The notes beneath the pieces are model-generated. The model did not search any database and was not told where the DNA came from. It saw nothing but the letters and a program-made list of their open reading frames with translations. From a bacterium (GTDB lineage Bacteria > Verrucomicrobiota > Verrucomicrobiia > Limisphaerales > RI-55): a stretch of DNA of 64,000 bases. The stretch's first letter is position 1, and the number at the start of each line of letters is the position of its first letter. The position numbers and the translations under genes were made by a program. Of the stretch, positions 1 through 64,000 are shown one piece after another. The DNA is taken from assembly GCA_031362805.1 (NCBI GenBank), contig JANLTG010000126.1, positions 66,426-130,425 of the forward strand, given 5' to 3'.

Positions 1-2973
<2,973 letters not shown>

Positions 2974-3001
2974 CCAATCTGTCCGATCGATGACTGTCGT
3001 G

Positions 3002-3036
3002 CAAAGCCGGGGCGCCAGCCCCGGCTTTGTTGTTTT
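3002..3036 (+). terminator. Rho-independent terminator after nrdJ
   Basis: 12-bp perfect stem CAAAGCCGGGGC / GCCCCGGCTTTG, loop GCCA, followed by TTGTTTT; lies between convergent genes. Confidence 0.8.
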
Positions 3037-3067
3037 GTCAGCAGCCGGCAGCTGCGTCCGTCGCTGC

Positions 3068-3781
3068 TCACTCCTTCCGCTTGAAACGCACCAGATAGTT
3101 CTCCTTCAGGAAGCTGGCGCCGCCGTCGTTCAGTTGTTCAAAGCCCGCCTTTTCGATCTCCTTCATGAACACTTCCTTGCCCGCGCGGACGTGGTTCAGC
3201 GTCCAGTCCGAGCTCTTGCCGGGGATGCGTTCGAACTCCACCAGCACCAGGAGACCGCCGGGCTTGAGCGCGCGGTGAATGCTCGCCAGCGTATCCTGGG
3301 GGAATTCAAAGTGATGGTAGGTGTCGCAAATAAACACGAGATCAACCGAGTTCGTGGGCAGTTTGGAATCCTTGTCGGTGCCGAGGATGGTTTCGACGTT
3401 GAGGTGCTTTTCGGATCTCGCGCGCTCACGAATCTTCGCCAGGAACGGCGCGGCGATGTCGACGGCGAGCACCTTGCCCGCCTCGCCGACGGCCTTGGCG
3501 AACAACATCGTGAACAGGCCCGTACCCGCCCCGACGTCGGCGACCGTTGCGCCCGGTTTCGCCCCGGCGGCGGCTACAATCTCCAGCCGATGCGCGTAAA
3601 CCTCACGGCTTTCGGTCTCAAATCGTCCGGCCCATTCCTCGGGTTTGAGGTCCGGGCTTTTGAAGTTTTCATTGATGCCCGGCTTGACGCTTTGCTCCTG
3701 CGCCCACAAACCGGGAGCGGTCAGCACACCACACAGGGCAACGGTTCGAATGAACTGGCGTATCGGCAGGGAGAAGAACAT
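3068..3781 (-). CDS. Class I SAM-dependent methyltransferase, probable signal peptide
   Basis: Motif I VADVGAGTG, DLVFICDTYHH, LKPGG. Confidence 0.85.
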   Translation of the reverse strand: MFFSLPIRQFIRTVALCGVLTAPGLWAQEQSVKPGINENFKSPDLKPEEWAGRFETESREVYAHRLEIVAAAGAKPGATVADVGAGTGLFTMLFAKAVGEAGKVLAVDIAAPFLAKIRERARSEKHLNVETILGTDKDSKLPTNSVDLVFICDTYHHFEFPQDTLASIHRALKPGGLLVLVEFERIPGKSSDWTLNHVRAGKEVFMKEIEKAGFEQLNDGGASFLKENYLVRFKRKE

Positions 3782-3867
3782 GCGGCCAAGCTAGCGAAGG
3801 CAGCGGTGGTGTCGAGCGTGGGTAACGGCGCTTGAGAATCAAGCGCACCCGTCGGCCGGCACTTCGG

Positions 3868-4581
3868 CTAGATATCCGAATAGATGCGCGTGAGCGGTCG
3901 GCTCTGAATCACCCGGGCCAATGGAGTTCGGGCATCGGGCTTCAACGATTCCGCAAGGGCACCCGCCTTGCCCGCGCCGGAGGCCATCACCCAGACTTCG
4001 CGCGCGGCGGCAATCACTTCGTAGCCAAGGGTGATGCGCCGCGGCGGCGGTTTGGCGGCGGTGACGGGCCGGTAAATGTCAGGCAGCCCGCGCTCGGATT
4101 CCGGTTCCTCCGGAAAAAGAGAGGCAACGTGCGCGTCCTCACCCATGCCGAGGAATATCAAGTCGAACACGGGGAGTCCGGCGGCGTTCTTTTCAGAGCA
4201 GCGCTGAAGTTCCGCACTCACCCTGGCGGCCGTGCTCCGGCCGTCATCGTCGCAGCAGAGCGGGTGAAGTTGCGACGCCGCCACGCCGAGCGGGTCGCAT
4301 AAATTCTCTTTCGCCAGCTTGAAGTTGCTGTCGGCGCTGTCAGCGGGGACGCAGCGTTCATCGCCCCAAAAGAATTCCACGTGGCGAAACGATACGCCGG
4401 CCGACCGCGCACGCCGGGCCGCGACCGCAAGGAACGTCCCGGCAATTCTGCCGCCGGAAAGCGCGACAAGCTGGCGGCCGCCGGCTTGGGCAACGCCGCG
4501 AACCGTTTCCAGCCAGTCGGCGGCGACGCGGTCTGCGAGTTCCGTCGGTGAAGCGACGCGCTGTAGATCGAAGTTTGGCAC
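3868..4581 (-). CDS. pgl: 6-phosphogluconolactonase
   Basis: ALSGG, FWGDERCVP, SN, LGMGEDAHVASLFP, RITL motifs; directly downstream of zwf. Confidence 0.92.
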   Translation of the reverse strand: MPNFDLQRVASPTELADRVAADWLETVRGVAQAGGRQLVALSGGRIAGTFLAVAARRARSAGVSFRHVEFFWGDERCVPADSADSNFKLAKENLCDPLGVAASQLHPLCCDDDGRSTAARVSAELQRCSEKNAAGLPVFDLIFLGMGEDAHVASLFPEEPESERGLPDIYRPVTAAKPPPRRITLGYEVIAAAREVWVMASGAGKAGALAESLKPDARTPLARVIQSRPLTRIYSDI

Positions 4582-4613
4582 GGGCGTGATGAGTCAGCTC
4601 GCCACGCCCTGCC

Positions 4614-4650
4614 CTCGACGACGAGAACGAGGACGACGAGGAGGACGATT
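4614..4650. repeat. Short low-complexity GACGAG/GAGGAC tandem repeat between zwf and pgl
   Basis: CTCGACGACGAGAACGAGGACGACGAGGAGGACGATT. Confidence 0.55.
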
Positions 4651-4653
4651 GAA

Positions 4654-6216
4654 TTACTTCACCGGTTGCGGATGGCGCCACGAGTGGCCGAGCTGGGCGA
4701 GCAGTTCATCGGCGGCCACCGGGCCCCACGTGCCGGCGGGATAAAATTCCTTGCCACTCAGCGCCTTGCCGTCCCACACGGTGCGGATCGGATCCACGAT
4801 CTTCCACGCGGTCTCCACTTCATCGCGGCGGATGAACAGGGTCGCGTCGCCGGACATCGCTTCGAGCAACAAACGCTCATAGGCCTCGGGGGTGTACGCA
4901 CCGAACTCGGAATCGTAACTGAAATGCATGCGGACGGGGCGCAGCTCCATGCTCGTGCCCGGCACCTTGCCGTTGAAGCGCAGCGAGATGCCCTCGTTCG
5001 GCTGGAGGCGGAGGGTGATGGCGTTGGAATCGAGCTTCTGATTGCACTGGGCGGTGTAGAGCACGTTCGGCGTGCTGCGGAACTGCACGCGCACTTCGCT
5101 GGCGCTGAGCGGCAGATTCTTGCCGGTGCGCAAATAGAACGGCACGTTGGACCAGCGCCAGTTGTCGATGAAGAGCCGCATGGCGACATACGTTTCCACG
5201 GTCGAGTCGGGCGCCACCTTCTTCTCGTGACGATAGGCCGGGCGCGGTTCGCCATCGATGTCCCCGGCGGTGTACTGACCGCGCACCACGCTGTTCGCCA
5301 CGTCACCGACGGAAAGCGGGCGGATCGACCGCAGCAACTTCACTTTCTCGTCGCGGATGGATTCCGCTTCGAGCGAGACGGGCGGCTCCATCGCAACGAG
5401 CGAGAGCACTTGCAGTAAGTGATTCTGCACCATGTCGCGCAGCGCGCCGGATTCCTCGTAATAGCCACCGCGGCTGGCGACGCCGAGCTTCTCGCTGACC
5501 GTGATCTGAACCTGCTCGACCGAAGAACGGTTCCAGAGCTGTTCAAAGATCGAATTCGAGAAGCGAAAGGTCAGGATGTTCTGCACCGTCTCTTTGCCGA
5601 GGTAGTGATCGATGCGAAAGATTTGTCCCTCATGACAGAACTTCATCAACTCGGTGTTCAACGACTGGGCCGAGCGGAGATCGGTGCCGAACGGCTTTTC
5701 AACAATCACGCGATGGGACTCGCCGCCGTTGTCCGGCCGCTGGAGGAGGCCGCACGTGTGCAGATTTTCCACGACATCGGAAAACTGTGAAGGTGAGATC
5801 GACAGGTAAAAGAGCAGATTCTTCCGGAGGCTTTCATGGCTGCCTTCACGGATGTCTCGGGACAGTTGCTCGAAATCCTTGGGATTGGTCAGATCGCCCC
5901 GGCAGTAATTCACCTGCGCGGCGAACTCAGCCCACTTGGCGTCATCCACGGGTTTGGTGCGCGAAAACTTGTCGAGCGCCTCCCGCAATTCCGTGCGCCA
6001 CGAATCATCCGTTTTCTCGCGGCGGGCGAAGCCGATGATGCGGCAGGGCTTGGGCAGCGAGCCCTCGATGAACAGGTGATAGAGCGCGGGGATCAGCTTG
6101 CGCGAGGTGAGATCGCCGCTGGCGCCGAAGATCACGATCGTGCAGGGCTCGACATTGCGCCGGCCGGAATCGAGGCGGCAGCTGAGCAGTTCATCCAGTT
6201 GACTCGCGTTGTTCAT
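4654..6216 (-). CDS. zwf: Glucose-6-phosphate 1-dehydrogenase
   Basis: GASGDL, EKPFG, RIDHYLGKETVQN, RDMVQNH, PFYLRTGK. Confidence 0.97.
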   Translation of the reverse strand: MNNASQLDELLSCRLDSGRRNVEPCTIVIFGASGDLTSRKLIPALYHLFIEGSLPKPCRIIGFARREKTDDSWRTELREALDKFSRTKPVDDAKWAEFAAQVNYCRGDLTNPKDFEQLSRDIREGSHESLRKNLLFYLSISPSQFSDVVENLHTCGLLQRPDNGGESHRVIVEKPFGTDLRSAQSLNTELMKFCHEGQIFRIDHYLGKETVQNILTFRFSNSIFEQLWNRSSVEQVQITVSEKLGVASRGGYYEESGALRDMVQNHLLQVLSLVAMEPPVSLEAESIRDEKVKLLRSIRPLSVGDVANSVVRGQYTAGDIDGEPRPAYRHEKKVAPDSTVETYVAMRLFIDNWRWSNVPFYLRTGKNLPLSASEVRVQFRSTPNVLYTAQCNQKLDSNAITLRLQPNEGISLRFNGKVPGTSMELRPVRMHFSYDSEFGAYTPEAYERLLLEAMSGDATLFIRRDEVETAWKIVDPIRTVWDGKALSGKEFYPAGTWGPVAADELLAQLGHSWRHPQPVK

Positions 6217-6448
6217 GGGCGGCGATCATGGCGGGTCGCAGGTCGAATTCAACCCTGCAAGCGAACGGGCGCGATGAAAGATTTTGAGCCGGCCACGCCA
6301 AAGAATTCAGCTTTACGGCTTGGGCGAAAATTCCGCACACTCCCGCACCAACTTGCTCCCGGCCGCTGGTCAGAAAATTGACGCACAGGCATGTGGCCGG
6401 GGCATTGGGTGAATGATGGCCGGGGGGTGGTCGTCGGAAGAGCAATCT

Positions 6449-8440
6449 ATGGCAGTAACAACCGGTTGGATCAGGTTTACGTTGATGGCGCTGGCGCTGC
6501 TGGCCGCCGCTTCGTGTACCACCCGCCGCCCGCCGAAAACTCAGGAGCCGCCGGCCACTGCCGCAGCGTCCACCAATGCGCCGCCCGCCACTGCGGATGC
6601 CACCGGCCCCGGCGCGACTGAAGAGCGACCCAAGATCAAGTATGATGCGGAGCACGACGCTGCGATCACCGAGGTGTTCGAGCTCGCGGACAAAGGCCGC
6701 TGGGAGGAAGCCGAACAAAAGTCCGCGGGACTGATCGCGGAGTTTCCGGGAGATGCCGCCCTGACGCGCCTCCACGCGTGGGTCACCGACAATCGCAAAC
6801 TGGTCCGCGAACGCGCCATCGAGGATCGCATCCGCCAGGTTGATTCAAAGAATTCGCCCTTCAATCCCTCGATCAAGGATCTCCTCACCGAACAAAAGGA
6901 TCGTGGCTTGACGCCGCGCAAAGATCTGCGCGATGCCGTGCAACAGATTGAAGCGGTGCCGTACGTGCCCGAGAGCTACGGGAAGAAGATCGAGCACCCG
7001 GGCTTTCTGACCAGCCCATCCGTGACTGAAGGACCGATGGCCGCGCTGTTGAACCGGCGCATTTCGGTGAAGCTCGACGACGTCACGCTCGAGCAGATCA
7101 TCTTCACGATCGGCGACAAGGAGAAGATCAACTTCGTGGCCGACAAGACCCTGCCCGCTTTTCAAAAGAAGCTGAGCGTGAATTTCGAACAGGTGAAACT
7201 GCGCGAGTTCCTCGAATATGTGGGTCGCAATCTCGAGGTCAGCTTCCAGGTGGGTGAAGATTTGGTCTGGATCGTCGACGGCAAGGATCCCAAGAGCGCG
7301 AAGGAAGAGACCCGGCTCTACCGGTTGCGCGAGGGCTTCGTCATGCCGGCTCGCTTTGCGGATGACAACCCCATCCGCACGACGGTGCAGAACAAGGAGG
7401 TCACCACGACCACGGTGACCGAGAAGCTCAATCTGTTTGTCCCGGATCTCGCGCCCGAGAAACCCGCGATCGAGCAGGCGATCGTGCAGTTTTTCAAAGG
7501 GTCCAAATACCTGATCGACTACGAGCGCAATCTGATCGTCGCCAGCGGGACGCGGGACCAGTTGGAAGTGCTGGAGCGGCTCATCGAAGAGTTCGACCGG
7601 CCCATCCAGCAAGTGTTGATCGAAGCGCGCTTCATCACGGTTTCACAGCCGGCGTTCATGCGCCTCGGGGTCGCGTGGGAAACCGGACGCAATTTGCTCA
7701 ACCAGCAAAAGCTGGAGAACAAGGACTTCACCCGCCTCGCGCCGGACCAGGTGGCATTGCCGATCCAGGAAACCTTCACCAACATTCTGGGCCGCGAAAA
7801 CCTGACCGCCACGCTGACGGCGCTCGATCAAAGCGGGGAGAGCCAGACGTTGAGCGCCCCGCGCCTGCTGCTGATCAACAACCGCCCGGGCCGCATCGCC
7901 GACGGGAAGATTCAGTATTACTACGAACAGTACACGGTCAAACAGTCGACCTATGAACGCGGCACGACATCGAGTTTGGTGCCCGACGGGAAACCCACCA
8001 AAGTAACCTCGGGTGTCGACTTGGAAGTCGTGGCCAGCATTGCCGGTGACGGGAAAAGCATCCTGCTGGCGTTGAATCCCAAAGTCAGTCAGGACGTGCA
8101 ATTGGTGACGTTCGCCACCATCTCCGACGTCGACTCCACAGGCCGGCCCGTCAGCACTTTCGAAATCAAGCTCCCCGAACTGCGCCAGCAGGAACTGGCC
8201 ACGCGGGTCAGCGTCCGGTCGGGCGAGACGGTGGTGATGGGCGGCGTGCTGGAGCGCAATCAGACCACGCTGGTGGAATCGGTGCCGGTGCTGGGCAACC
8301 TACCCTTGATCGGGGCGCTGTTCCGGCGGCGCACGGAGGTGGACGCCCCGCGTTACCTGCTGATCTTTGTGACCGCTTCCATCGTCTCCGAAACGGGCGA
8401 ATTTGTACTGCCCAAGAAAGAGTCCACGGCAACTCCGTGA
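6449..8440 (+). CDS. Secretin (GspD/PilQ family) with lipoprotein signal
   Basis: Lipobox-like LLAAASC; QVLIEARFI, LSAPRL, SGETVVMGG, VPVLGNLPLIGALFR, LLIFVTASIV. Start taken at ATG 6449 (ORF track gives 6413). Confidence 0.88.
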   Translation: MAVTTGWIRFTLMALALLAAASCTTRRPPKTQEPPATAAASTNAPPATADATGPGATEERPKIKYDAEHDAAITEVFELADKGRWEEAEQKSAGLIAEFPGDAALTRLHAWVTDNRKLVRERAIEDRIRQVDSKNSPFNPSIKDLLTEQKDRGLTPRKDLRDAVQQIEAVPYVPESYGKKIEHPGFLTSPSVTEGPMAALLNRRISVKLDDVTLEQIIFTIGDKEKINFVADKTLPAFQKKLSVNFEQVKLREFLEYVGRNLEVSFQVGEDLVWIVDGKDPKSAKEETRLYRLREGFVMPARFADDNPIRTTVQNKEVTTTTVTEKLNLFVPDLAPEKPAIEQAIVQFFKGSKYLIDYERNLIVASGTRDQLEVLERLIEEFDRPIQQVLIEARFITVSQPAFMRLGVAWETGRNLLNQQKLENKDFTRLAPDQVALPIQETFTNILGRENLTATLTALDQSGESQTLSAPRLLLINNRPGRIADGKIQYYYEQYTVKQSTYERGTTSSLVPDGKPTKVTSGVDLEVVASIAGDGKSILLALNPKVSQDVQLVTFATISDVDSTGRPVSTFEIKLPELRQQELATRVSVRSGETVVMGGVLERNQTTLVESVPVLGNLPLIGALFRRRTEVDAPRYLLIFVTASIVSETGEFVLPKKESTATP

Positions 8441-10233
8441 CCGGCGCTGTGATGAACCGGTTTTCCCTGCCCCCGACCCGCCGATTCCTGGCGGTGGATG
8501 TCGGCAGCCGCTGCCTGAAGGCGTTGCTGGTCTCGAATCTTTTCGGGAAGCTGCGCATCCACGGGCATCGGGTGATCGGGCTGGATGAATCGTCGCAACC
8601 GGGATCAGCCGGCTGGCCGCGCGTCTTGAAGGAACTTCAGGAGGAACTGGGCTCCCACCCGCTGGCCATCAGCGTGCCGCAGCAGGCGACTGATTCACAA
8701 GTACTCGATCTCCCGGGCGCGGATGCGCGGACGATTCGCGAACAGATTCAAAGCGACGTGGTCAAGCTCAGCGGCTTGACCGAGAGCACGATCATCTATG
8801 ACTACGGGCAGCTCGAACCGTTCGGCCAGTACACGAATCCCTACTGGGTGACCCACGCCCGCGAAAGCGAAGTGCTGGCGGGCGTCCAACACTTTCAAAG
8901 TCTGGCGGAGGACATTCTTGAAGTCTCCTCGACCGCCAACGCGCTCGTGGCGGCGTATCGGGAAGCGCAACCAAATCCCACCAATGCGCTGCTGATTGAC
9001 CTCGGCTCGTCCGGCACCGAAGTGGCGGTGGTTTGCCAGGGGCAAGGCGTATTCGTGACGAGCTTCGCCGTGGGCGGCCGGTTGTTCAGCGAGCAGATTC
9101 GCGCCGAACGATGCGGGCCGGTGATGGAGGCGGAGTTCGCCAAGAACACCGAGAACCTGCTGACGGGGGAGGTGCCCATGCCCGCGCTGCGCCAGTTGGT
9201 TGATCGCTGGCATGGCGAGCTGGTGCGCATTCTCGAAGACTGGCTGAGCGAGCATCCGGTGTTGAATCTCTCCGCCAGCCATTTCGAAGTGATCCTGTGC
9301 GGCGGTGAGTCGGAGATGCCCGGCTTGATCGAGTATCTCCGGGCCAACAGCGTGCTGGCATTTCACCGCTGGGCCGAGCTGCCTGGCTTCCCGCCCATCC
9401 AGCCGGCCGGGCAGTTTGCCGTGGCCTTCGGCCTGGCCTGCGAACTTTTCCGACGCGGCGGTCCCTCGGCCTCGCTCGTGCCGGAAGAGTTGCGGATCGC
9501 GCGCAAGGAACACGGGACGGTCCAATTGCTGCAGGCGGGCACCTGGCTCGTCCTGGCAATCACGGCGCTCGTCCTGGCGTTTGGCACGTGGCAGAAATAC
9601 TATTTCATCCGGGAGGCGGAGACGCAGATCGGCCAGGCGCAGGCGGTGCTCCAACTGGCCCGGCAAACCGATCGTTTGAAGCTTCAACTGGCGGCGGACT
9701 ATGAGGCGATCCGCCCGGTGCTGGCGCGGCAGGCCCAGACGATCGCCGCCATCGAAACACTCGGCATGCTGGTCAATCACCCGCTGCCCACCAACTCCTG
9801 GTTCGTGTTGTTCGCCGACGCGGACAGCTACTACACCGAGCGCGTGCTGCCGCCGCCCACCAACGCCCCCGCGTTCACCAATCTGGCCGCCGCCGCCCGC
9901 CTCACCAACGCCTTCGTCGCCGAGTTCAGCACCGCGCTCGACGCGGCCAACGCGCGCATGGTCCTCAGTGGCATGATCGATCGTTTCAAAACCAATGCCC
10001 TCTTCCGCAAGGTGGACATACTTTCCACCGACCAGCGGCGACGGCTCGTCAAGGACGCGGTGCTGGTGCCCGAAGGCCACTACGCCCTGTCGTTCACGCT
10101 GAATGAAAATAATTTCTTAAAGCCTTTCCTGCCGGTTGAGGAATTCCGCCAGCTGACCGCTCAACTGGAACGGGAGCGCACCAACACCAGCCGCGACCTG
10201 GGCCCAGCCACGCCCCGCGCTCCGAACCGCTGA
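8437..10233 (+). CDS. PilM-like actin-fold protein fused to a membrane-anchored PilN/GspL-like region
   Basis: LAVDVGS, LLIDLGSSGT, ILCGGESEMPGL, then SLVP, a TM helix and a coiled coil; operon context. Confidence 0.7.
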   Translation: MTGAVMNRFSLPPTRRFLAVDVGSRCLKALLVSNLFGKLRIHGHRVIGLDESSQPGSAGWPRVLKELQEELGSHPLAISVPQQATDSQVLDLPGADARTIREQIQSDVVKLSGLTESTIIYDYGQLEPFGQYTNPYWVTHARESEVLAGVQHFQSLAEDILEVSSTANALVAAYREAQPNPTNALLIDLGSSGTEVAVVCQGQGVFVTSFAVGGRLFSEQIRAERCGPVMEAEFAKNTENLLTGEVPMPALRQLVDRWHGELVRILEDWLSEHPVLNLSASHFEVILCGGESEMPGLIEYLRANSVLAFHRWAELPGFPPIQPAGQFAVAFGLACELFRRGGPSASLVPEELRIARKEHGTVQLLQAGTWLVLAITALVLAFGTWQKYYFIREAETQIGQAQAVLQLARQTDRLKLQLAADYEAIRPVLARQAQTIAAIETLGMLVNHPLPTNSWFVLFADADSYYTERVLPPPTNAPAFTNLAAAARLTNAFVAEFSTALDAANARMVLSGMIDRFKTNALFRKVDILSTDQRRRLVKDAVLVPEGHYALSFTLNENNFLKPFLPVEEFRQLTAQLERERTNTSRDLGPATPRAPNR

Positions 10234-11090
10234 TGAAGACGGCGTCGAAACAGATCACCCGCCGCCTGAGCGCCACCATCGCGCTGGTGGTGATCGCGCT
10301 CTATTACGCGGCCGTGTTTCGGCCTCTCACCGAAAAAGAACAGGCGCAGATCAAGCCCTTTGAACTGGTCCAGGCACAGTTGCGCACCGCCGCGACCAAC
10401 AACCCCGCCATCGCCGGGCTCTCGCTCGAAGCGCTGGAAAAAGTGAATGCCGCCCTGCGGGTTTCACTGACCAACACGGCCGCCGCCCGCGACCTGATTG
10501 CCAGCCGATTCGCCCCGGAGCCGGTGATAGCGACCAACCTGACGCGCATTTTTCAGCTCATCGATTATCAAAACGAACGGCTCAGCCGCGGGGACCGGCT
10601 CATCAATCTGGCCGGTGAACGAAAGGTGAAGATCACGCCGGCCGTGACGGCGGGTTTGCCGGAATTCACGATCGAGAATCCAATGCCGGAACTGTTATGG
10701 GGACAACTCGCCCTCATGGATGGCGTGCTGCGCGCCGCCGTGTTGTCGGGAGTGCAGGCGATCGAAGGCGTGCGCATGCCGCCGCCGGTGAACCATACCG
10801 CGTCCACCAATTCGCCCAATCGTTTGATGGAGCTGCCGCTGCGCGTCGAAGTAGTCGGCACCGCCGAGGCGCTCAGCCGGTGGCTGGGCTTGGTTCTTTT
10901 GGACCCGGCCGGCCGCGAGGGTTTCAAACTGGCGAAAGTCGAGGGATTGCCCGGCGCCTGCCTGCGCCATATTCTGGCCCGCAAAGAATCCACCGAACAG
11001 CCGGGCCTGGTGCGGGTCACGGCGGAGTTCAGCGGTTTTCTCAACCTCCGAAAGCCGGCCAGCGAACCGGTGGATCGGAGCAAAAACTGA
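10233..11090 (+). CDS. PilO/GspM-like inner-membrane platform protein
   Basis: N-terminal TM helix, ELPLRVEVVG motif, 1-nt overlap with the upstream gene. Confidence 0.55.
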   Translation: MKTASKQITRRLSATIALVVIALYYAAVFRPLTEKEQAQIKPFELVQAQLRTAATNNPAIAGLSLEALEKVNAALRVSLTNTAAARDLIASRFAPEPVIATNLTRIFQLIDYQNERLSRGDRLINLAGERKVKITPAVTAGLPEFTIENPMPELLWGQLALMDGVLRAAVLSGVQAIEGVRMPPPVNHTASTNSPNRLMELPLRVEVVGTAEALSRWLGLVLLDPAGREGFKLAKVEGLPGACLRHILARKESTEQPGLVRVTAEFSGFLNLRKPASEPVDRSKN

Positions 11091-11608
11091 TGCCGGCAAC
11101 ACTTGAACAAACCAAGTTCTATGCGCTCGCCCTGCTGGCGGTCGCGCTGGTGCTGCTGGCGTTGAGCACCGCCGGCCTCGAAGGCCGGCTGCTTTCGTTG
11201 GCGAAAGCCAACCCCGCCGCTCAACTTCAAAGAGACACCGCGGTGGATCGTTATGCAGCGCTCTTCGCCGCCGAGCCCTTCGCCGGATTGCTGCGTTCCG
11301 AGAACCGCCGGGATGTTTTTACCACCATGCACTTCAACCAACCGCCGGTCGTGCCCGTAGCGCCGGAGAAGCCGAAGACCCGGCTGGCTGCGCTGACCTA
11401 CCTGGGCACCCTCCGCAATAGCAGCGGCGAGACATCGGCGTTTGTGCGCGTGGACGAGAGCGTGATGAAACTCCCCGCCGGCGGCAAGGTGATCCAAGAT
11501 TGGACGGTGGCCACCATTACCGGCACGGTGCTCGTGCTGACCAACGGCGTGCAAACGAACCAGATTGCCTTTCGGCAAACCCTGCAACTGACGGTCCCGA
11601 TTCCCTGA
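11090..11608 (+). CDS. PilP/GspC-like small membrane-anchored protein
   Basis: ATG overlaps the upstream TGA; TM helix; LTYLG...SAFV...G..I..WTV..I pattern of PilP/GspC HR domains. Confidence 0.55.
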   Translation: MPATLEQTKFYALALLAVALVLLALSTAGLEGRLLSLAKANPAAQLQRDTAVDRYAALFAAEPFAGLLRSENRRDVFTTMHFNQPPVVPVAPEKPKTRLAALTYLGTLRNSSGETSAFVRVDESVMKLPAGGKVIQDWTVATITGTVLVLTNGVQTNQIAFRQTLQLTVPIP

Positions 11609-11612
11609 AGCC

Positions 11613-13358
11613 ATGCCCAAGACCGCCCCGTTGATCGAACCCGCAATGCTCCTGTACCAACGGGGCAAACTCGGCGCGCGCGAACTGGAGCAGGTGCGCC
11701 GTCGCCAAGAACGCCTGGGCGTGCCCCAACACCGGGCGATCGTCGATCTCAATTACGCCACTGAAGAGGACACGTGGCGGGTGCTCGCGGAGATTCACAA
11801 CGTCGAGTTTGTGGAACTCTCAACCCGCCCGCCCGCCGAAGACGCTCTGAAAGCCGTGCCGGTCAAGTTCGTGTTTCACTATCACATGGTCCCTTGCAAA
11901 CTGGATGGCGAGCAATTGACCATCGCGTTCAGTGAGCTGCCACGGCCCATGGAGCTGGGCAATCTCCGCTTGCTCCTCAGCAAACGCATCAAGATCGCCC
12001 TCGCGACACCGAGCAGCATCCATGCGTATCTAAAAGGCAAGTTCGGGCTGGGGGCGGAGACGATCCAGAAACTGCGCGAAGACCGGACCCTGGCCGACGG
12101 CAGCGATGAGGTGGTGTTCGATGTCACGGCGGGCGACGACGGCTCCACGGTGGACGCCACGATCGCGCGCTTCGTTGATCAGATTCTCGTCGAAGCGCTG
12201 CGCCTGTCGGCGACGGACATTCACCTCGAGCCATACTACTCGTCGATCCGGCTGCGCTATCGCATCGATGGCATCATGCACAACGTGCCCGTGCCAGAAG
12301 GCGTCCGCGCCTTGCATGGCGCGATCGTGTCGCGGCTGAAAATCATGGGCGGCTTGAACATCGCCGAGAAACGGCTGCCACACGACGGCCGGATCGCGAT
12401 GAAGACCGGCGGCGAGGATTACGACCTGCGCGTATCCATCATTCCGACCAAACACGGCGAGACGGTCTGCCTGCGCATCCTGGGCCGGCAAAGCCTGTTC
12501 CTCGACCTGGGACAATTGGGCATGGAGCCGGCCCACGAACGCCTGTTTGCTGAAATCACGAAGCTGCCGCAGGGCTTGGTCCTGATCACGGGGCCCACGG
12601 GCAGCGGCAAAACCACGACCTTGTACGCCGCGCTGGCGCATGCCAACGACGCCACTCGCAAGATCATTACCATCGAAGACCCGGTGGAGTATCAGCTCGA
12701 GGGCGTTTCGCAGATTCAGGTGCGCGAGGACATCGGGCTGGGGTTTGCGAACGGGCTGCGGTCCGTGCTCCGGCACGACCCGGACGTGGTTTTGATCGGC
12801 GAGATCCGCGACAACACCACCGCCGAGATCGCCATCCGCACCGCGCAGACCGGTCACCTGGTGTTTTCCACCCTGCACACGAACGACAGCATCAGTGCGG
12901 TGACCCGCTTGATCGACATGAAGATCGAGCCCTTTCTCGTCGGCTCGTCGCTCGTATGCAGCGTGGCCCAGCGCCTGACGCAACGGATCTGCCTCCATTG
13001 CCGGCAGCCGGATCACGCGATCCCAACCGAGCTGCGCCGGGAAATGGCGGCCGCCCTCGGACTGCCCGAGACGGAGGTGCTGGCCTTCAAAGGCACCGGC
13101 TGCGTCGAGTGCGGCCAGCGCGGCTACCGCGGGCGGGTGGCGATCTATGAATTCTTTTTGCTGACCGATGAAATCGGTGACTTGATCGAGCCAGGCGTAC
13201 GCACCGGTGCCCTCCGGCGAAAGGCACGCGAGGAAGGCTGGCGCAGCCTCCGCGAGTATGCCTGGACCAAGGTCCAGGCCGGCCTGATCCCCATCACCGA
13301 ACAACAGCGCCTGACCCGCCAGCTGAATCTACAGGACTGGATCAAGGCAAATGGCTGA
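11613..13358 (+). CDS. GspE/PilB family secretion ATPase
   Basis: ATDIHLEP, RYRIDG, AEKRLPHDG, GPTGSGKTTTLY, TIEDPVEY, LRHDPDVVLIGEIRD, TGHLVFSTLHTN, CxxC zinc motifs. Confidence 0.93.
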   Translation: MPKTAPLIEPAMLLYQRGKLGARELEQVRRRQERLGVPQHRAIVDLNYATEEDTWRVLAEIHNVEFVELSTRPPAEDALKAVPVKFVFHYHMVPCKLDGEQLTIAFSELPRPMELGNLRLLLSKRIKIALATPSSIHAYLKGKFGLGAETIQKLREDRTLADGSDEVVFDVTAGDDGSTVDATIARFVDQILVEALRLSATDIHLEPYYSSIRLRYRIDGIMHNVPVPEGVRALHGAIVSRLKIMGGLNIAEKRLPHDGRIAMKTGGEDYDLRVSIIPTKHGETVCLRILGRQSLFLDLGQLGMEPAHERLFAEITKLPQGLVLITGPTGSGKTTTLYAALAHANDATRKIITIEDPVEYQLEGVSQIQVREDIGLGFANGLRSVLRHDPDVVLIGEIRDNTTAEIAIRTAQTGHLVFSTLHTNDSISAVTRLIDMKIEPFLVGSSLVCSVAQRLTQRICLHCRQPDHAIPTELRREMAAALGLPETEVLAFKGTGCVECGQRGYRGRVAIYEFFLLTDEIGDLIEPGVRTGALRRKAREEGWRSLREYAWTKVQAGLIPITEQQRLTRQLNLQDWIKANG

Positions 13359-13546
13359 CCCCCTTTGACCGGCACCCCGGAAACCATTCAACCGGAACCG
13401 GGCGAACAACGCCGAATGCGGCCCAAAGCCCTACAAAATCGTTGCGCCGGCAGGGCCGGTTGTGGCCTCCTCTTGCCGAGCTTGTTTCCCGGGGGCTGCC
13501 AGTGCGACCGATCGCGCCGGCACGGGCCGCAGGCTGAGTCACGCAG

Positions 13547-13840
13547 ATGTCGAAAATGTGTATGGCGCGCCGCCGATTGCACGCGTACTTTACGGGCCGG
13601 GTGCAGGGCGTCGGGTTCCGCTATACGGTCAAGTCGCTGGCAGCGGGCTTCGAGGCTACGGGCGTGGTCCGCAACCTGCCGGACGGCCGGGTCGAATTCG
13701 CCGCTGAAGGTGAACCGGCTGAACTGGAGGCTTTCCTTCAGGCCATTCGCGAGTCCGAAGTCGGACGTTTTATCCGGCACGAGCAGGTCTCGTGGGCGGA
13801 TGCGGCGGGACAGTTTCGTGGATTTGAAATCGTCCACTAG
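13547..13840 (+). CDS. acyP: Acylphosphatase
   Basis: GRVQGVGFR and GVVRNLPDGRVE motifs. The start may be at 13562. Confidence 0.92.
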   Translation: MSKMCMARRRLHAYFTGRVQGVGFRYTVKSLAAGFEATGVVRNLPDGRVEFAAEGEPAELEAFLQAIRESEVGRFIRHEQVSWADAAGQFRGFEIVH

Positions 13841-13858
13841 AGTTTGAAATAGCAAGAC

Positions 13859-14581
13859 ATGAAGTACGCGATCGTTGCTGATATACACGCAAACCTGGAA
13901 GCCTTCGAAGTTGTTCTCGAAGACATCAAAGCCCAGCAATGCACTCATGTTGCGTGCCTCGGCGATGTCGTCGGCTACGGCGCCAATCCCAAGGAGTGCC
14001 TTGATATCGTCCGCGAGATGAACATCCCGGTCGTCAAGGGCAACCACGACGAATACTGCTCCATCGACGGCCACCTCGAAGGTTTCAACCCCCACGCGGC
14101 CCAGGCCGTTGAGTGGACCCGCCAGCAACTCGCCGAAACCGACCGCAACTGGCTGCGTGACTTGAAGTATCTGCGGCTCGTCAACAATTTCACCATCGTT
14201 CACGCCACCCTGGACGGACCGCAGCGCTGGGGTTACGTCTTTGACAAGCTGGCCGCCGCCGCCAGCTTCACCTACCAGAACACCAGCGTCTGCTTCTTCG
14301 GCCATACGCACGTGCCGGTGGCATTCATCCGCGACACGGTGGTTCGCGGTGGCACGTATTCGAAGTTCAAGATCGACGCCGGCCGCAAATACTTCGTCAA
14401 CGTCGGCAGCGTGGGCCAGTCTCGCGACGGCGTGGCCAAGGCCACCTACGTTGTCTATGACATGATCGAGGGCACCATTGAACTGCGCCGGCTCGACTAC
14501 GACATTCCCAAAGCGCAGGCGAAGATCCGGGCCGCCGGCCTGCCCGATCGCCTGGCCGACCGCCTGGCGGTTGGCAAATAG
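13859..14581 (+). CDS. Calcineurin-like metallophosphoesterase
   Basis: DIHAN, LGDVVGYG, GNHD, GHTH, NVGSVGQ. Confidence 0.9.
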   Translation: MKYAIVADIHANLEAFEVVLEDIKAQQCTHVACLGDVVGYGANPKECLDIVREMNIPVVKGNHDEYCSIDGHLEGFNPHAAQAVEWTRQQLAETDRNWLRDLKYLRLVNNFTIVHATLDGPQRWGYVFDKLAAAASFTYQNTSVCFFGHTHVPVAFIRDTVVRGGTYSKFKIDAGRKYFVNVGSVGQSRDGVAKATYVVYDMIEGTIELRRLDYDIPKAQAKIRAAGLPDRLADRLAVGK

Positions 14582-14598
14582 CGGTCACCTTGACATTT

Positions 14599-14632
14599 AA
14601 AAAGCGGCGCACGGTGCGCCGCTTTTTTGTTT
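14599..14632 (+). terminator. Rho-independent terminator, possibly bidirectional
   Basis: AAAAAGCGGCGC-ACGGT-GCGCCGCTTTTT followed by a T-rich run. Confidence 0.8.
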
Positions 14633-14666
14633 TTCCGTACCGGCCCCAAACGGGCAAGCTCGCGCC

Positions 14667-15119
14667 GTGCGCGCCGTCATCCAACGAGTCACCCAAGCCA
14701 GCGTCACCATCGATCGCCAAGTTCGCGACCAGATTGGTCTCGGCCTGCTGGTGCTGCTGGCGGCGGAGGAGTCCGACACCGCCGAGGACATCGAATGGCT
14801 CAGCGGCAAGATAGTGCGCCTGCGGATTTTTAACGATGCCGCCGGCCTGATGAACCGGTCGCTGCTCGAAGTCGGCGGCGAGGTCATGGTGATCAGCCAG
14901 TTCACCCTTTTCGCCAGCACGCGGAAGGGCAATCGGCCGTCGTTCATGCGCGCCGCGAAACCCGAACTCGCGATCCCGCTCTACGAACAATTCTTGAAGC
15001 GCCTGGAGCTGGACCTCGGCCGGCCGGTGGCCCGCGGTGAGTTCGGAGCGGACATGCAAGTCAGCCTGCTTAACGCTGGTCCCGTCACCCTCATCATCGA
15101 CTCCCGGCAACGCGAGTGA
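14667..15119 (+). CDS. dtd: D-aminoacyl-tRNA deacylase
   Basis: [40 protein letters not shown]. Confidence 0.96.
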
Positions 15120-15181
15120 ACTCTTCAGATTCACCGCCGCGAGCGCACCCGACTGCTCCCGGACAACCGCGCATTGCCACC

Positions 15182-16036
15182 ATGCGCCTTTTCGTCTGGT
15201 CTGACCTGCATGTCGATTATCCCGCCAATTTTCAATTGGTGGAACAATTGTCCCGGCAGGACTTTCGGCAGGACACCTTGCTCGTGGCGGGCGACGTCAG
15301 CAGCAGTTCGTCAAGAGTGCGCCAGGCGCTGGAATTGCTGAAGGCACGTTTCGCCGAGGTGGCCTTAGTTCCAGGAAACCACGACCTCTGGGTGACCGGC
15401 TCAACCCGCATCAACTCCCTTGAAAAACTCCACGAACTGCGCGCGAGCTGTCGGACCATCGGCGTTCGTGTCGATCCCTTCACGTGCTCGATTGCCGATC
15501 GCCCGGTTCGCATCGTCCCGCTCCTTGCTTGGTATCTGAAACCCGAGGAAGGTCCGGGAAGTTTGTTTCTGCCCAAGCCCGGCGAGGATCCGGAGCTTCG
15601 GATGTGGGCGGACAACCATCGCATCAAATGGCCGCGGCTGCCGCCAGGTCAGTCGCCCGCAGAACACCTGCTGAATCTCAATCCGGCCTGCGCCCCGGCC
15701 GCTGATCACACCACAATTTCCTTCAGCCACTTCCTGCCCCGCGTGGAGCTGGTGTTCAGTGATTGGGAAAAGTTCAAGACCGGCGGTACCGTCACCGGCA
15801 ACGATCGGGCTCCCGAGTTCAACTTCACGCGAGTCGCCGGCTGCGAACAGTTGGACCGGCGGCTGCGGGAACTCGGCTCAGCCATTCACCTTTACGGGCA
15901 TCAACACCGCAACCGGGATCGCGTCATCGAGGGCGTACGTTACGTCGCGCATTGTCTGGGTTATCCCTCGGAGTGGCTCGAAGATTCTGGGCCCACGCCG
16001 CGCCGGCTGCCGCTGGAGATCCAGTTGAACGAGTAG
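15182..16036 (+). CDS. Metallophosphoesterase
   Basis: SDLHVD, AGDV, PGNHDLW, FSHFLPR, GHQH. Alternative GTG start at 15116. Confidence 0.85.
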   Translation: MRLFVWSDLHVDYPANFQLVEQLSRQDFRQDTLLVAGDVSSSSSRVRQALELLKARFAEVALVPGNHDLWVTGSTRINSLEKLHELRASCRTIGVRVDPFTCSIADRPVRIVPLLAWYLKPEEGPGSLFLPKPGEDPELRMWADNHRIKWPRLPPGQSPAEHLLNLNPACAPAADHTTISFSHFLPRVELVFSDWEKFKTGGTVTGNDRAPEFNFTRVAGCEQLDRRLRELGSAIHLYGHQHRNRDRVIEGVRYVAHCLGYPSEWLEDSGPTPRRLPLEIQLNE

Positions 16037-16111
16037 CGCCGGCCCCTGCCTGTTGCCCTCATCGATCATTCGGCTCGCCACCGCTGGCGGCGGACGCTAT
16101 CAACTGCTCCC

Positions 16112-17248
16112 GTGCAATTCCTCTACCTCGACGCTTCCCGGCAATCGCAGGGCCCCTGCACGCGCGAGGAATTGGAAGCGCTTTACCGCAGCGGAGCGAT
16201 CCGTCTGACCACCCCCATCCGCCACGTTGACGACGCCGAATGGCTTCCTTTCAGCCACTGGCTGGTGCCTCGCCGCGCGCCCGATGTTTCCCCGCCGCCG
16301 CTCACGGACAAGCCGCCGGTCCGCAGTTTCGACGGTCAGACCAATGACGACTGGCGGTCTCTCAAACGGCACATCCTGGTTCCGTGGAACGAGGTTCGGG
16401 ACATGCGTTGGCTGGACAATCGCCGGCTGCTGGGCGTCGCGGCCATCGGCCTTTTTCCCCTGCTGATCATCGCGCTCTTCACCAACTCAGGGAAGATCGC
16501 GGGCGCCTATTGGGCCATGGCGTTTTACTTTTCCGCCATGTGGGCGGTGTTCTTCTTCTATGTGTTTCCGGCACCCAGCGTGACCATGCGCAATTGCCTG
16601 ATCTGCTTTTTTGGCACCGGACTGTTCTCGGTTTCGCTGCTTCAGATTCTTTACTACGGTCTCAACCTGGGCGTCGGCCTGGCCTTCGATTATGATCCTG
16701 CGGTGGATCCGCGGCCGGCGCTTGAACGCCTGACGTTGAACCCCAACGGTCTCACTCGCTGGGCTGGCTGGGTGTTGTGCGTCGGCCTGCCGGAGGAACT
16801 GTGCAAGGCGCTCGCCTTGATTTATCTGGCGCGCAACAACGCTCCCTTTCAGCCGCAGACGATGCTTTACTACGGACTGATGGCCGGCCTGGGATTCGGC
16901 ATTTACGAAGGCGTGGCCTACCAGCAGCGAGCCAACTTCGACATCGCGCGCGCGGTGGGCGAGTACTACATTCTGAACGTGGTCCGACTCACGGCGCTGC
17001 CGTTCATCCACGCGATCTGGACCGCCATTGCCGGCTATTTCATCGGGTTCGCCTACCAGTATCCGGAGCGCAAACGGGGCTTGCTGGTCATCGCGGTGGC
17101 GCTGCCCGCGTTCCTTCACGGCACCTACAACGCCGTCACGCTCACCTCCGTGCTCTCCAGCCTGGGCGTGGCTTTGATCAGCGTGTTCGCACTCAACCTC
17201 TATCTCGCCAAGAGCCGCGACTTCGAACGAGTGCTTCAACGTCGATGA
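16112..17248 (+). CDS. PrsW-family intramembrane protease with an N-terminal GYF-like domain
   Basis: N-terminal QGP..EEL..L..G.I...T..W pattern; PrsW motifs EELCK, GLGFGIYE, HAIW, LHGTYN; multiple TM helices. Confidence 0.85.
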   Translation: MQFLYLDASRQSQGPCTREELEALYRSGAIRLTTPIRHVDDAEWLPFSHWLVPRRAPDVSPPPLTDKPPVRSFDGQTNDDWRSLKRHILVPWNEVRDMRWLDNRRLLGVAAIGLFPLLIIALFTNSGKIAGAYWAMAFYFSAMWAVFFFYVFPAPSVTMRNCLICFFGTGLFSVSLLQILYYGLNLGVGLAFDYDPAVDPRPALERLTLNPNGLTRWAGWVLCVGLPEELCKALALIYLARNNAPFQPQTMLYYGLMAGLGFGIYEGVAYQQRANFDIARAVGEYYILNVVRLTALPFIHAIWTAIAGYFIGFAYQYPERKRGLLVIAVALPAFLHGTYNAVTLTSVLSSLGVALISVFALNLYLAKSRDFERVLQRR

Positions 17249-17622
17249 CGACCGGCCGCCAGGCAAAAGTTCTCCGTGAACTCCAGGAAATCCCCGGCGT
17301 CGGTCAAGCCATCGCCCGCGACCTCTGGAATCTCCGCATTCGGAAGGTTGCCGATCTGCGGGGTCGCTCTCCGCAGAAGCTTTACGACGAACTTTGCCGA
17401 CTACAGGGCCAGCCCGTTGATCGCTGCATGCTCTACGTCCTGCGCTGCGCCGTTTACTTCGCCTCCCGGAAAAGCCACGCTCCAGAATTGTTGAAATGGT
17501 GGAACTGGAAAGACTCCGCCGACAATTCAACCGGTCGCTCCCATGAAAAAACCACCCGCCCTACCACTCCTCGTCGCCGCAGTCTTAATCCTCGGTCCCG
17601 CCGGCTGCGCGCATCGCCCTGA
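17245..17622 (+). CDS. Small helix-hairpin-helix protein (Cdd1-like)
   Basis: LQEIPGVGQAIARDL, DLRG.SP..LY..LC, DRCMLYVLRCAVYFA, WWNWKD; ATGA overlap with the PrsW gene. Confidence 0.8.
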   Translation: MTTGRQAKVLRELQEIPGVGQAIARDLWNLRIRKVADLRGRSPQKLYDELCRLQGQPVDRCMLYVLRCAVYFASRKSHAPELLKWWNWKDSADNSTGRSHEKTTRPTTPRRRSLNPRSRRLRASP

Positions 17623-18241
17623 GCCAAAGTTCTCGGCGCTGTTCACGCAGGACGGGCCGCCGACCGGCTGGCTCGTGCGGAATTGGGACGACGTGAAGAA
17701 TCCCCCGCCGCAACCCGTGGTCTGGGAGGTGCGCGACGGCATCCTGCACGGCGGCGAACCGCGCGGAACGTGGCTGATCAGCGAGCGCGAGTATGCCGAC
17801 TTCATCATCGAGTTTGATTTCAAACTGGGTGAACGCGGCAACAGCGGCCTGGCTTTGCGCACGCCCCTGGCCGGCGATCCGGCCTTCGACGCGATCGAGC
17901 TTCAAATGGCCGACTTCCGCTACAACCCGGAGGCGAAGGACTCGGAACTGACCGGTGGCATTTACCGCGCGATCGCGCCGAAGAAGCAAGTCTACCGACC
18001 GACGGGGTGGAACCACTATCGGGTGGAACTTCGCGGCCCAGTGATCAAGGCGTGGCTCAACGGGGAGTTGATTCAAGACGTGAACCTCGACCAGGCCACG
18101 GCCGAGGTGAAGCGACACAATGGCAAGGACGCCGTGCCGCTCAACCAGCGACCGCGCCGGGGCCACATTGGTTTTCAAGAACTCAGTCGCGACGGTGCGC
18201 CCGCCATGATTCGCAACGCGCGCATCGCAACGCTTGACTGA
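17543..18241 (+). CDS. DUF1080 / 3-keto-disaccharide hydrolase family lipoprotein
   Basis: Lipobox-like PAGC; WEVRDG, Y.DF...FDFK, GNSG, WNHY, LNG, GHIGFQ, RN motifs. Confidence 0.88.
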   Translation: MKKPPALPLLVAAVLILGPAGCAHRPEPKFSALFTQDGPPTGWLVRNWDDVKNPPPQPVVWEVRDGILHGGEPRGTWLISEREYADFIIEFDFKLGERGNSGLALRTPLAGDPAFDAIELQMADFRYNPEAKDSELTGGIYRAIAPKKQVYRPTGWNHYRVELRGPVIKAWLNGELIQDVNLDQATAEVKRHNGKDAVPLNQRPRRGHIGFQELSRDGAPAMIRNARIATLD

Positions 18242-18305
18242 GGAAGCATCGCTGTTGAGCCGATGGAAGCGGCGACCATAGCCCTGGCAGGGAGTGCCCG
18301 CCGGG

Positions 18306-20402
18306 TCAGAAATCTTTGAACCCCGTCGCCGGACTGCCGCCGCCAGAGATCTTGATATCCTGCCCGCCGCGCGCGGGGAACGCCGGCATCGGCAGTCGAT
18401 CTTGCGTCTTGCGAACGAGCGGTTTGACCGCAGCTTTCCTGCCCGAATCTCCCGGCCGGGCGACTGATTGGACAGGCGCGACCGGGATGGCGGCGCCACC
18501 CGCCTGCGCTATGAGGTGATGCCCGCCGCCGCTCACCAGGCCGGCGAGCTCCACGACCACCTCGTTCAAAGTCTTCGCTTGCGAGTCCATTTCGCGTGCC
18601 GCAGCGGCGGTTTCCTCCGCGTTGGCGGCATTGGATTGCGTCACTTTGTCCATTTGCGTCACCGCAAGATTGATTTGGTTCACCCCTTCGCTTTGTTCGC
18701 GGGAGGCGGTGGCAATGCCGACCAACAGCTCATCCACCTGCCGGGCTTTGGCGACAATCTCCTCCAGCCGGCGCGCGATCTGACCGCTGAACTGGACTCC
18801 CTGCTGGCTTTTCTGAATCGAGTCTTCGATCTTGTCGGCGGTTTCCCGTGCGGCTTTCGCGCTGCGTTGGGCGAGATTGCGAACTTCCTCGGCCACCACC
18901 GCGAAGCCCATGCCCGCTTCGCCGGCGCGGGCCGCTTCCACGGCCGCGTTGAGCGCGAGGATGTTGGTTTGGAACGCAATCTCGTCAATCGTCTTGATGA
19001 TCTTGGCGATATTGTCGCTCGAGGCTTTGATCGCGTCCATCGCCTGGCTCATGGAACTCATCTCCTCGGAGCCGGCTTCGGCGGCGGTGCGGGTCTGGTT
19101 CGCGAGTTCCTTGGCCTGGCCTGCGTGCTGGGCGTTAAGCTTGGTCATGCTCGACATCTCTTCCAATGACGCGCTCGTTTCCTCCAGCGAAGCGGCCTGC
19201 TCGCTGGCGCCCTCGGCCAGCGACTGGCTGGCGTCGTTAATCTGAGCGGCGGCACCGAAGGCCTGGTCACCGACCTGCCTCAGGGTTTGAAGACCCGCCT
19301 GCACGGGTCGCGCAATCGAGCGGCCCAGGACCCAGGCGGCGAGTCCCAGCACCAGCAACGAGACGACCAACACCAGGATCACCTGCCGGCGGATGCCCAG
19401 GGCGATCGCGTTAGCTTCTTGCTCATCCATCCGCACGAGCACGCCCCATCCCAGACCCGCATAGCCCAGCGCCCCGCGCGATGCGGCGTAACCGCAGCTC
19501 TGCCAGATCTTCTTGCGCGCATGCAGCGCCCGCACACCGCCCGATTCACCAGCCACGACCCGGCGCGCGGCCTCTACTCCGGCTTCGGCGAGGTTGAGTT
19601 TGAAGAGTACGTCCGGGTTATGCCGGACCTCCGGCCGGCCCCCTTCCCTCGTCGGATCGTAGTCGATCAAGACCCGACCGGTCCGATCCAACAGGGTGAT
19701 TTCAGCCGAACCCAGCCCCTGCGCTTTGAAGTCCTGATAGGTGGTCTTGATGATCTCTTCCACCAGCGAGAAAGCGGCGCGATTGTTCCACACGCCGATG
19801 AGCTTGCCCGCCGCGTCCTTGATGGGCGCGGAAAAGCTCACCACCAAACCGTCATTGCCATAGACCTTCCGGACGAGTTCGTCGGTGTGAACATCCTCGA
19901 CGTACGTGCCGTCGAGGATGGGGCTCTTGAGAAAGTTCCCGGCCAGCGCTTCTTTGAACCAGGCCGCGTCCTTGAAGTTCTGCTGGTATATCCAAGCGGT
20001 GTCGATGGCCTTGCCGGGGGCGTCCTTGTCATTGACGGCGATGACCCGGCCCTCCAGATCCACGACGATTGAAATGAGATAAAGGCCGTAAAGGTTGACG
20101 TAACGGTTGGCCGTGGCAGCGATCGCATTCTGGTCGGCACCGACTTGGTACCAGGCGTTTGTATCCAGCACGGCGGAGTTCACACCGAAAGCTTGGACGT
20201 CGCCGTACCGCTCGAAGAGGTTGCGGTCAATCTTGTCATTGATCGACTCGGCGACGGATTTATAAGATCCGGTCACGCGGTCGGACATGCGACGCGCCGC
20301 ATTGAGGGTGATCCAGGCCACGACGGCCAGGGGCAGCATCCCGAGAATCAGGAACGCCCAGATGAGTTTGGCCTGAAGACCGACCTTTCGAATGTGTTTC
20401 AT
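18306..20402 (-). CDS. Methyl-accepting chemotaxis protein with a periplasmic Cache-type sensor
   Basis: Two TM helices; [41 protein letters not shown]; C-terminal tether-like GFKDF. Confidence 0.93.
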
Positions 20403-20451
20403 GTTGTCGCTGGCAGATAGAAGTACGGGCAGGAGACCCCACCCAATTCTT

Positions 20452-20478
20452 TCATCGGCAGCGACCAGGCAAACTAAA
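20452..20478 (-). promoter_or_regulatory. Putative sigma28 (FliA) promoter
   Basis: Minus strand TTTAGTTT-N11-GCCGATGA versus consensus TAAAGTTT-N11-GCCGATAA, about 50 nt upstream of the MCP start. Confidence 0.65.
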
Positions 20479-20725
20479 GAAATATCCCCGGTCTTACCGA
20501 GCCGGCCCAAGCTTTTGCATCGCCGCGCAGTGGTTGGGGCGACTTCGCGGTGAGCCCATGAATCAACCGCCAGCCGCCCTCCCCATCGCTTGAGGCTTGA
20601 TCCGCTTCGCCTCCCGGCGCGTGGTCAGTCTCGCGAGAGCGCGCAAATACTGGGCGGCCAGGGCCATGAAAACGGGCGCGGAGGATCCTCCGCGCCCTGG
20701 AATTTTTCGCGCTTTGCGTTCGCGG

Positions 20726-22369
20726 TTAGAAGTCCTTGAAGTCACCCATCGGCAAGGCCGCTTCCTTCTCGTCGCGGGTCAATGGCGTGATCGTTCGAAC
20801 GGTCGCAGCCGGGCTATGCTCGCGGTGCGAAGCCTGAACAGTTTGCCCGCCTGATTTCTTGGGCTGGCCCGGCAGCGGCGGCGACTTGGTCGCGGGCTGG
20901 TGTGCCTCGGGGGCGCGGCTCTGGCTGCCCCCCACCACAGCGAGCAACTCGCCGACGGCGGCCTTCTGAATCGCCGCCTGGGAGTTCAATTCCTGCGCGG
21001 CGCTGGCCGACTCCTCGGCGGTGGCGGCGTTCGACTGGGTCACCTTGTCCATCGCCGTGACGGCGAGGTTCACCTGGCTGATGCCCTGTGCCTGCTCGCG
21101 TGACGCCACGGCGATCTGGCCCACCAGATCATCCACCAAACGAGCTTTCTCAATGATCTCCTTCAAACTCTTCGCCACCTTGCCACTGACCTCGACGCCC
21201 TGTCCGGTCTTGGTGATGGCGTCTTCGATGCGGGTGGCGGTTTCCCGCGCGGCTTGGGCGCTGCGTTGGGCGAGATTGCGCACTTCTTCAGCGACGACTG
21301 CGAAACCCGCGCCCGCCTCGCCGGCCCGAGCGGCTTCGACGGCGGCGTTCAACGCGAGGATGTTCGTCTGGAAAGCGATCTCGTCGATGTTCTTGACGAT
21401 CTTGGCGACCTCGTCGCTGGACGACTTGATGGCCGCCATCGACGCCCGCATGTGTTCCATGTCATGGGCACCGGTGTCGGCGGCGGCGCGAGTCTGGCCG
21501 GAAATTTCCTTGGCTTGCTGGGCGGAGTCAGCATTGCGCCGGACCATGCTCGTCATTTCCTCCAGCGAAGCGCTGGTCTCTTCGAGCGAGGCCGCCTGGC
21601 TGCTGGCGCCTTCGGCGAGGGTCTGGCTGGCACTGGCCACGGCGTTGGCGGAATCGGTGGTGTTCTCCGAGCCCTCGGCGAGCCGGCCGGCAAGTTCCGT
21701 CAGGGCGCGCCGGATGCGGTGCGAACTGATCGTCACCAGGAGCAAGACCATGGCGGCAAAGCCCGCGCTGGAAGTGCCGAGCGCGAGCACCACCTTCTTG
21801 GTGTCGGCGAAAGCTTTCACGGTCTGCTGGGTACGGACCGCTGCAAAATCGGTGCAATGTTCCTTGACCAGCTTCGCGCCAAGATCCAGCTCCTTTACCC
21901 GCTGTGGCACTTCTTTGTCGAGGATCTCCATGGCGCCTTGGAAATCCTTGTCAATCGCTCCTCGCACTCGGGCCATGACGGCCACGTAGTTAGTCAAGCC
22001 GGTTTCAAGTTTCTGCAGATCCGAGCGACCATCGGGATCGGTGATCAGCAGTTGCAGCTTGGCGAGCAATTCAAGCTGCGTCTGATGCAATGCATCAGCC
22101 TGTGCCGCTTTGGCGGGGCGTTGCTCCTCCGCGACGAACATCAACTCGTAGCTGCGCAACCGGTAAAGATTCAGATTGGATTCCAGCGCCGCGACGCTCG
22201 CCAGGCTGGGCAACCCTTCATTCTCCAGGCCACTCACCGCAACGACGCCCTCGCGGCTGACGCGCCATTGGATGGCCCCTTGCACCCCGAGGAACACCAG
22301 CAGCAGGGCGACCAGCAACTGGATGATCTGGAAGGTTCGACGGACGGAACTGACGCGCTTCTTCTTCAT
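20726..22369 (-). CDS. Methyl-accepting chemotaxis protein with a four-helix-bundle sensor
   Basis: MCP signalling hairpin motif; two TM helices; C-terminal DFKDF pentapeptide. Confidence 0.93.
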
Positions 22370-22429
22370 AACGGCAGGCAGGGTATTGAAGTTGGACCGC
22401 GGGCGGCGCGAAGCCGCCCGCGGATTAGG

Positions 22430-22852
22430 CTACTTGATTTCGATCTTCTTGACGCCCGCCAGGGCGGCGTCGCTGGTGACAATGGCAATGGCGCCCTTGG
22501 TCGAGGCCACGGCCGCCACCGCGCCCGCCACGTCGTCCGCCTTCTTCGGCGGTTTGGCGCGGCCGGAGAATGCGAGGCGCTGCCAGAACGTTTTGAAGGC
22601 GCTGCTTTCCATGCCGCAGGCTTCTTTGAGCGCGGCGTCGGTCTTGTCACCGACGTAGACGATCACGATCGCTTCGCCCCCTTCCCAATACATTGTCTTG
22701 CCGGTGAGGATGTCCTTGAGGGCATCCGCCGACAGGCTGGCGGCCGGCGCGCTTTCGTGGGCGATGACCACACCATCCAGCGCCACCGCTTGATGCAGAC
22801 CGGCGAACAGCGCGAGGCTGAGCACGGCAGTTTGGAGGACCCGAGTTTTCAT
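22430..22852 (-). CDS. Small periplasmic protein, single-domain PBP-like
   Basis: Signal peptide; VIAH, L.DI..G....W.G, W...FSG...PP, V..TKGAI pattern typical of small proteins encoded next to porins. Confidence 0.7.
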   Translation of the reverse strand: MKTRVLQTAVLSLALFAGLHQAVALDGVVIAHESAPAASLSADALKDILTGKTMYWEGGEAIVIVYVGDKTDAALKEACGMESSAFKTFWQRLAFSGRAKPPKKADDVAGAVAAVASTKGAIAIVTSDAALAGVKKIEIK

Positions 22853-22885
22853 AAGTTGAGAATGTTGGAGGTTTCGGGTTGGGGT

Positions 22886-24280
22886 TTAGAAGCTGAAGGT
22901 CGTCTTCAACGCGAGCATGAACCACGCATCATCCGTGCGCTGGGCGTTGGGGTTGTTGGCCTGGTCGCGGAGCAGCGCCGTGCCTTCGATCATGTGCCCT
23001 TCCAGCTTGAGGATCCACCAGTCGGTGGGGTCGAAGCGGAACGACAGCGCCAGGTCGTTCTGGAACGAGTTCGGCGAGTCGGTCTGGCCATCGCCCACGT
23101 CCGCCGTGTACTGCGTGTAGTAAGTGCCGGCCTCGAACCAGTTGTTGAAGCGATAGGCGGCACTGACATACCAGGCAGCCGGGTTGACCTTCACGGGGCC
23201 AACGGACGTGGGTGCAATCGGAACGGTTCCAGATTGGACATCAGTCGCGTTGGTGCCTTCAAAGTTCCACGTGTAGTACTCCGCTTGGAAGGTCCACGCG
23301 TTCCACAGATACTCGAGCGAGTATTGCTGGAAGAAGACGTCCCCAACGCCGTGGGTGTAGGCGTTGATCGGTCCAAACGGGCCGACCGGGCTGACCGGCG
23401 TCGTGAGGTTGTAACCGAACTCAAACATGTTGCCGATGCCGACGCCACCGCGCAAGCCGTTGACAGGCGTGTTGTACCACACCTGGCCGCCGACGTAGAG
23501 CGGTTGCTCGAAGCTCGTGATCTCGGCGCCGGGGCTGCCGTCCACGATCCACGCGGCGACGCCACCTTCGTCCTTGTCCATGTTGGTCACTCCGCCGTAA
23601 GCCTCGTAGGAAAGGCTGCCGGCCTTGCCCAGCGAGACGCTGCCGAACAACAACCCGCCATCGATGGACGACGAGAAATCGCGCCAACGCGCATCATAAA
23701 CACCCTGCGGCAACAGCACCGCGGTGCGCGCCAGGTCCACGTCCTGAATGTGGTTGTAAAGGCCACCGGGACGGCGCACCCGGCCCCCGCGGATACCGAT
23801 CGCATCGTTGAACGTGTATTCCAGCGAGGCGTAGTCGAGGAAAGGAATCAGGTTGCCAACATCACCCACGTCAAACGCGAAGCCCTGGATCGCGATGCGG
23901 GTCTTGTTGAACGGATTCACCGTAAGATTAACACCCACCTCGGTAAACTCGAACGAACCGTCGGTCGATTCTCCCAGATAATCATAGTCGCTCGAGGAGA
24001 GATATCCCTGGCTCAGAAAACCGTGAAACGAGATGGCGGGCGCCTTGCCAATGTGCAGGTCGGTGCCCTCGAAATAGAGGCCAGACTTGGCTTCCGGAGC
24101 AGCCGCTTCGGCGGCTATCGTGGTGGCCGGTTGAAACAGGGCAGCGGCGAGCGCGGCGTGCGCACCCAACGCGGCCAGTCGGCCCGGGATGTTCCTGTGG
24201 CAGCAGGCGCCCAGAACAGCACGGCAGGCTTCCTTGATTTCGTTGCGTCTGACGGACTGAACGTCGGTTTTCGCTTTCAT
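22886..24280 (-). CDS. Outer-membrane porin-like beta-barrel protein
   Basis: HGFLSQGY, LDYASL, RGGRV..P.GLYN, alternating beta strands, C-terminal FSF. Start uncertain. Confidence 0.75.
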   Translation of the reverse strand: MKAKTDVQSVRRNEIKEACRAVLGACCHRNIPGRLAALGAHAALAAALFQPATTIAAEAAAPEAKSGLYFEGTDLHIGKAPAISFHGFLSQGYLSSSDYDYLGESTDGSFEFTEVGVNLTVNPFNKTRIAIQGFAFDVGDVGNLIPFLDYASLEYTFNDAIGIRGGRVRRPGGLYNHIQDVDLARTAVLLPQGVYDARWRDFSSSIDGGLLFGSVSLGKAGSLSYEAYGGVTNMDKDEGGVAAWIVDGSPGAEITSFEQPLYVGGQVWYNTPVNGLRGGVGIGNMFEFGYNLTTPVSPVGPFGPINAYTHGVGDVFFQQYSLEYLWNAWTFQAEYYTWNFEGTNATDVQSGTVPIAPTSVGPVKVNPAAWYVSAAYRFNNWFEAGTYYTQYTADVGDGQTDSPNSFQNDLALSFRFDPTDWWILKLEGHMIEGTALLRDQANNPNAQRTDDAWFMLALKTTFSF

Positions 24281-24370
24281 CTCGTTTGGTTTGTTTTGTA
24301 GCGAGTCGCTGAGGCTGGCCCGGATTCGATTACCCGTTGACGCACAGTTCGCAAGCACGACTCGGGTAAC

Positions 24371-24397
24371 TTATCGGCACGCGAATGGCGGACTTTA
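24371..24397 (-). promoter_or_regulatory. sigma28 (FliA) promoter of the porin-PBP-MCP operon
   Basis: Minus strand TAAAGTCC-N11-GCCGATAA, near-perfect consensus. Confidence 0.8.
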
Positions 24398-24411
24398 GAG
24401 GGGACGTCGAC

Positions 24412-25020
24412 CTATCTGGCCAGGAAGCGCTGCCAGTCGGCAGCGGTATCCACATCTGCCAGGGTCCGTAGAAGTTCAACCGTTAGGCCGGCCGCGCGCG
24501 CGCGTTCCAAGGTCACGGCCAGCACCTGATCGGTACCCCACGGGATGCTGCGGAATAGTTCCGCGTGGCACCTCCGCATTCCAATCAACCAATAGCCGCC
24601 ATCTTCCGCCGGGCCCAGCACGAGGTCGTTCGATGACAACGCCTCACGCGCCTCGCGAAGATCCGCCAGCGTCAGATCGGGGCAATCCGTTCCGATGATC
24701 AGCGTCCGGGCAAAACCAGCCGCCCCACTTTGCAGGACCGCTCGTTCGAGACGCGCCCCGAGATCGCCCTCCCCTTGCGCGGCCAACTCCCAGCTCGCCG
24801 CCGCCCACGGCGACACCTCGGCCGCTGCGTCGTCGGGTGTGTGCCGAAGCTCGACTGCCATGTCGGCCAGCCGGAGGCCGGGCAGCAGGCGATCCAACAA
24901 TTGCCGGTAAGCATCGCAGGCCGCGTCGACGCCGAGCTCTGCCGCCAGCCGGGTTTTGACCGAACCCGGACGCGGGGCGCGCATGAAGATGATGAGTCGT
25001 GTGGGACGCAACGACTTCAC
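24412..25020 (-). CDS. DUF2064 / TIGR04282 CofC-like glycosyltransferase
   Basis: P.PG.VKTRL, QGEGDLGARL, IGTDCP, LGPAEDGGYWLIG, DVDT. Confidence 0.85.
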   Translation of the reverse strand: MKSLRPTRLIIFMRAPRPGSVKTRLAAELGVDAACDAYRQLLDRLLPGLRLADMAVELRHTPDDAAAEVSPWAAASWELAAQGEGDLGARLERAVLQSGAAGFARTLIIGTDCPDLTLADLREAREALSSNDLVLGPAEDGGYWLIGMRRCHAELFRSIPWGTDQVLAVTLERARAAGLTVELLRTLADVDTAADWQRFLAR

Positions 25021-25254
25021 TTAGAGCGGGCGCCGGGAGTGTTCAATCCTCAAGTTGCGCCGCCACCGGGCGCGCGATTGCGGGGCCTGATTGCATGCTG
25101 GATTGCGATGTGCTTTCCTCCCAGTCGTCCACCGACGGCCAGTGCGTGGCGGTCGTTGCTTAAGTGCTGGTTGCCCCAGCTAATCGCGGTGGAGCGGCGG
25201 TCGCGCAGTAGCGCGGTGGTTCCGCAAACTCCCAGCATGAAAGATTGGCCCCTG

Positions 25255-28200
25255 ATGAACGCCTTCAACGCTTCGTTACCCTTGCGTTACGCAAGACTCG
25301 CCCACCTGCTCCTCGCCCTCACCGCCATCGGCACACCTTGTCTCGTTCGAGGACAGAACGTCGTGGGCATCTACCGCGAAGTGTTCACCGGCATCGGGGG
25401 CAGCGCGGTAAGTGACCTGACGAACTCGGTCTACTTCCCGAATGGCGCGACGTCGAGCAACCTCCTGACAACCGCCTTCGAAACGCCGGTCGACTTCGCG
25501 GACGGCTACGGCCAACGACTCCGCGCCGTGCTGGTCGCACCGTTCACGGGCAGCTACACCTTCTATATCTGTAGCGACGACCAAAGCTTTCTTTACCTGA
25601 GCCAGACCGAGAATCCCGCCGGCAAAACGCTCGTGGCCGCTGAGAACCAGTGGAACGGCTCGCGTCAATGGACAACCGCCGAACGCCGCACCAACGCGAC
25701 GGCGTTGTTCCCGGCAATGGATCCCAATCTGCCGGCCAATCGATCGGACTACGCCTACGGAACCATCAACCTGACCGCCGGCCAGCGCTACTTCATCGAG
25801 GCGTTGCAGAAGGAAGGCGGCGGCGGCGACAATCTGAGCCTGGCGTGGATGCGACCGGACGGCGCGGGCGGATTCGTTTTCGAAGGGCCGGTGCCCGCCT
25901 CGCATTTCCGCGCGACCGGGGTGCCCTTTCCGCTCCCGCCGACGATAAACCAGCAACCGGCGAACATCACGGTGGTGGAACGTGAGCCCGCGTCGTTCAG
26001 CGTCGTGGCCTCCAGCCTCGCGCCGATGAACTACCAGTGGCAATTGAATGGAGGAAACATTGGCGGAGCGAACGCCGCGACCTACAACATCCAGGCCGTG
26101 CTGCTCGCGCAGCACAATCAGCGCTACCGCTGCATTGTTTTCAATGACCTCGGCACCAACACCACAGCCGAAGCGGTACTTAATGTGACGCAGGACAACC
26201 AACCGCCGGCCATTCTTCGTGTCGCTAATGAAGGTTTGAACAGGATAGTTGTATTTTTCAGCGAACCGGTTGAAAGCACGAGCGCCTTCGCGATACTTAA
26301 CTACGCTCTATGGGTGAACGGTACTCCGCAGCCCGTCACCCTGTTTGGGCCTCCTACCTTCGTTGACAGCCAACAAAGGATCGTGTCGATACAATCCGCT
26401 CCGTTGACCTCGGGTGGTGCTTATCGTCTTGAAGTAAACAATGTCCGCGATACCGCTGCATCACCAAACACAATTCCAAACTTTTCCACTTACGTTTTTG
26501 TTGCGTCCCCTTACACCCCGTGGTCAGTAGGCGACGCGACCCAGAGCGGCACGGTTACTCCCGTCAGTGGCGGCTACAACCTCAGCGTCACCAGTTCGGG
26601 CATCAGCGGCACTGCGGATCAATTCCTGTTCAACTACCAGCTTCGTACCGGCGACTTTGACCTGAGTACGCGCGTCGAGTCGGTCGGCAATTCGGACGCC
26701 TGGGCGCGCGGTGGCCTGATGGCCCGCGGCACTCTCTCAACGAACAGCCTGTTCGCCGGCGTTTTCGGCACACCCTCGATCAGCGGCATTGTGTTCGCCT
26801 CACGAGCCACGGATGGCGCGACTGCCACGGACACCGGCACGTTTCCGGTAAATTATCCCTACACGTGGGTGCGACTGAAACGCGTGGGCAATGCCTTCAC
26901 CGGCTACGCCAGCTACGATGGCACGACCTGGTATCAAATCGGCAACGCAACATTCACCGCGCCGGCCACGCTTTACGTGGGCATGGCGGCCAGCAGTCGC
27001 AACCCCGCCGCCAGCACACTCGCCGCGTTTCGCGAGGTGGCCAACGTGGTGGGCGGCACAATCTCGACGGTGCCGCCGCGGCTCGAACCGCCAGGGCCCT
27101 CGACCCGCCGCTCCGGCCTGACGATCTCCGAGTTCATGTATCATCCGGCGGATCGCTTGGACCTTCGCGACACCGAGTTTGTCGAGGTGTTCAACTCCCA
27201 GCCTTTCGAGGAAGACCTGAGCGGTTACCGGCTCTCGGGCGACATCGCCTACACGTTTCCGAACGGCACGATCATTCCGGCCGGCGGTTATCTGGTGGTG
27301 GCCCATGTGCCGGCCGATGTGACTGCGGTGTATGGACTGGTCGGCGTGCTGGGTCCGTACACGAGCAAGCTGCCGAATGACCAGGGCTCCGTGCGCTTGC
27401 GCCATCGCAATGGCGAAGTGCTGATCGACATCAACTATCGCTCGGAACTGCCCTGGCCCGTGGCAGCCGATGGTGCCGGTCCTTCGCTGGTGTTGCGCCG
27501 CCCCAGCTACGGCGAGACCCAGTTCGAAGCTTGGGATGCGAGCACGCTCAAGGGCGGCTCACCCGGTCGGATGGATGGAGTGCTCGTCGATGCCTGGCGG
27601 AACGTGGTGATCAACGAATGGCTGGCGCACACGGATCTGCCGCAGGTGGATTTCGTCGAGCTCTACAATCACAGCAATCAGGCGATCAACATCGGCGGCG
27701 CTTACCTCACGGACGATGCCGCGACGAACAAGTTTCGCATCCCGGCCAATACGCCGCCGCTGGCCGCTCGCGGGTTCATTCACTTCACGCAAGCCACGCT
27801 GGGTTTTGCGCTCAGCTCCGGTGGCGAATCGCTTTACCTGATCAGCCCGGACAACCAGCGGGTCATCGACGCGGTGCGCTTCGACGGGCAGGAGAACGGC
27901 TTGAGCACCGGCCGCAGCGGGGACGGCGCGAACGAATTCTCCGAGTTGCAGGCACCCACTCCTGGCACCGCCAACACGGCACCCTTGATCCGCAACGTGG
28001 TGATCAACGAAATCATGTTCCACTCCCTCACCGATGAAGCGCTCGAATATGTCGAGCTGCATAATCGCGCGACGCAACCCGTGAACCTTTCCGGCTGGCG
28101 CTTCGTGGACGGGATCGATTTTGAATTCCCGGCCGGCTCCGCCATTCCCGCCGGTGGCTACCTCACCGTGGGACGCGACATCCTCGCCTTGCGCACGAAT

Positions 28201-31200
28201 TACCCGACGTTGAACGCGGTCAACTCGATCGGCAATTACGGCGGCTCGCTGGCGAATTCCTCGGATCATCTCGCGCTCGCTGCCTGGGACACAGTGGTCA
28301 CCACCAACCTCGATCTCTCGCTCTCGACTAACACCATCTACATCACCGTCGATAAGGCTCGCTACCTCGACGGCGGGCGCTGGGGCAAGTGGACCGACGG
28401 CGACGGCAGCAGCCTCGAATTGCGCGACCCCCACAGCGACAATCGCCGGCCTTCGAACTGGGCTTCCAGCATCGAGACTGCGAAAGCGCCCTGGGTAAAC
28501 ATTGAGCACACCGGCGTGCTGGATCTCGGCCAGGTCGGTGGCGGCCGCACGATCGATGAAGTGCAAGTCATGCTGCTCGGCGCCGGCGAATGCCTCGTGG
28601 ACGACATCGAGGTGTTCCGTCAGGGCGGGCCCAATCTGGTGCCAGACGGCGGCTTCAGCGTCGGCATCGCCGGCTGGTCCATCCAGGGCAATCACGTGGC
28701 GTCGGGATGGAATGCCGCGGAAGGCTTTACCGCAAATGGCAGCCTGCACCTTCGCGCCAGTGGCGGCGGCGACAACGGCGCCAACCGGCTCAAGGTCAAG
28801 CTGACCGAATCGCCAGCCCCTGGTGAGATCGTCACGATCCGCGCCAAAGCCCGCTGGCTGGCGGGCAGCACCAACCTGTTGCTGCGACTGTACGGCAATT
28901 ATCTCGAAGCCTCCGGCACGCTTGCCGCGTCGCCAACCCCGGGCACTCCCGGCCAGCAAAACAGCGTCTTCGTCGCCAACACCGGGCCGGCGATCTGGGA
29001 CGTGACGCACGATCCCATTCTGCCCACGGCCAATCAACCGGTGGTTGTCACTGCCCGCGCGGCTGACCCGGACGGCCTCAATCTTCTCAACCTCCGCTAC
29101 CGCGTTGATCCGGCAGCCACGCAGACCGCAGTGGCCATGCTCGATAACGGAACGGGCGGCGACGCCATCGCTGGGGACGGCGTGTTCAGCGCCACCATTC
29201 CCGGCCAGGCCGCAAATATACTGGTGGCGTTCCACGTCGAGGCCACCGATTCGTTGGCGACCGTTTCCCGTTTCCCAGCTGATGCGCCCGTTCATGAAGC
29301 GTTGGTTCGCTTCGGGGAGTCCGATCCGTTCGGCGCGTTCAGCACCTATCGTTTTTGGATGACCGCCGCCAACATCGCGACGTGGCAAGGCCGTGAGAAC
29401 CTGAGCAACGAGCGGCTCGACATGACCTTCGTCGCCGGCCAATCGCGGGTGATCTACAACGGCGGCATGCGCTATCGCGGCAGCCCGTTTCTCCGACCGG
29501 GCTACAGCGGACCGACCGCCAGCCTGTGCGCTTATGTTTTCAAAGTGCCCGCCGACGATCCGTACATCGGCTTCGAGGAGTTTAACCTCGACTGGCTTGA
29601 GCAACCCGGCCGCGACCCGACGCTGCAACGCGAGAAGATGTCGTTCTGGATCGCGCAACAGATGGGCGTGCCGTTCAGCCATCAACGCTACGTCTACATC
29701 TTCGTGAACGGCGTGCGGCGCGGCCTCGTCTACACCGATTCGCAGGAACCCACTTCGGGCGACTACGTGACGGCGTGGTTCGATGGCGAGGACGACGGCG
29801 AGATCTACAAGATCGACGACTGGTTCGAGTTTAACGACACCCCCAACCGGGAGTTCAACGTGGACGGCACGCTCCAGAACTTCACGACGGGCAACGGCAC
29901 GAAGAAACAGGCGCGCTATCGCTGGAGCTGGGAAAAGAAATCCAACGGCGGGCTCAACGACGACTACCGCTCGCTCTTCAGTCTCGTCGATGCGCTGAAC
30001 GAACCCGACCCGGTCGCCCACACGCAATCGGTCAGTTCGTTGATCGATCTCGAACAATGGCTCCGCGTGTTTTTTGTCCGCCACATGGTCGGCGACTGGG
30101 ACGGCTACAGCTACAGCCGGGGCAAGAACATGACGACCTACCGCGTGCCCGATGGGCTGTTCCACATGCTCATGTGGGACATGGATTTTTCGCTCGGCGG
30201 CGGCAGCCACGCGCCCAACACGAGTATGTATGTGGCGGGTGACCCCACCATGAGCCGTTTCCTGAATCATCCGCCGTTCAATCGGCTCTACCTGCAGATC
30301 ATGAAGGAAGGCGCGAATGGCCCGCTGCAAGCCGCGAAGATCGAGCCGGTGATGGACGACATCTATCGCGCCTTCCAGGAAAGCTTCGTCGGCGTGGCTA
30401 ATCCGTCACCGATCAAGACCTGGGTGCAGCAACGACGCGACTTCATCGCCGCCACCGCGGCCAACGCCGAAGCGAACTTCGCGATCACCAGCAACAACGG
30501 CAATAATTTCAGCGTCGGCCAGAACCTGTTGCAACTCGACGGCACCGCGCCCCTCGACGTCCGCACGATCACGGTCAACGGCAACGCCATCCCGGTTACG
30601 TGGATCACGGTCAATCAATGGCGCGCGGGGATTCCGTTGGCGGCGGGCGCCAACAACCTCACGATCGGCGGGCTGGATCGCAATGGCCTGCCCGTCGGCG
30701 GCGCAAGCGATACCATCACGGTGACCTTCACCGGCACGGCCGATTCCGCTGTGGGAAATTTGATCATCAGCGAGATTATGTACAATCCCGCCACGCCGGC
30801 GTCTTCGTTCGTCGAACTGCTCAACCGCTCGACCACCACCGCGTTCAATCTGACCGGCCACCGCATGAACGGCGTCGACTTTGTGTTTCCGTCGGGAACG
30901 GTGATCGCCCCGGGCGCACACCTGTTGCTGGCGAAAAACCTCACCGTGTTCTCCACAACCTACGGCTACGATATTCCCGTGGCGGGAGTTTATGGCGGCG
31001 AGTTGGACAACGGCGGCGAGACGATCAGCCTCGTCAGGACTAACGCGAACCCCGTGCTGGATCTGGTGATCGACACCGCCCGCTATGACAACCAATTGCC
31101 GTGGCCGCTGGCGGCGAATGGGCTGGGTTCCTCACTCCAATTGCGCGACCTCGCACGCGACAACAACCGCATCGGCAACTGGGCCGCTGCGCCGGTCATT

Positions 31201-32907
31201 CCGGAGACGAACGACGTCGAGGTCGTGAGCTTCACCAATGTGTGGCGCTACAACCAGGCCGGGGTCGATCTCGGCACCACGTGGAAGGACACCGGCTTCA
31301 ATGACACCGCCTGGCCCGCCGGCCGCGCGTTGCTCTACAACGAAACATCGCCCATGCCGGTGCCCACGAACACGCTGCTGGCGCTTGGACCAAACACGTT
31401 CTATTTCCGCACCAAGTTTACCAACGACCTGCCTGCGAACACCGCGAAGTCGCTGGTATTGCGGGCGGTCATCGACGACGGCGTCGTGATCTACCTGAAC
31501 GGCAGCGAGCTTCACCGGCTGCGCCTGACCGGCAATCCGGTGCTGTTCACCGAGCCGGCGTCGCCGTCCGTGACGGAGGCCATCATCGAAGGTGCGTTCG
31601 AGTTTCCAGCAACCTTGTTGTTGCCGGGCGAGAACGTCCTTGCCGCCGAAGTCCACCAGCCCGGCGCGCCAAGTTCCGACATCGTCTTCGGGCTCGAGCT
31701 AAAAATCCGCGAAGTGCAATCCGGCCCCTACACCCCTGGCGCCGCCAACTACACCACGCTGACGTTGCCGGAGTTCCCGTTGGTATGGATCAACGAAGTC
31801 CAACCGAGCAACACCACCGGCCCGCTCGATAACGCCGGCGAGCGCGAGCCCTGGCTGGAACTCTACAACTCGGGTGCCTCCGTTGTGGATCTCGCCGGTC
31901 TGTTTCTCTCCGACGATTATCTGAACCTGACCAAGTGGACTTTCCCCGCCGGTGCCTCGATCAATCCCGGACAGTGGAAAATGGTCTGGCTCGACGGCGA
32001 ACCGGGCGAAACGTCCGGGCAAACTTTTCACACCGGCTTCCGACTTGCCGCGAGCGTGTCCGGTGGCCTTGCGCTCACGCGGGTTGTCGGCGGCCGCAAC
32101 ATCGTGCTCGACTACCTCGACTTCTACAACGTGACGGCGAACCGCGCTTACGGCTTGTTCCCCGACGGCGCACAATATCAGGGCACCGGGCTTTTCAACG
32201 CAACGCCCGGCTCCGCCAACAACGCGACCTTCCCGTTGGTCAACGTCGTCATCAACGAGTGGATGGCCGATAACAAACGACTGCCCAACCCAATCGGTGG
32301 AACGTTCGACGACTGGTTCGAGCTCTACAACGCCGGCGCGTCGATCGTGAATCTTTCGGGCTATTTCCTGACCGACAATCTCGCTGACACCGACAAATGG
32401 GCGATTCCGGCGGGCACGACGATCCCGGCCGGTGGCTACTTGCTGGTCTGGGCCGACGGCAAGGACACGCTGGACACCGCGCCGCTGCACACCGCCTTCA
32501 GCCTCAACGCCAACGGCGAGGCGATCGGCCTCTTCGCCCCGGACGGCAGCGAAGTGGACTCCGTGGTTTTTGGAGCGCAAGCCGAAGACATCTCGCAGGG
32601 CAATTTTCCCAACGGCCCGACCGGCGGAGTTTCGTTCCTGAGCAAGGCCACGCCCGCCGCCGCCAATCTGCATCAACCGCCCGTGTTCGTTCCCGACAGC
32701 GTCGTGCGCCAGCCCAACGGCTGGACCACCGTCGAATGGAATGCCGAGGTGAACCGCACCTACAAGGTTCGTTACAAGGACGACCTCAACGCCACGAGTT
32801 GGCTGCTGCTCGGCCAGGTGGTGGCGACGAGCCCGCTCAAGTCGGTGACGGACACCACGTCCGCCGGCGTGCCGAAGCGCTTTTACCTGATCGAACTGGT
32901 GCCGTAA
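25255..32907 (+). CDS. Giant secreted multidomain protein (PA14, Ig-like, several lamin-tail domains, CotH kinase-like domain)
   Basis: Signal peptide; PA14 (SDD, KEGGGGDNL); repeated INE...DF/YVELYN lamin-tail motifs; CotH-like RGS, LQREK, DWDGY, WDMD. Start at 25237 or 25255. Confidence 0.85.
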   Translation: MNAFNASLPLRYARLAHLLLALTAIGTPCLVRGQNVVGIYREVFTGIGGSAVSDLTNSVYFPNGATSSNLLTTAFETPVDFADGYGQRLRAVLVAPFTGSYTFYICSDDQSFLYLSQTENPAGKTLVAAENQWNGSRQWTTAERRTNATALFPAMDPNLPANRSDYAYGTINLTAGQRYFIEALQKEGGGGDNLSLAWMRPDGAGGFVFEGPVPASHFRATGVPFPLPPTINQQPANITVVEREPASFSVVASSLAPMNYQWQLNGGNIGGANAATYNIQAVLLAQHNQRYRCIVFNDLGTNTTAEAVLNVTQDNQPPAILRVANEGLNRIVVFFSEPVESTSAFAILNYALWVNGTPQPVTLFGPPTFVDSQQRIVSIQSAPLTSGGAYRLEVNNVRDTAASPNTIPNFSTYVFVASPYTPWSVGDATQSGTVTPVSGGYNLSVTSSGISGTADQFLFNYQLRTGDFDLSTRVESVGNSDAWARGGLMARGTLSTNSLFAGVFGTPSISGIVFASRATDGATATDTGTFPVNYPYTWVRLKRVGNAFTGYASYDGTTWYQIGNATFTAPATLYVGMAASSRNPAASTLAAFREVANVVGGTISTVPPRLEPPGPSTRRSGLTISEFMYHPADRLDLRDTEFVEVFNSQPFEEDLSGYRLSGDIAYTFPNGTIIPAGGYLVVAHVPADVTAVYGLVGVLGPYTSKLPNDQGSVRLRHRNGEVLIDINYRSELPWPVAADGAGPSLVLRRPSYGETQFEAWDASTLKGGSPGRMDGVLVDAWRNVVINEWLAHTDLPQVDFVELYNHSNQAINIGGAYLTDDAATNKFRIPANTPPLAARGFIHFTQATLGFALSSGGESLYLISPDNQRVIDAVRFDGQENGLSTGRSGDGANEFSELQAPTPGTANTAPLIRNVVINEIMFHSLTDEALEYVELHNRATQPVNLSGWRFVDGIDFEFPAGSAIPAGGYLTVGRDILALRTNYPTLNAVNSIGNYGGSLANSSDHLALAAWDTVVTTNLDLSLSTNTIYITVDKARYLDGGRWGKWTDGDGSSLELRDPHSDNRRPSNWASSIETAKAPWVNIEHTGVLDLGQVGGGRTIDEVQVMLLGAGECLVDDIEVFRQGGPNLVPDGGFSVGIAGWSIQGNHVASGWNAAEGFTANGSLHLRASGGGDNGANRLKVKLTESPAPGEIVTIRAKARWLAGSTNLLLRLYGNYLEASGTLAASPTPGTPGQQNSVFVANTGPAIWDVTHDPILPTANQPVVVTARAADPDGLNLLNLRYRVDPAATQTAVAMLDNGTGGDAIAGDGVFSATIPGQAANILVAFHVEATDSLATVSRFPADAPVHEALVRFGESDPFGAFSTYRFWMTAANIATWQGRENLSNERLDMTFVAGQSRVIYNGGMRYRGSPFLRPGYSGPTASLCAYVFKVPADDPYIGFEEFNLDWLEQPGRDPTLQREKMSFWIAQQMGVPFSHQRYVYIFVNGVRRGLVYTDSQEPTSGDYVTAWFDGEDDGEIYKIDDWFEFNDTPNREFNVDGTLQNFTTGNGTKKQARYRWSWEKKSNGGLNDDYRSLFSLVDALNEPDPVAHTQSVSSLIDLEQWLRVFFVRHMVGDWDGYSYSRGKNMTTYRVPDGLFHMLMWDMDFSLGGGSHAPNTSMYVAGDPTMSRFLNHPPFNRLYLQIMKEGANGPLQAAKIEPVMDDIYRAFQESFVGVANPSPIKTWVQQRRDFIAATAANAEANFAITSNNGNNFSVGQNLLQLDGTAPLDVRTITVNGNAIPVTWITVNQWRAGIPLAAGANNLTIGGLDRNGLPVGGASDTITVTFTGTADSAVGNLIISEIMYNPATPASSFVELLNRSTTTAFNLTGHRMNGVDFVFPSGTVIAPGAHLLLAKNLTVFSTTYGYDIPVAGVYGGELDNGGETISLVRTNANPVLDLVIDTARYDNQLPWPLAANGLGSSLQLRDLARDNNRIGNWAAAPVIPETNDVEVVSFTNVWRYNQAGVDLGTTWKDTGFNDTAWPAGRALLYNETSPMPVPTNTLLALGPNTFYFRTKFTNDLPANTAKSLVLRAVIDDGVVIYLNGSELHRLRLTGNPVLFTEPASPSVTEAIIEGAFEFPATLLLPGENVLAAEVHQPGAPSSDIVFGLELKIREVQSGPYTPGAANYTTLTLPEFPLVWINEVQPSNTTGPLDNAGEREPWLELYNSGASVVDLAGLFLSDDYLNLTKWTFPAGASINPGQWKMVWLDGEPGETSGQTFHTGFRLAASVSGGLALTRVVGGRNIVLDYLDFYNVTANRAYGLFPDGAQYQGTGLFNATPGSANNATFPLVNVVINEWMADNKRLPNPIGGTFDDWFELYNAGASIVNLSGYFLTDNLADTDKWAIPAGTTIPAGGYLLVWADGKDTLDTAPLHTAFSLNANGEAIGLFAPDGSEVDSVVFGAQAEDISQGNFPNGPTGGVSFLSKATPAAANLHQPPVFVPDSVVRQPNGWTTVEWNAEVNRTYKVRYKDDLNATSWLLLGQVVATSPLKSVTDTTSAGVPKRFYLIELVP

Positions 32908-33057
32908 GTAGGCGGAGTGCCGGCCTGCGGCCCGGCGTGTCTTGAGCGCGTGGCGGCTGCCGTTTTGGAAATCGGCACTCCCGCGTGTTCTCTTCCTCCT
33001 CTTCCCACCCGATGCTTGCCGGTTGCTCCCGATTCCGGGTAGTGTGCGGGCACAAAG

Positions 33058-33627
33058 ATGAACGCGGAGAACTCGCAGCCCACACAACTTGTCCCGGCCG
33101 AGCACGTCGAGCAACTGATCCATCTGGTGCGCGGCGAGAAGGTGCTGCTGGATGCCGACCTGGCGAGGCTTTATGGCGTTACTACTGGGAATTTGAACAA
33201 AGCCGCCAGACGAAACCACGACAGATTCCCTCCGGACTTCATGTTCCAGCTTTCGGATGAAGAGGCCGGAGCTTTGATATTCCAATCTGGAAGATCAAAG
33301 CGACGCGGTGGCAGCCGTCACAATCCCTACGCCTTCACCGAGCAGGGCGTGGCGATGCTCTCCAGCGTATTGCGCAGCGACCGGGCCGTGCAGGTGAACA
33401 TCGCCATTATGCGGGCGTTCGTGAGTCTACGCCGGATCCTCGCCTCCAACGAAACCCTCGCCCGCAAGCTCGCCGAAATGGAGCGCCAGCTTGAAGGTCA
33501 CGATCAAGCCATCAAGTCCCTCTTCGCTGCGATTCGCGAATTGATGACGCCGCCCACCACGCCCGACCGCGAGATCGGCTTCCACGTCAAAGAGGACAAG
33601 GCCGCCTATCGGACGAAACGGAAGTGA
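33058..33627 (+). CDS. ORF6N-domain DNA-binding protein
   Basis: RGEKVLLDADLARLYGVTT, RFPPDFMFQL, PYAFTEQGVAMLSSVLRS, IGF. Confidence 0.92.
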   Translation: MNAENSQPTQLVPAEHVEQLIHLVRGEKVLLDADLARLYGVTTGNLNKAARRNHDRFPPDFMFQLSDEEAGALIFQSGRSKRRGGSRHNPYAFTEQGVAMLSSVLRSDRAVQVNIAIMRAFVSLRRILASNETLARKLAEMERQLEGHDQAIKSLFAAIRELMTPPTTPDREIGFHVKEDKAAYRTKRK

Positions 33628-33719
33628 ACGAACTCTGAACCGCCCAGGTTCGTCCTGTGTCGCCCCTTCCATCGCCAGAATAGTTGGCTCTCTGCCTGCC
33701 GGTTCGCTCACGCTGCGGA

Positions 33720-33992
33720 TCAAACATCAGGCGACCACGTCGGCCGGTAATCGATCATGTCCAGGACGTCGCCGGTCAGGCGACACCGCAGAAGCAACCG
33801 CGTCCCGCCGCCCCGGAGATCGCGTTGATCCAGCATTTGATCGGCGCCGATCAACAGTTCCGCCTCACCCAATCGCTCCTCGTATTCGGCCTGCGTGAGC
33901 AGACCGCGCTCGCGATCAGCGAGGAGCGTGTACAGCGTTTCACGAAGTTCAGCGCGATTCGTCCGCGTCGGTTGCATTTCATGCGAGGTCAT
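33720..33992 (-). CDS. Small hypothetical protein with a SHOCT-like motif
   Basis: GGAG RBS upstream of the ATG; L...RERGLLTQAEYEERL. Confidence 0.5.
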   Translation of the reverse strand: MTSHEMQPTRTNRAELRETLYTLLADRERGLLTQAEYEERLGEAELLIGADQMLDQRDLRGGGTRLLLRCRLTGDVLDMIDYRPTWSPDV

Positions 33993-34119
33993 AGCTTGTT
34001 CTCCAGTCGGGTTGGTTATTCTGGGTACCATTCTTGGCAACCTCGCGCTGCAAGTTGGTGACGAATTCCGGAAAACTCTGTGACTTCCGCGGAGGTGAAA
34101 GGCCGCAACGTGAAACAGC

Positions 34120-34194
34120 TACGGGCACGACCTGCTCAGCCAGCGGACGGCGACGGGCACGGTGCATTTCTACGGGTAAGACGGGCAGGGAAGC
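34120..34194 (+). pseudogene. Decayed RHS-core remnant, in frame with the downstream RHS ORF
   Basis: Translates YGHDLLSQRTATGTVHFYG*DGQGS, with TAA at 34177-34179 where Tyr is expected. Confidence 0.75.
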
Positions 34195-35181
34195 GTGCGG
34201 ACGCTGTTCGATTCGACCGGCGCGGTGACGGACACGTATGTGTACGACGCGTGGGGCAAACTGGTGACGACGGAAAGCACGACGCCCACGGCCAACCACT
34301 ACCGCTACACCGGCGAGCAATGGGACAACGACCTGGGGATGTATTACCTGCGGGCGCGGTATTACCGGGCGGAGAACGGCCGGTTCTGGACGATGGATAG
34401 CTTCGAGGGCAGCCAGAGCGATCCGTTGAGCCTGCACAAATACCTCTATGCGCATGCCAACCCGGTGAACGGAGTCGATCCGACCGGGCATGAGTTCAAC
34501 TTAGTGAGTACGCTTACAACCGCAGGGAAGATTGGTTACCTCAGCGGACGAACCGCGTTCACGGTTCTAAACGCTTATAGCCGTGCCTCCTCGACGCTTG
34601 GTGCGATTCAAGATCTGGCCATGGTGACCGAACTGGTCGCCGATGGGGTTGACGATGAGGATTCAGAAATTTTGGCTGAACTTATATTCGGTTTTGCGCA
34701 GGAGCGGGTAGTCTCGGCCGGCATTGCAATCGTTGTGGGTGTAGGTGGTAAGGTGATCGCCACCACCGCTTCACGGTTGAGCGGAACGGTGTCTCGTGAA
34801 GCCATTAGGCGAACCCGTGACTGGTATCGGAGCCACAAGGCCAATTGGGCAGGCAAGACCAGAAGAACTAGCGCGGGCGACGTGCCATACGATCAACACG
34901 GTTGGCCGGATTTCTCACAATACTTGCGGCAGGGCGGAATCAACACCGTGAAGATACGGCTCGCGGGCAGCAGGGCTAAGGACTTTGAGCTGGCAGACCA
35001 GGCGGCAAACGTTAGCGAGGCATGGAGGAAGGCAAATGGATACGTTTGGCATCATCATCAGAAACTTGGTACCATGCAGCTCGTGAAGAAGAGCGCTCAC
35101 AATGTTGCGGATGGCGGTGCGCCGCACGCAGGTGGCGTTGCGATCTTCAAGCGACTATACGGTTATGGCTACGACGATTAA
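34195..35181 (+). CDS. Orphan RHS repeat-associated core with a C-terminal WHH-type HNH nuclease toxin
   Basis: YDAWG, YTGEQWD, YYLRARYY, GRFWTMD, YLYAHANPVNGVDPTG; tip contains GWPDF, WHHH, MQLV, H, PHAGG. Confidence 0.88.
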   Translation: MRTLFDSTGAVTDTYVYDAWGKLVTTESTTPTANHYRYTGEQWDNDLGMYYLRARYYRAENGRFWTMDSFEGSQSDPLSLHKYLYAHANPVNGVDPTGHEFNLVSTLTTAGKIGYLSGRTAFTVLNAYSRASSTLGAIQDLAMVTELVADGVDDEDSEILAELIFGFAQERVVSAGIAIVVGVGGKVIATTASRLSGTVSREAIRRTRDWYRSHKANWAGKTRRTSAGDVPYDQHGWPDFSQYLRQGGINTVKIRLAGSRAKDFELADQAANVSEAWRKANGYVWHHHQKLGTMQLVKKSAHNVADGGAPHAGGVAIFKRLYGYGYDD

Positions 35182-35191
35182 TCTGCACAGC

Positions 35192-35632
35192 ATGTGTTAC
35201 GAGGAATTCGGCCGACTGAGGTTCCTCGACTTTTTCCCAAGAACATCGACGTACGAAGAGGATGACGTCGGCGGGATTGACTACGGAACCGGGTACGCCT
35301 GCAAAGCAGGTTACCAGTCAACGCTCTTTGCAAGACGTGAGAAACGCAACGAGACAACTGTGATACTGCTTGAGTTTGGCGATGACTGCCCGGAGGCGGA
35401 AGGTCACGCGCTCCTCGACGCGCTCGGACTAAACTTGCGGGAAGGGATGCGACACGAGCAGCTCGTAGCCCGGTTGGGCGTTCCAGAACGGGATGATCGG
35501 CAGTTCATCAGGTTCATTGTCGGCGACCATTGGCCCTATTACGTGGGTTGCAGCATTGACGATCAGGCTGGCTTGTTCCGTGTCTGGATTGCACGTAAAG
35601 ACTTGGTGGATGAGAACGAGGCCACTATGTGA
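35192..35632 (+). CDS. Candidate immunity protein for the WHH toxin
   Basis: Acidic 146-aa ORF starting 10 nt after the toxin stop. Family not recognised. Confidence 0.6.
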   Translation: MCYEEFGRLRFLDFFPRTSTYEEDDVGGIDYGTGYACKAGYQSTLFARREKRNETTVILLEFGDDCPEAEGHALLDALGLNLREGMRHEQLVARLGVPERDDRQFIRFIVGDHWPYYVGCSIDDQAGLFRVWIARKDLVDENEATM

Positions 35633-35802
35633 CTCAAGGCCGTCCACAAGGCCACTCACCCAGCGGAACAGGGTTGGAACCCTGACCCGCTCGCCGCTCA
35701 CGGAACGATCGCGATCACTGCTCCGGAGATTGCCGCGCTGCGGGGTGGACTGGCCATGGACCTCCGGGCCTTTGCCCGGTTGCTAAATCTTTCGGTGCGG
35801 GC
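35633..35802 (+). pseudogene. Truncated paralogous copy of the HTH gene at 39164-39469, inverted orientation
   Basis: Translates LKAVHKATHPAEQGWNPDPLAAHG...MDLRAFARLLNL; 26 mismatches in 170 bp against the reverse complement of 39285-39454 (manual count); no start codon. Confidence 0.85.
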
Positions 35803-35957
35803 GATCATCTACGTCTCCACTTCCACCCGCCGATCCTCCGTCAACAGGGGCGTGGTCTGACGCTTACGGTTGCGTCGCCGCCGCCGGAGTAGAACCATCA
35901 GGGTTGGTATTCATAGGGGCAGACATTGTGGAGCGCTCGTGAGCCCCGTGTCTGCCC

Positions 35958-36500
35958 TCATGTTTTCCTTACATTCAGCAAGGCATCGAGACTCCCCTGG
36001 AACAGTTCACTCGGTCGCGGCGGCAAACGCTGTCCGGCACCAATCGTTCCAACGCTGTTCACTGTCTCGCGTCCGATTGATTTTAGCGAGAGAACGAGAC
36101 CGCTGGATGGTGAACGCACCAATTCAAAATGCTTGAACCAAGCGTTGCGCTCCCAAAGCTCGTCGATGTCTAAGAACTCAGTTGTGACGACGTGCGGATC
36201 GTAAAGCCACTGGCCCCACAAAACGAGAAGCTCGTTCTGCCCGAGTTCAAAAAACAGGATCGGCCCTTCGTCGTTACACTCCTCGCCGACTGCGAATCGG
36301 TTTCCTTCGACAGTTAGAACCTCGACGGTTCCAGCGTGATGGTCAGATTCAAGGTGGTGGCGGCCTTCCACTACAGTCTTGTCACGAACGACCACCTGAA
36401 TGATACGACCCAACCAGCGAGGCTCTGGATTCAAATGCAGTAACACCGTTTTCCTCTCCGCCTCAGTCATCGTTCTTGTTGTTCGCGAGAGCCCCATCAC
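35958..36500 (-). CDS. Hypothetical protein, possible immunity or accessory protein
   Basis: 180-aa lower-GC ORF at the end of the toxin operon. Confidence 0.55.
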   Translation of the reverse strand: MMGLSRTTRTMTEAERKTVLLHLNPEPRWLGRIIQVVVRDKTVVEGRHHLESDHHAGTVEVLTVEGNRFAVGEECNDEGPILFFELGQNELLVLWGQWLYDPHVVTTEFLDIDELWERNAWFKHFELVRSPSSGLVLSLKSIGRETVNSVGTIGAGQRLPPRPSELFQGSLDALLNVRKT

Positions 36501-36504
36501 ACAC

Positions 36505-36729
36505 CTACTTTCTACCGTTCTTAAATGGGTTTACGAAAGCATGGATGATCTCAATGAGCCCTGCCACAGCGAAGATAAGTGGAGGCACTCGGCGGCGCGT
36601 TGTCTGGTAAATAAGCGCAGCCAGGGCAAGCGAAACAATAGCGAGACAGAGATGTGTCCAGAAGTGGGTGCGGCGTGCTCGTTCCACCCGATCGGGCTGA
36701 GGTGTATGTTGGTCTTCTCCAGTTTTCAT
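36505..36729 (-). CDS. Small two-TM membrane protein, candidate immunity protein
   Basis: Starts 10 nt after the toxin stop; two hydrophobic segments. Confidence 0.55.
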   Translation of the reverse strand: MKTGEDQHTPQPDRVERARRTHFWTHLCLAIVSLALAALIYQTTRRRVPPLIFAVAGLIEIIHAFVNPFKNGRK

Positions 36730-36739
36730 TTCACTGTGG

Positions 36740-37492
36740 CTATGGGTTTAGCGGACCGGGACCAAGCGTTGGCAGGTCGTCCATTTCGCCCTCGGTGAGT
36801 TCCCGCAGATCCTCAAATCCTCGATCATTCTCCCAATCGGAAGGCGTCAACTCAAACTGCTCAATCACAGGTTCAGCGTTGTTGCTATCGTTGCCAATAG
36901 TTGCCGCCTCGTGGATGGCCAAGGGTATCGCAATCCTAATTCCCCACTCGACGGTGTAGGCGATAACCATGCGGTAGCCACCCCAGTTGACCGCGAAGCC
37001 AATCCACTGGTTCAGCCCCAAGTTGCCCGACAAAACATGCGGCATTTCTAACAGATTGAAACCTGCGTTGCGTAAGCCTTGCGGAACACGTGACCACTTC
37101 TGCGCAATGAGCCAATGATGCAGACTCCTGCCATTGGCAGGCCCGTTTGCTTTCCAATACGCACGGCTGACAGCTTGAAACCGCTGATTGTTCCAGAAGA
37201 ACTGTCTGGCCTTGGTTAATGCTCGTCCGGCTCGAACGCCAACCTGGGTCGCTATTCGCAGTCCAGTCGCGATGCTGCTGTTCAGGCTCGTGAGGTTGAA
37301 CTCGTGCCCCGACGGGTCCACGCCGTTCACAGGGTCAGCGTGCGCATAGAGGTATATGCGGGAATGCGGTGCGGTGGCGGCCTCACCCCACGGCCGCGCA
37401 GAGAGAGCGAATGCCGAAGGGACGAATGAAAGCCCGCCGAGGATCAGGCTGAGAAAGAACACCATGCTTCGGGCGAGCGCGACTTGCCGCAT
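36740..37492 (-). CDS. Signal-peptide mini-RHS toxin with an HNH-like (LHHW...NAGFNL) tip
   Basis: Signal peptide MRQVALARSMVFFLSLILGGLSFVPSAFA, then APHSRIYLYAHADPVNGVDPSGHE, then a variable tip. Confidence 0.7.
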   Translation of the reverse strand: MRQVALARSMVFFLSLILGGLSFVPSAFALSARPWGEAATAPHSRIYLYAHADPVNGVDPSGHEFNLTSLNSSIATGLRIATQVGVRAGRALTKARQFFWNNQRFQAVSRAYWKANGPANGRSLHHWLIAQKWSRVPQGLRNAGFNLLEMPHVLSGNLGLNQWIGFAVNWGGYRMVIAYTVEWGIRIAIPLAIHEAATIGNDSNNAEPVIEQFELTPSDWENDRGFEDLRELTEGEMDDLPTLGPGPLNP

Positions 37493-37706
37493 GACATGTT
37501 CATGCTGTCGAACAGTGGCACCGGCGACAAGTTTTCCGCGTCGAATTGCCGGCCTCACAATGCGGTTCAGTCGACATTGAGCTGAGTGGCCCGCAGCGGA
37601 CGGAGGGAACGCGATGTCATTTTGCGGGCGAAAACCAGCGACTTATTTGCGGGTCAAAATCACCTACCCCGAGGTGGGTCCAGTTCATATCAGGTTGGGC
37701 GGAATT

Positions 37707-38486
37707 TCAACCAGTCAATTGTTCCAAATCTAGTCCTTCGAGCAGTGCCGGAAAGAGATCGAACATGCGTTGGCAGTGGTCTGTTATCATCGTGCAGACG
37801 GCTTCAACGTTTTCCATAGCAATGTTGTCCCAACCGGATCCGATTCCCAACTCGTTTCCATAATTTAATCCCATGCTAAGGCTGTTGAATGGTAGAATTG
37901 CTGGCTCTTGCTTAGTGATCCATTTGCCATTCCAAACATCATGCTGATAGCTTATCTCTGGCTCCCACCTACCAAAATCAAAATACGTCTTGACGATCCA
38001 TCCACGACATTTCATCTGATATTGTAAGCCAGCCTTGTCAGCGAAGATATCTGGAGGTATGCATTGATCTCCAAAGACCATCAAGAAGTGGTCCTTTACT
38101 GCCTTTTTTAGCTGTCGGCGCGTCGCTAGTATTGGTTTGCTGGCCGCGTTCGCTGGCATGAACATTCCTTCCCAAGTTCCAGGGCTCGTTCTGAGGCGGA
38201 AGCCTTCCTCTCGCCGCATTAACACACCCGCCTCTTCTGAGGTCTCTAAACTCAATGCCTTAGCAGCAATCGGATGCCTGGCAACGAGCAGCGCTTGGGC
38301 GAGCACTGCTCGTGAATTCGCAGCCAAGCTTGCAATAAACTTGCATCTTCTGGATGGCCATTCTTTGCAAAACTGAAAACTCGGAAACGACTCCTCTGTC
38401 TCTAGCTTCTGAGCGGCCGCGGCCCAGTGGTAGAGCCGAATGCAAAACTCAGTTTGAGCTTCAACGTAGGTCATGAATGGACGCAT
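37707..38486 (-). CDS. Candidate immunity protein for the PD-(D/E)xK toxin
   Basis: 259-aa low-GC ORF starting 9 nt after the toxin stop. Confidence 0.6.
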   Translation of the reverse strand: MRPFMTYVEAQTEFCIRLYHWAAAAQKLETEESFPSFQFCKEWPSRRCKFIASLAANSRAVLAQALLVARHPIAAKALSLETSEEAGVLMRREEGFRLRTSPGTWEGMFMPANAASKPILATRRQLKKAVKDHFLMVFGDQCIPPDIFADKAGLQYQMKCRGWIVKTYFDFGRWEPEISYQHDVWNGKWITKQEPAILPFNSLSMGLNYGNELGIGSGWDNIAMENVEAVCTMITDHCQRMFDLFPALLEGLDLEQLTG

Positions 38487-38495
38487 TTGTCAGGT

Positions 38496-39167
38496 TCAAA
38501 ACTTTCCAATCATAGAGAGAATGGTGGCTATTCCCACATGCTGCTGAAGGCGAGCTTGGTCGGACACACGAGCACTTCTCACTCCCTTTTTAGCAATGTC
38601 TTGGATAGTTTGGATTTCGTAGAAAATCATCCCTCCGACAGGAGGACTCACGAACGCAATTCCCAAACTAAGGTTCACGACCCTTGGTGGATCCCACGTA
38701 CTCCCAGGGTGCCATCCCCCGCTTGGATCCAACTCATTAAAGGCCCATATATAGCCCCACAACTGAAAGATGCCCGCAAGTCCATAAGCCGACATGGGTT
38801 TGATTTCATATATTTCTTTTGTGTATCCATCAACAAGATCGGGTAACAAACTTTCAATTCGTCTTGGTAGCGGAATCCTCAATCGATCAGCGATCGTCGA
38901 GATTGCTCTTGAAGAGAATCGAAGCTGACCTGGGGGTGGGGGATTGCCGACGAACATTTCGCCTAGTTTCTTGTGCAGCTCCTTTCCTAGCTTGGTCTTC
39001 AAAGTTTCATGGCCGCTGGGATCCGCGCCATTCACCGGGTCGGCATGCGCATAGAGGTATATGCGGGAATGCGGTGCTCCCGAGTAGAAAGCCGACGAGC
39101 ACACCGCAGGATGGAACGTGGCTACGGCGATCAGGAGGGCCAGCAGGAAGTGGAGGAGACGGTTCAC
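38496..39167 (-). CDS. Signal-peptide mini-RHS toxin with a PD-(D/E)xK restriction-endonuclease-fold tip
   Basis: GTG start overlapping the HTH gene TGA (GTGA); signal peptide MNRLLHFLLALLIAVATFHPAVCSSA; APHSRIYLYAHADPVNGADPSGHE; tip G..LH...PDLVD....EIYEIKP...QL..Y. Confidence 0.75.
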   Translation of the reverse strand: MNRLLHFLLALLIAVATFHPAVCSSAFYSGAPHSRIYLYAHADPVNGADPSGHETLKTKLGKELHKKLGEMFVGNPPPPGQLRFSSRAISTIADRLRIPLPRRIESLLPDLVDGYTKEIYEIKPMSAYGLAGIFQLWGYIWAFNELDPSGGWHPGSTWDPPRVVNLSLGIAFVSPPVGGMIFYEIQTIQDIAKKGVRSARVSDQARLQQHVGIATILSMIGKF

Positions 39168-39469
39168 GATGACAGAAGTGACGCTTGAATCGCTCGCCCC
39201 AGACTGGGGTTGCTCCGCAGGATTTGCAACAATCGCAGCAGCGGTCCGCCGGCCTGTGAGCGGCCTGATTCCAGGCGGGTGAGTGCCCGCTCCGGGAGAT
39301 TCAGCAACCGGGCAAAGGCCCGGAGATCCATTCCCAGTCCACCCCGCAGCACGGCGATCTCCGGAGCTGTGATGGTGGACATTCCGTGGGAGGCGAGTTG
39401 GTCGGGGTTCCAACCCTGTTCAGCCGGGTGGGTGGCCCGGTGAACGGCCTTGAGCTTCTCGATGCTCAC
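39164..39469 (-). CDS. XRE/HigA-like helix-turn-helix protein
   Basis: TAPEIAVLRGGLGMDLRAFARLLNL....L..LESGR...GP...LLQIL..NP. Confidence 0.75.
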   Translation of the reverse strand: MSIEKLKAVHRATHPAEQGWNPDQLASHGMSTITAPEIAVLRGGLGMDLRAFARLLNLPERALTRLESGRSQAGGPLLRLLQILRSNPSLGRAIQASLLSS

Positions 39470-39509
39470 GTGGGCACCGAGCTAGATCCGAGCAAATCCC
39501 GCCATCTCG

Positions 39510-42185
39510 TTACGGTGCCGGCGGCAACCCATCGGCCGGCGCCGAAGGTTCTTCATCCACCTTCTCCTCTGCGATCACGGGGGCAATGGCCTGAAGCTTG
39601 TCGCCGGCGTCGAGGTTGACGAGCTTCACGCCCATCGTGTTGCGACCGGCTTCACGGATGTCGGCCACGCCGGTGCGCACCATCTGGCCGCCCGTCGTGA
39701 TCAACATGATCTCGTCCTCGTTATGCACGGTCAACGCACCCACGACACTGCCGGTCTTGTCGGTCGTTTTCATGGTGATGATGCCTTTGCCGCCGCGTGA
39801 TTGAACGCGGTACTCGCTGAAGTCCGTCCGCTTGCCAATGCCGTTCTCACCGGCCACCAGCAACGTCGCGCCTTGAATCACGATCGCCGCAGCCACCACC
39901 GCGTCATCCGCCTCGAGACTGATGCCGCGCACACCGGTGGCGTTGCGGCCCATCGAGCGGACATCGGATTCGCTGAACCGGATGCTCATGCCGGTGCGGG
40001 TGATGAGCACCACGTCGTCACCGGCGTCCTTCACGGCTTCGCCTTCCAGCACGGCGCCGCGTGTCAGCTTCACCTCGATCAACGTGTCGCCCGGCTCGAT
40101 GCTGATGGCGATGATGCCGCCCTTGCGCACATTGCCGAACTCGTTCAACGACGTCTTCTTCACCGTGCCCTGGCGCGTGGCGAAGAACAGCTCACCGGAC
40201 TGCTGCCAGGTGGTGTCCTCGCCCGCGTCGTTCTGGCTGGCGCCAATCCGGATCAGGGCGGCGATCTTTTCGTCGGTCCGCAACTCGAGGAGGTTCGCGA
40301 TGCTGCGGCCTTTCGAGGTGCGCGCGGCGTCCGGCACTTCGTGGACGCGCTCGACGTACGCGCGACCGGTGTTCGTGAAGAACATCAGGTAATCGTGCGT
40401 GCTGGCCGTGAACAGGTGCTCGATGAAGTCCGCGTCCTGCCCTTCGACGACGGAGTCTTCCCGCGTGCCCATGCCGATGACGCCTTTGCCGCCACGCTTC
40501 TGCGCGCGATACTCGCTGGCGTTGGTGCGCTTGATCAAACCGGCGTGTGAGAGGGTGATGATCACGCCTTCGTTGGCGATCAGATCCTCGATCGCGATCT
40601 CGCCCTCGTCGGGCACCAGTTCGGTCGAGCGCGGCGAGGCGTGCTTGGCCTGGATGGCGCGCAGCTCGGCCTTGATGATCTCGAGCACGCGCGATTCGCG
40701 GGCCAGAATATCGAGCAGATCCTTGATCTTCGCGATCAACTCGCCGTACTCGGCGCGCACCTTGTCGATCTCCAGGCCGGTCAATTGATATAACCGCAGC
40801 TCAAGGATCGAGTTCGCCTGCGCTTCGCTGAACTCGTATCGGCCGTTGGTCAGCCGCGCCTCGCTCCGAATTAAGATGCCCAGCGTCTCGACCTGTTCGC
40901 GGCTGAACTCGTAGGCCAGCAACTTGATTCGCGCCTCGTCGCGATTCGCCGACTTGCGGATGATCTGGATGAACTCGTCGAGGTTCGACAGCGCGATGAT
41001 GTAGCCCTCGAGCACCTCGGCGCGCTCCTCGGCTTTGCGCAGCTCGAAGCGCGTGCGCCGCAACACGACTTCGCGGCGGTGCTCGATGTAGCAATTGATC
41101 AGCTCCTTCAGGTTGAGGACTTTCGGCCGGCCATGATCGATCGCCAGGACGTTCGACGCGAACGTCGTCTCCAGCTGGCTGTGTTTGTAGAGATTGTTGA
41201 TGACCACCTGCGCGATCGCGTCGCGCTTGAGCTCGATGACAATGCGGGTGTTTTCGTCCGACTCGTTCCGCATCGCCGAGATGTCGGTGATGATCTTCTC
41301 GTTCACCAATTCAGCGATGCGTTCCTCGAGTGCGGCGCGATTCACATTGTAAGGAATCTGCGTGATCACGAGCTGCTCGCGCCCGCCCTTCATCGGCTCC
41401 ACACTAATCCGGCCGCGTACTTTCACGCTGCCGCGGCCGGTGTGGAAATACTGCTTGATGCCTTCGATGCCGCAAACCATGCCGCCCGTGGGGAAATCCG
41501 GCCCCTTGATGTGCGTCATCAGTTCAAGAATAGAGATGGCCGGATTGTCGATCTGCGCGCAGACGCCGTTGATCACCTCGCCCAGATTGTGCGGCGGAAT
41601 GTTCGTCGCCATGCCAACCGCGATGCCCGTGCCACCGTTGACCAGCAGGTTGGGAATCGCCGCCGGGAACACGGTCGGCTCCGTCATGCGCTCGTCGTAG
41701 TTCGGCACGAAATCGACGGTGTCCCGGTCCATGTCCTGCATCATGGCGGCGCCGAGATGCGTCAGCCGGGCCTCGGTATAACGCATGGCCGCCGGCGGGT
41801 CGTTTTCGATGGAGCCGAAGTTGCCCTTGCCGTCGACGAGCTTCTCGCGCATCGCCCAGGACTGGGCCATGTGTACCAGCGTGGGATAAATCACCGCTTC
41901 ACCGTGCGGGTGATAGTTACCGCTAGTGTCACCGCAGATCTTGGCGCACTTGTAGGGCTTGCGACCCGGAAACAGCGAGAGCTCGTGCATCGCGTAGAGA
42001 ATGCGCCGCTGCGAGGGCTTCAATCCGTCACGCACGTCGGGCAGCGCGCGCGAAATGATGACCGACATCGAGTAGTCGAGGAACGAGTTCTTGATCTCGT
42101 CGGCGACGTTGATCTTCTGCACCTTTTCGTTGGGCGCGTAGATCGAACCGGTGTTCGGTGCGGGCGGAATGGTATCGTCTGGCAT
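39510..42185 (-). CDS. gyrA: DNA gyrase subunit A
   Basis: [27 protein letters not shown], GyrA-box QKRGGKG, beta-pinwheel repeats. Confidence 0.97.
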
Positions 42186-42206
42186 GTTGGAAAATGGTGG
42201 TGGCCG

Positions 42207-42644
42207 TCACTGCGGCGATTCTATGGGCGGAAATACGGGCAGGCCCAGGCGGGTGGCTGCCTCCCGCATCCGTTTGTCGGTGGTTAACAGCGGAAACTGC
42301 TGGCAGAGATCAGCACTGGCGACATGAATCGCGTCCAGCGTGCGCACCGGAATGTCCGGGTGACATTGCTTGAGCACGCCGTTCGCCTTGTTTAATGCCA
42401 CCCGGTTCATCGGGATCAGATGAATCGTGCCGCGGCTGACGAGCGCCTGCAGCCGCTCCAGCGCGCGCTCGCGCAAGTCGCGGGGAATGACGCCATTTCG
42501 CTCCTTGGCGAGCAACGCGGCAAACACTTCGGTCAGTGCCAGTTCCGAAGTGTGCAGCACCTGCCCGGCGCAGTACTGGGAAAACATCACGCTGTCGGGT
42601 TCAGGCGACAGCAGCTTCACGAGGATGCAGGAATCCAGATACAT
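42207..42644 (-). CDS. vapC: PIN-domain (VapC) toxin
   Basis: YLDSCILVK, TE, RTLDAIHVASA, TTDKR. Confidence 0.88.
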   Translation of the reverse strand: MYLDSCILVKLLSPEPDSVMFSQYCAGQVLHTSELALTEVFAALLAKERNGVIPRDLRERALERLQALVSRGTIHLIPMNRVALNKANGVLKQCHPDIPVRTLDAIHVASADLCQQFPLLTTDKRMREAATRLGLPVFPPIESPQ

Positions 42645-42648
42645 CGCG

Positions 42649-42990
42649 TCACCACCCTCGCCCGTCCCGATCAGCACGGATCAGCTCTTCGGCGAACGGC
42701 CCCGCCGTCTGCGTAGGCACCGCTTGGAGAAGGTCCCACGCCGGCTCGAAACCGATCTGCTCCGCAGACGCGGCGACCGGCCGCAACACGGCCTTCGGTT
42801 TCCCATCCGAGGTGATGGTGATCGTCGTGCCCGCTGCGACCAACTCCAACAGCGCCGAAAGCTTTGCCTTGGCCGCCCGCACAGGAATTGTCATTCCGTG
42901 CCCCGGCAGCGCCACGGCTTCCTTGAGCATCATTGCCCCGGAGTTCGGCTGGGGGTAAACCACCCCCGCTTTCTTTGTTTTCTTCTTCAC
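42649..42990 (-). CDS. Phd/YefM-family antitoxin
   Basis: VRAAKAKLSALLELVAAG..ITITSDGKPKAVL. Start GTG 42990 or ATG 42894. Confidence 0.85.
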   Translation of the reverse strand: MKKKTKKAGVVYPQPNSGAMMLKEAVALPGHGMTIPVRAAKAKLSALLELVAAGTTITITSDGKPKAVLRPVAASAEQIGFEPAWDLLQAVPTQTAGPFAEELIRADRDGRGW

Positions 42991-42996
42991 GGCTTC

Positions 42997-43026
42997 AATG
43001 TGGTCACGTGTGACCACATTCGTCAA
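42997..43026 (-). promoter_or_regulatory. TA promoter/operator palindrome
   Basis: Perfect 11-bp inverted repeat AATGTGGTCAC-GT-GTGACCACATT adjacent to a minus-strand TTGACG -35. Confidence 0.75.
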
Positions 43027-43035
43027 TTCTTTTTC

Positions 43036-45660
<2,625 letters not shown>

Positions 45661-45782
45661 TTATCGTGGAAAACTCCTGATTTAATCGGCGTTTAAGTTG
45701 GACAAGCAGTTAACTGTTAGAAGCGCCCTGGCTGTGCCCCTTCGCCCCCGGCTCTAGGCAGGTCAACCGCTCACCGCTCCCA

Positions 45783-46550
45783 TCACGGACGCGCCTTCAC
45801 CTGCCGCATCAACGCCTTGGCCCGGCTGATCCAGACCCGGTCACGGCGGCGCTGAAACACCGGCGAATGCTGCTCGTCGGCCAGCGTGTCGGCGAGAATT
45901 CCCCGCGCACGCTCCACGTCGTTACGTTGGATGAGCAACTCGGCCAACTGCACCCGCGCCCGCGGATAGGAGTGATTCTCCAGCACGCGCTCCCAAAGCT
46001 GAATGGCGGAGTCCATCGACCCCAGCTTCATGTGCGTCTCAGCCAGCGCCATGAGCGTGAACCCGTAGTCGTGCTTGGGATCCTGCCGGGCCACCTGTTG
46101 CAATAGTTCGAGCGCTTCGTCCGCCTTGCTGAGCCGCAACAGGCATTGGCCAAGGTGCGCGCGGATGTCGGGATCGTCGCCATCCCGCTTCAATGCCTCG
46201 CGATACGACTGCTCGGCCTTGGCGTACTTGCCTTGTTGGAAGTAAACGTCGCCGAGCTGAAGGTGGTGTTGCGCGTTGTCCAGGTGATGAATCTTCGCCT
46301 CCAGCTCGCGGATGCGCCGGCGGTCCACCATGCCCGGCAATTCAAACCCGGACAGCGACGGCCCCGAGGAATGCAGGCGATAAACGAGGAAGTAATAGAG
46401 GATCGCGCTCAGGCCAAAGCTGTTCCAGTAGAACACCGCCAACCCGATGAACACCGCCCAAAGCCATTCCTCCCGGCGGACGGCGTCGACCAGCATCCAC
46501 ACCTGAAAGGCCAACATCGCCCAACGCACTATGTCGACGGATGAATCCAT
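45783..46550 (-). CDS. Membrane-anchored TPR-repeat protein
   Basis: N-terminal TM helices; TPR patterns LGDVYFQQGKY..AE, LGQCLL, LAETH. Confidence 0.8.
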   Translation of the reverse strand: MDSSVDIVRWAMLAFQVWMLVDAVRREEWLWAVFIGLAVFYWNSFGLSAILYYFLVYRLHSSGPSLSGFELPGMVDRRRIRELEAKIHHLDNAQHHLQLGDVYFQQGKYAKAEQSYREALKRDGDDPDIRAHLGQCLLRLSKADEALELLQQVARQDPKHDYGFTLMALAETHMKLGSMDSAIQLWERVLENHSYPRARVQLAELLIQRNDVERARGILADTLADEQHSPVFQRRRDRVWISRAKALMRQVKARP

Positions 46551-46633
46551 TCGGAATGCGCGGACGCTAGAGATTCACCAGAATCCCGGCAAACATTCTT
46601 TGCCGCCAATGATCAAGCAACTACCCTGCTTCA

Positions 46634-47377
46634 GTGCAGACCACGCGCGCTCTCCGAAAGGCCTACGAACTCATGCGGCGGCACCACGGTCATCTGGCTT
46701 GGTGGCCCGGCGACACGCCCTTTGAAGTCGCGGTGGGAGCGGTCCTCACGCAGAACACCGCCTGGTCGAACGTGGAAAAAGCCATCGCGAATCTAAAACG
46801 CGCGAACTCGCTTGAGCCGCGCCAGATGTTCGCCTTGCCCGAGCCGGAGCTCGCCGCACTCATCAGACCTGCGGGTTACTTCAACGTGAAGGCCCGCCGG
46901 CTCCGCAACTTCCTCCGCGTGCTCGTGGGCGATTACGACGCCAACCTCGAACATCTGCTCGCCGGAGAAACGGCCGCGGTTCGGGCGCGCCTGCTGGCGA
47001 TCAACGGCATTGGTCGCGAGACCGCCGACAGCATCCTGCTTTATGCGGGCACGCATCACAGCTTCGTGATCGATGCCTACACCAAACGCATCTTTGAGCG
47101 ACATGGCTGGTGGCGGGAAGAGCCGGAGTCAAAACATTCAACGTCCAACGCTCAACGCCCAACGTCCAAAGGGAACACGCCGGAGACCTACGAGTCGCTC
47201 AAGGCGCTGTGTGAAAATTCCTTGAAACACCAACCGCCCGCCGCGCGCCTTGATTACTGGCGCGATTACCACGCGCAACTGGTGATGATCGGCAAACACT
47301 TCTGCCGCCCGCGCGAGCCAAAGTGTGAGCAATGCCCGTTGCAATGCCTGCTTCCAGCAGCGCGCCCCAGCACCTGA
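46634..47377 (+). CDS. HhH-GPD endonuclease III-related glycosylase
   Basis: WWPG..PFEV.VGAVLTQNTAW.NVE, GIGRETADSILLY, C-terminal CxxxxxxCxxCxxxxC-like Cys cluster. Confidence 0.9.
   Translation: MQTTRALRKAYELMRRHHGHLAWWPGDTPFEVAVGAVLTQNTAWSNVEKAIANLKRANSLEPRQMFALPEPELAALIRPAGYFNVKARRLRNFLRVLVGDYDANLEHLLAGETAAVRARLLAINGIGRETADSILLYAGTHHSFVIDAYTKRIFERHGWWREEPESKHSTSNAQRPTSKGNTPETYESLKALCENSLKHQPPAARLDYWRDYHAQLVMIGKHFCRPREPKCEQCPLQCLLPAARPST
47133..47167 (+). repeat. Five tandem heptamers inside the endonuclease III-related gene
   Basis: AACATTC AACGTCC AACGCTC AACGCCC AACGTCC. Confidence 0.75.
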
Positions 47378-47398
47378 ACGTCACGCCGCTGACTTGGC

Positions 47399-48391
47399 TC
47401 ACGGCTTTACCACAATCTTCCCTGCGATCGCGCCCGACTTCTTGATCGTCGCGTCTTCCTGGAGTTGATGCGCCTGGGCGGCTTCGCTCAACGGAAGCAC
47501 GCGATCGATCTTAGCCTTGAGCTTGCCCGCCACCAACCAGCGGTTGAGATCTTCCGCGCAATGGCGCTGTTCCTCGGGCGTGGCCAGGAACATCACGAAG
47601 CCGTGCAGCGCGCAACCCTTCACGTAAAACGGCCCGACGGGAAACGGCGGACGCGCCTCGCGCCCAGCCATCACAATCATTCGCCCGCGCGCCGCCAAGG
47701 CCGCGACTGCCACTTCGAAGTCCGGCTCGCGCGTGGTCTCCCACCAGACATTCACGCCGGCGGGCGCGACCTTCTTCAGCTCGTCGCCAATCTTCTGCGT
47801 CCGATAATTGAACGCCGCATCCGCACCCAGCGCCTTGCAAGCCGCCACTTTTTCGTCCGATCCAGCGCAGGCAAATACCTTTGCGCCGATCGCTTTCGCC
47901 ATCTGGATCACCGTGGACCCCACGCCGCCGCTGCCACCGTTGACGAAGATGGTTTCGTGCGGTTTGAGCTTCGCCTCACGCACCAACCCGAGGTGCGCCG
48001 TGATGCCCACAAGCGCGAGGGCTGCGACCTGTTCGTCACTCACGCCGGCTGGCGTCGGATAGAGGAAGCACTCATCTACGGCGGCGAATTCTGCGAAGGT
48101 TCCCTGCCGGCCGAGCAGGCCCTGGTTGCTGCCCCACACGCAATCGCCCGGCTTGAAACGAGTGACGTCCGTGCCCACGGACTCGACCACACCCGCCAGA
48201 TCGCACCCGACCACGAACGGTTTCGGCAGTTCCATCGGCACGAGTCCGGAGCGGATGTAAGTGTCGATTGGATTGACGGAGGCCGCAGTGACCCGGACGA
48301 GCGCCTGGTTGTGTCGCGGTTCGGGCCGAGGCAGTTCCCCGAACTGAATGTTGGAAGCGGGACCGGTGGCATTGATGAAGGCGGCTTTCAT
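47399..48391 (-). CDS. NADPH:quinone reductase (MDR/zeta-crystallin family)
   Basis: ASVNPID, GCDLAGVVE.VG, NGGSGGVG, GKIVV. Confidence 0.9.
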   Translation of the reverse strand: MKAAFINATGPASNIQFGELPRPEPRHNQALVRVTAASVNPIDTYIRSGLVPMELPKPFVVGCDLAGVVESVGTDVTRFKPGDCVWGSNQGLLGRQGTFAEFAAVDECFLYPTPAGVSDEQVAALALVGITAHLGLVREAKLKPHETIFVNGGSGGVGSTVIQMAKAIGAKVFACAGSDEKVAACKALGADAAFNYRTQKIGDELKKVAPAGVNVWWETTREPDFEVAVAALAARGRMIVMAGREARPPFPVGPFYVKGCALHGFVMFLATPEEQRHCAEDLNRWLVAGKLKAKIDRVLPLSEAAQAHQLQEDATIKKSGAIAGKIVVKP

Positions 48392-48462
48392 GCGCCGAGC
48401 TTTGTCTGGCGCGGGCTGAACGTCAACGCGGCGAGTTGCTCTTCGCTTGCTCCGACCGCAAC

Positions 48463-49065
48463 TTACTCCGCCAACGCCAGCGGCATCCGGCCTTCGAACT
48501 TGTCGGCGACGTAGAACACCAACTGCAGCGCGCCGCTTTCGTCCTTCTTCACCTCGATCTCGATCGGCGTTTCCTGCGGCACTTTCATCGACTTCAACAT
48601 GACCTCAAGCAACGGCTCCTTGCCCTTGCCGAACACCTGGAGTTTGCCGCCGTCACCATAGCGCTCGTACGCCAGATGAAACATGCTGACCTCAATCTCG
48701 CCCTCGTCGGCCTTCACCTTGATCAGGCGGAGCGCCTCTTTCGGCACCGCCTTGCCGTTCACCGTCGGCACAACTTTGTGCAGCCACAGCTGGCCGGCCG
48801 GAATCACCGTCTTGCGGCGGGCGTCATGGATGCGGTCGCTGAGCGAATAAACCGGCACTACGAGCGCCGCCGCCTTGCCGTCGCCCTTGATCGCGCACGG
48901 CTTGAAGGCGTTGACTTCGAGCCTGAACGGCGCGTCCTTCAATTCGCCCAGCGCATTGTTCAAGTGCAGGACCGCCTTCTGCGCCTCTTCGAGCGGCGCG
49001 CGCTCGACCTGTGAGTGGGCGACGGTGGCAACGAATGTGAGCAGAATGAACAACGGTGTCTTCAT
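48463..49065 (-). CDS. Secreted hypothetical protein
   Basis: Signal peptide MKTPLFILLTFVATVAHS; GC3-rich codon usage like neighbouring genes. Confidence 0.7.
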   Translation of the reverse strand: MKTPLFILLTFVATVAHSQVERAPLEEAQKAVLHLNNALGELKDAPFRLEVNAFKPCAIKGDGKAAALVVPVYSLSDRIHDARRKTVIPAGQLWLHKVVPTVNGKAVPKEALRLIKVKADEGEIEVSMFHLAYERYGDGGKLQVFGKGKEPLLEVMLKSMKVPQETPIEIEVKKDESGALQLVFYVADKFEGRMPLALAE

Positions 49066-49148
49066 GAGTCAGCGCGGGCGACGCTAGCTGTAACCCCGCC
49101 AATATCCATCAATAAAATGTCGCTCCCGTTGGCAGGGCCAAACCGGCG

Positions 49149-50579
49149 TCACAGACTCGTTGGCCCGCCCTCAGTGCGCTTGTGTTCGAGCCGGTACCGG
49201 ACGTAGTCGCGGGAAACTCCGAGCAATCGCGCCGCAGCCGAAACGTTGTGGTCGGATTGCTTGAGCGCGTGCTGGATCAGACGATTGATCGCCTGTTCAA
49301 GCGAGAAGCCGTCAGTTGAAAAACGGAATTGCTCATTGAACCATTGATCCGGCGGCAACCCGCCGGAAGTTGCACCGGCGCCGACCGCGCTGCCGAGGTG
49401 CTCCAATTCGAGTTGGTTGCTGTGCTCAAACAAAATTGCGAGCTCCAGCTCGTGCGCGAGCTCCCGGACATTGCCGGGAAACGGATGGCTCAACAGCCGC
49501 TCGCGACCGGCCTCACTGACCTTGCGCAGCGGCACGCGGTGCTTGCGGCAAAGTTGCGCTATCAAATGTTCCGCGAGCTTGATGAGATCACCCCGACGCG
49601 CGCGCAGCGGTGGGAGGCTAAGATGAAACAGATCGAGTCGTTGGTAGAGATCCGCGCGCAATTCACCGGCCGCAATCGCCGCGCGCACGTTGCGGATGGA
49701 CGCCGCGATGATGCGCACATTCACGCCCACCGGTTTGTCGCTCCCGACCCGATGCACCTGCCCTTCTTCAATGGCCGACAGCACTTTGGACTGCAAGGCC
49801 AGCGACAAACTCGGCAGTTCATCGAGAAACAGCGTCCCGCCGTCCGCCGCCTCGAACAGTCCCATGTGCGCCGTCTTCGCGTCTGAGAACGCGCCGCGCT
49901 CGTGTCCAAACAACTCGGACTCGGCCAGCGACTCGGGCAGCGCCGAGCAGTTCACCTCGATCAATGGCGCCTTCGCCCGTGGTCCATGCTGATGAATCCA
50001 CCGGGCAATGGACGTCTTGCCGGTGCCGGACTCGCCTTCGATCAATACCGGGGACGCTGGCGCTTCTGTCCCCATGCGCACCTCGGCGGCGATGATCTTG
50101 TTGATGCGCTCCTGCAACGCAGCGAGGGCCCCGCCAAAGAAAAACGTGGGCTCGTTGCGCGCCAGCTCCGAGTGCCGATGCTGCTCCCCGCGATCCGTCT
50201 GACGCGCGCGACGCACCCGCCGAATCACGAGCGGTAACTCCGCCGCCTCAAAGGGCTTGGTCAGGAAATCCGCCGCTCCGAAGCGCAGCGCCTCGACCGC
50301 GGCACTCACTTCGGCCCCCGCGGTCATCACGATCACGGCAGTGGTGTAGCTCAACGCGCCCGCCTTCAACAATTCCGTGCCCCGACCGTCCGGCAGATTC
50401 ACGTCCAGCAACACGAAGTCGAAGCTCAACGTTTCCGCCAGGCCGCGCGCCGTCGCGAGGTCACCCGCCTGCGATGTGTCCGCGCCCAACCGCTCGAGCT
50501 GGGCGGCGAGCTGTTTACGGAACAGCGCCTCGTGATCAACGATCAGAATACTCACACCCGCGAGTTCCAAGGAAGGCAT
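49149..50579 (-). CDS. NtrC-family sigma54-dependent response regulator
   Basis: Receiver (LLDVNLPD), GESGTGK, ESELFGHERGAFSDA, LFLDE, FPGNVREL, Fis-type HTH. Confidence 0.9.
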   Translation of the reverse strand: MPSLELAGVSILIVDHEALFRKQLAAQLERLGADTSQAGDLATARGLAETLSFDFVLLDVNLPDGRGTELLKAGALSYTTAVIVMTAGAEVSAAVEALRFGAADFLTKPFEAAELPLVIRRVRRARQTDRGEQHRHSELARNEPTFFFGGALAALQERINKIIAAEVRMGTEAPASPVLIEGESGTGKTSIARWIHQHGPRAKAPLIEVNCSALPESLAESELFGHERGAFSDAKTAHMGLFEAADGGTLFLDELPSLSLALQSKVLSAIEEGQVHRVGSDKPVGVNVRIIAASIRNVRAAIAAGELRADLYQRLDLFHLSLPPLRARRGDLIKLAEHLIAQLCRKHRVPLRKVSEAGRERLLSHPFPGNVRELAHELELAILFEHSNQLELEHLGSAVGAGATSGGLPPDQWFNEQFRFSTDGFSLEQAINRLIQHALKQSDHNVSAAARLLGVSRDYVRYRLEHKRTEGGPTSL

Positions 50580-50698
50580 ACGCGAAGGTTGCCGGTAACC
50601 AGCCGTCATGAAAACCGAAAACAACCACAACCTTCCAGGGCCGAAGCCCAGGCAGCTTTTATGCGAATCACCAAAGCAGCGCAAAATCCCACTCATTC

Positions 50699-50742
50699 TC
50701 TACACTTGTAGATTTTAGGGTTGACGCCTCTACATCTGTAGA
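50699..50742 (+). promoter_or_regulatory. Two BlaI/MecI operator boxes flanking the -35
   Basis: TCTACACTTGTAGA (50699-50712) and TCTACATCTGTAGA (50729-50742) match TACA-NN-TGTA; TTGACG at 50721. Confidence 0.85.
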
Positions 50743-50773
50743 TTTACAACCGGACATTCACTCCAAGCACATC

Positions 50774-51160
50774 ATGCCTGACCAACCTGTCGAACTCACC
50801 GAGGCCGAGTGGGCCATCATCAAAGCCGTCTGGGAACACGAGCCTACGACGGCGCCTGTCATTCAGGAAAAACTCAGCAAGGCCACCGGCTGGACCTATA
50901 GCACTGTGCGCACGTTCATGGATCGCATGGTCGCCAAGGGTCTGCTGCGCGCGAAGAAGGACGGCAAGTCCACCACGTTCACCTCGGCGGTCACCCGCGA
51001 CGAAGCGCAGCGCGGCGAACTGCTCTACGCGCTCAAGCACGCGTTCAACGGCGCGCTCACCCCGATGGTCCAGTGCCTCCTCGAATCGCAGAAGTTCAGC
51101 GACGCCGACATCGCCGAACTTGAATCACTCATCCGCGCGCGGAAACGGAGGGCGAAATGA
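50774..51160 (+). CDS. blaI: BlaI/MecI/CopY family repressor
   Basis: LTEAEW.IIK.VW, W.YSTV.T.MDRM..KG, F.G...P.V..L. Confidence 0.92.
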   Translation: MPDQPVELTEAEWAIIKAVWEHEPTTAPVIQEKLSKATGWTYSTVRTFMDRMVAKGLLRAKKDGKSTTFTSAVTRDEAQRGELLYALKHAFNGALTPMVQCLLESQKFSDADIAELESLIRARKRRAK

Positions 51161-51215
51161 AGACACCCACGAACGGTAGGGCAAGGCTCCTGCCGAGCCC
51201 CATATTCTACGGAAG

Positions 51216-51265
51216 GGCGACATTCCTGTCGCCCCGTCGAGCCCATCAGCGACAGGAATGTCGCC
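51216..51265. repeat. REP-like perfect 17-bp inverted repeat
   Basis: GGCGACATTCCTGTCGC - 16 nt - GCGACAGGAATGTCGCC. Confidence 0.8.
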
Positions 51266-51290
51266 GTTCCATTTTCAACCCGCCAAGGAC

Positions 51291-53441
51291 ATGAACTCGT
51301 TCATCGAACAACTGAACCGCTGGGGAGAAGCGGCGATCCCATTCGCCGCGCAAGTGCTCTGGCAAACCAGCCTGCTCATCATCGTGCTGCTTGCGCTCGA
51401 TCTGCTCCTGCGCCACCGCATCCGCGCGGGCTTCCGTTACGCGCTGTGGATGCTGTTGCTCGTGAAGCTTGTCCTCCCACCATCGTTCGCACTCCCGACG
51501 GGTGCCGGCTATTGGATCGACCGCACGGCGAAGGTCCAACCGCTGCCACAACCGCCGGCCGCCCGGCAGCCCGTCGAGGTGATCTACTCCGACGCCACGC
51601 CGGAGCCGATCGACTTTGATCTCCTGCAATCCACCGAACTATCTCCGGCGCCTTCTGTTAAGCCTGTTCAAACCCCCAGGCTAACGCGGGCGGGCGGGTT
51701 GCTGGCCGCCTGGGCTGGCGGAACCTTGCTGTTGTTCGCGTGGATGCTCTGGCGCTGGTGGTGGGTGATCCGGCTCGTACGAGCGAGCGAGCCAGCGCCG
51801 GATGAGTTGCGAGCACTGGAAGTTGGAGTTCACGCTTTAGCGTGCTCAGGTGACCCGCTCCAAACTCAGCCCGTCACAGCCGGCAAGCTGAAGCTTGGAC
51901 TCCAGCCAGGCTTGCGCCTCACCGACACTGCCATGTCGCCGGCGGTGTGCGGTTTGTTCCAGCCGGTGATCCTGCTGCCACGCAAGCTGGTTGATAAACT
52001 CTCTATCGAACAACTCCGCACGGTGTTGCTGCACGAGTTGATTCATCTGCGCCGGCGCGATCTGTGGGTGAACTGCGCGCAGACGCTCCTGCAAATCGCC
52101 GCGTGGTGGCATCCGCTGTTGTGGGTGGCGAACGCCCGCATTCGCCGCGTGCGCGAGGAAGCCGTCGATGAAGCCGTGGCCTGCGCCCTGCGCGCCGACG
52201 CCGACACCTATCCCGCCACGTTGCTGGAAGTCGCCAAGCTCACGTTCACACGCCCGCTTCTGACGCTCGGGCTGGTGGGCATCCTCGAATCGAAGAATGC
52301 GCTCAAGCAACGCATCCGCCGTCTGCTCGAACTGCCGCCGCTGGAAAGCACGCGGCTCAAGTGGTGGCAATGGGTGGCCGTTGCGGCGCTTGCGCTGACT
52401 GCCCTGCCGATGGCGCAGGGGCAACAAGCAACCGATCGGGCCAACGACAGTTCAGTCGATGTCCCGGCAAACGCGGAGTCCAAGCCGACCGTTCTGGTTC
52501 AAATGGAGACGCGGGTGTTCCAGCTCCATCCCGTAACTTTCTATCAGTCACTGGAGCGCATCTCTGAGAGCTTGCCTCCTTATACGAACTCCAGTGGTGC
52601 GATTCTAAAGGGGTCGCTGGCGTTTCGGTCCGCGGCCGAAGCAGACGGCGTGACCCTGGCTCACCACTTTGTTCGCGGCTACTTCGAGCAGTTCGGTGTT
52701 AAACTGGAGCCGCCCAAAGCGGTCATCTTCAATGTTCGGAAAGGAAGCCTACTGGTTCGAGCGACCATCAAGGAACTGGAGATCGTTCAACGCGCCATCG
52801 AGGCATTGAATACAGAACCGCCGCAGATAACCCTCACTGTGCAAGTCGTCGAAGTCAGACCTGAGGATGTCGCGGCACTCAGCAATGAAGTCCCCCAACT
52901 CAAGCCGTTGACGGAGGTCAACAGAAGTGAGGTTGCAACTCTGTCCGACTCCGAGCTGAACATCGCCACCAACCTGGTCGGGAATCGGGGTCTTGAACTC
53001 AAACACTTGATTCGAATTACCACATTGAGCAGCCACAACACCGAACTCAAACTGAGGGACACTCCATTGATTGTCGCACCCAAGTTTGGCCCCCAGTTCG
53101 ACAAGCTTGAAGTCAACGCTTACGCGTTGGTGGACCGCGAGAACCTTCAACTGACGATCATCGCGACCATCCGCGCGCGCACGGTTGACGACCTGGGTAG
53201 AGGCTCGCCCCACGCCTACTTCGTCAGCCAGAAGGCCTCGACTGCCGCGATGAAGAACGGCGAGACGATTGCATTGGCAGTTTCCGCGGGACTGGAAGAC
53301 TTGGAGAAAAACGACGGCAACCATAAAACCCTCGTCTTCATCACGCCGACGATCATTGATCCGGCCGGGAATGCGGTCCACAGCCCGGAGCAGATGCCGT
53401 TTGCGAAAGACGCGATTCCGCCTCAGCCGAAGGAAAAGTAG
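51291..53441 (+). CDS. BlaR1-like peptidase M56 fused to a C-terminal secretin-like region
   Basis: RYALW.LLLVKLVLPP, SPAVCG..P.ILLP, LHELIH (HExxH), WWHPL.W, REEAVD; C-terminal LLVRAT..EL..V, PPQI, NGET, LVFITPTII. Confidence 0.85.
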   Translation: MNSFIEQLNRWGEAAIPFAAQVLWQTSLLIIVLLALDLLLRHRIRAGFRYALWMLLLVKLVLPPSFALPTGAGYWIDRTAKVQPLPQPPAARQPVEVIYSDATPEPIDFDLLQSTELSPAPSVKPVQTPRLTRAGGLLAAWAGGTLLLFAWMLWRWWWVIRLVRASEPAPDELRALEVGVHALACSGDPLQTQPVTAGKLKLGLQPGLRLTDTAMSPAVCGLFQPVILLPRKLVDKLSIEQLRTVLLHELIHLRRRDLWVNCAQTLLQIAAWWHPLLWVANARIRRVREEAVDEAVACALRADADTYPATLLEVAKLTFTRPLLTLGLVGILESKNALKQRIRRLLELPPLESTRLKWWQWVAVAALALTALPMAQGQQATDRANDSSVDVPANAESKPTVLVQMETRVFQLHPVTFYQSLERISESLPPYTNSSGAILKGSLAFRSAAEADGVTLAHHFVRGYFEQFGVKLEPPKAVIFNVRKGSLLVRATIKELEIVQRAIEALNTEPPQITLTVQVVEVRPEDVAALSNEVPQLKPLTEVNRSEVATLSDSELNIATNLVGNRGLELKHLIRITTLSSHNTELKLRDTPLIVAPKFGPQFDKLEVNAYALVDRENLQLTIIATIRARTVDDLGRGSPHAYFVSQKASTAAMKNGETIALAVSAGLEDLEKNDGNHKTLVFITPTIIDPAGNAVHSPEQMPFAKDAIPPQPKEK
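51824..51904. repeat. REP-doublet-like element, in frame within the M56 gene
   Basis: TGGAGTTCACGCTTTAGCGTG ... CAAGCTGAAGCTTGGACTCCA; inverted, 17/21 identical; 81 bp in total. Confidence 0.65.
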
Positions 53442-53610
53442 CTACCCCAGACCGCCGCTACAATTTGGCAGCGGTGGGCGGGCGCGGTATGCAGGCACTG
53501 AGCTTTACGCGAATTCCGCGAAGGGAATGATGGAAGAGGCGCGGATAAGTCTCGGCGCTATTGGCCCTCCCCGACCAGCGCGGAACGAAGGTTCCTAGCT
53601 TGCCTTCCCC

Positions 53611-53632
53611 CAAGTTGACAACTTGACAAGTT
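53611..53632 (+). promoter_or_regulatory. Probable TA operator (overlapping palindromes)
   Basis: CAAGTTG-A-CAACTTG and AACTTG-A-CAAGTT, about 25 nt upstream of the antitoxin. Confidence 0.6.
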
Positions 53633-53657
53633 TGGAAGCGGACGGTTTCCTGCCCTC

Positions 53658-53897
53658 ATGAAGACGATGACGGTGGCGGAATTCAAGGCGGGCTTCTCGT
53701 CCGTGCTCGACGAGATCACGCGCGGCAAGTCGGTGGCCATCGGCTACGGGCGAAACCGCGAGAAGGTGGCGGTGGTGATTCCGTGGAAGGAATACCAGGC
53801 CGGCACCCGGCCGAAGCTCGGCGTGCTCAAGGGACGCGCCACGTTTCGGATCAAACCGGGCTTCAAGCTGTCCGACGAGGAGCTGCTGACATCGTGA
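53658..53897 (+). CDS. Phd/YefM-family antitoxin
   Basis: MKTMTVAEFKAGFSSVL....G..V.I; GTGA overlap with the toxin gene. Confidence 0.85.
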   Translation: MKTMTVAEFKAGFSSVLDEITRGKSVAIGYGRNREKVAVVIPWKEYQAGTRPKLGVLKGRATFRIKPGFKLSDEELLTS

Positions 53898-54292
53898 AGC
53901 TGCTGCTCGATACGCACGCCTTTCTCTGGGCCTGCATGGAACCGCGCAAGCTCGGCGCCCGGGCCCGGGCGGCGATCAACGATCCGGCGAGCGAAGTGTT
54001 CGTGAGCGCGATCACTTTCTGGGAGATCTCGCTGAAGTATGCGCTCGGCAAGCTGGATTTGCAGGGCGTGACGCCCGACGCGCTGCCGGCCGCGGCCGGG
54101 GAATCCGGTTTCAACGTGTTGCGGCTCGAACCGGAGCACGCCGCTTCTTTTCACCAATTGACGCGCACCAGCCACAAAGATCAGTTCGACCGGATGCTGG
54201 TGTGGCAGGCCATTGGCGCGGACCTGACCTTGATCTCGAAGGAAAAGTTTCCGGCCGAGTACCTGAAGCTGGGGCTGCGGGTGGTCTGGTGA
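53894..54292 (+). CDS. vapC: PIN-domain (VapC) toxin
   Basis: LLLDTHAFLW, VSAITFWEI..K...GKL, HKDQFDRMLV.QA. Confidence 0.9.
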   Translation: MKLLLDTHAFLWACMEPRKLGARARAAINDPASEVFVSAITFWEISLKYALGKLDLQGVTPDALPAAAGESGFNVLRLEPEHAASFHQLTRTSHKDQFDRMLVWQAIGADLTLISKEKFPAEYLKLGLRVVW

Positions 54293-54353
54293 GGATCGTT
54301 ATCTTCCGGCGGCCCGCCAATCGCTACTTCGCGGGAACCATGCAGTTGGATTG

Positions 54354-54503
54354 GGGAGGGCACGCGTCTCGCGTGCCACGGAGCCGTCCCGTCGACGCCT
54401 GCCGGCGGCCACGTCTGGGCAAACCAAACGGTGCGGGTCGGGACGGGAGACAAACCGTGTTCGGCGCGACGCCGAACACGGCACGCGAGACGCGCGCGCT
54501 CCC
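54354..54503. mobile_element. MITE/REPIN-like non-autonomous element
   Basis: 24-bp terminal inverted repeats (22/24) GGGAGGGCACGCGTCTCGCGTGCC / GGCACGCGAGACGCGCGCGCTCCC; internal hairpin CGTGTTCGGCG-CG-ACGCCGAACACG. Confidence 0.6.
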
Positions 54504-54679
54504 CGGAATGGAATCGTAGGCTGAGAGATCGGATTCAACTAGCGCGTCTCAATTCTGGCGCAACTGCGGCGGCTGATCCCGCGCCGCGCCGGACACAGCC
54601 GCGCCTCAGGGACAGATACCGCATTTGCCTCCCTGCTTGCGTTGGGGCGGGGTCTTCCTAGACTCTTGGCCCATCGCGC

Positions 54680-55678
54680 ATGATCCGCTCGCTTGTATTC
54701 ACCACCCAGGGCCGGCTGCACAGCAAGGACATCGATGTGTTCCTGATGCCCACGCTGCTGGCGGACACGAACCTTTTCCTGTGGGTCGATCTGGAAGCCG
54801 CCACGCCGGAGGAAAGCAAGGCCCTGCTCGAAGGCGTGTTTCACTTTCATCCGTTGTCCATCGAGGACTGCATCCAGGTGAGCTCGTCGCCGAAGGTCGA
54901 GGAATACACCCCGAAGGAAGGCGACTTTTTTTCGCCCTATCTCTTCATGGTGATCCATGCGGTGAACTACAACCGCAAGGATGGCGTGTTCGCGACCACC
55001 GAGCTGAACTTCTTTCTGGGGAAGAACTACCTCGTCACGTATCACGATCTGCCGATTCGCGCGGTGACGCAGACGGAGGATCGCGCGGTCCATTCAAAGA
55101 TCCACATTGCGCGCGCGCCGGACCGGGTCGCGCACACGTTGCTCGATGAGATCGTGGACAACTACAAGCCGGCCTTGGAGGAACTCTCCGTTGAGATCGC
55201 CGAACTGGAGCAGGAAGTGTTGACGCGCCCGGACAAGTCGGTGCTGAACAAGTTGATCGCCATCAAGAAGGAGGTGCTGCATCTCCGGCAGATCATCGGG
55301 CCGCAACGCGAGGTGCTGGCGCGGTTTGCGCATGGCGAGTTCAAGCTGATCCGCGCCCATCTGGTGCCGTATTATCGCAACGTGTATGACGGGTTGTTCA
55401 AGATCTACGAGATGGCGCAGGGCTACACCGACTCGCTCACCGCGATCCTGCACGTGTATCTCAGCATGACGTCAAACCAGACGGGCGAGGTGGTCAAGCT
55501 ACTGACCTTGATCACGATTATTACCACCCCGATCATGATCGTGGGAACCTGGTACGGCATGAACTTTCCCGACATGCCGGAGATACATCAGCCGCATTCC
55601 TACCGCATCGCCGTCGCGGTGACGGTGGTGGCAACGGCCATCACCTACTGGTATTTCAAGCGGAAGAAGTGGTTCTAA
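54680..55678 (+). CDS. corA: Magnesium/cobalt transporter CorA
   Basis: WVDL, FHPLSIEDC, PKVEEY, YGMNF..MPE, two C-terminal TM helices. Confidence 0.93.
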   Translation: MIRSLVFTTQGRLHSKDIDVFLMPTLLADTNLFLWVDLEAATPEESKALLEGVFHFHPLSIEDCIQVSSSPKVEEYTPKEGDFFSPYLFMVIHAVNYNRKDGVFATTELNFFLGKNYLVTYHDLPIRAVTQTEDRAVHSKIHIARAPDRVAHTLLDEIVDNYKPALEELSVEIAELEQEVLTRPDKSVLNKLIAIKKEVLHLRQIIGPQREVLARFAHGEFKLIRAHLVPYYRNVYDGLFKIYEMAQGYTDSLTAILHVYLSMTSNQTGEVVKLLTLITIITTPIMIVGTWYGMNFPDMPEIHQPHSYRIAVAVTVVATAITYWYFKRKKWF

Positions 55679-55702
55679 CACTCCGGGCCGCGCGACGTTT
55701 TC

Positions 55703-56923
55703 ATGAGCACCGCCAAGAGCAGCTTTCTGGATCGCGTGCTGGGCCGCATTGGCCGGCTCGACCAGCAAGGCCTGCAAACCGTCATCGAACGGCTGGCGCG
55801 CGAGCGGAGCTTTCTTGAGACGTTGTTCAACGCCATCGAGGACGGCGTGCTGGTGATTGATGAGGCGGGAAAAATTCTCTACTTCAACCAGGCGGTCACC
55901 GATCTCATCGGTCTGCAATCGCGCGAGGCCGAAGGTGAAAACATCCGTCGATATCTGCCGGAGCTCGACTGGGCGGCGCTGGTGAAACGCAAGAAGACCG
56001 GCGGCACGCGCATCCTGCGGCAGGAGTTCGAGGTGTTTTATCCGCGGCAACGGTTTGTCCGGCTTTACGCCGCGCCGTTGAGCAGCGATGGCGAAGGCTC
56101 CGGCCTGGTGTTGATCGTCCACGACGCCACGGAGGCGCGGCAGCAGACCTTCGAGGCGATCGAGAGCGAGCGCATTGAAGCGTTGACGCTGCTGGCCGCG
56201 AGCGTTGCCCACGAGATTGGCAACCCGCTCAACGCGCTCCACATTCACCTCCAGTTGATGGAACGCGAGGTGAAGAAGCTGCGCAGTGCGAGCACCACAG
56301 TGGTCAAGAAGGCGTCCGCCGCCGGTTTAAAAAAGGATCTGTCCGAGATCAACGAACGGTTGGACAAGTATCTGGACGTTTGCAAGGGCGAGATCGGCCG
56401 GCTGGATTACATCGTGACGCAGTTCTTGCAGGCGATCCGCCCGACGAAACCGGAGCTACAGGCGGCGTCTTTGAACGACGTGGTGTTGGGAACCCTTTCC
56501 CTGCTCCAGCCGGAGTTGGACAATCGCGGCCTCGCGGTGAAGCAGGAACTCGCCGCTCACCTGCCGCAGGCGCCGATCGACTCCGCGCAGATCAAGCAGG
56601 TGCTGGTGAACCTCATCAAGAACGCCATGCACGCGATGACCCGCGACGGGCGGTTGACCCTCGCCACCGGTGTCGCGGGCGAAGGCGTCTGGGTCAGCGT
56701 GGCGGACACCGGCGGCGGTATTCCACAGGAGAAGATCAACCAGATCTTTCAGCCCTTCTTCACCACCAAGAAGAAAGGCACCGGCCTCGGTCTGATGATT
56801 GTGCAGCGCATCGTCCGCGAGCACGGCGGCCGCATCGAGGTCGAGAGCAATGTGGGCGCGGGCACGACTTTCCGCGTCTGGCTGCCGCTGCACGAACGCC
56901 AGCCAAGGTTGTTGAAGGGCTAA
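55703..56923 (+). CDS. Cytoplasmic PAS-domain histidine kinase (NtrB-like)
   Basis: PAS domain, AHEIGNPL, NLIKNA, DTGGGI, FFTTK..GTGLGL. Confidence 0.92.
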   Translation: MSTAKSSFLDRVLGRIGRLDQQGLQTVIERLARERSFLETLFNAIEDGVLVIDEAGKILYFNQAVTDLIGLQSREAEGENIRRYLPELDWAALVKRKKTGGTRILRQEFEVFYPRQRFVRLYAAPLSSDGEGSGLVLIVHDATEARQQTFEAIESERIEALTLLAASVAHEIGNPLNALHIHLQLMEREVKKLRSASTTVVKKASAAGLKKDLSEINERLDKYLDVCKGEIGRLDYIVTQFLQAIRPTKPELQAASLNDVVLGTLSLLQPELDNRGLAVKQELAAHLPQAPIDSAQIKQVLVNLIKNAMHAMTRDGRLTLATGVAGEGVWVSVADTGGGIPQEKINQIFQPFFTTKKKGTGLGLMIVQRIVREHGGRIEVESNVGAGTTFRVWLPLHERQPRLLKG

Positions 56924-57005
56924 AAAGCAACGGCCGGCCGTGGGTCACTCGCGTTTCCCGACCGGCCGGCTGCCGCCCCCAATTCAACCCTAAATTCCGG
57001 TTACC

Positions 57006-59180
57006 TCACGGCGTGAGCGCCGCGGCCGCGCGATAATATTTTTGCGGACTCGCCGTCGGGTTCGTTCGGGCGAGCGAGGTATCCGTCATCAGCGTGAATC
57101 CCGAACCGTCATCGTCCGTGAAGCCCACGTTGAGGTCCGTGGTGGACTGAAGTTTGTAGTGCAGGCCGCGCAGCGTGTTCAACCGCACTTCGTGGTCTCC
57201 GCCGGGGAGTTGACGGAACGCGACGTTGACCGGCGTGTTCACCACCGAACCGTCGAAGTATTTTTGCGCAAGCGCCCAGACCGCCTGGCCCGCTTGCGAG
57301 CCCGCGATACGACCGCCGAAGTCATCGGCCGGCGGGTGGATGCCGCCCCAAATGCGGGAGAGGCCAGCCTGGTCAGCGGCATCGTAGTAGGTGCCCCATT
57401 GTAGAGTAATCGACTGGCTGGGGCCCTGCTCGAAGCCCAAGCCTGTGTTTGCCGGAGCGGTGTAAGTCGCCACGCCTCCCGGAAAGAATGGCGAGCCGGT
57501 TATTCCGGCAAGCACTTCCGCGGCGGAGCGACTGAACGAGCTGTGTCCGGAAACATATCCGGGGAAGGCGGGTGTCACGAAGTTTGTCCGCTGATAGGGA
57601 ACCCATTCGTTGGCCTGTAGCCACTTCACGCCGCGATAGGTTGTTGTGGAATTTGCCGGCTGACCCGGCCAGGCCAGCACCGCCAGACTATTGGCCACCA
57701 AGCCGGCATGACGGCCGGAGCCGATCGTCGCCGGCGTCACCAGCTCGATCAGCCCAGGAATGAGCGGCAGGCCGTTGGCGTTGTAGCGGGCTCCAGCTGG
57801 GTTGCTTGATTGCCCGAGGTCGGCCAGATAGCGGACCGCTGTGATTGGGCGCCAACCGTCGTAATAGCGCTTGATGGACCAAGCGGCGCAGGCCGCTTCA
57901 TGGACGCCAGCATTCAGACTGAAGTAGAGCTTCACATCCCATTCGAGATCGTCCACGACCGGGCCCACGCCCCCGATGCGCTTCACAAACAGAGGATGAT
58001 CGCTGACGCCATTGGCAACTGTATTCCAATGGCCGGGAGGCGTCTCGGAGTTGGGACCATCGGCCCAGAATTCGGCGAGCACACGGGTGTAGTCGCCGCG
58101 CTTCACAACGTTTGCCGCGTACGGCTGGCCCGTGGCAGGGTTCAGGGCGTGCCCCATGCCGTCATTGGCGCCGAGGGTGTTGTTTCCGAAAGCGCCGGGC
58201 GAAATATCCATCGTCACGCCGTCATCCGGCGTTAACTGACTGCTGGCCCGAATCACGGCGACCACGTTCTCGACAAACGCGGCATGACTCGCACCACCGA
58301 AGAGCGGCGGCGGTCCGGGATCAGCCCAGGGCTTGGTCGCATCGGCCCGCGTCAGTGCAAAAGGACGGACGCCCAGCCATTGCGCGCCCAGATAATTTTG
58401 GATCGGCGTCGCGGTGAAGCCATTCTGATCCTGCGCGTTGAAAACAATGTGCAACCGCTGCCAACGATTCACGTCGGCCAGGCTGGGATTAAACTCGTTG
58501 TCCGTGATGCCCGGCAACTCGGGAACCAGCGGCCCGTTGATGTAAACGTAGCCACCTTGGTTGGCCGGATAGTCCGGATAGGCAATGGGGTTGACCGTCG
58601 GAGTGGCGGGGTTGTAGGGCGTGCCGTTCGCCTGCCGCGCACCATCGAACATGAACCAGGCGGAGACGGCATCGAAGATCTTGTTGCCCACACCGGCGGG
58701 AGTGGCCGTGTCCCGGGAGTTGTTACTCGCGTTGTAACCCAGCGTCACCATCAGCGCGTCGTCCGCAGCAAGCGTATTCGCCGCGGTTCGCGAATACACG
58801 TGGCGTTCCTTCATAATCCGGTAAGCCGCAAAGCTGATCGCCTCGCGCCGGGCCAACGCAATATCCGGCGCCGTGTGTTTGCCGCGATACACGTAGCCGA
58901 CGGCCGTGGGGTCGTACGCTGCCCACGCGTCATACATGGCCACCGACAGACTGAAGAGATTGCGCGCCTGCGCCGGCGGATGAGGCGTATCCACCCGGAT
59001 GGACGCGAGGGCCCGTTCATCCCAAGTGCGGGCAATGCTGTGTTCGGCGGCGCTTACGGAAAGGGCGCCAGCAGCGAACCCCAACAGGGCGCAGCCGCAC
59101 GATGAAATGGAGGTCCGGAATCGCGACCAGACAGAATCCGGCCGCAACAAAAGGTTAGGGAGTGGGTTGATGGCTTTCAT
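57006..59180 (-). CDS. Secreted vanadium-dependent haloperoxidase-like protein
   Basis: HSIAR.W, AMYDAWAAY, EFWADGP.SETPPGHW, K..Y...RP, TPAFPGYVSGHSSFS, SRIWGGIH. Confidence 0.88.
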   Translation of the reverse strand: MKAINPLPNLLLRPDSVWSRFRTSISSCGCALLGFAAGALSVSAAEHSIARTWDERALASIRVDTPHPPAQARNLFSLSVAMYDAWAAYDPTAVGYVYRGKHTAPDIALARREAISFAAYRIMKERHVYSRTAANTLAADDALMVTLGYNASNNSRDTATPAGVGNKIFDAVSAWFMFDGARQANGTPYNPATPTVNPIAYPDYPANQGGYVYINGPLVPELPGITDNEFNPSLADVNRWQRLHIVFNAQDQNGFTATPIQNYLGAQWLGVRPFALTRADATKPWADPGPPPLFGGASHAAFVENVVAVIRASSQLTPDDGVTMDISPGAFGNNTLGANDGMGHALNPATGQPYAANVVKRGDYTRVLAEFWADGPNSETPPGHWNTVANGVSDHPLFVKRIGGVGPVVDDLEWDVKLYFSLNAGVHEAACAAWSIKRYYDGWRPITAVRYLADLGQSSNPAGARYNANGLPLIPGLIELVTPATIGSGRHAGLVANSLAVLAWPGQPANSTTTYRGVKWLQANEWVPYQRTNFVTPAFPGYVSGHSSFSRSAAEVLAGITGSPFFPGGVATYTAPANTGLGFEQGPSQSITLQWGTYYDAADQAGLSRIWGGIHPPADDFGGRIAGSQAGQAVWALAQKYFDGSVVNTPVNVAFRQLPGGDHEVRLNTLRGLHYKLQSTTDLNVGFTDDDGSGFTLMTDTSLARTNPTASPQKYYRAAAALTP

Positions 59181-59261
59181 GGGCTAGTGGTGATTACGAT
59201 GGCTAACTGAACCTATCTTGCGCGCGTTGCCGACAGTTTTGGGGGAGGCTGCTGCCACTAT

Positions 59262-59295
59262 GGGACGAACTGCGGGGAAGGTGGGGTGAGTTGCG
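59262..59295 (-). promoter_or_regulatory. Putative LytTR-binding direct repeats
   Basis: Minus strand CGCAACTCACCCC and CGCAGTTCGTCCC with a 21-bp period. Confidence 0.5.
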
Positions 59296-59313
59296 ATCAG
59301 CGAGGTCAGGGGA

Positions 59314-60084
59314 TCAGGCGGACAAGAACTGTTTGAGTCGATCGCGATAACTGCGGCTGCACGTCAGCTTTGCGCCGTTACGCAAACGCACCGTGTATTC
59401 ACCGTGAAACAGCGGCTCGAAATCGCGAATCTGGTCCGCGTTGACGATCGTGGAGCGGCTGATGCGCAGAAAGCGCTCCGGGTTGAGGCGCGTTTCCAGC
59501 GAGTTCATCGTCTCGCGGAGGACGTGCCGTTCCTTGCCGACGTGCAGCACCGCGTAATTGTCCGCCGCTTCGATCCAGTCCAGCTCGTCCATCTTGATCA
59601 GCAGGATGCGGCCGTCGGACTTCACGGCGATGCGTCCGCCCGCCAACGGCCGTTGGGCGGCTTCCGCGAGCAGGCCAGCCAAAGGGGATGAACTTACTTT
59701 GCTCGCCGATCCCTGGCGCAGGAGCGTCCGCGCGCGGTCAAGCGCCTTGCTGAAGCGTTCGCGGCCGAACGGCTTCAACAAGTACTCGGCCGCATGCGCC
59801 TCAAATGCCTGGAGGGCAAACTTGTCATGCGCGGTGACGAAGATCACGCAAGGCGGCCGGTCGTGCCCCAGTCCGGCCAGGACGCCGAAGCCATCCAGTT
59901 CGGGCATCTGCACGTCGAGGAACAGGAGGTCGGGCGATTCCTCGAGGATCAATTCCATGGCGCGCTTGCCGTCCGCGGCCTCGCCGACGATCTCCACATC
60001 GGACTCCGACGCCAACAACTGCCGCAGCTTGGCGCGGGCGAGCGCCTCGTCATCCACGATCAATGTTCGAATCTTGCCGGTCAT
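59314..60084 (-). CDS. LytTR-family response regulator
   Basis: IVDDEALAR, FLDVQMP, FVTAHD, WIEAADNY..LH, FLRISRS.IVN, SRSYR. Confidence 0.93.
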   Translation of the reverse strand: MTGKIRTLIVDDEALARAKLRQLLASESDVEIVGEAADGKRAMELILEESPDLLFLDVQMPELDGFGVLAGLGHDRPPCVIFVTAHDKFALQAFEAHAAEYLLKPFGRERFSKALDRARTLLRQGSASKVSSSPLAGLLAEAAQRPLAGGRIAVKSDGRILLIKMDELDWIEAADNYAVLHVGKERHVLRETMNSLETRLNPERFLRISRSTIVNADQIRDFEPLFHGEYTVRLRNGAKLTCSRSYRDRLKQFLSA

Positions 60085-60354
60085 GCCTGCCACCTCCGAC
60101 GGCAAGCAGGCGGTCCGGAGCCCGGTTGTTCTCAACGGAACAATTCCAAGCCTGACCGCCTTGCAAAGGCATACCGCGCTGGTGGAGGCGGGAAGATGCG
60201 GAAGCGTGAACCGACGAGACACCCAAATGGGGCGAACCGCAGCCGGGCACGGGTGAACTGGAGAATTCACGTGATGCACGGCGAGGAACAGTCTCCCGCC
60301 GCCGCCGCCGCCGCGAAATTCTCAATCGAATTCCCGCCCCGTGGCTTCTCGCGG

Positions 60355-62292
60355 TTACAGCTCCGGCGGTTTGGGCGCGAAGTATTTGAGCGTGAACGCT
60401 TCCTTGCTCAAGGCGCCGGCATAGACCGAGTAGTGAAAATACTTCTGCACTTTTTCAAACGGCGGCAGCAGCGAAACATCGATCCATTCGGTCACGCCGC
60501 CCCCGTCACCGGACGCCGCCGAAGCCGCAAGCAACTGCTGAAAAAGGAGGGCGCTCGGATTTGTCCCGGCACCCGCGGGCGCGGTGAGCGCATCCCACAC
60601 GGAGCGCATGGTTTCGCGATCGTTGGAAAAGCCAAACATGCCCGTGCCCACGCCCCCGACCTTGTCCGCCGCAGCGCGGAATCCTGACCGGGCCAGCAGC
60701 GAAGTCGTGTCCGCAGGCTTGGCCGCGAGGTGGTTCTTAAGAAGTTCAAGGTCCGTGGCCACGGCGAGGTAGCCGTTGGCGCCGGCAAACGCAATCGTCT
60801 GCACGGGCGGCGCGGCTTGACCTGCGGCGGGCAGGCCCATTGGGATGCCCATCGACCAGACCTTGACGCCAGCGACATCGCTTTCCTCAAGTTTCGCAAC
60901 ATCGGGCGGCACCATGCCCATCAAGAGCTTCAACGCGCCGGCGAGCTGCTCCGGTTTTGGCGAACTGATCAGCGCCACCTGCGGCGGGCCGGCCATCGAA
61001 GCTTCCCCAGACTTGGCGGCCGTCTGCCAGGTGATGACATCATCGCCCAGGTTCGCGACGAACTGTTTGCGGAAGTCGAAGCCGGGATCCTTATCCTTGC
61101 CGATGGCGTCCACCGTCATTTTGACAATGCCCCCAATCGGCGGCGCGATCTCACCCACCATCGACTCCAGGGTGTTCCACGATTTCTGCAAGTCGATGCG
61201 CGTGCGCGAAAACGTGAGCGCGTCCGCCGGCACAAAGGCCGCCGGGCCGGAATCCTTGGCGGCAAACGCCAGCATGCGGAACAAGCCCCGGCGTTCGCCG
61301 TCGGGGATGCGCACTTTCATTTCACTGGAGGCACCGTCACTCCGAATCGCGGCGGCAAACGAGAGCGTTTTTAATCCGCTCAAGCCCAGCGCGGAGAGCA
61401 TCCGCGCGGGACTCAGCCCCATTGGCAGGCCCGCTTCCGCTCCGGGGAGCAATTGCCGCGCGGCTTCAAGGATCGGTTCCAGATTCAGCCAGCCGTAGAT
61501 CGTGGCCCCACGCAGCGTCGACGCGTAGTCCGGCATGAAGTCCACGGATTCACCCAACGCCATGACCGCGCCGCCGCTCTTGAGGGTCATGATCTTTTCG
61601 AGATCAACGCGGCTGCTGCTCACGATCAGCAACGAGCCGGCCTGGCCGATGAACAATTCCTGGGCTGGCCCCGGCGTGGCCGCCTCGCCCGTCGCCGCAT
61701 TCTCGTCGGGCGCTTTCGCCTTGTCGGTGGCATCGGCGTCTTTCGCTTCATCGGCATCGTCCGCCTGGGGTGCTTTGAGCGCCGGCGGTTGCACCGTCAG
61801 CACCAGAAACTCCGTGCCGCCGATGCGTTGAGTTTTCATCGGCTCACCCTTGGCGGCCAGCTTGGTGCGGCCCTCCGCCAGCACTTGCGTCAAGCGCTCC
61901 GCCTGGTCCCGCGCGTCGATCAGGATCGCCAATCCCGGCGTGGCGCCCGCCTCCGCCGGCCAGCCGTTGCGCGTCACCGCGAGCGTGAGCTGCCCCTGCG
62001 CGAGCCCGAGATAATTGGTAAGGCTCGTGCCCATTTCCTGTTCGAGCGGCTGTAGCAACTGCGTCTCAAGCTTCGACCAAAACTTGTTCACGAACGGCGC
62101 CAGGGCCGGATCGCGCCAGGGCTGCATCTGGGGTGATTGATTGAAAAGCCGGCGCGCTGCGGCCATGTCCGGCACCGTGATCACGCCCAGCGTGTCCGCG
62201 GGAAGAAGTTTCTCCGCAGGCGGCACGGACTGTCCGAAGCCCGTGGCATACAGGCCGACAGCGGCGACGAAGATCAAGGCAACTTGTTTCAT
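60355..62292 (-). CDS. Exported hypothetical protein (DUF3352-like)
   Basis: Signal peptide; duplicated LLPADT / FVPADA module pattern. Family call tentative. Confidence 0.6.
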   Translation of the reverse strand: MKQVALIFVAAVGLYATGFGQSVPPAEKLLPADTLGVITVPDMAAARRLFNQSPQMQPWRDPALAPFVNKFWSKLETQLLQPLEQEMGTSLTNYLGLAQGQLTLAVTRNGWPAEAGATPGLAILIDARDQAERLTQVLAEGRTKLAAKGEPMKTQRIGGTEFLVLTVQPPALKAPQADDADEAKDADATDKAKAPDENAATGEAATPGPAQELFIGQAGSLLIVSSSRVDLEKIMTLKSGGAVMALGESVDFMPDYASTLRGATIYGWLNLEPILEAARQLLPGAEAGLPMGLSPARMLSALGLSGLKTLSFAAAIRSDGASSEMKVRIPDGERRGLFRMLAFAAKDSGPAAFVPADALTFSRTRIDLQKSWNTLESMVGEIAPPIGGIVKMTVDAIGKDKDPGFDFRKQFVANLGDDVITWQTAAKSGEASMAGPPQVALISSPKPEQLAGALKLLMGMVPPDVAKLEESDVAGVKVWSMGIPMGLPAAGQAAPPVQTIAFAGANGYLAVATDLELLKNHLAAKPADTTSLLARSGFRAAADKVGGVGTGMFGFSNDRETMRSVWDALTAPAGAGTNPSALLFQQLLAASAASGDGGGVTEWIDVSLLPPFEKVQKYFHYSVYAGALSKEAFTLKYFAPKPPEL

Positions 62293-62384
62293 AGATTGGA
62301 AATAGGACACCGCTCGCTGGCGTTTCGTTTCATGGATCGTGCAGCGAAGGGGGGAAACGAGGCGATTACAAACTTGTTTCAAGA

Positions 62385-62945
62385 TCACGCTCCCCGCGCC
62401 TCCAACGACCTTTGCAACCTGCTCAAGTCAGCGGGCAGGTTGGCGTTCATCAGTTCATGCTGGCGGTTGCCGGACAGTTCCAGACCGACGACCCGCAGTT
62501 GCTTTGCGAGGCGTTGGAGCGAGGGAACTCCCGAATCGATCACCCGCTGCACGTTCGCCAGCGCCGCGGTCGGCAGGGCGAGCGGAAACCCAAACCCGCG
62601 AGCGGTGCGGAGGAACACCGGCCGGCCGCTGGCCTTGACGCGCTTCATCACTTCTCCCAGCAGTCTTGGCGTGATCAACGGCATGTCGCAAGGAAGGAAG
62701 AGGCACCAGCCGGAGCGCGCCCGTTGCAAGCCGGTGAAGATCCCGCTCAATGGGCCGCAGCTTGGAATGGCGTCCTGGCGAACGATCCGCACGGGCAAAC
62801 CCGTGGCTGCCGCGCTCGCTCGCACGTGTCGGAGCAGCGGCTTGCCAGCGATCACGATTCGCGCCTTGTCCCGCCCCATGCGCGAACTTTTGCCACCGGC
62901 AAGAATCCAGATCGTCCAACGCACCGGCGACGCCCGCGCTTCCAT
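62385..62945 (-). CDS. mobA: Molybdenum cofactor guanylyltransferase MobA-like
   Basis: ILAGGKSSRMGRDKA, GPLSGI..GL, PCDMP, NAN.P.DL. Confidence 0.85.
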   Translation of the reverse strand: MEARASPVRWTIWILAGGKSSRMGRDKARIVIAGKPLLRHVRASAAATGLPVRIVRQDAIPSCGPLSGIFTGLQRARSGWCLFLPCDMPLITPRLLGEVMKRVKASGRPVFLRTARGFGFPLALPTAALANVQRVIDSGVPSLQRLAKQLRVVGLELSGNRQHELMNANLPADLSRLQRSLEARGA

Positions 62946-63016
62946 CGTTCGACGTGGAACCACCACGGGCCGAGCGATGCTCGGCGCTCCCCTGATGACG
63001 CGATGCTTCGAGATCT

Positions 63017-63952
63017 TCATGCCCACTTTTGCAGACATGCGGCCAGCACTTCGGCGGGTGAAATCGCGGACAGCCCGGAGGGATGGCAAAGCAGATCGAA
63101 TTGCAGGCTGGGCGGCCGCCAGATCTCCGCCTTCGTCTCACCCCACAGCACCAGGCCCGACAGACCCACCGCCGCGGCCAGATGCGAGATGCCGGAGTCG
63201 TGGCCCACGAATCCCCGGGCCAACGCCAGCAACTGCGCGACATCGGCCAACGGCAGACTCCGGGCGATCGCCACGCGGTTCGCGGGCAGGTCCACGATCA
63301 GACGCTCCAGTCGATCGCCCTCCGACTCACCGCCGATGAGCAGCAGATTCAAACTGGATTCCGCGATCAGTTGGGCGATCAATTGCCGCCAGCCGGCCTC
63401 CGGCCAGTTCTTCTTTTCGCTGCCGCTGCCCGGATGCAACGCCAGCCACGGACCGGTCGCCATGGAAATTTTCAAGTGCGACGCCGGGCCATTCTCCGTT
63501 CGCTCGATGCCCAGTCGGGGAAAGCTTTCCGCGTCATAGATGGCCAGCCGTTCGAGCGGTTTGAGAAAGCACGCCGCGGCATGCACGCTCAGAGATTCAT
63601 CGGGACGATGCGGCCCGGCGATGAACTGCGCCCGAGTGCAACGCTTGACGTTCTCCTGAAAAATTTCGTCCGGGTCGTACAGGAATGAGATGATCAGATC
63701 GAAGTCGCTGAAATAGTCGCGCAACGCTTCGTCCAACTGGCCGTGGCGCGCGAAGAAGCCGGCCAGAGCGCGTGATTCGATCGACTGCACCCGCGCCGCG
63801 AGCCCGCCGGCCACCGCCAGTTGGGCAATGCGCGGATAACCCAGCACCTCGATGTCGTTGGCCGGGAGGTTCGCCTTGATCGCCTGTAACACGGGCAGCG
63901 TGAGGATGAAATCCCCGATGGCACCGCCGCGAATGATCAGAATCTTGCCCAT
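63017..63952 (-). CDS. Glycosyltransferase family 9 (heptosyltransferase-like)
   Basis: GAIGDFIL.LP, LHPGSG..KKNWP, GHDSGISHLAAA.G. Confidence 0.9.
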   Translation of the reverse strand: MGKILIIRGGAIGDFILTLPVLQAIKANLPANDIEVLGYPRIAQLAVAGGLAARVQSIESRALAGFFARHGQLDEALRDYFSDFDLIISFLYDPDEIFQENVKRCTRAQFIAGPHRPDESLSVHAAACFLKPLERLAIYDAESFPRLGIERTENGPASHLKISMATGPWLALHPGSGSEKKNWPEAGWRQLIAQLIAESSLNLLLIGGESEGDRLERLIVDLPANRVAIARSLPLADVAQLLALARGFVGHDSGISHLAAAVGLSGLVLWGETKAEIWRPPSLQFDLLCHPSGLSAISPAEVLAACLQKWA

Positions 63953-64000
63953 TAAAAACTGGCCTTTAGTTTCGGCAGAATCCGGCCGGCGGTCTACTCG

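Follow-up and report, generated by a model that had tools for sequence, protein, structure and literature searches.

RHS toxins are regarded as cage-and-release devices: the toxin is enclosed in a shell, from which an internal aspartyl protease releases it. Two short genes in a 64,000-nucleotide stretch of verrucomicrobial DNA (the window hereafter) raise the question of how an RHS toxin tip could be deployed without such a cage, and what the few core residues left in front of the tip are for. We favour, with a probability of roughly 60%, the reading that these genes, mini-1 and mini-2, encode self-sufficient, Sec-exported and shell-less descendants of RHS proteins, short in length (~220-320 aa), in which the retained core tail would serve as an exchange junction.

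The two genes lie close together and share one layout, as an earlier note on this DNA had described: a hydrophobic N-terminus is followed by the linker APHSRIYLYAHADPVNG(A/V)DPSGHE and by a C-terminal tip (Table 1). That the tips are unrelated is confirmed by comparison of the two proteins, in which only the linker, 15% of the query, finds a match. The leaders, which had been called different, do differ in sequence but can still be aligned, with 51% identity over leader and linker. Their Kyte-Doolittle maximum (over 12 residues, within the first 35 aa) is 2.89 in mini-1 and 2.48 in mini-2; among 36,366 random stop-free segments of 35 aa from the six frames of the genome, 0.6% reach at least 2.5 and 0.23% at least 2.8, and the hydrophobic core of both leaders is clearly above chance. 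Relatives of the leaders retain the hydrophobicity even though their sequence diverges. The GTG start of mini-1 overlaps the stop of the upstream helix-turn-helix (HTH) ORF as GTGA, and the ATG chosen for mini-2 opens the sequence MRQVALARS, with which the homologues P0026 and P0027 begin identically.

Table 1. Features of mini-1, mini-2 and their surroundings (positions in the window)
Feature	Position	Strand	Description
Ordinary orphan RHS fragment	34120-35181	+	Last YD repeats, full core end with GRFWTMD, WHH/colicin-DNase tip
Candidate WHH-tip immunity ORF	35102-35632	+	176 aa; candidate by position only
Decayed second recombinase-tail/HTH copy with leader-start remnant	35633-35837	+	175-nt inverted repeat (84%) with 39280-39454
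180-aa ORF	35958-36500	-	Best candidate for tip-2 immunity; begins 4 nt after the 74-aa ORF
74-aa ORF	36505-36729	-	Two hydrophobic helices; starts 10 nt after mini-2
mini-2	36740-37492	-	250 aa; leader ~37406-37492 (...VPSAFA/LS), spacer, linker 37301-37372, tip-2, acidic tail
32-nt island, copy 2	37341-37372		In mini-2
Candidate tip-1 immunity ORF	37707-38486	-	259 aa; begins 9 nt downstream of the mini-1 stop; without signal peptide
mini-1	38496-39167	-	223 aa, GTG start; leader ~39099-39167, spacer, RHS tail linker 39006-39077, tip-1
32-nt island, copy 1	39046-39077		In mini-1; identical to the mini-2 copy; encodes APHSRIYLYA(H)
Recombinase-tail/HTH ORF	39164-39469	-	101 aa; first ~17 aa are a XerC/D-type tyrosine recombinase C-terminus (SIEKLKAVHRATHPAE)

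With canonical RHS/YD-repeat toxins, the Sec-dependent WapA included, the minis share the PxxxxDPxG junction, a variable toxin and an adjoining immunity gene. However, they fall below these toxins in YD repeats, in core-domain score and in the two-motif protease pair, and have neither cage nor N-terminal plug. The genome has 69 PF05593 matches, all of them outside mini-1 and mini-2, a Pfam scan of both proteins likewise finds no YD repeat, and the TIGR03696 model (76 positions, cut-off 32.5 bits) matches them only at positions 57-76 and 58-76, with 15.7 and 13.4 bits. About 17-19 of the 76 positions are left, in proteins of ~220-250 aa as against 1,400-4,800 aa. The first Asp motif (GRFxxxD/DxxxG), noted earlier as missing, is indeed absent from both ORFs, and only the second, DPSG, is kept. 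All four full-length RHS proteins of the same genome also start with signal-peptide-like N-termini. A tail similar to that of the minis is found in just one of these four, the 4835-aa protein of contig C210 (LHRYLYANGNPVMNVDPQG), while the other three differ, and a stricter tail pattern matched only three copies in the genome, those of contig C73.

The minis resemble orphan rhs-CT/immunity modules, for which a C-terminal displacement model has been put forward (Jackson 2009, PMC2935791; Poole 2011, PMC3150448), in that tip and immunity gene likewise follow from the core end, arrays lie downstream of full-length rhs, and exchange takes place at the core-end junction. Classical orphans begin inside the core and have no start codon or export signal, whereas the minis possess a start and a signal-peptide-like leader. 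The window itself bears out this contrast, which the earlier note had drawn for ordinary orphans: such an orphan on the opposite strand begins within the core, lacks a leader, is interrupted by an in-frame stop close to its 5′ end, and carries a tip with matches to WHH (53.2 bits) and Colicin-DNase (49.9 bits). The 176-aa ORF that follows matched no family in Pfam and NCBIfam.

The layout is not a one-off. When 1.84 billion representatives were searched exhaustively with a profile, 672 matches had E <= 1e-3. The best 150 of these were sorted by regular expressions and a hydrophobicity cut-off, a heuristic scheme that, for metagenome proteins, takes the N-terminus as predicted by gene callers. 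Among these best 150 of 672, 64 are led by a signal peptide and have no YD shell: 25 show signal peptide, spacer and tail as in the window, 20 a conserved RPExRVG..YDFASG spacer between signal peptide and tail, and 19 a signal peptide before a core end of ~40 aa. The remainder of the 150 consists of core ends with GRF and without signal peptide (39), short fragments (29), long or YD-rich proteins (15) and proteins in which the motif is absent (3). Leaders recur in dozens of 50%-identity clusters, with Met, Val or Leu starts. In metagenome proteins, the leader of mini-1 stands before three other tips (P0005, P0006 and P0028), the first two being 84-85% identical to mini-1 over only 24-25% of its length, and the third continuing into PT-HINT and an AHH nuclease; the leader of mini-2 also has three other tips (P0024, P0026, P0027). 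A constant N-terminal part is combined here with alternative C-terminal toxins, as in polymorphic toxins, and the converse is seen as well, since one toxin domain stands behind differing N-terminal delivery parts. In P0003 and P0004, tip-1 stands after a signal peptide and ~40 core residues; in the genome G016 it comes after a bare tail, beside a XerC-HTH gene. Tip-2, common to minis and canonical RHS, is found behind ordinary core ends (P0008, P0009 and P0014) and, in the relative G207, at the C-terminal end of a full-length YD-repeat RHS protein.

The claim of a distinct class holds in so far as a leader, the last ~17-19 core residues and a variable tip recur together; it is refined in that the window layout is one end of a graded series, in which the signal peptide is followed by ~70, ~40 or ~17 core residues or by another conserved spacer. 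In relatives, signal-peptide-led minis occupy the orphan position downstream of full-length rhs, three consecutively in G161 and one in G256. The exact type of the window is rare, because few matches were obtained with the leader profile, in GTDB and in JGI: with the full leader profile no genome besides G000 matched among 401 of the order; among the 78 examined GTDB loci with the tail motif only L018 and L029 are led by a signal peptide, both with the ~40-residue core end, and L020 has a short leaderless tail; and a degenerate DNA pattern found only two JGI metagenome loci. Leaderless, presumably silent copies of these cassettes exist, judging from G016, G190 and G151, where tail and tip follow a recombinase-HTH gene without leader or start, and from L127, where two cassettes have no in-frame signal peptide.

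The PD-(D/E)xK and HNH labels given earlier to the tips stand as leads from atlas scores and motifs recognised by eye, as no tip of the minis reaches a Pfam cut-off. Tip-1 is probably a PD-(D/E)xK nuclease. It bears a PDLVD...EIYEIKP motif with D...ExK, and its atlas lead to Tox-REase-9 scores 0.89, in a cluster of which 12% of the members carry the family; mini-1 itself does not match Tox-REase-9 (PF15650, cut-off 27.3), and P0004 and P0003 reach 20.3 and 13.5 bits. Tip-2, common to 18 other proteins, has the invariant motif YW..G.A.G..LHHW...RNAGFNL..P...N, in which LHHW...N...N was noted by eye, and is possibly an HNH/EndoVII-like nuclease. Its atlas leads AHH, GHH, GH-E and SHH (HNH/EndoVII clan) score 0.75-0.86; Pfam on 19 aligned members gave no family, the HNH clan included, hhalign against AHH- and WHH-bearing proteins aligned the core end alone, and the AlphaFold model is all-helical at pLDDT 53.

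As for immunity, the earlier note had placed a candidate gene within ~10 nt of each toxin. For tip-1 the 259-aa ORF fits this. It has no match in Pfam and NCBIfam; with the ORF after the tip-1 homologue in G016 it shares 23% identity across 239 aa (pairwise E = 3e-6), so that the pair is weakly conserved there. For tip-2 the directly adjoining ORF is not the favoured one. This 74-aa ORF has weak matches to membrane families only (Pfam, NCBIfam), and the equivalent position in G207 holds a two-helix ORF of 97 aa with no sequence similarity to it. The 180-aa ORF, on the other hand, is 32% identical (E = 5e-25) to the ORF in the same position after the full-length tip-2 RHS of G207, and its modelled complex with tip-2 scores 0.82, the best of three controls 0.00; solved complexes attain this mark in 58 of 80 cases and mismatched pairs in 2 of 110, counts that hold only roughly here because an own alignment was used. 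At least 83% of the contacts are in common between runs, the partner has a pLDDT of at least 82, and the predicted interface comprises toxin residues 104-126 with the LHHW motif. The model supports binding of tip-2 to the 180-aa ORF, which, given this and the conservation in G207, is more likely its immunity partner than the 74-aa ORF. An adjoining downstream gene that travels with its toxin is also usual in polymorphic toxins, neutralisation being putative.

In the reading we favour, an RHS tip cassette, made up of core-end tail, toxin and immunity gene, would have acquired a start codon of its own together with a Sec-type signal peptide, so that it could be produced and exported without a YD-repeat cage. 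Sec would move the protein across the inner membrane, and signal peptidase would cut off ~23-29 residues; the toxin would then leave the cell through some outer-membrane route and act in the cytoplasm of competitors, with the 259-aa (tip-1) and 180-aa (tip-2) downstream proteins, cytoplasmic themselves, shielding the producer.

Directly upstream of mini-1 lies the recombinase-tail/HTH ORF. Residues 2-21 of the 101-aa ORF match positions 313-332 of the XerC model, and the remainder is an MqsA/XRE-like HTH domain (Pfam HTH_3/MqsA sub-threshold, NCBIfam MqsA-family 27.2 bits). Its G016 homologue, of 394 aa, is a full-length XerC-like protein with a C-terminal MqsA-like HTH, nearly at the XerC cut-off (365.4 vs 371 bits); in the window, C81 and L128 only a remnant of the recombinase is left, and in G190 and G151 it is truncated. 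Gene order and GTGA overlap in the metagenome locus L128 are as in the window. The decayed gene heads a toxin/immunity island with a GC of 0.50-0.58 (genome 0.62). Its translation is coupled to that of mini-1, and it may control or mobilise the array, which is flanked on the other side by an inverted HTH copy that has kept a leader remnant and has no cassette.

Each mini also contains the 32-nt island, with a 6-6-6 dyad CGCATA-TACCTC-TATGCG. The DNA flanks of the island are unrelated between the minis, upstream included; in a third leader copy, on contig C81, similarity ends directly after it; and in L128 both arms are changed with the dyad kept (TGCATA...TATGCA). This agrees with an alternative in which leader and island form a fixed acceptor and a XerC-like recombinase-HTH protein swaps or inserts cassettes in frame, in integron- or shufflon-like manner, the tail being conserved as recombination-site DNA as much as peptide and allowing in-frame capture behind a signal peptide. 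We consider it doubtful. The recombinase-HTH gene or its remnant does lie directly upstream of a tail, or of leader and tail, in six loci (mini-1, C81, G016, G190, G151 and L128), and rAID-1 arrays, as outlined in bioRxiv 10.1101/471110, share the GC skew and a 5′ XerD-like recombinase. However, the recombinase is intact only in G016, the dyad is lost in G190, G151 and L127, mini-2 has neither recombinase nor HTH upstream, no product of recombination was seen, and the association occurs in only two genera and one metagenome contig, a phylum-level search giving only generic stand-alone HTH ORFs. In addition, RHS tails in general most often encode YLY by TAC-CTC-TAT, and the conservation of the island is therefore partly shared with all rhs genes. 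No repeated intergenic motifs were found in the array of the window beyond the coding island.

Taken together, the DNA pattern at the tail and the recombinase link favour a cassette-exchange junction over the processing or recognition tag with a partner in trans that the earlier note had suggested, a claim that found no support in these analyses. The tail of ~17-19 residues is most likely a conserved junction at which tips are exchanged with rhs genes or cassettes by recombination. That it would instead be a working tag, cleaved or docked in trans, for example by the cage or plug of a full-length RHS protein donating the Asp, is unlikely. The peptide itself could be functional, being the most conserved part across ten sequences with diverged leaders (Y37, L38, Y39, A40, P44, D49, P50, S51 and G52 are invariant), and the 14 codons after the island differ between mini-1 and mini-2 by nine synonymous changes and one non-synonymous; purifying selection may, however, predate the split from full-length genes, or reflect repeated gene conversion. 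The kept motif is that whose Asp is required in Rhs1: there a pair of DPLGL motifs, 17 residues from each other, precedes the cleavage site in a barrel-embedded plug of ~95 residues, and D1338N abolished C-terminal cleavage (PMC8636562). The full-length RHS proteins with their own export-like N-termini might supply a partner, but a similar tail in only one of the four speaks against this, as does the protease of the solved RHS structures, which according to the same source is an internal plug working in cis within the cage. With the second DPxG motif only and neither plug nor cage, the tail is probably not an active protease.

Sec export of the minis we infer from the composition and conservation of their leaders. 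In diderms, Sec delivers to the periplasm only, and the minis show no evident route across the outer membrane and no evident domain for target entry, which makes an awkward fit for nucleases acting in the cytoplasm. If the signal were instead an uncleaved anchor, the toxin would sit at the periplasmic side of the inner membrane or in vesicles and be delivered by contact or by vesicle. In the mini-1 leader and its relatives (MN..H.. and then ~15 hydrophobic residues) the n-region is weak, with little charge in mini-1 (MNR..H), and a clear AxA site is missing; both AlphaFold models, although poor (pLDDT 53.4 and 33.8), give a single N-terminal helix at residues 2-18 or 2-19. Yet in mini-2 and in many relatives the helix is followed by small-residue sites of the typical kind (AFA/LS, SALA, VQA/R), and we regard an anchor as quite unlikely. 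It is very unlikely that the cassettes are silent, untranslated stores of RHS tips with leaders that are accidental reading frames, a view with which the leaderless copies, the lack of a sigma-70-like promoter at 35800-39600 (0 found, 2.1 expected) and RNA evidence limited to a single 252-nt contig of a metatranscriptome library agree, but which would require two adjoining chance leaders at 0.6% each, and against which stand the recurrence of leaders with preserved hydrophobicity, the well-placed starts with GTGA overlap in the window and L128, and the intact toxin-immunity pairs.

The self-sufficient, exported minis that we favour also have counterparts outside the RHS family. MafB and other Sec-dependent "T2SS-class" toxins (PMC4287609; Zhang et al., 2012, PMC3482391) have the same order of leader, constant region, toxin and immunity gene and several cassettes per island, but the constant region of the minis, instead of being DUF1020 or some other defined domain, is what is left of the RHS plug, ~17 residues. 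The rAID-1 arrays of Bacteroidales likewise have a 5′ XerC/D-like recombinase, co-directional genes, lower GC and toxin/immunity content, but are outlined (bioRxiv 10.1101/471110) as holding orphan immunity genes, unlike the complete leader-bearing toxin genes of the window array. Moreover, the window-type recombinase ends in an HTH domain and has decayed in most cases; integron-like intergenic repeats were not found.

Recurrent proteins that join a cage-less junction to a signal peptide imply that RHS tips may be deployable by a far simpler route than the cage, and that "orphan" cassettes are not necessarily silent stores. They also offer a search rule for PVC-type and other environmental bacteria, namely a short protein that begins with a hydrophobic leader and has YLYAHxxPVNxxDPSG among its first ~60-110 residues, which would serve the discovery of new toxin and immunity domains; no described family matches tip-2 or either candidate immunity protein. 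Should the link to the recombinase prove real, the locus would represent site-specific capture of cassettes inside a coding sequence.

Both short ORFs, mini-1 (223 aa) and mini-2 (250 aa), have the layout that the earlier note had read from the sequence: hydrophobic residues at the N-terminus, the linker APHSRIYLYAHADPVNG(A/V)DPSGHE and unrelated C-terminal domains (tip-1 and tip-2, respectively), with the adjoining ORFs indeed starting 9 nt (mini-1) and 10 nt (mini-2) past the stop codons. The best 12-residue windows of the two leaders score 2.89 and 2.48 in hydrophobicity, which is far above chance, a score of 2.5 being reached by 0.6% of 36,366 random stop-free windows of the same genome and by the N-terminus of 10.6% of 3,501 long ORFs. 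Such leaders would direct Sec export and be removed by signal-peptide cleavage. Mini-1 was also considered as a lipoprotein, a reading dropped because the leader Cys is replaced by Gly in two of its homologs (P0005 and P0006). The minis fall outside the RHS family as its own criteria define it, since neither holds a YD repeat, just the last 19-20 of the 76 positions of the RHS core model are matched (13-16 bits vs. the cut-off of 32.5), and of the two DPxG-type motifs the second is present and the first absent. Rhs1 has two such motifs, spaced by 17 residues, within a plug of ~95 residues that sits inside the cage (PMC8636562). Autoproteolysis would accordingly be a property that the minis, as judged from their motifs, have lost.

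The window corresponds to C73:66426-130425 of its source genome, a 5.63-Mb draft of 224 contigs with 61.5% GC, and the minis lie in a stretch of 5.5 kb whose GC is reduced (0.50-0.58 vs. about 0.62) between an ORF6N-domain gene and gyrA. ORF6N genes are often borne by phages or mobile elements. An ordinary orphan RHS fragment in the same stretch has an in-frame stop close to its 5′ end, and a very large CotH/lamin-tail ORF ends about 1.2 kb ahead of the toxin island. Just past gyrA, two overlapping small ORFs of 156 and 125 aa (42207-43026, minus strand) resemble, by eye, a PIN/VapC-type toxin and its antitoxin.

Features in and around the low-GC stretch (window coordinates)
Feature	Position	Strand	Remarks
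2725-aa CotH/lamin-tail ORF	24730-32907	+	six lamin-tail domains, CotH kinase-like, PA14 and Ig domains; not RHS
ORF6N-domain gene	33058-33627	+	105 bits (family search); edge of low-GC island
Orphan RHS fragment	34120-35181	+	last YD repeats, full core end with GRFWTMD, WHH/colicin-DNase tip
176-aa ORF		+	after the orphan RHS fragment
Decayed inverted module copy (recombinase-tail/HTH 5′ part)	35633-35837	+	pairs with 39280-39454 (-)
101-aa HTH ORF	39164-39469	-	first in minus-strand 5′ to 3′ order
mini-1	38496-39167	-	next after the 101-aa HTH ORF
259-aa ORF	37707-38486	-	next after mini-1; then a 214-nt gap
mini-2	36740-37492	-	beyond the 214-nt gap
74-aa ORF	36505-36729	-	two helices; next after mini-2
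180-aa ORF	35958-36500	-	last in minus-strand order, after the 74-aa ORF
gyrA	39510-42185	-	other boundary of the low-GC stretch

The mini architecture is real and recurrent. Word-indexed searches of 5.8 billion proteins returned five matches among 518 candidates for mini-1, itself included, and 25 among 756 for mini-2. In P0003 and P0004, tip-1 is preceded by ~40 core residues that follow a signal peptide, the mini-1 leader and linker carry other tips in P0005 and P0006, and in P0028, one of the matches to mini-2, the mini-1 leader is followed by PT-HINT and an AHH nuclease. Similarly, tip-2 occurs in 18 of the mini-2 matches behind various N-termini, the mini-2 leader bears other tips in three proteins (P0024, P0026, and P0027), and the same tail, that is, the last core residues that form the linker, is found under other leaders in P0029 and P0030. 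Leaders and tips reassort at the tail, which would serve as an exchange junction. Furthermore, a leader+linker profile built from ten sequences and run exhaustively over 1.84 billion cluster representatives gave 672 matches at E ≤ 1e-3, of which 16 reach E ≤ 1e-10, recovering the layout with diverse tips and not as a one-off. Among the 150 listed of these 672 matches, as classed by regular expressions and a hydrophobicity cut-off on gene-caller N-termini, 25 are of the window's type (signal peptide, short spacer, and tail), 20 have a conserved RPExRVG...YDFASG spacer between signal peptide and tail, and 19 join a signal peptide to the last ~40 core residues with GRF; the others are core ends with GRF and without a signal peptide (39), short fragments (29), long or YD-rich proteins (15), and sequences with no motif (3).

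The source genome itself holds three further short ORFs, two of them in tandem on contig C22 (C22:21232-23118 and C149:66206-67120), in which a signal peptide (...VQA or ...AHA) is joined directly to FYNPSTGRW...DPxG; these keep the last ~40 core residues and both Asp motifs, and their tips differ. All four of its full-length RHS proteins have signal-peptide-like N-termini. In relatives, signal-peptide-led minis occupy the usual orphan position: G161 has three consecutive ones behind a full-length rhs, and G256 has one. The precise leader seen in the window is rare. Across the 401 genomes of the order, the whole leader profile was matched in the source genome only, at least the tail in 59 genomes, and tip-2 in two, while a family-level census of TIGR03696 in five genomes found the 57-76 type in the source genome only. 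Of the 78 examined GTDB loci with the tail motif, only L018 and L029 are led by a signal peptide, both with the ~40-residue core end, and L020 has a short tail without leader; this GTDB search, based on the leader alignment, relied on a generic tail pattern, and most of what it returned was full-length RHS. A metagenome scan with the degenerate pattern IYLYAH..P.N gave only two loci. The closest named loci with similar RHS tails belong to Limisphaerales and other Verrucomicrobiota MAGs, which is no more than a hint at the taxonomic position of the source genome.

The putative junction can be followed at the level of DNA. An identical 32-nt island (39046-39077 and 37341-37372), encoding APHSRIYLYA(H), is common to both minis; the DNA upstream of it is unrelated, and of the 14 codons that follow it 10 differ, nine of them synonymously. 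A third copy of the module in the source genome (L134, C81:1115-1491) consists of an HTH remnant with stop codons and a 77-aa ORF that opens with the mini-1 leader (~35 aa); its island is slightly decayed, directly past the island all similarity is lost, and it has no tip. The 101-aa ORF upstream of mini-1 is the C-terminal tail of a XerC/D-type recombinase followed by a MqsA-like HTH. Its homolog in G016 is a full 394-aa XerC-like protein (365.4 bits vs. the cut-off of 371) with the same HTH, directly followed by a leaderless tail, a tip-1 homolog and an immunity homolog. In G190 (L136, C59, about 9572-9575) and G151 (L137, C75, about 2489-2493), a truncated recombinase-HTH and the tail with its tip lie in one reading frame, parted by a single TGA two codons ahead of IYLYC, a junction that may represent read-through, a fresh insertion or a silent cassette. 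On the metagenome contig L128, the truncated recombinase-HTH gene overlaps the start of a leader-type toxin (P0055) by GTGA, as it does in the window. Two genera and one metagenome contig thereby show the cassette family linked to the XerC-like-HTH gene; a search of the phylum with an HTH profile brought up nothing but generic, stand-alone HTH ORFs that match profile positions ~18-94, none with the recombinase tail.

These findings bring up the idea that leader and island form an acceptor site at which the recombinase installs cassettes in frame, which we consider unlikely. Within the island lies a 6-6-6 dyad, both arms of which are altered in concert in L128; G190, G151, and another metagenome contig (L127) do not keep the dyad, and TAC-CTC-TAT is the commonest coding of YLY among RHS tails generally. 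A likeness of the island to the XerC half-site of dif in E. coli was given no weight, because the overlap comes from the Y-A-H codons. L127 holds two tandem tail+tip cassettes (1981-2182 and 3832-4033) 1851 nt apart, with a 202-nt direct repeat (92%) over the tail and about 35 upstream codons, and in these no start codon or signal peptide was found in frame. Within the window, two module copies form a 175-nt, 84% complementary inverted repeat (35633-35807, plus strand, and 39280-39454, minus strand) that brackets a 3.5-kb segment with both minis and the immunity genes, and the plus-strand copy runs on into a remnant of the mini-1 leader (35815-35837, 23 nt, 74%). The bracketed segment could be inverted by recombination; no inversion variant was observed. 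The arrangement is reminiscent of rAID-1 arrays, which combine a XerD-like recombinase with co-directional genes of skewed GC and have integron-like features (bioRxiv 10.1101/471110); unlike them, the window array carries whole toxin genes.

The tips had been labeled PD-(D/E)xK-like and HNH-like in the earlier note, and both labels stay leads. Neither Pfam nor NCBIfam has a model that the minis, the two immunity candidates or the 74-aa ORF match above cut-off. Tip-1 has the motif PDLVD...EIYEIKP, with Tox-REase-9 and VRR_NUC as Atlas leads (0.83-0.89); Tox-REase-9 is touched by its homolog P0004 alone (20.3 bits vs. the cut-off of 27.3). The tip-2 domain spans ~110 residues, among which YW, G.A.G, LHHW, RNAGFNL, P, and N are invariant; the Atlas points to the HNH/EndoVII clan for it (0.75-0.86), and Pfam gives no match in 19 aligned members. 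Hhalign of the tip-2 alignment with the AHH-bearing P0028 and with the window's WHH orphan aligned the core end alone. Structure prediction gave unusable models for mini-2 (mean pLDDT 53.4, 19 sequences) and mini-1 (33.8, three sequences). No longer protein with tip-1 was found among 1952 candidates, which is weak evidence.

Tip-2 is also found as the end of a full-length YD-repeat RHS in G207, where a small two-helix ORF and then a 189-aa ORF follow. The latter is 32% identical to the window's 180-aa ORF (E = 5e-25), and tip-2 and the 180-aa ORF travel together; the small ORF has no sequence similarity to the 74-aa ORF. Modeled as a complex, tip-2 (residues 63-215) and the 180-aa protein score 0.82 (best of three controls, 0.00). 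Of 80 solved complexes 58 attain that mark, as do 2 of 110 mismatched pairs, counts that are only rough because our own alignment was used. Model runs share at least 83% of contacts with partner pLDDT of at least 82, and the predicted interface covers toxin residues 104-126, LHHW included. The modeling supports binding of the 180-aa protein by tip-2. On the mini-1 side, the 259-aa ORF and the ORF after the G016 tip-1 homolog are 23% identical across 239 aa (E = 3e-6, pairwise). No signal peptide was found in either immunity candidate, and therefore the cytoplasm is the probable site of toxin action. The tips would be toxic and the downstream proteins would neutralize them.

In a metatranscriptome search, one run (a freshwater-sediment library) contained 5% of the sampled words and yielded two matching contigs, a 252-nt contig with nine mismatches (about 96% identical) at 39079-39330, covering the 3′ end of the HTH gene and the mini-1 leader, and a 63-nt piece at 37615-37677. 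Both come from a relative and not the source strain, and the library may contain DNA; they are at most a hint that the HTH gene and mini-1 are co-transcribed in a relative. Scans for promoters (none found) and terminator-like sites (4 vs. 4.2 expected) were uninformative. That the minis are expressed, exported toxins and not silent cassettes seems to us quite probable.

Full-text literature searches found no description of signal-peptide-led RHS-tail proteins without the cage. The main text of Zhang et al. (2012; PMC3482391), in its available part, does not mention "RHS core," "DPxG," "single RHS," or "lack the RHS," and its additional files may list such architectures. Clusters of 135-203 aa with automatic names, for example "RHS repeat-associated core domain-containing protein," show that short RHS forms are already on record, yet unremarked. 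Taken together, with a probability of roughly 0.6, the minis would represent a recurrent architecture in which putative Sec-exported toxins, neutralized by the products of downstream genes, have lost autoproteolysis and retain the RHS tail as an exchange junction.
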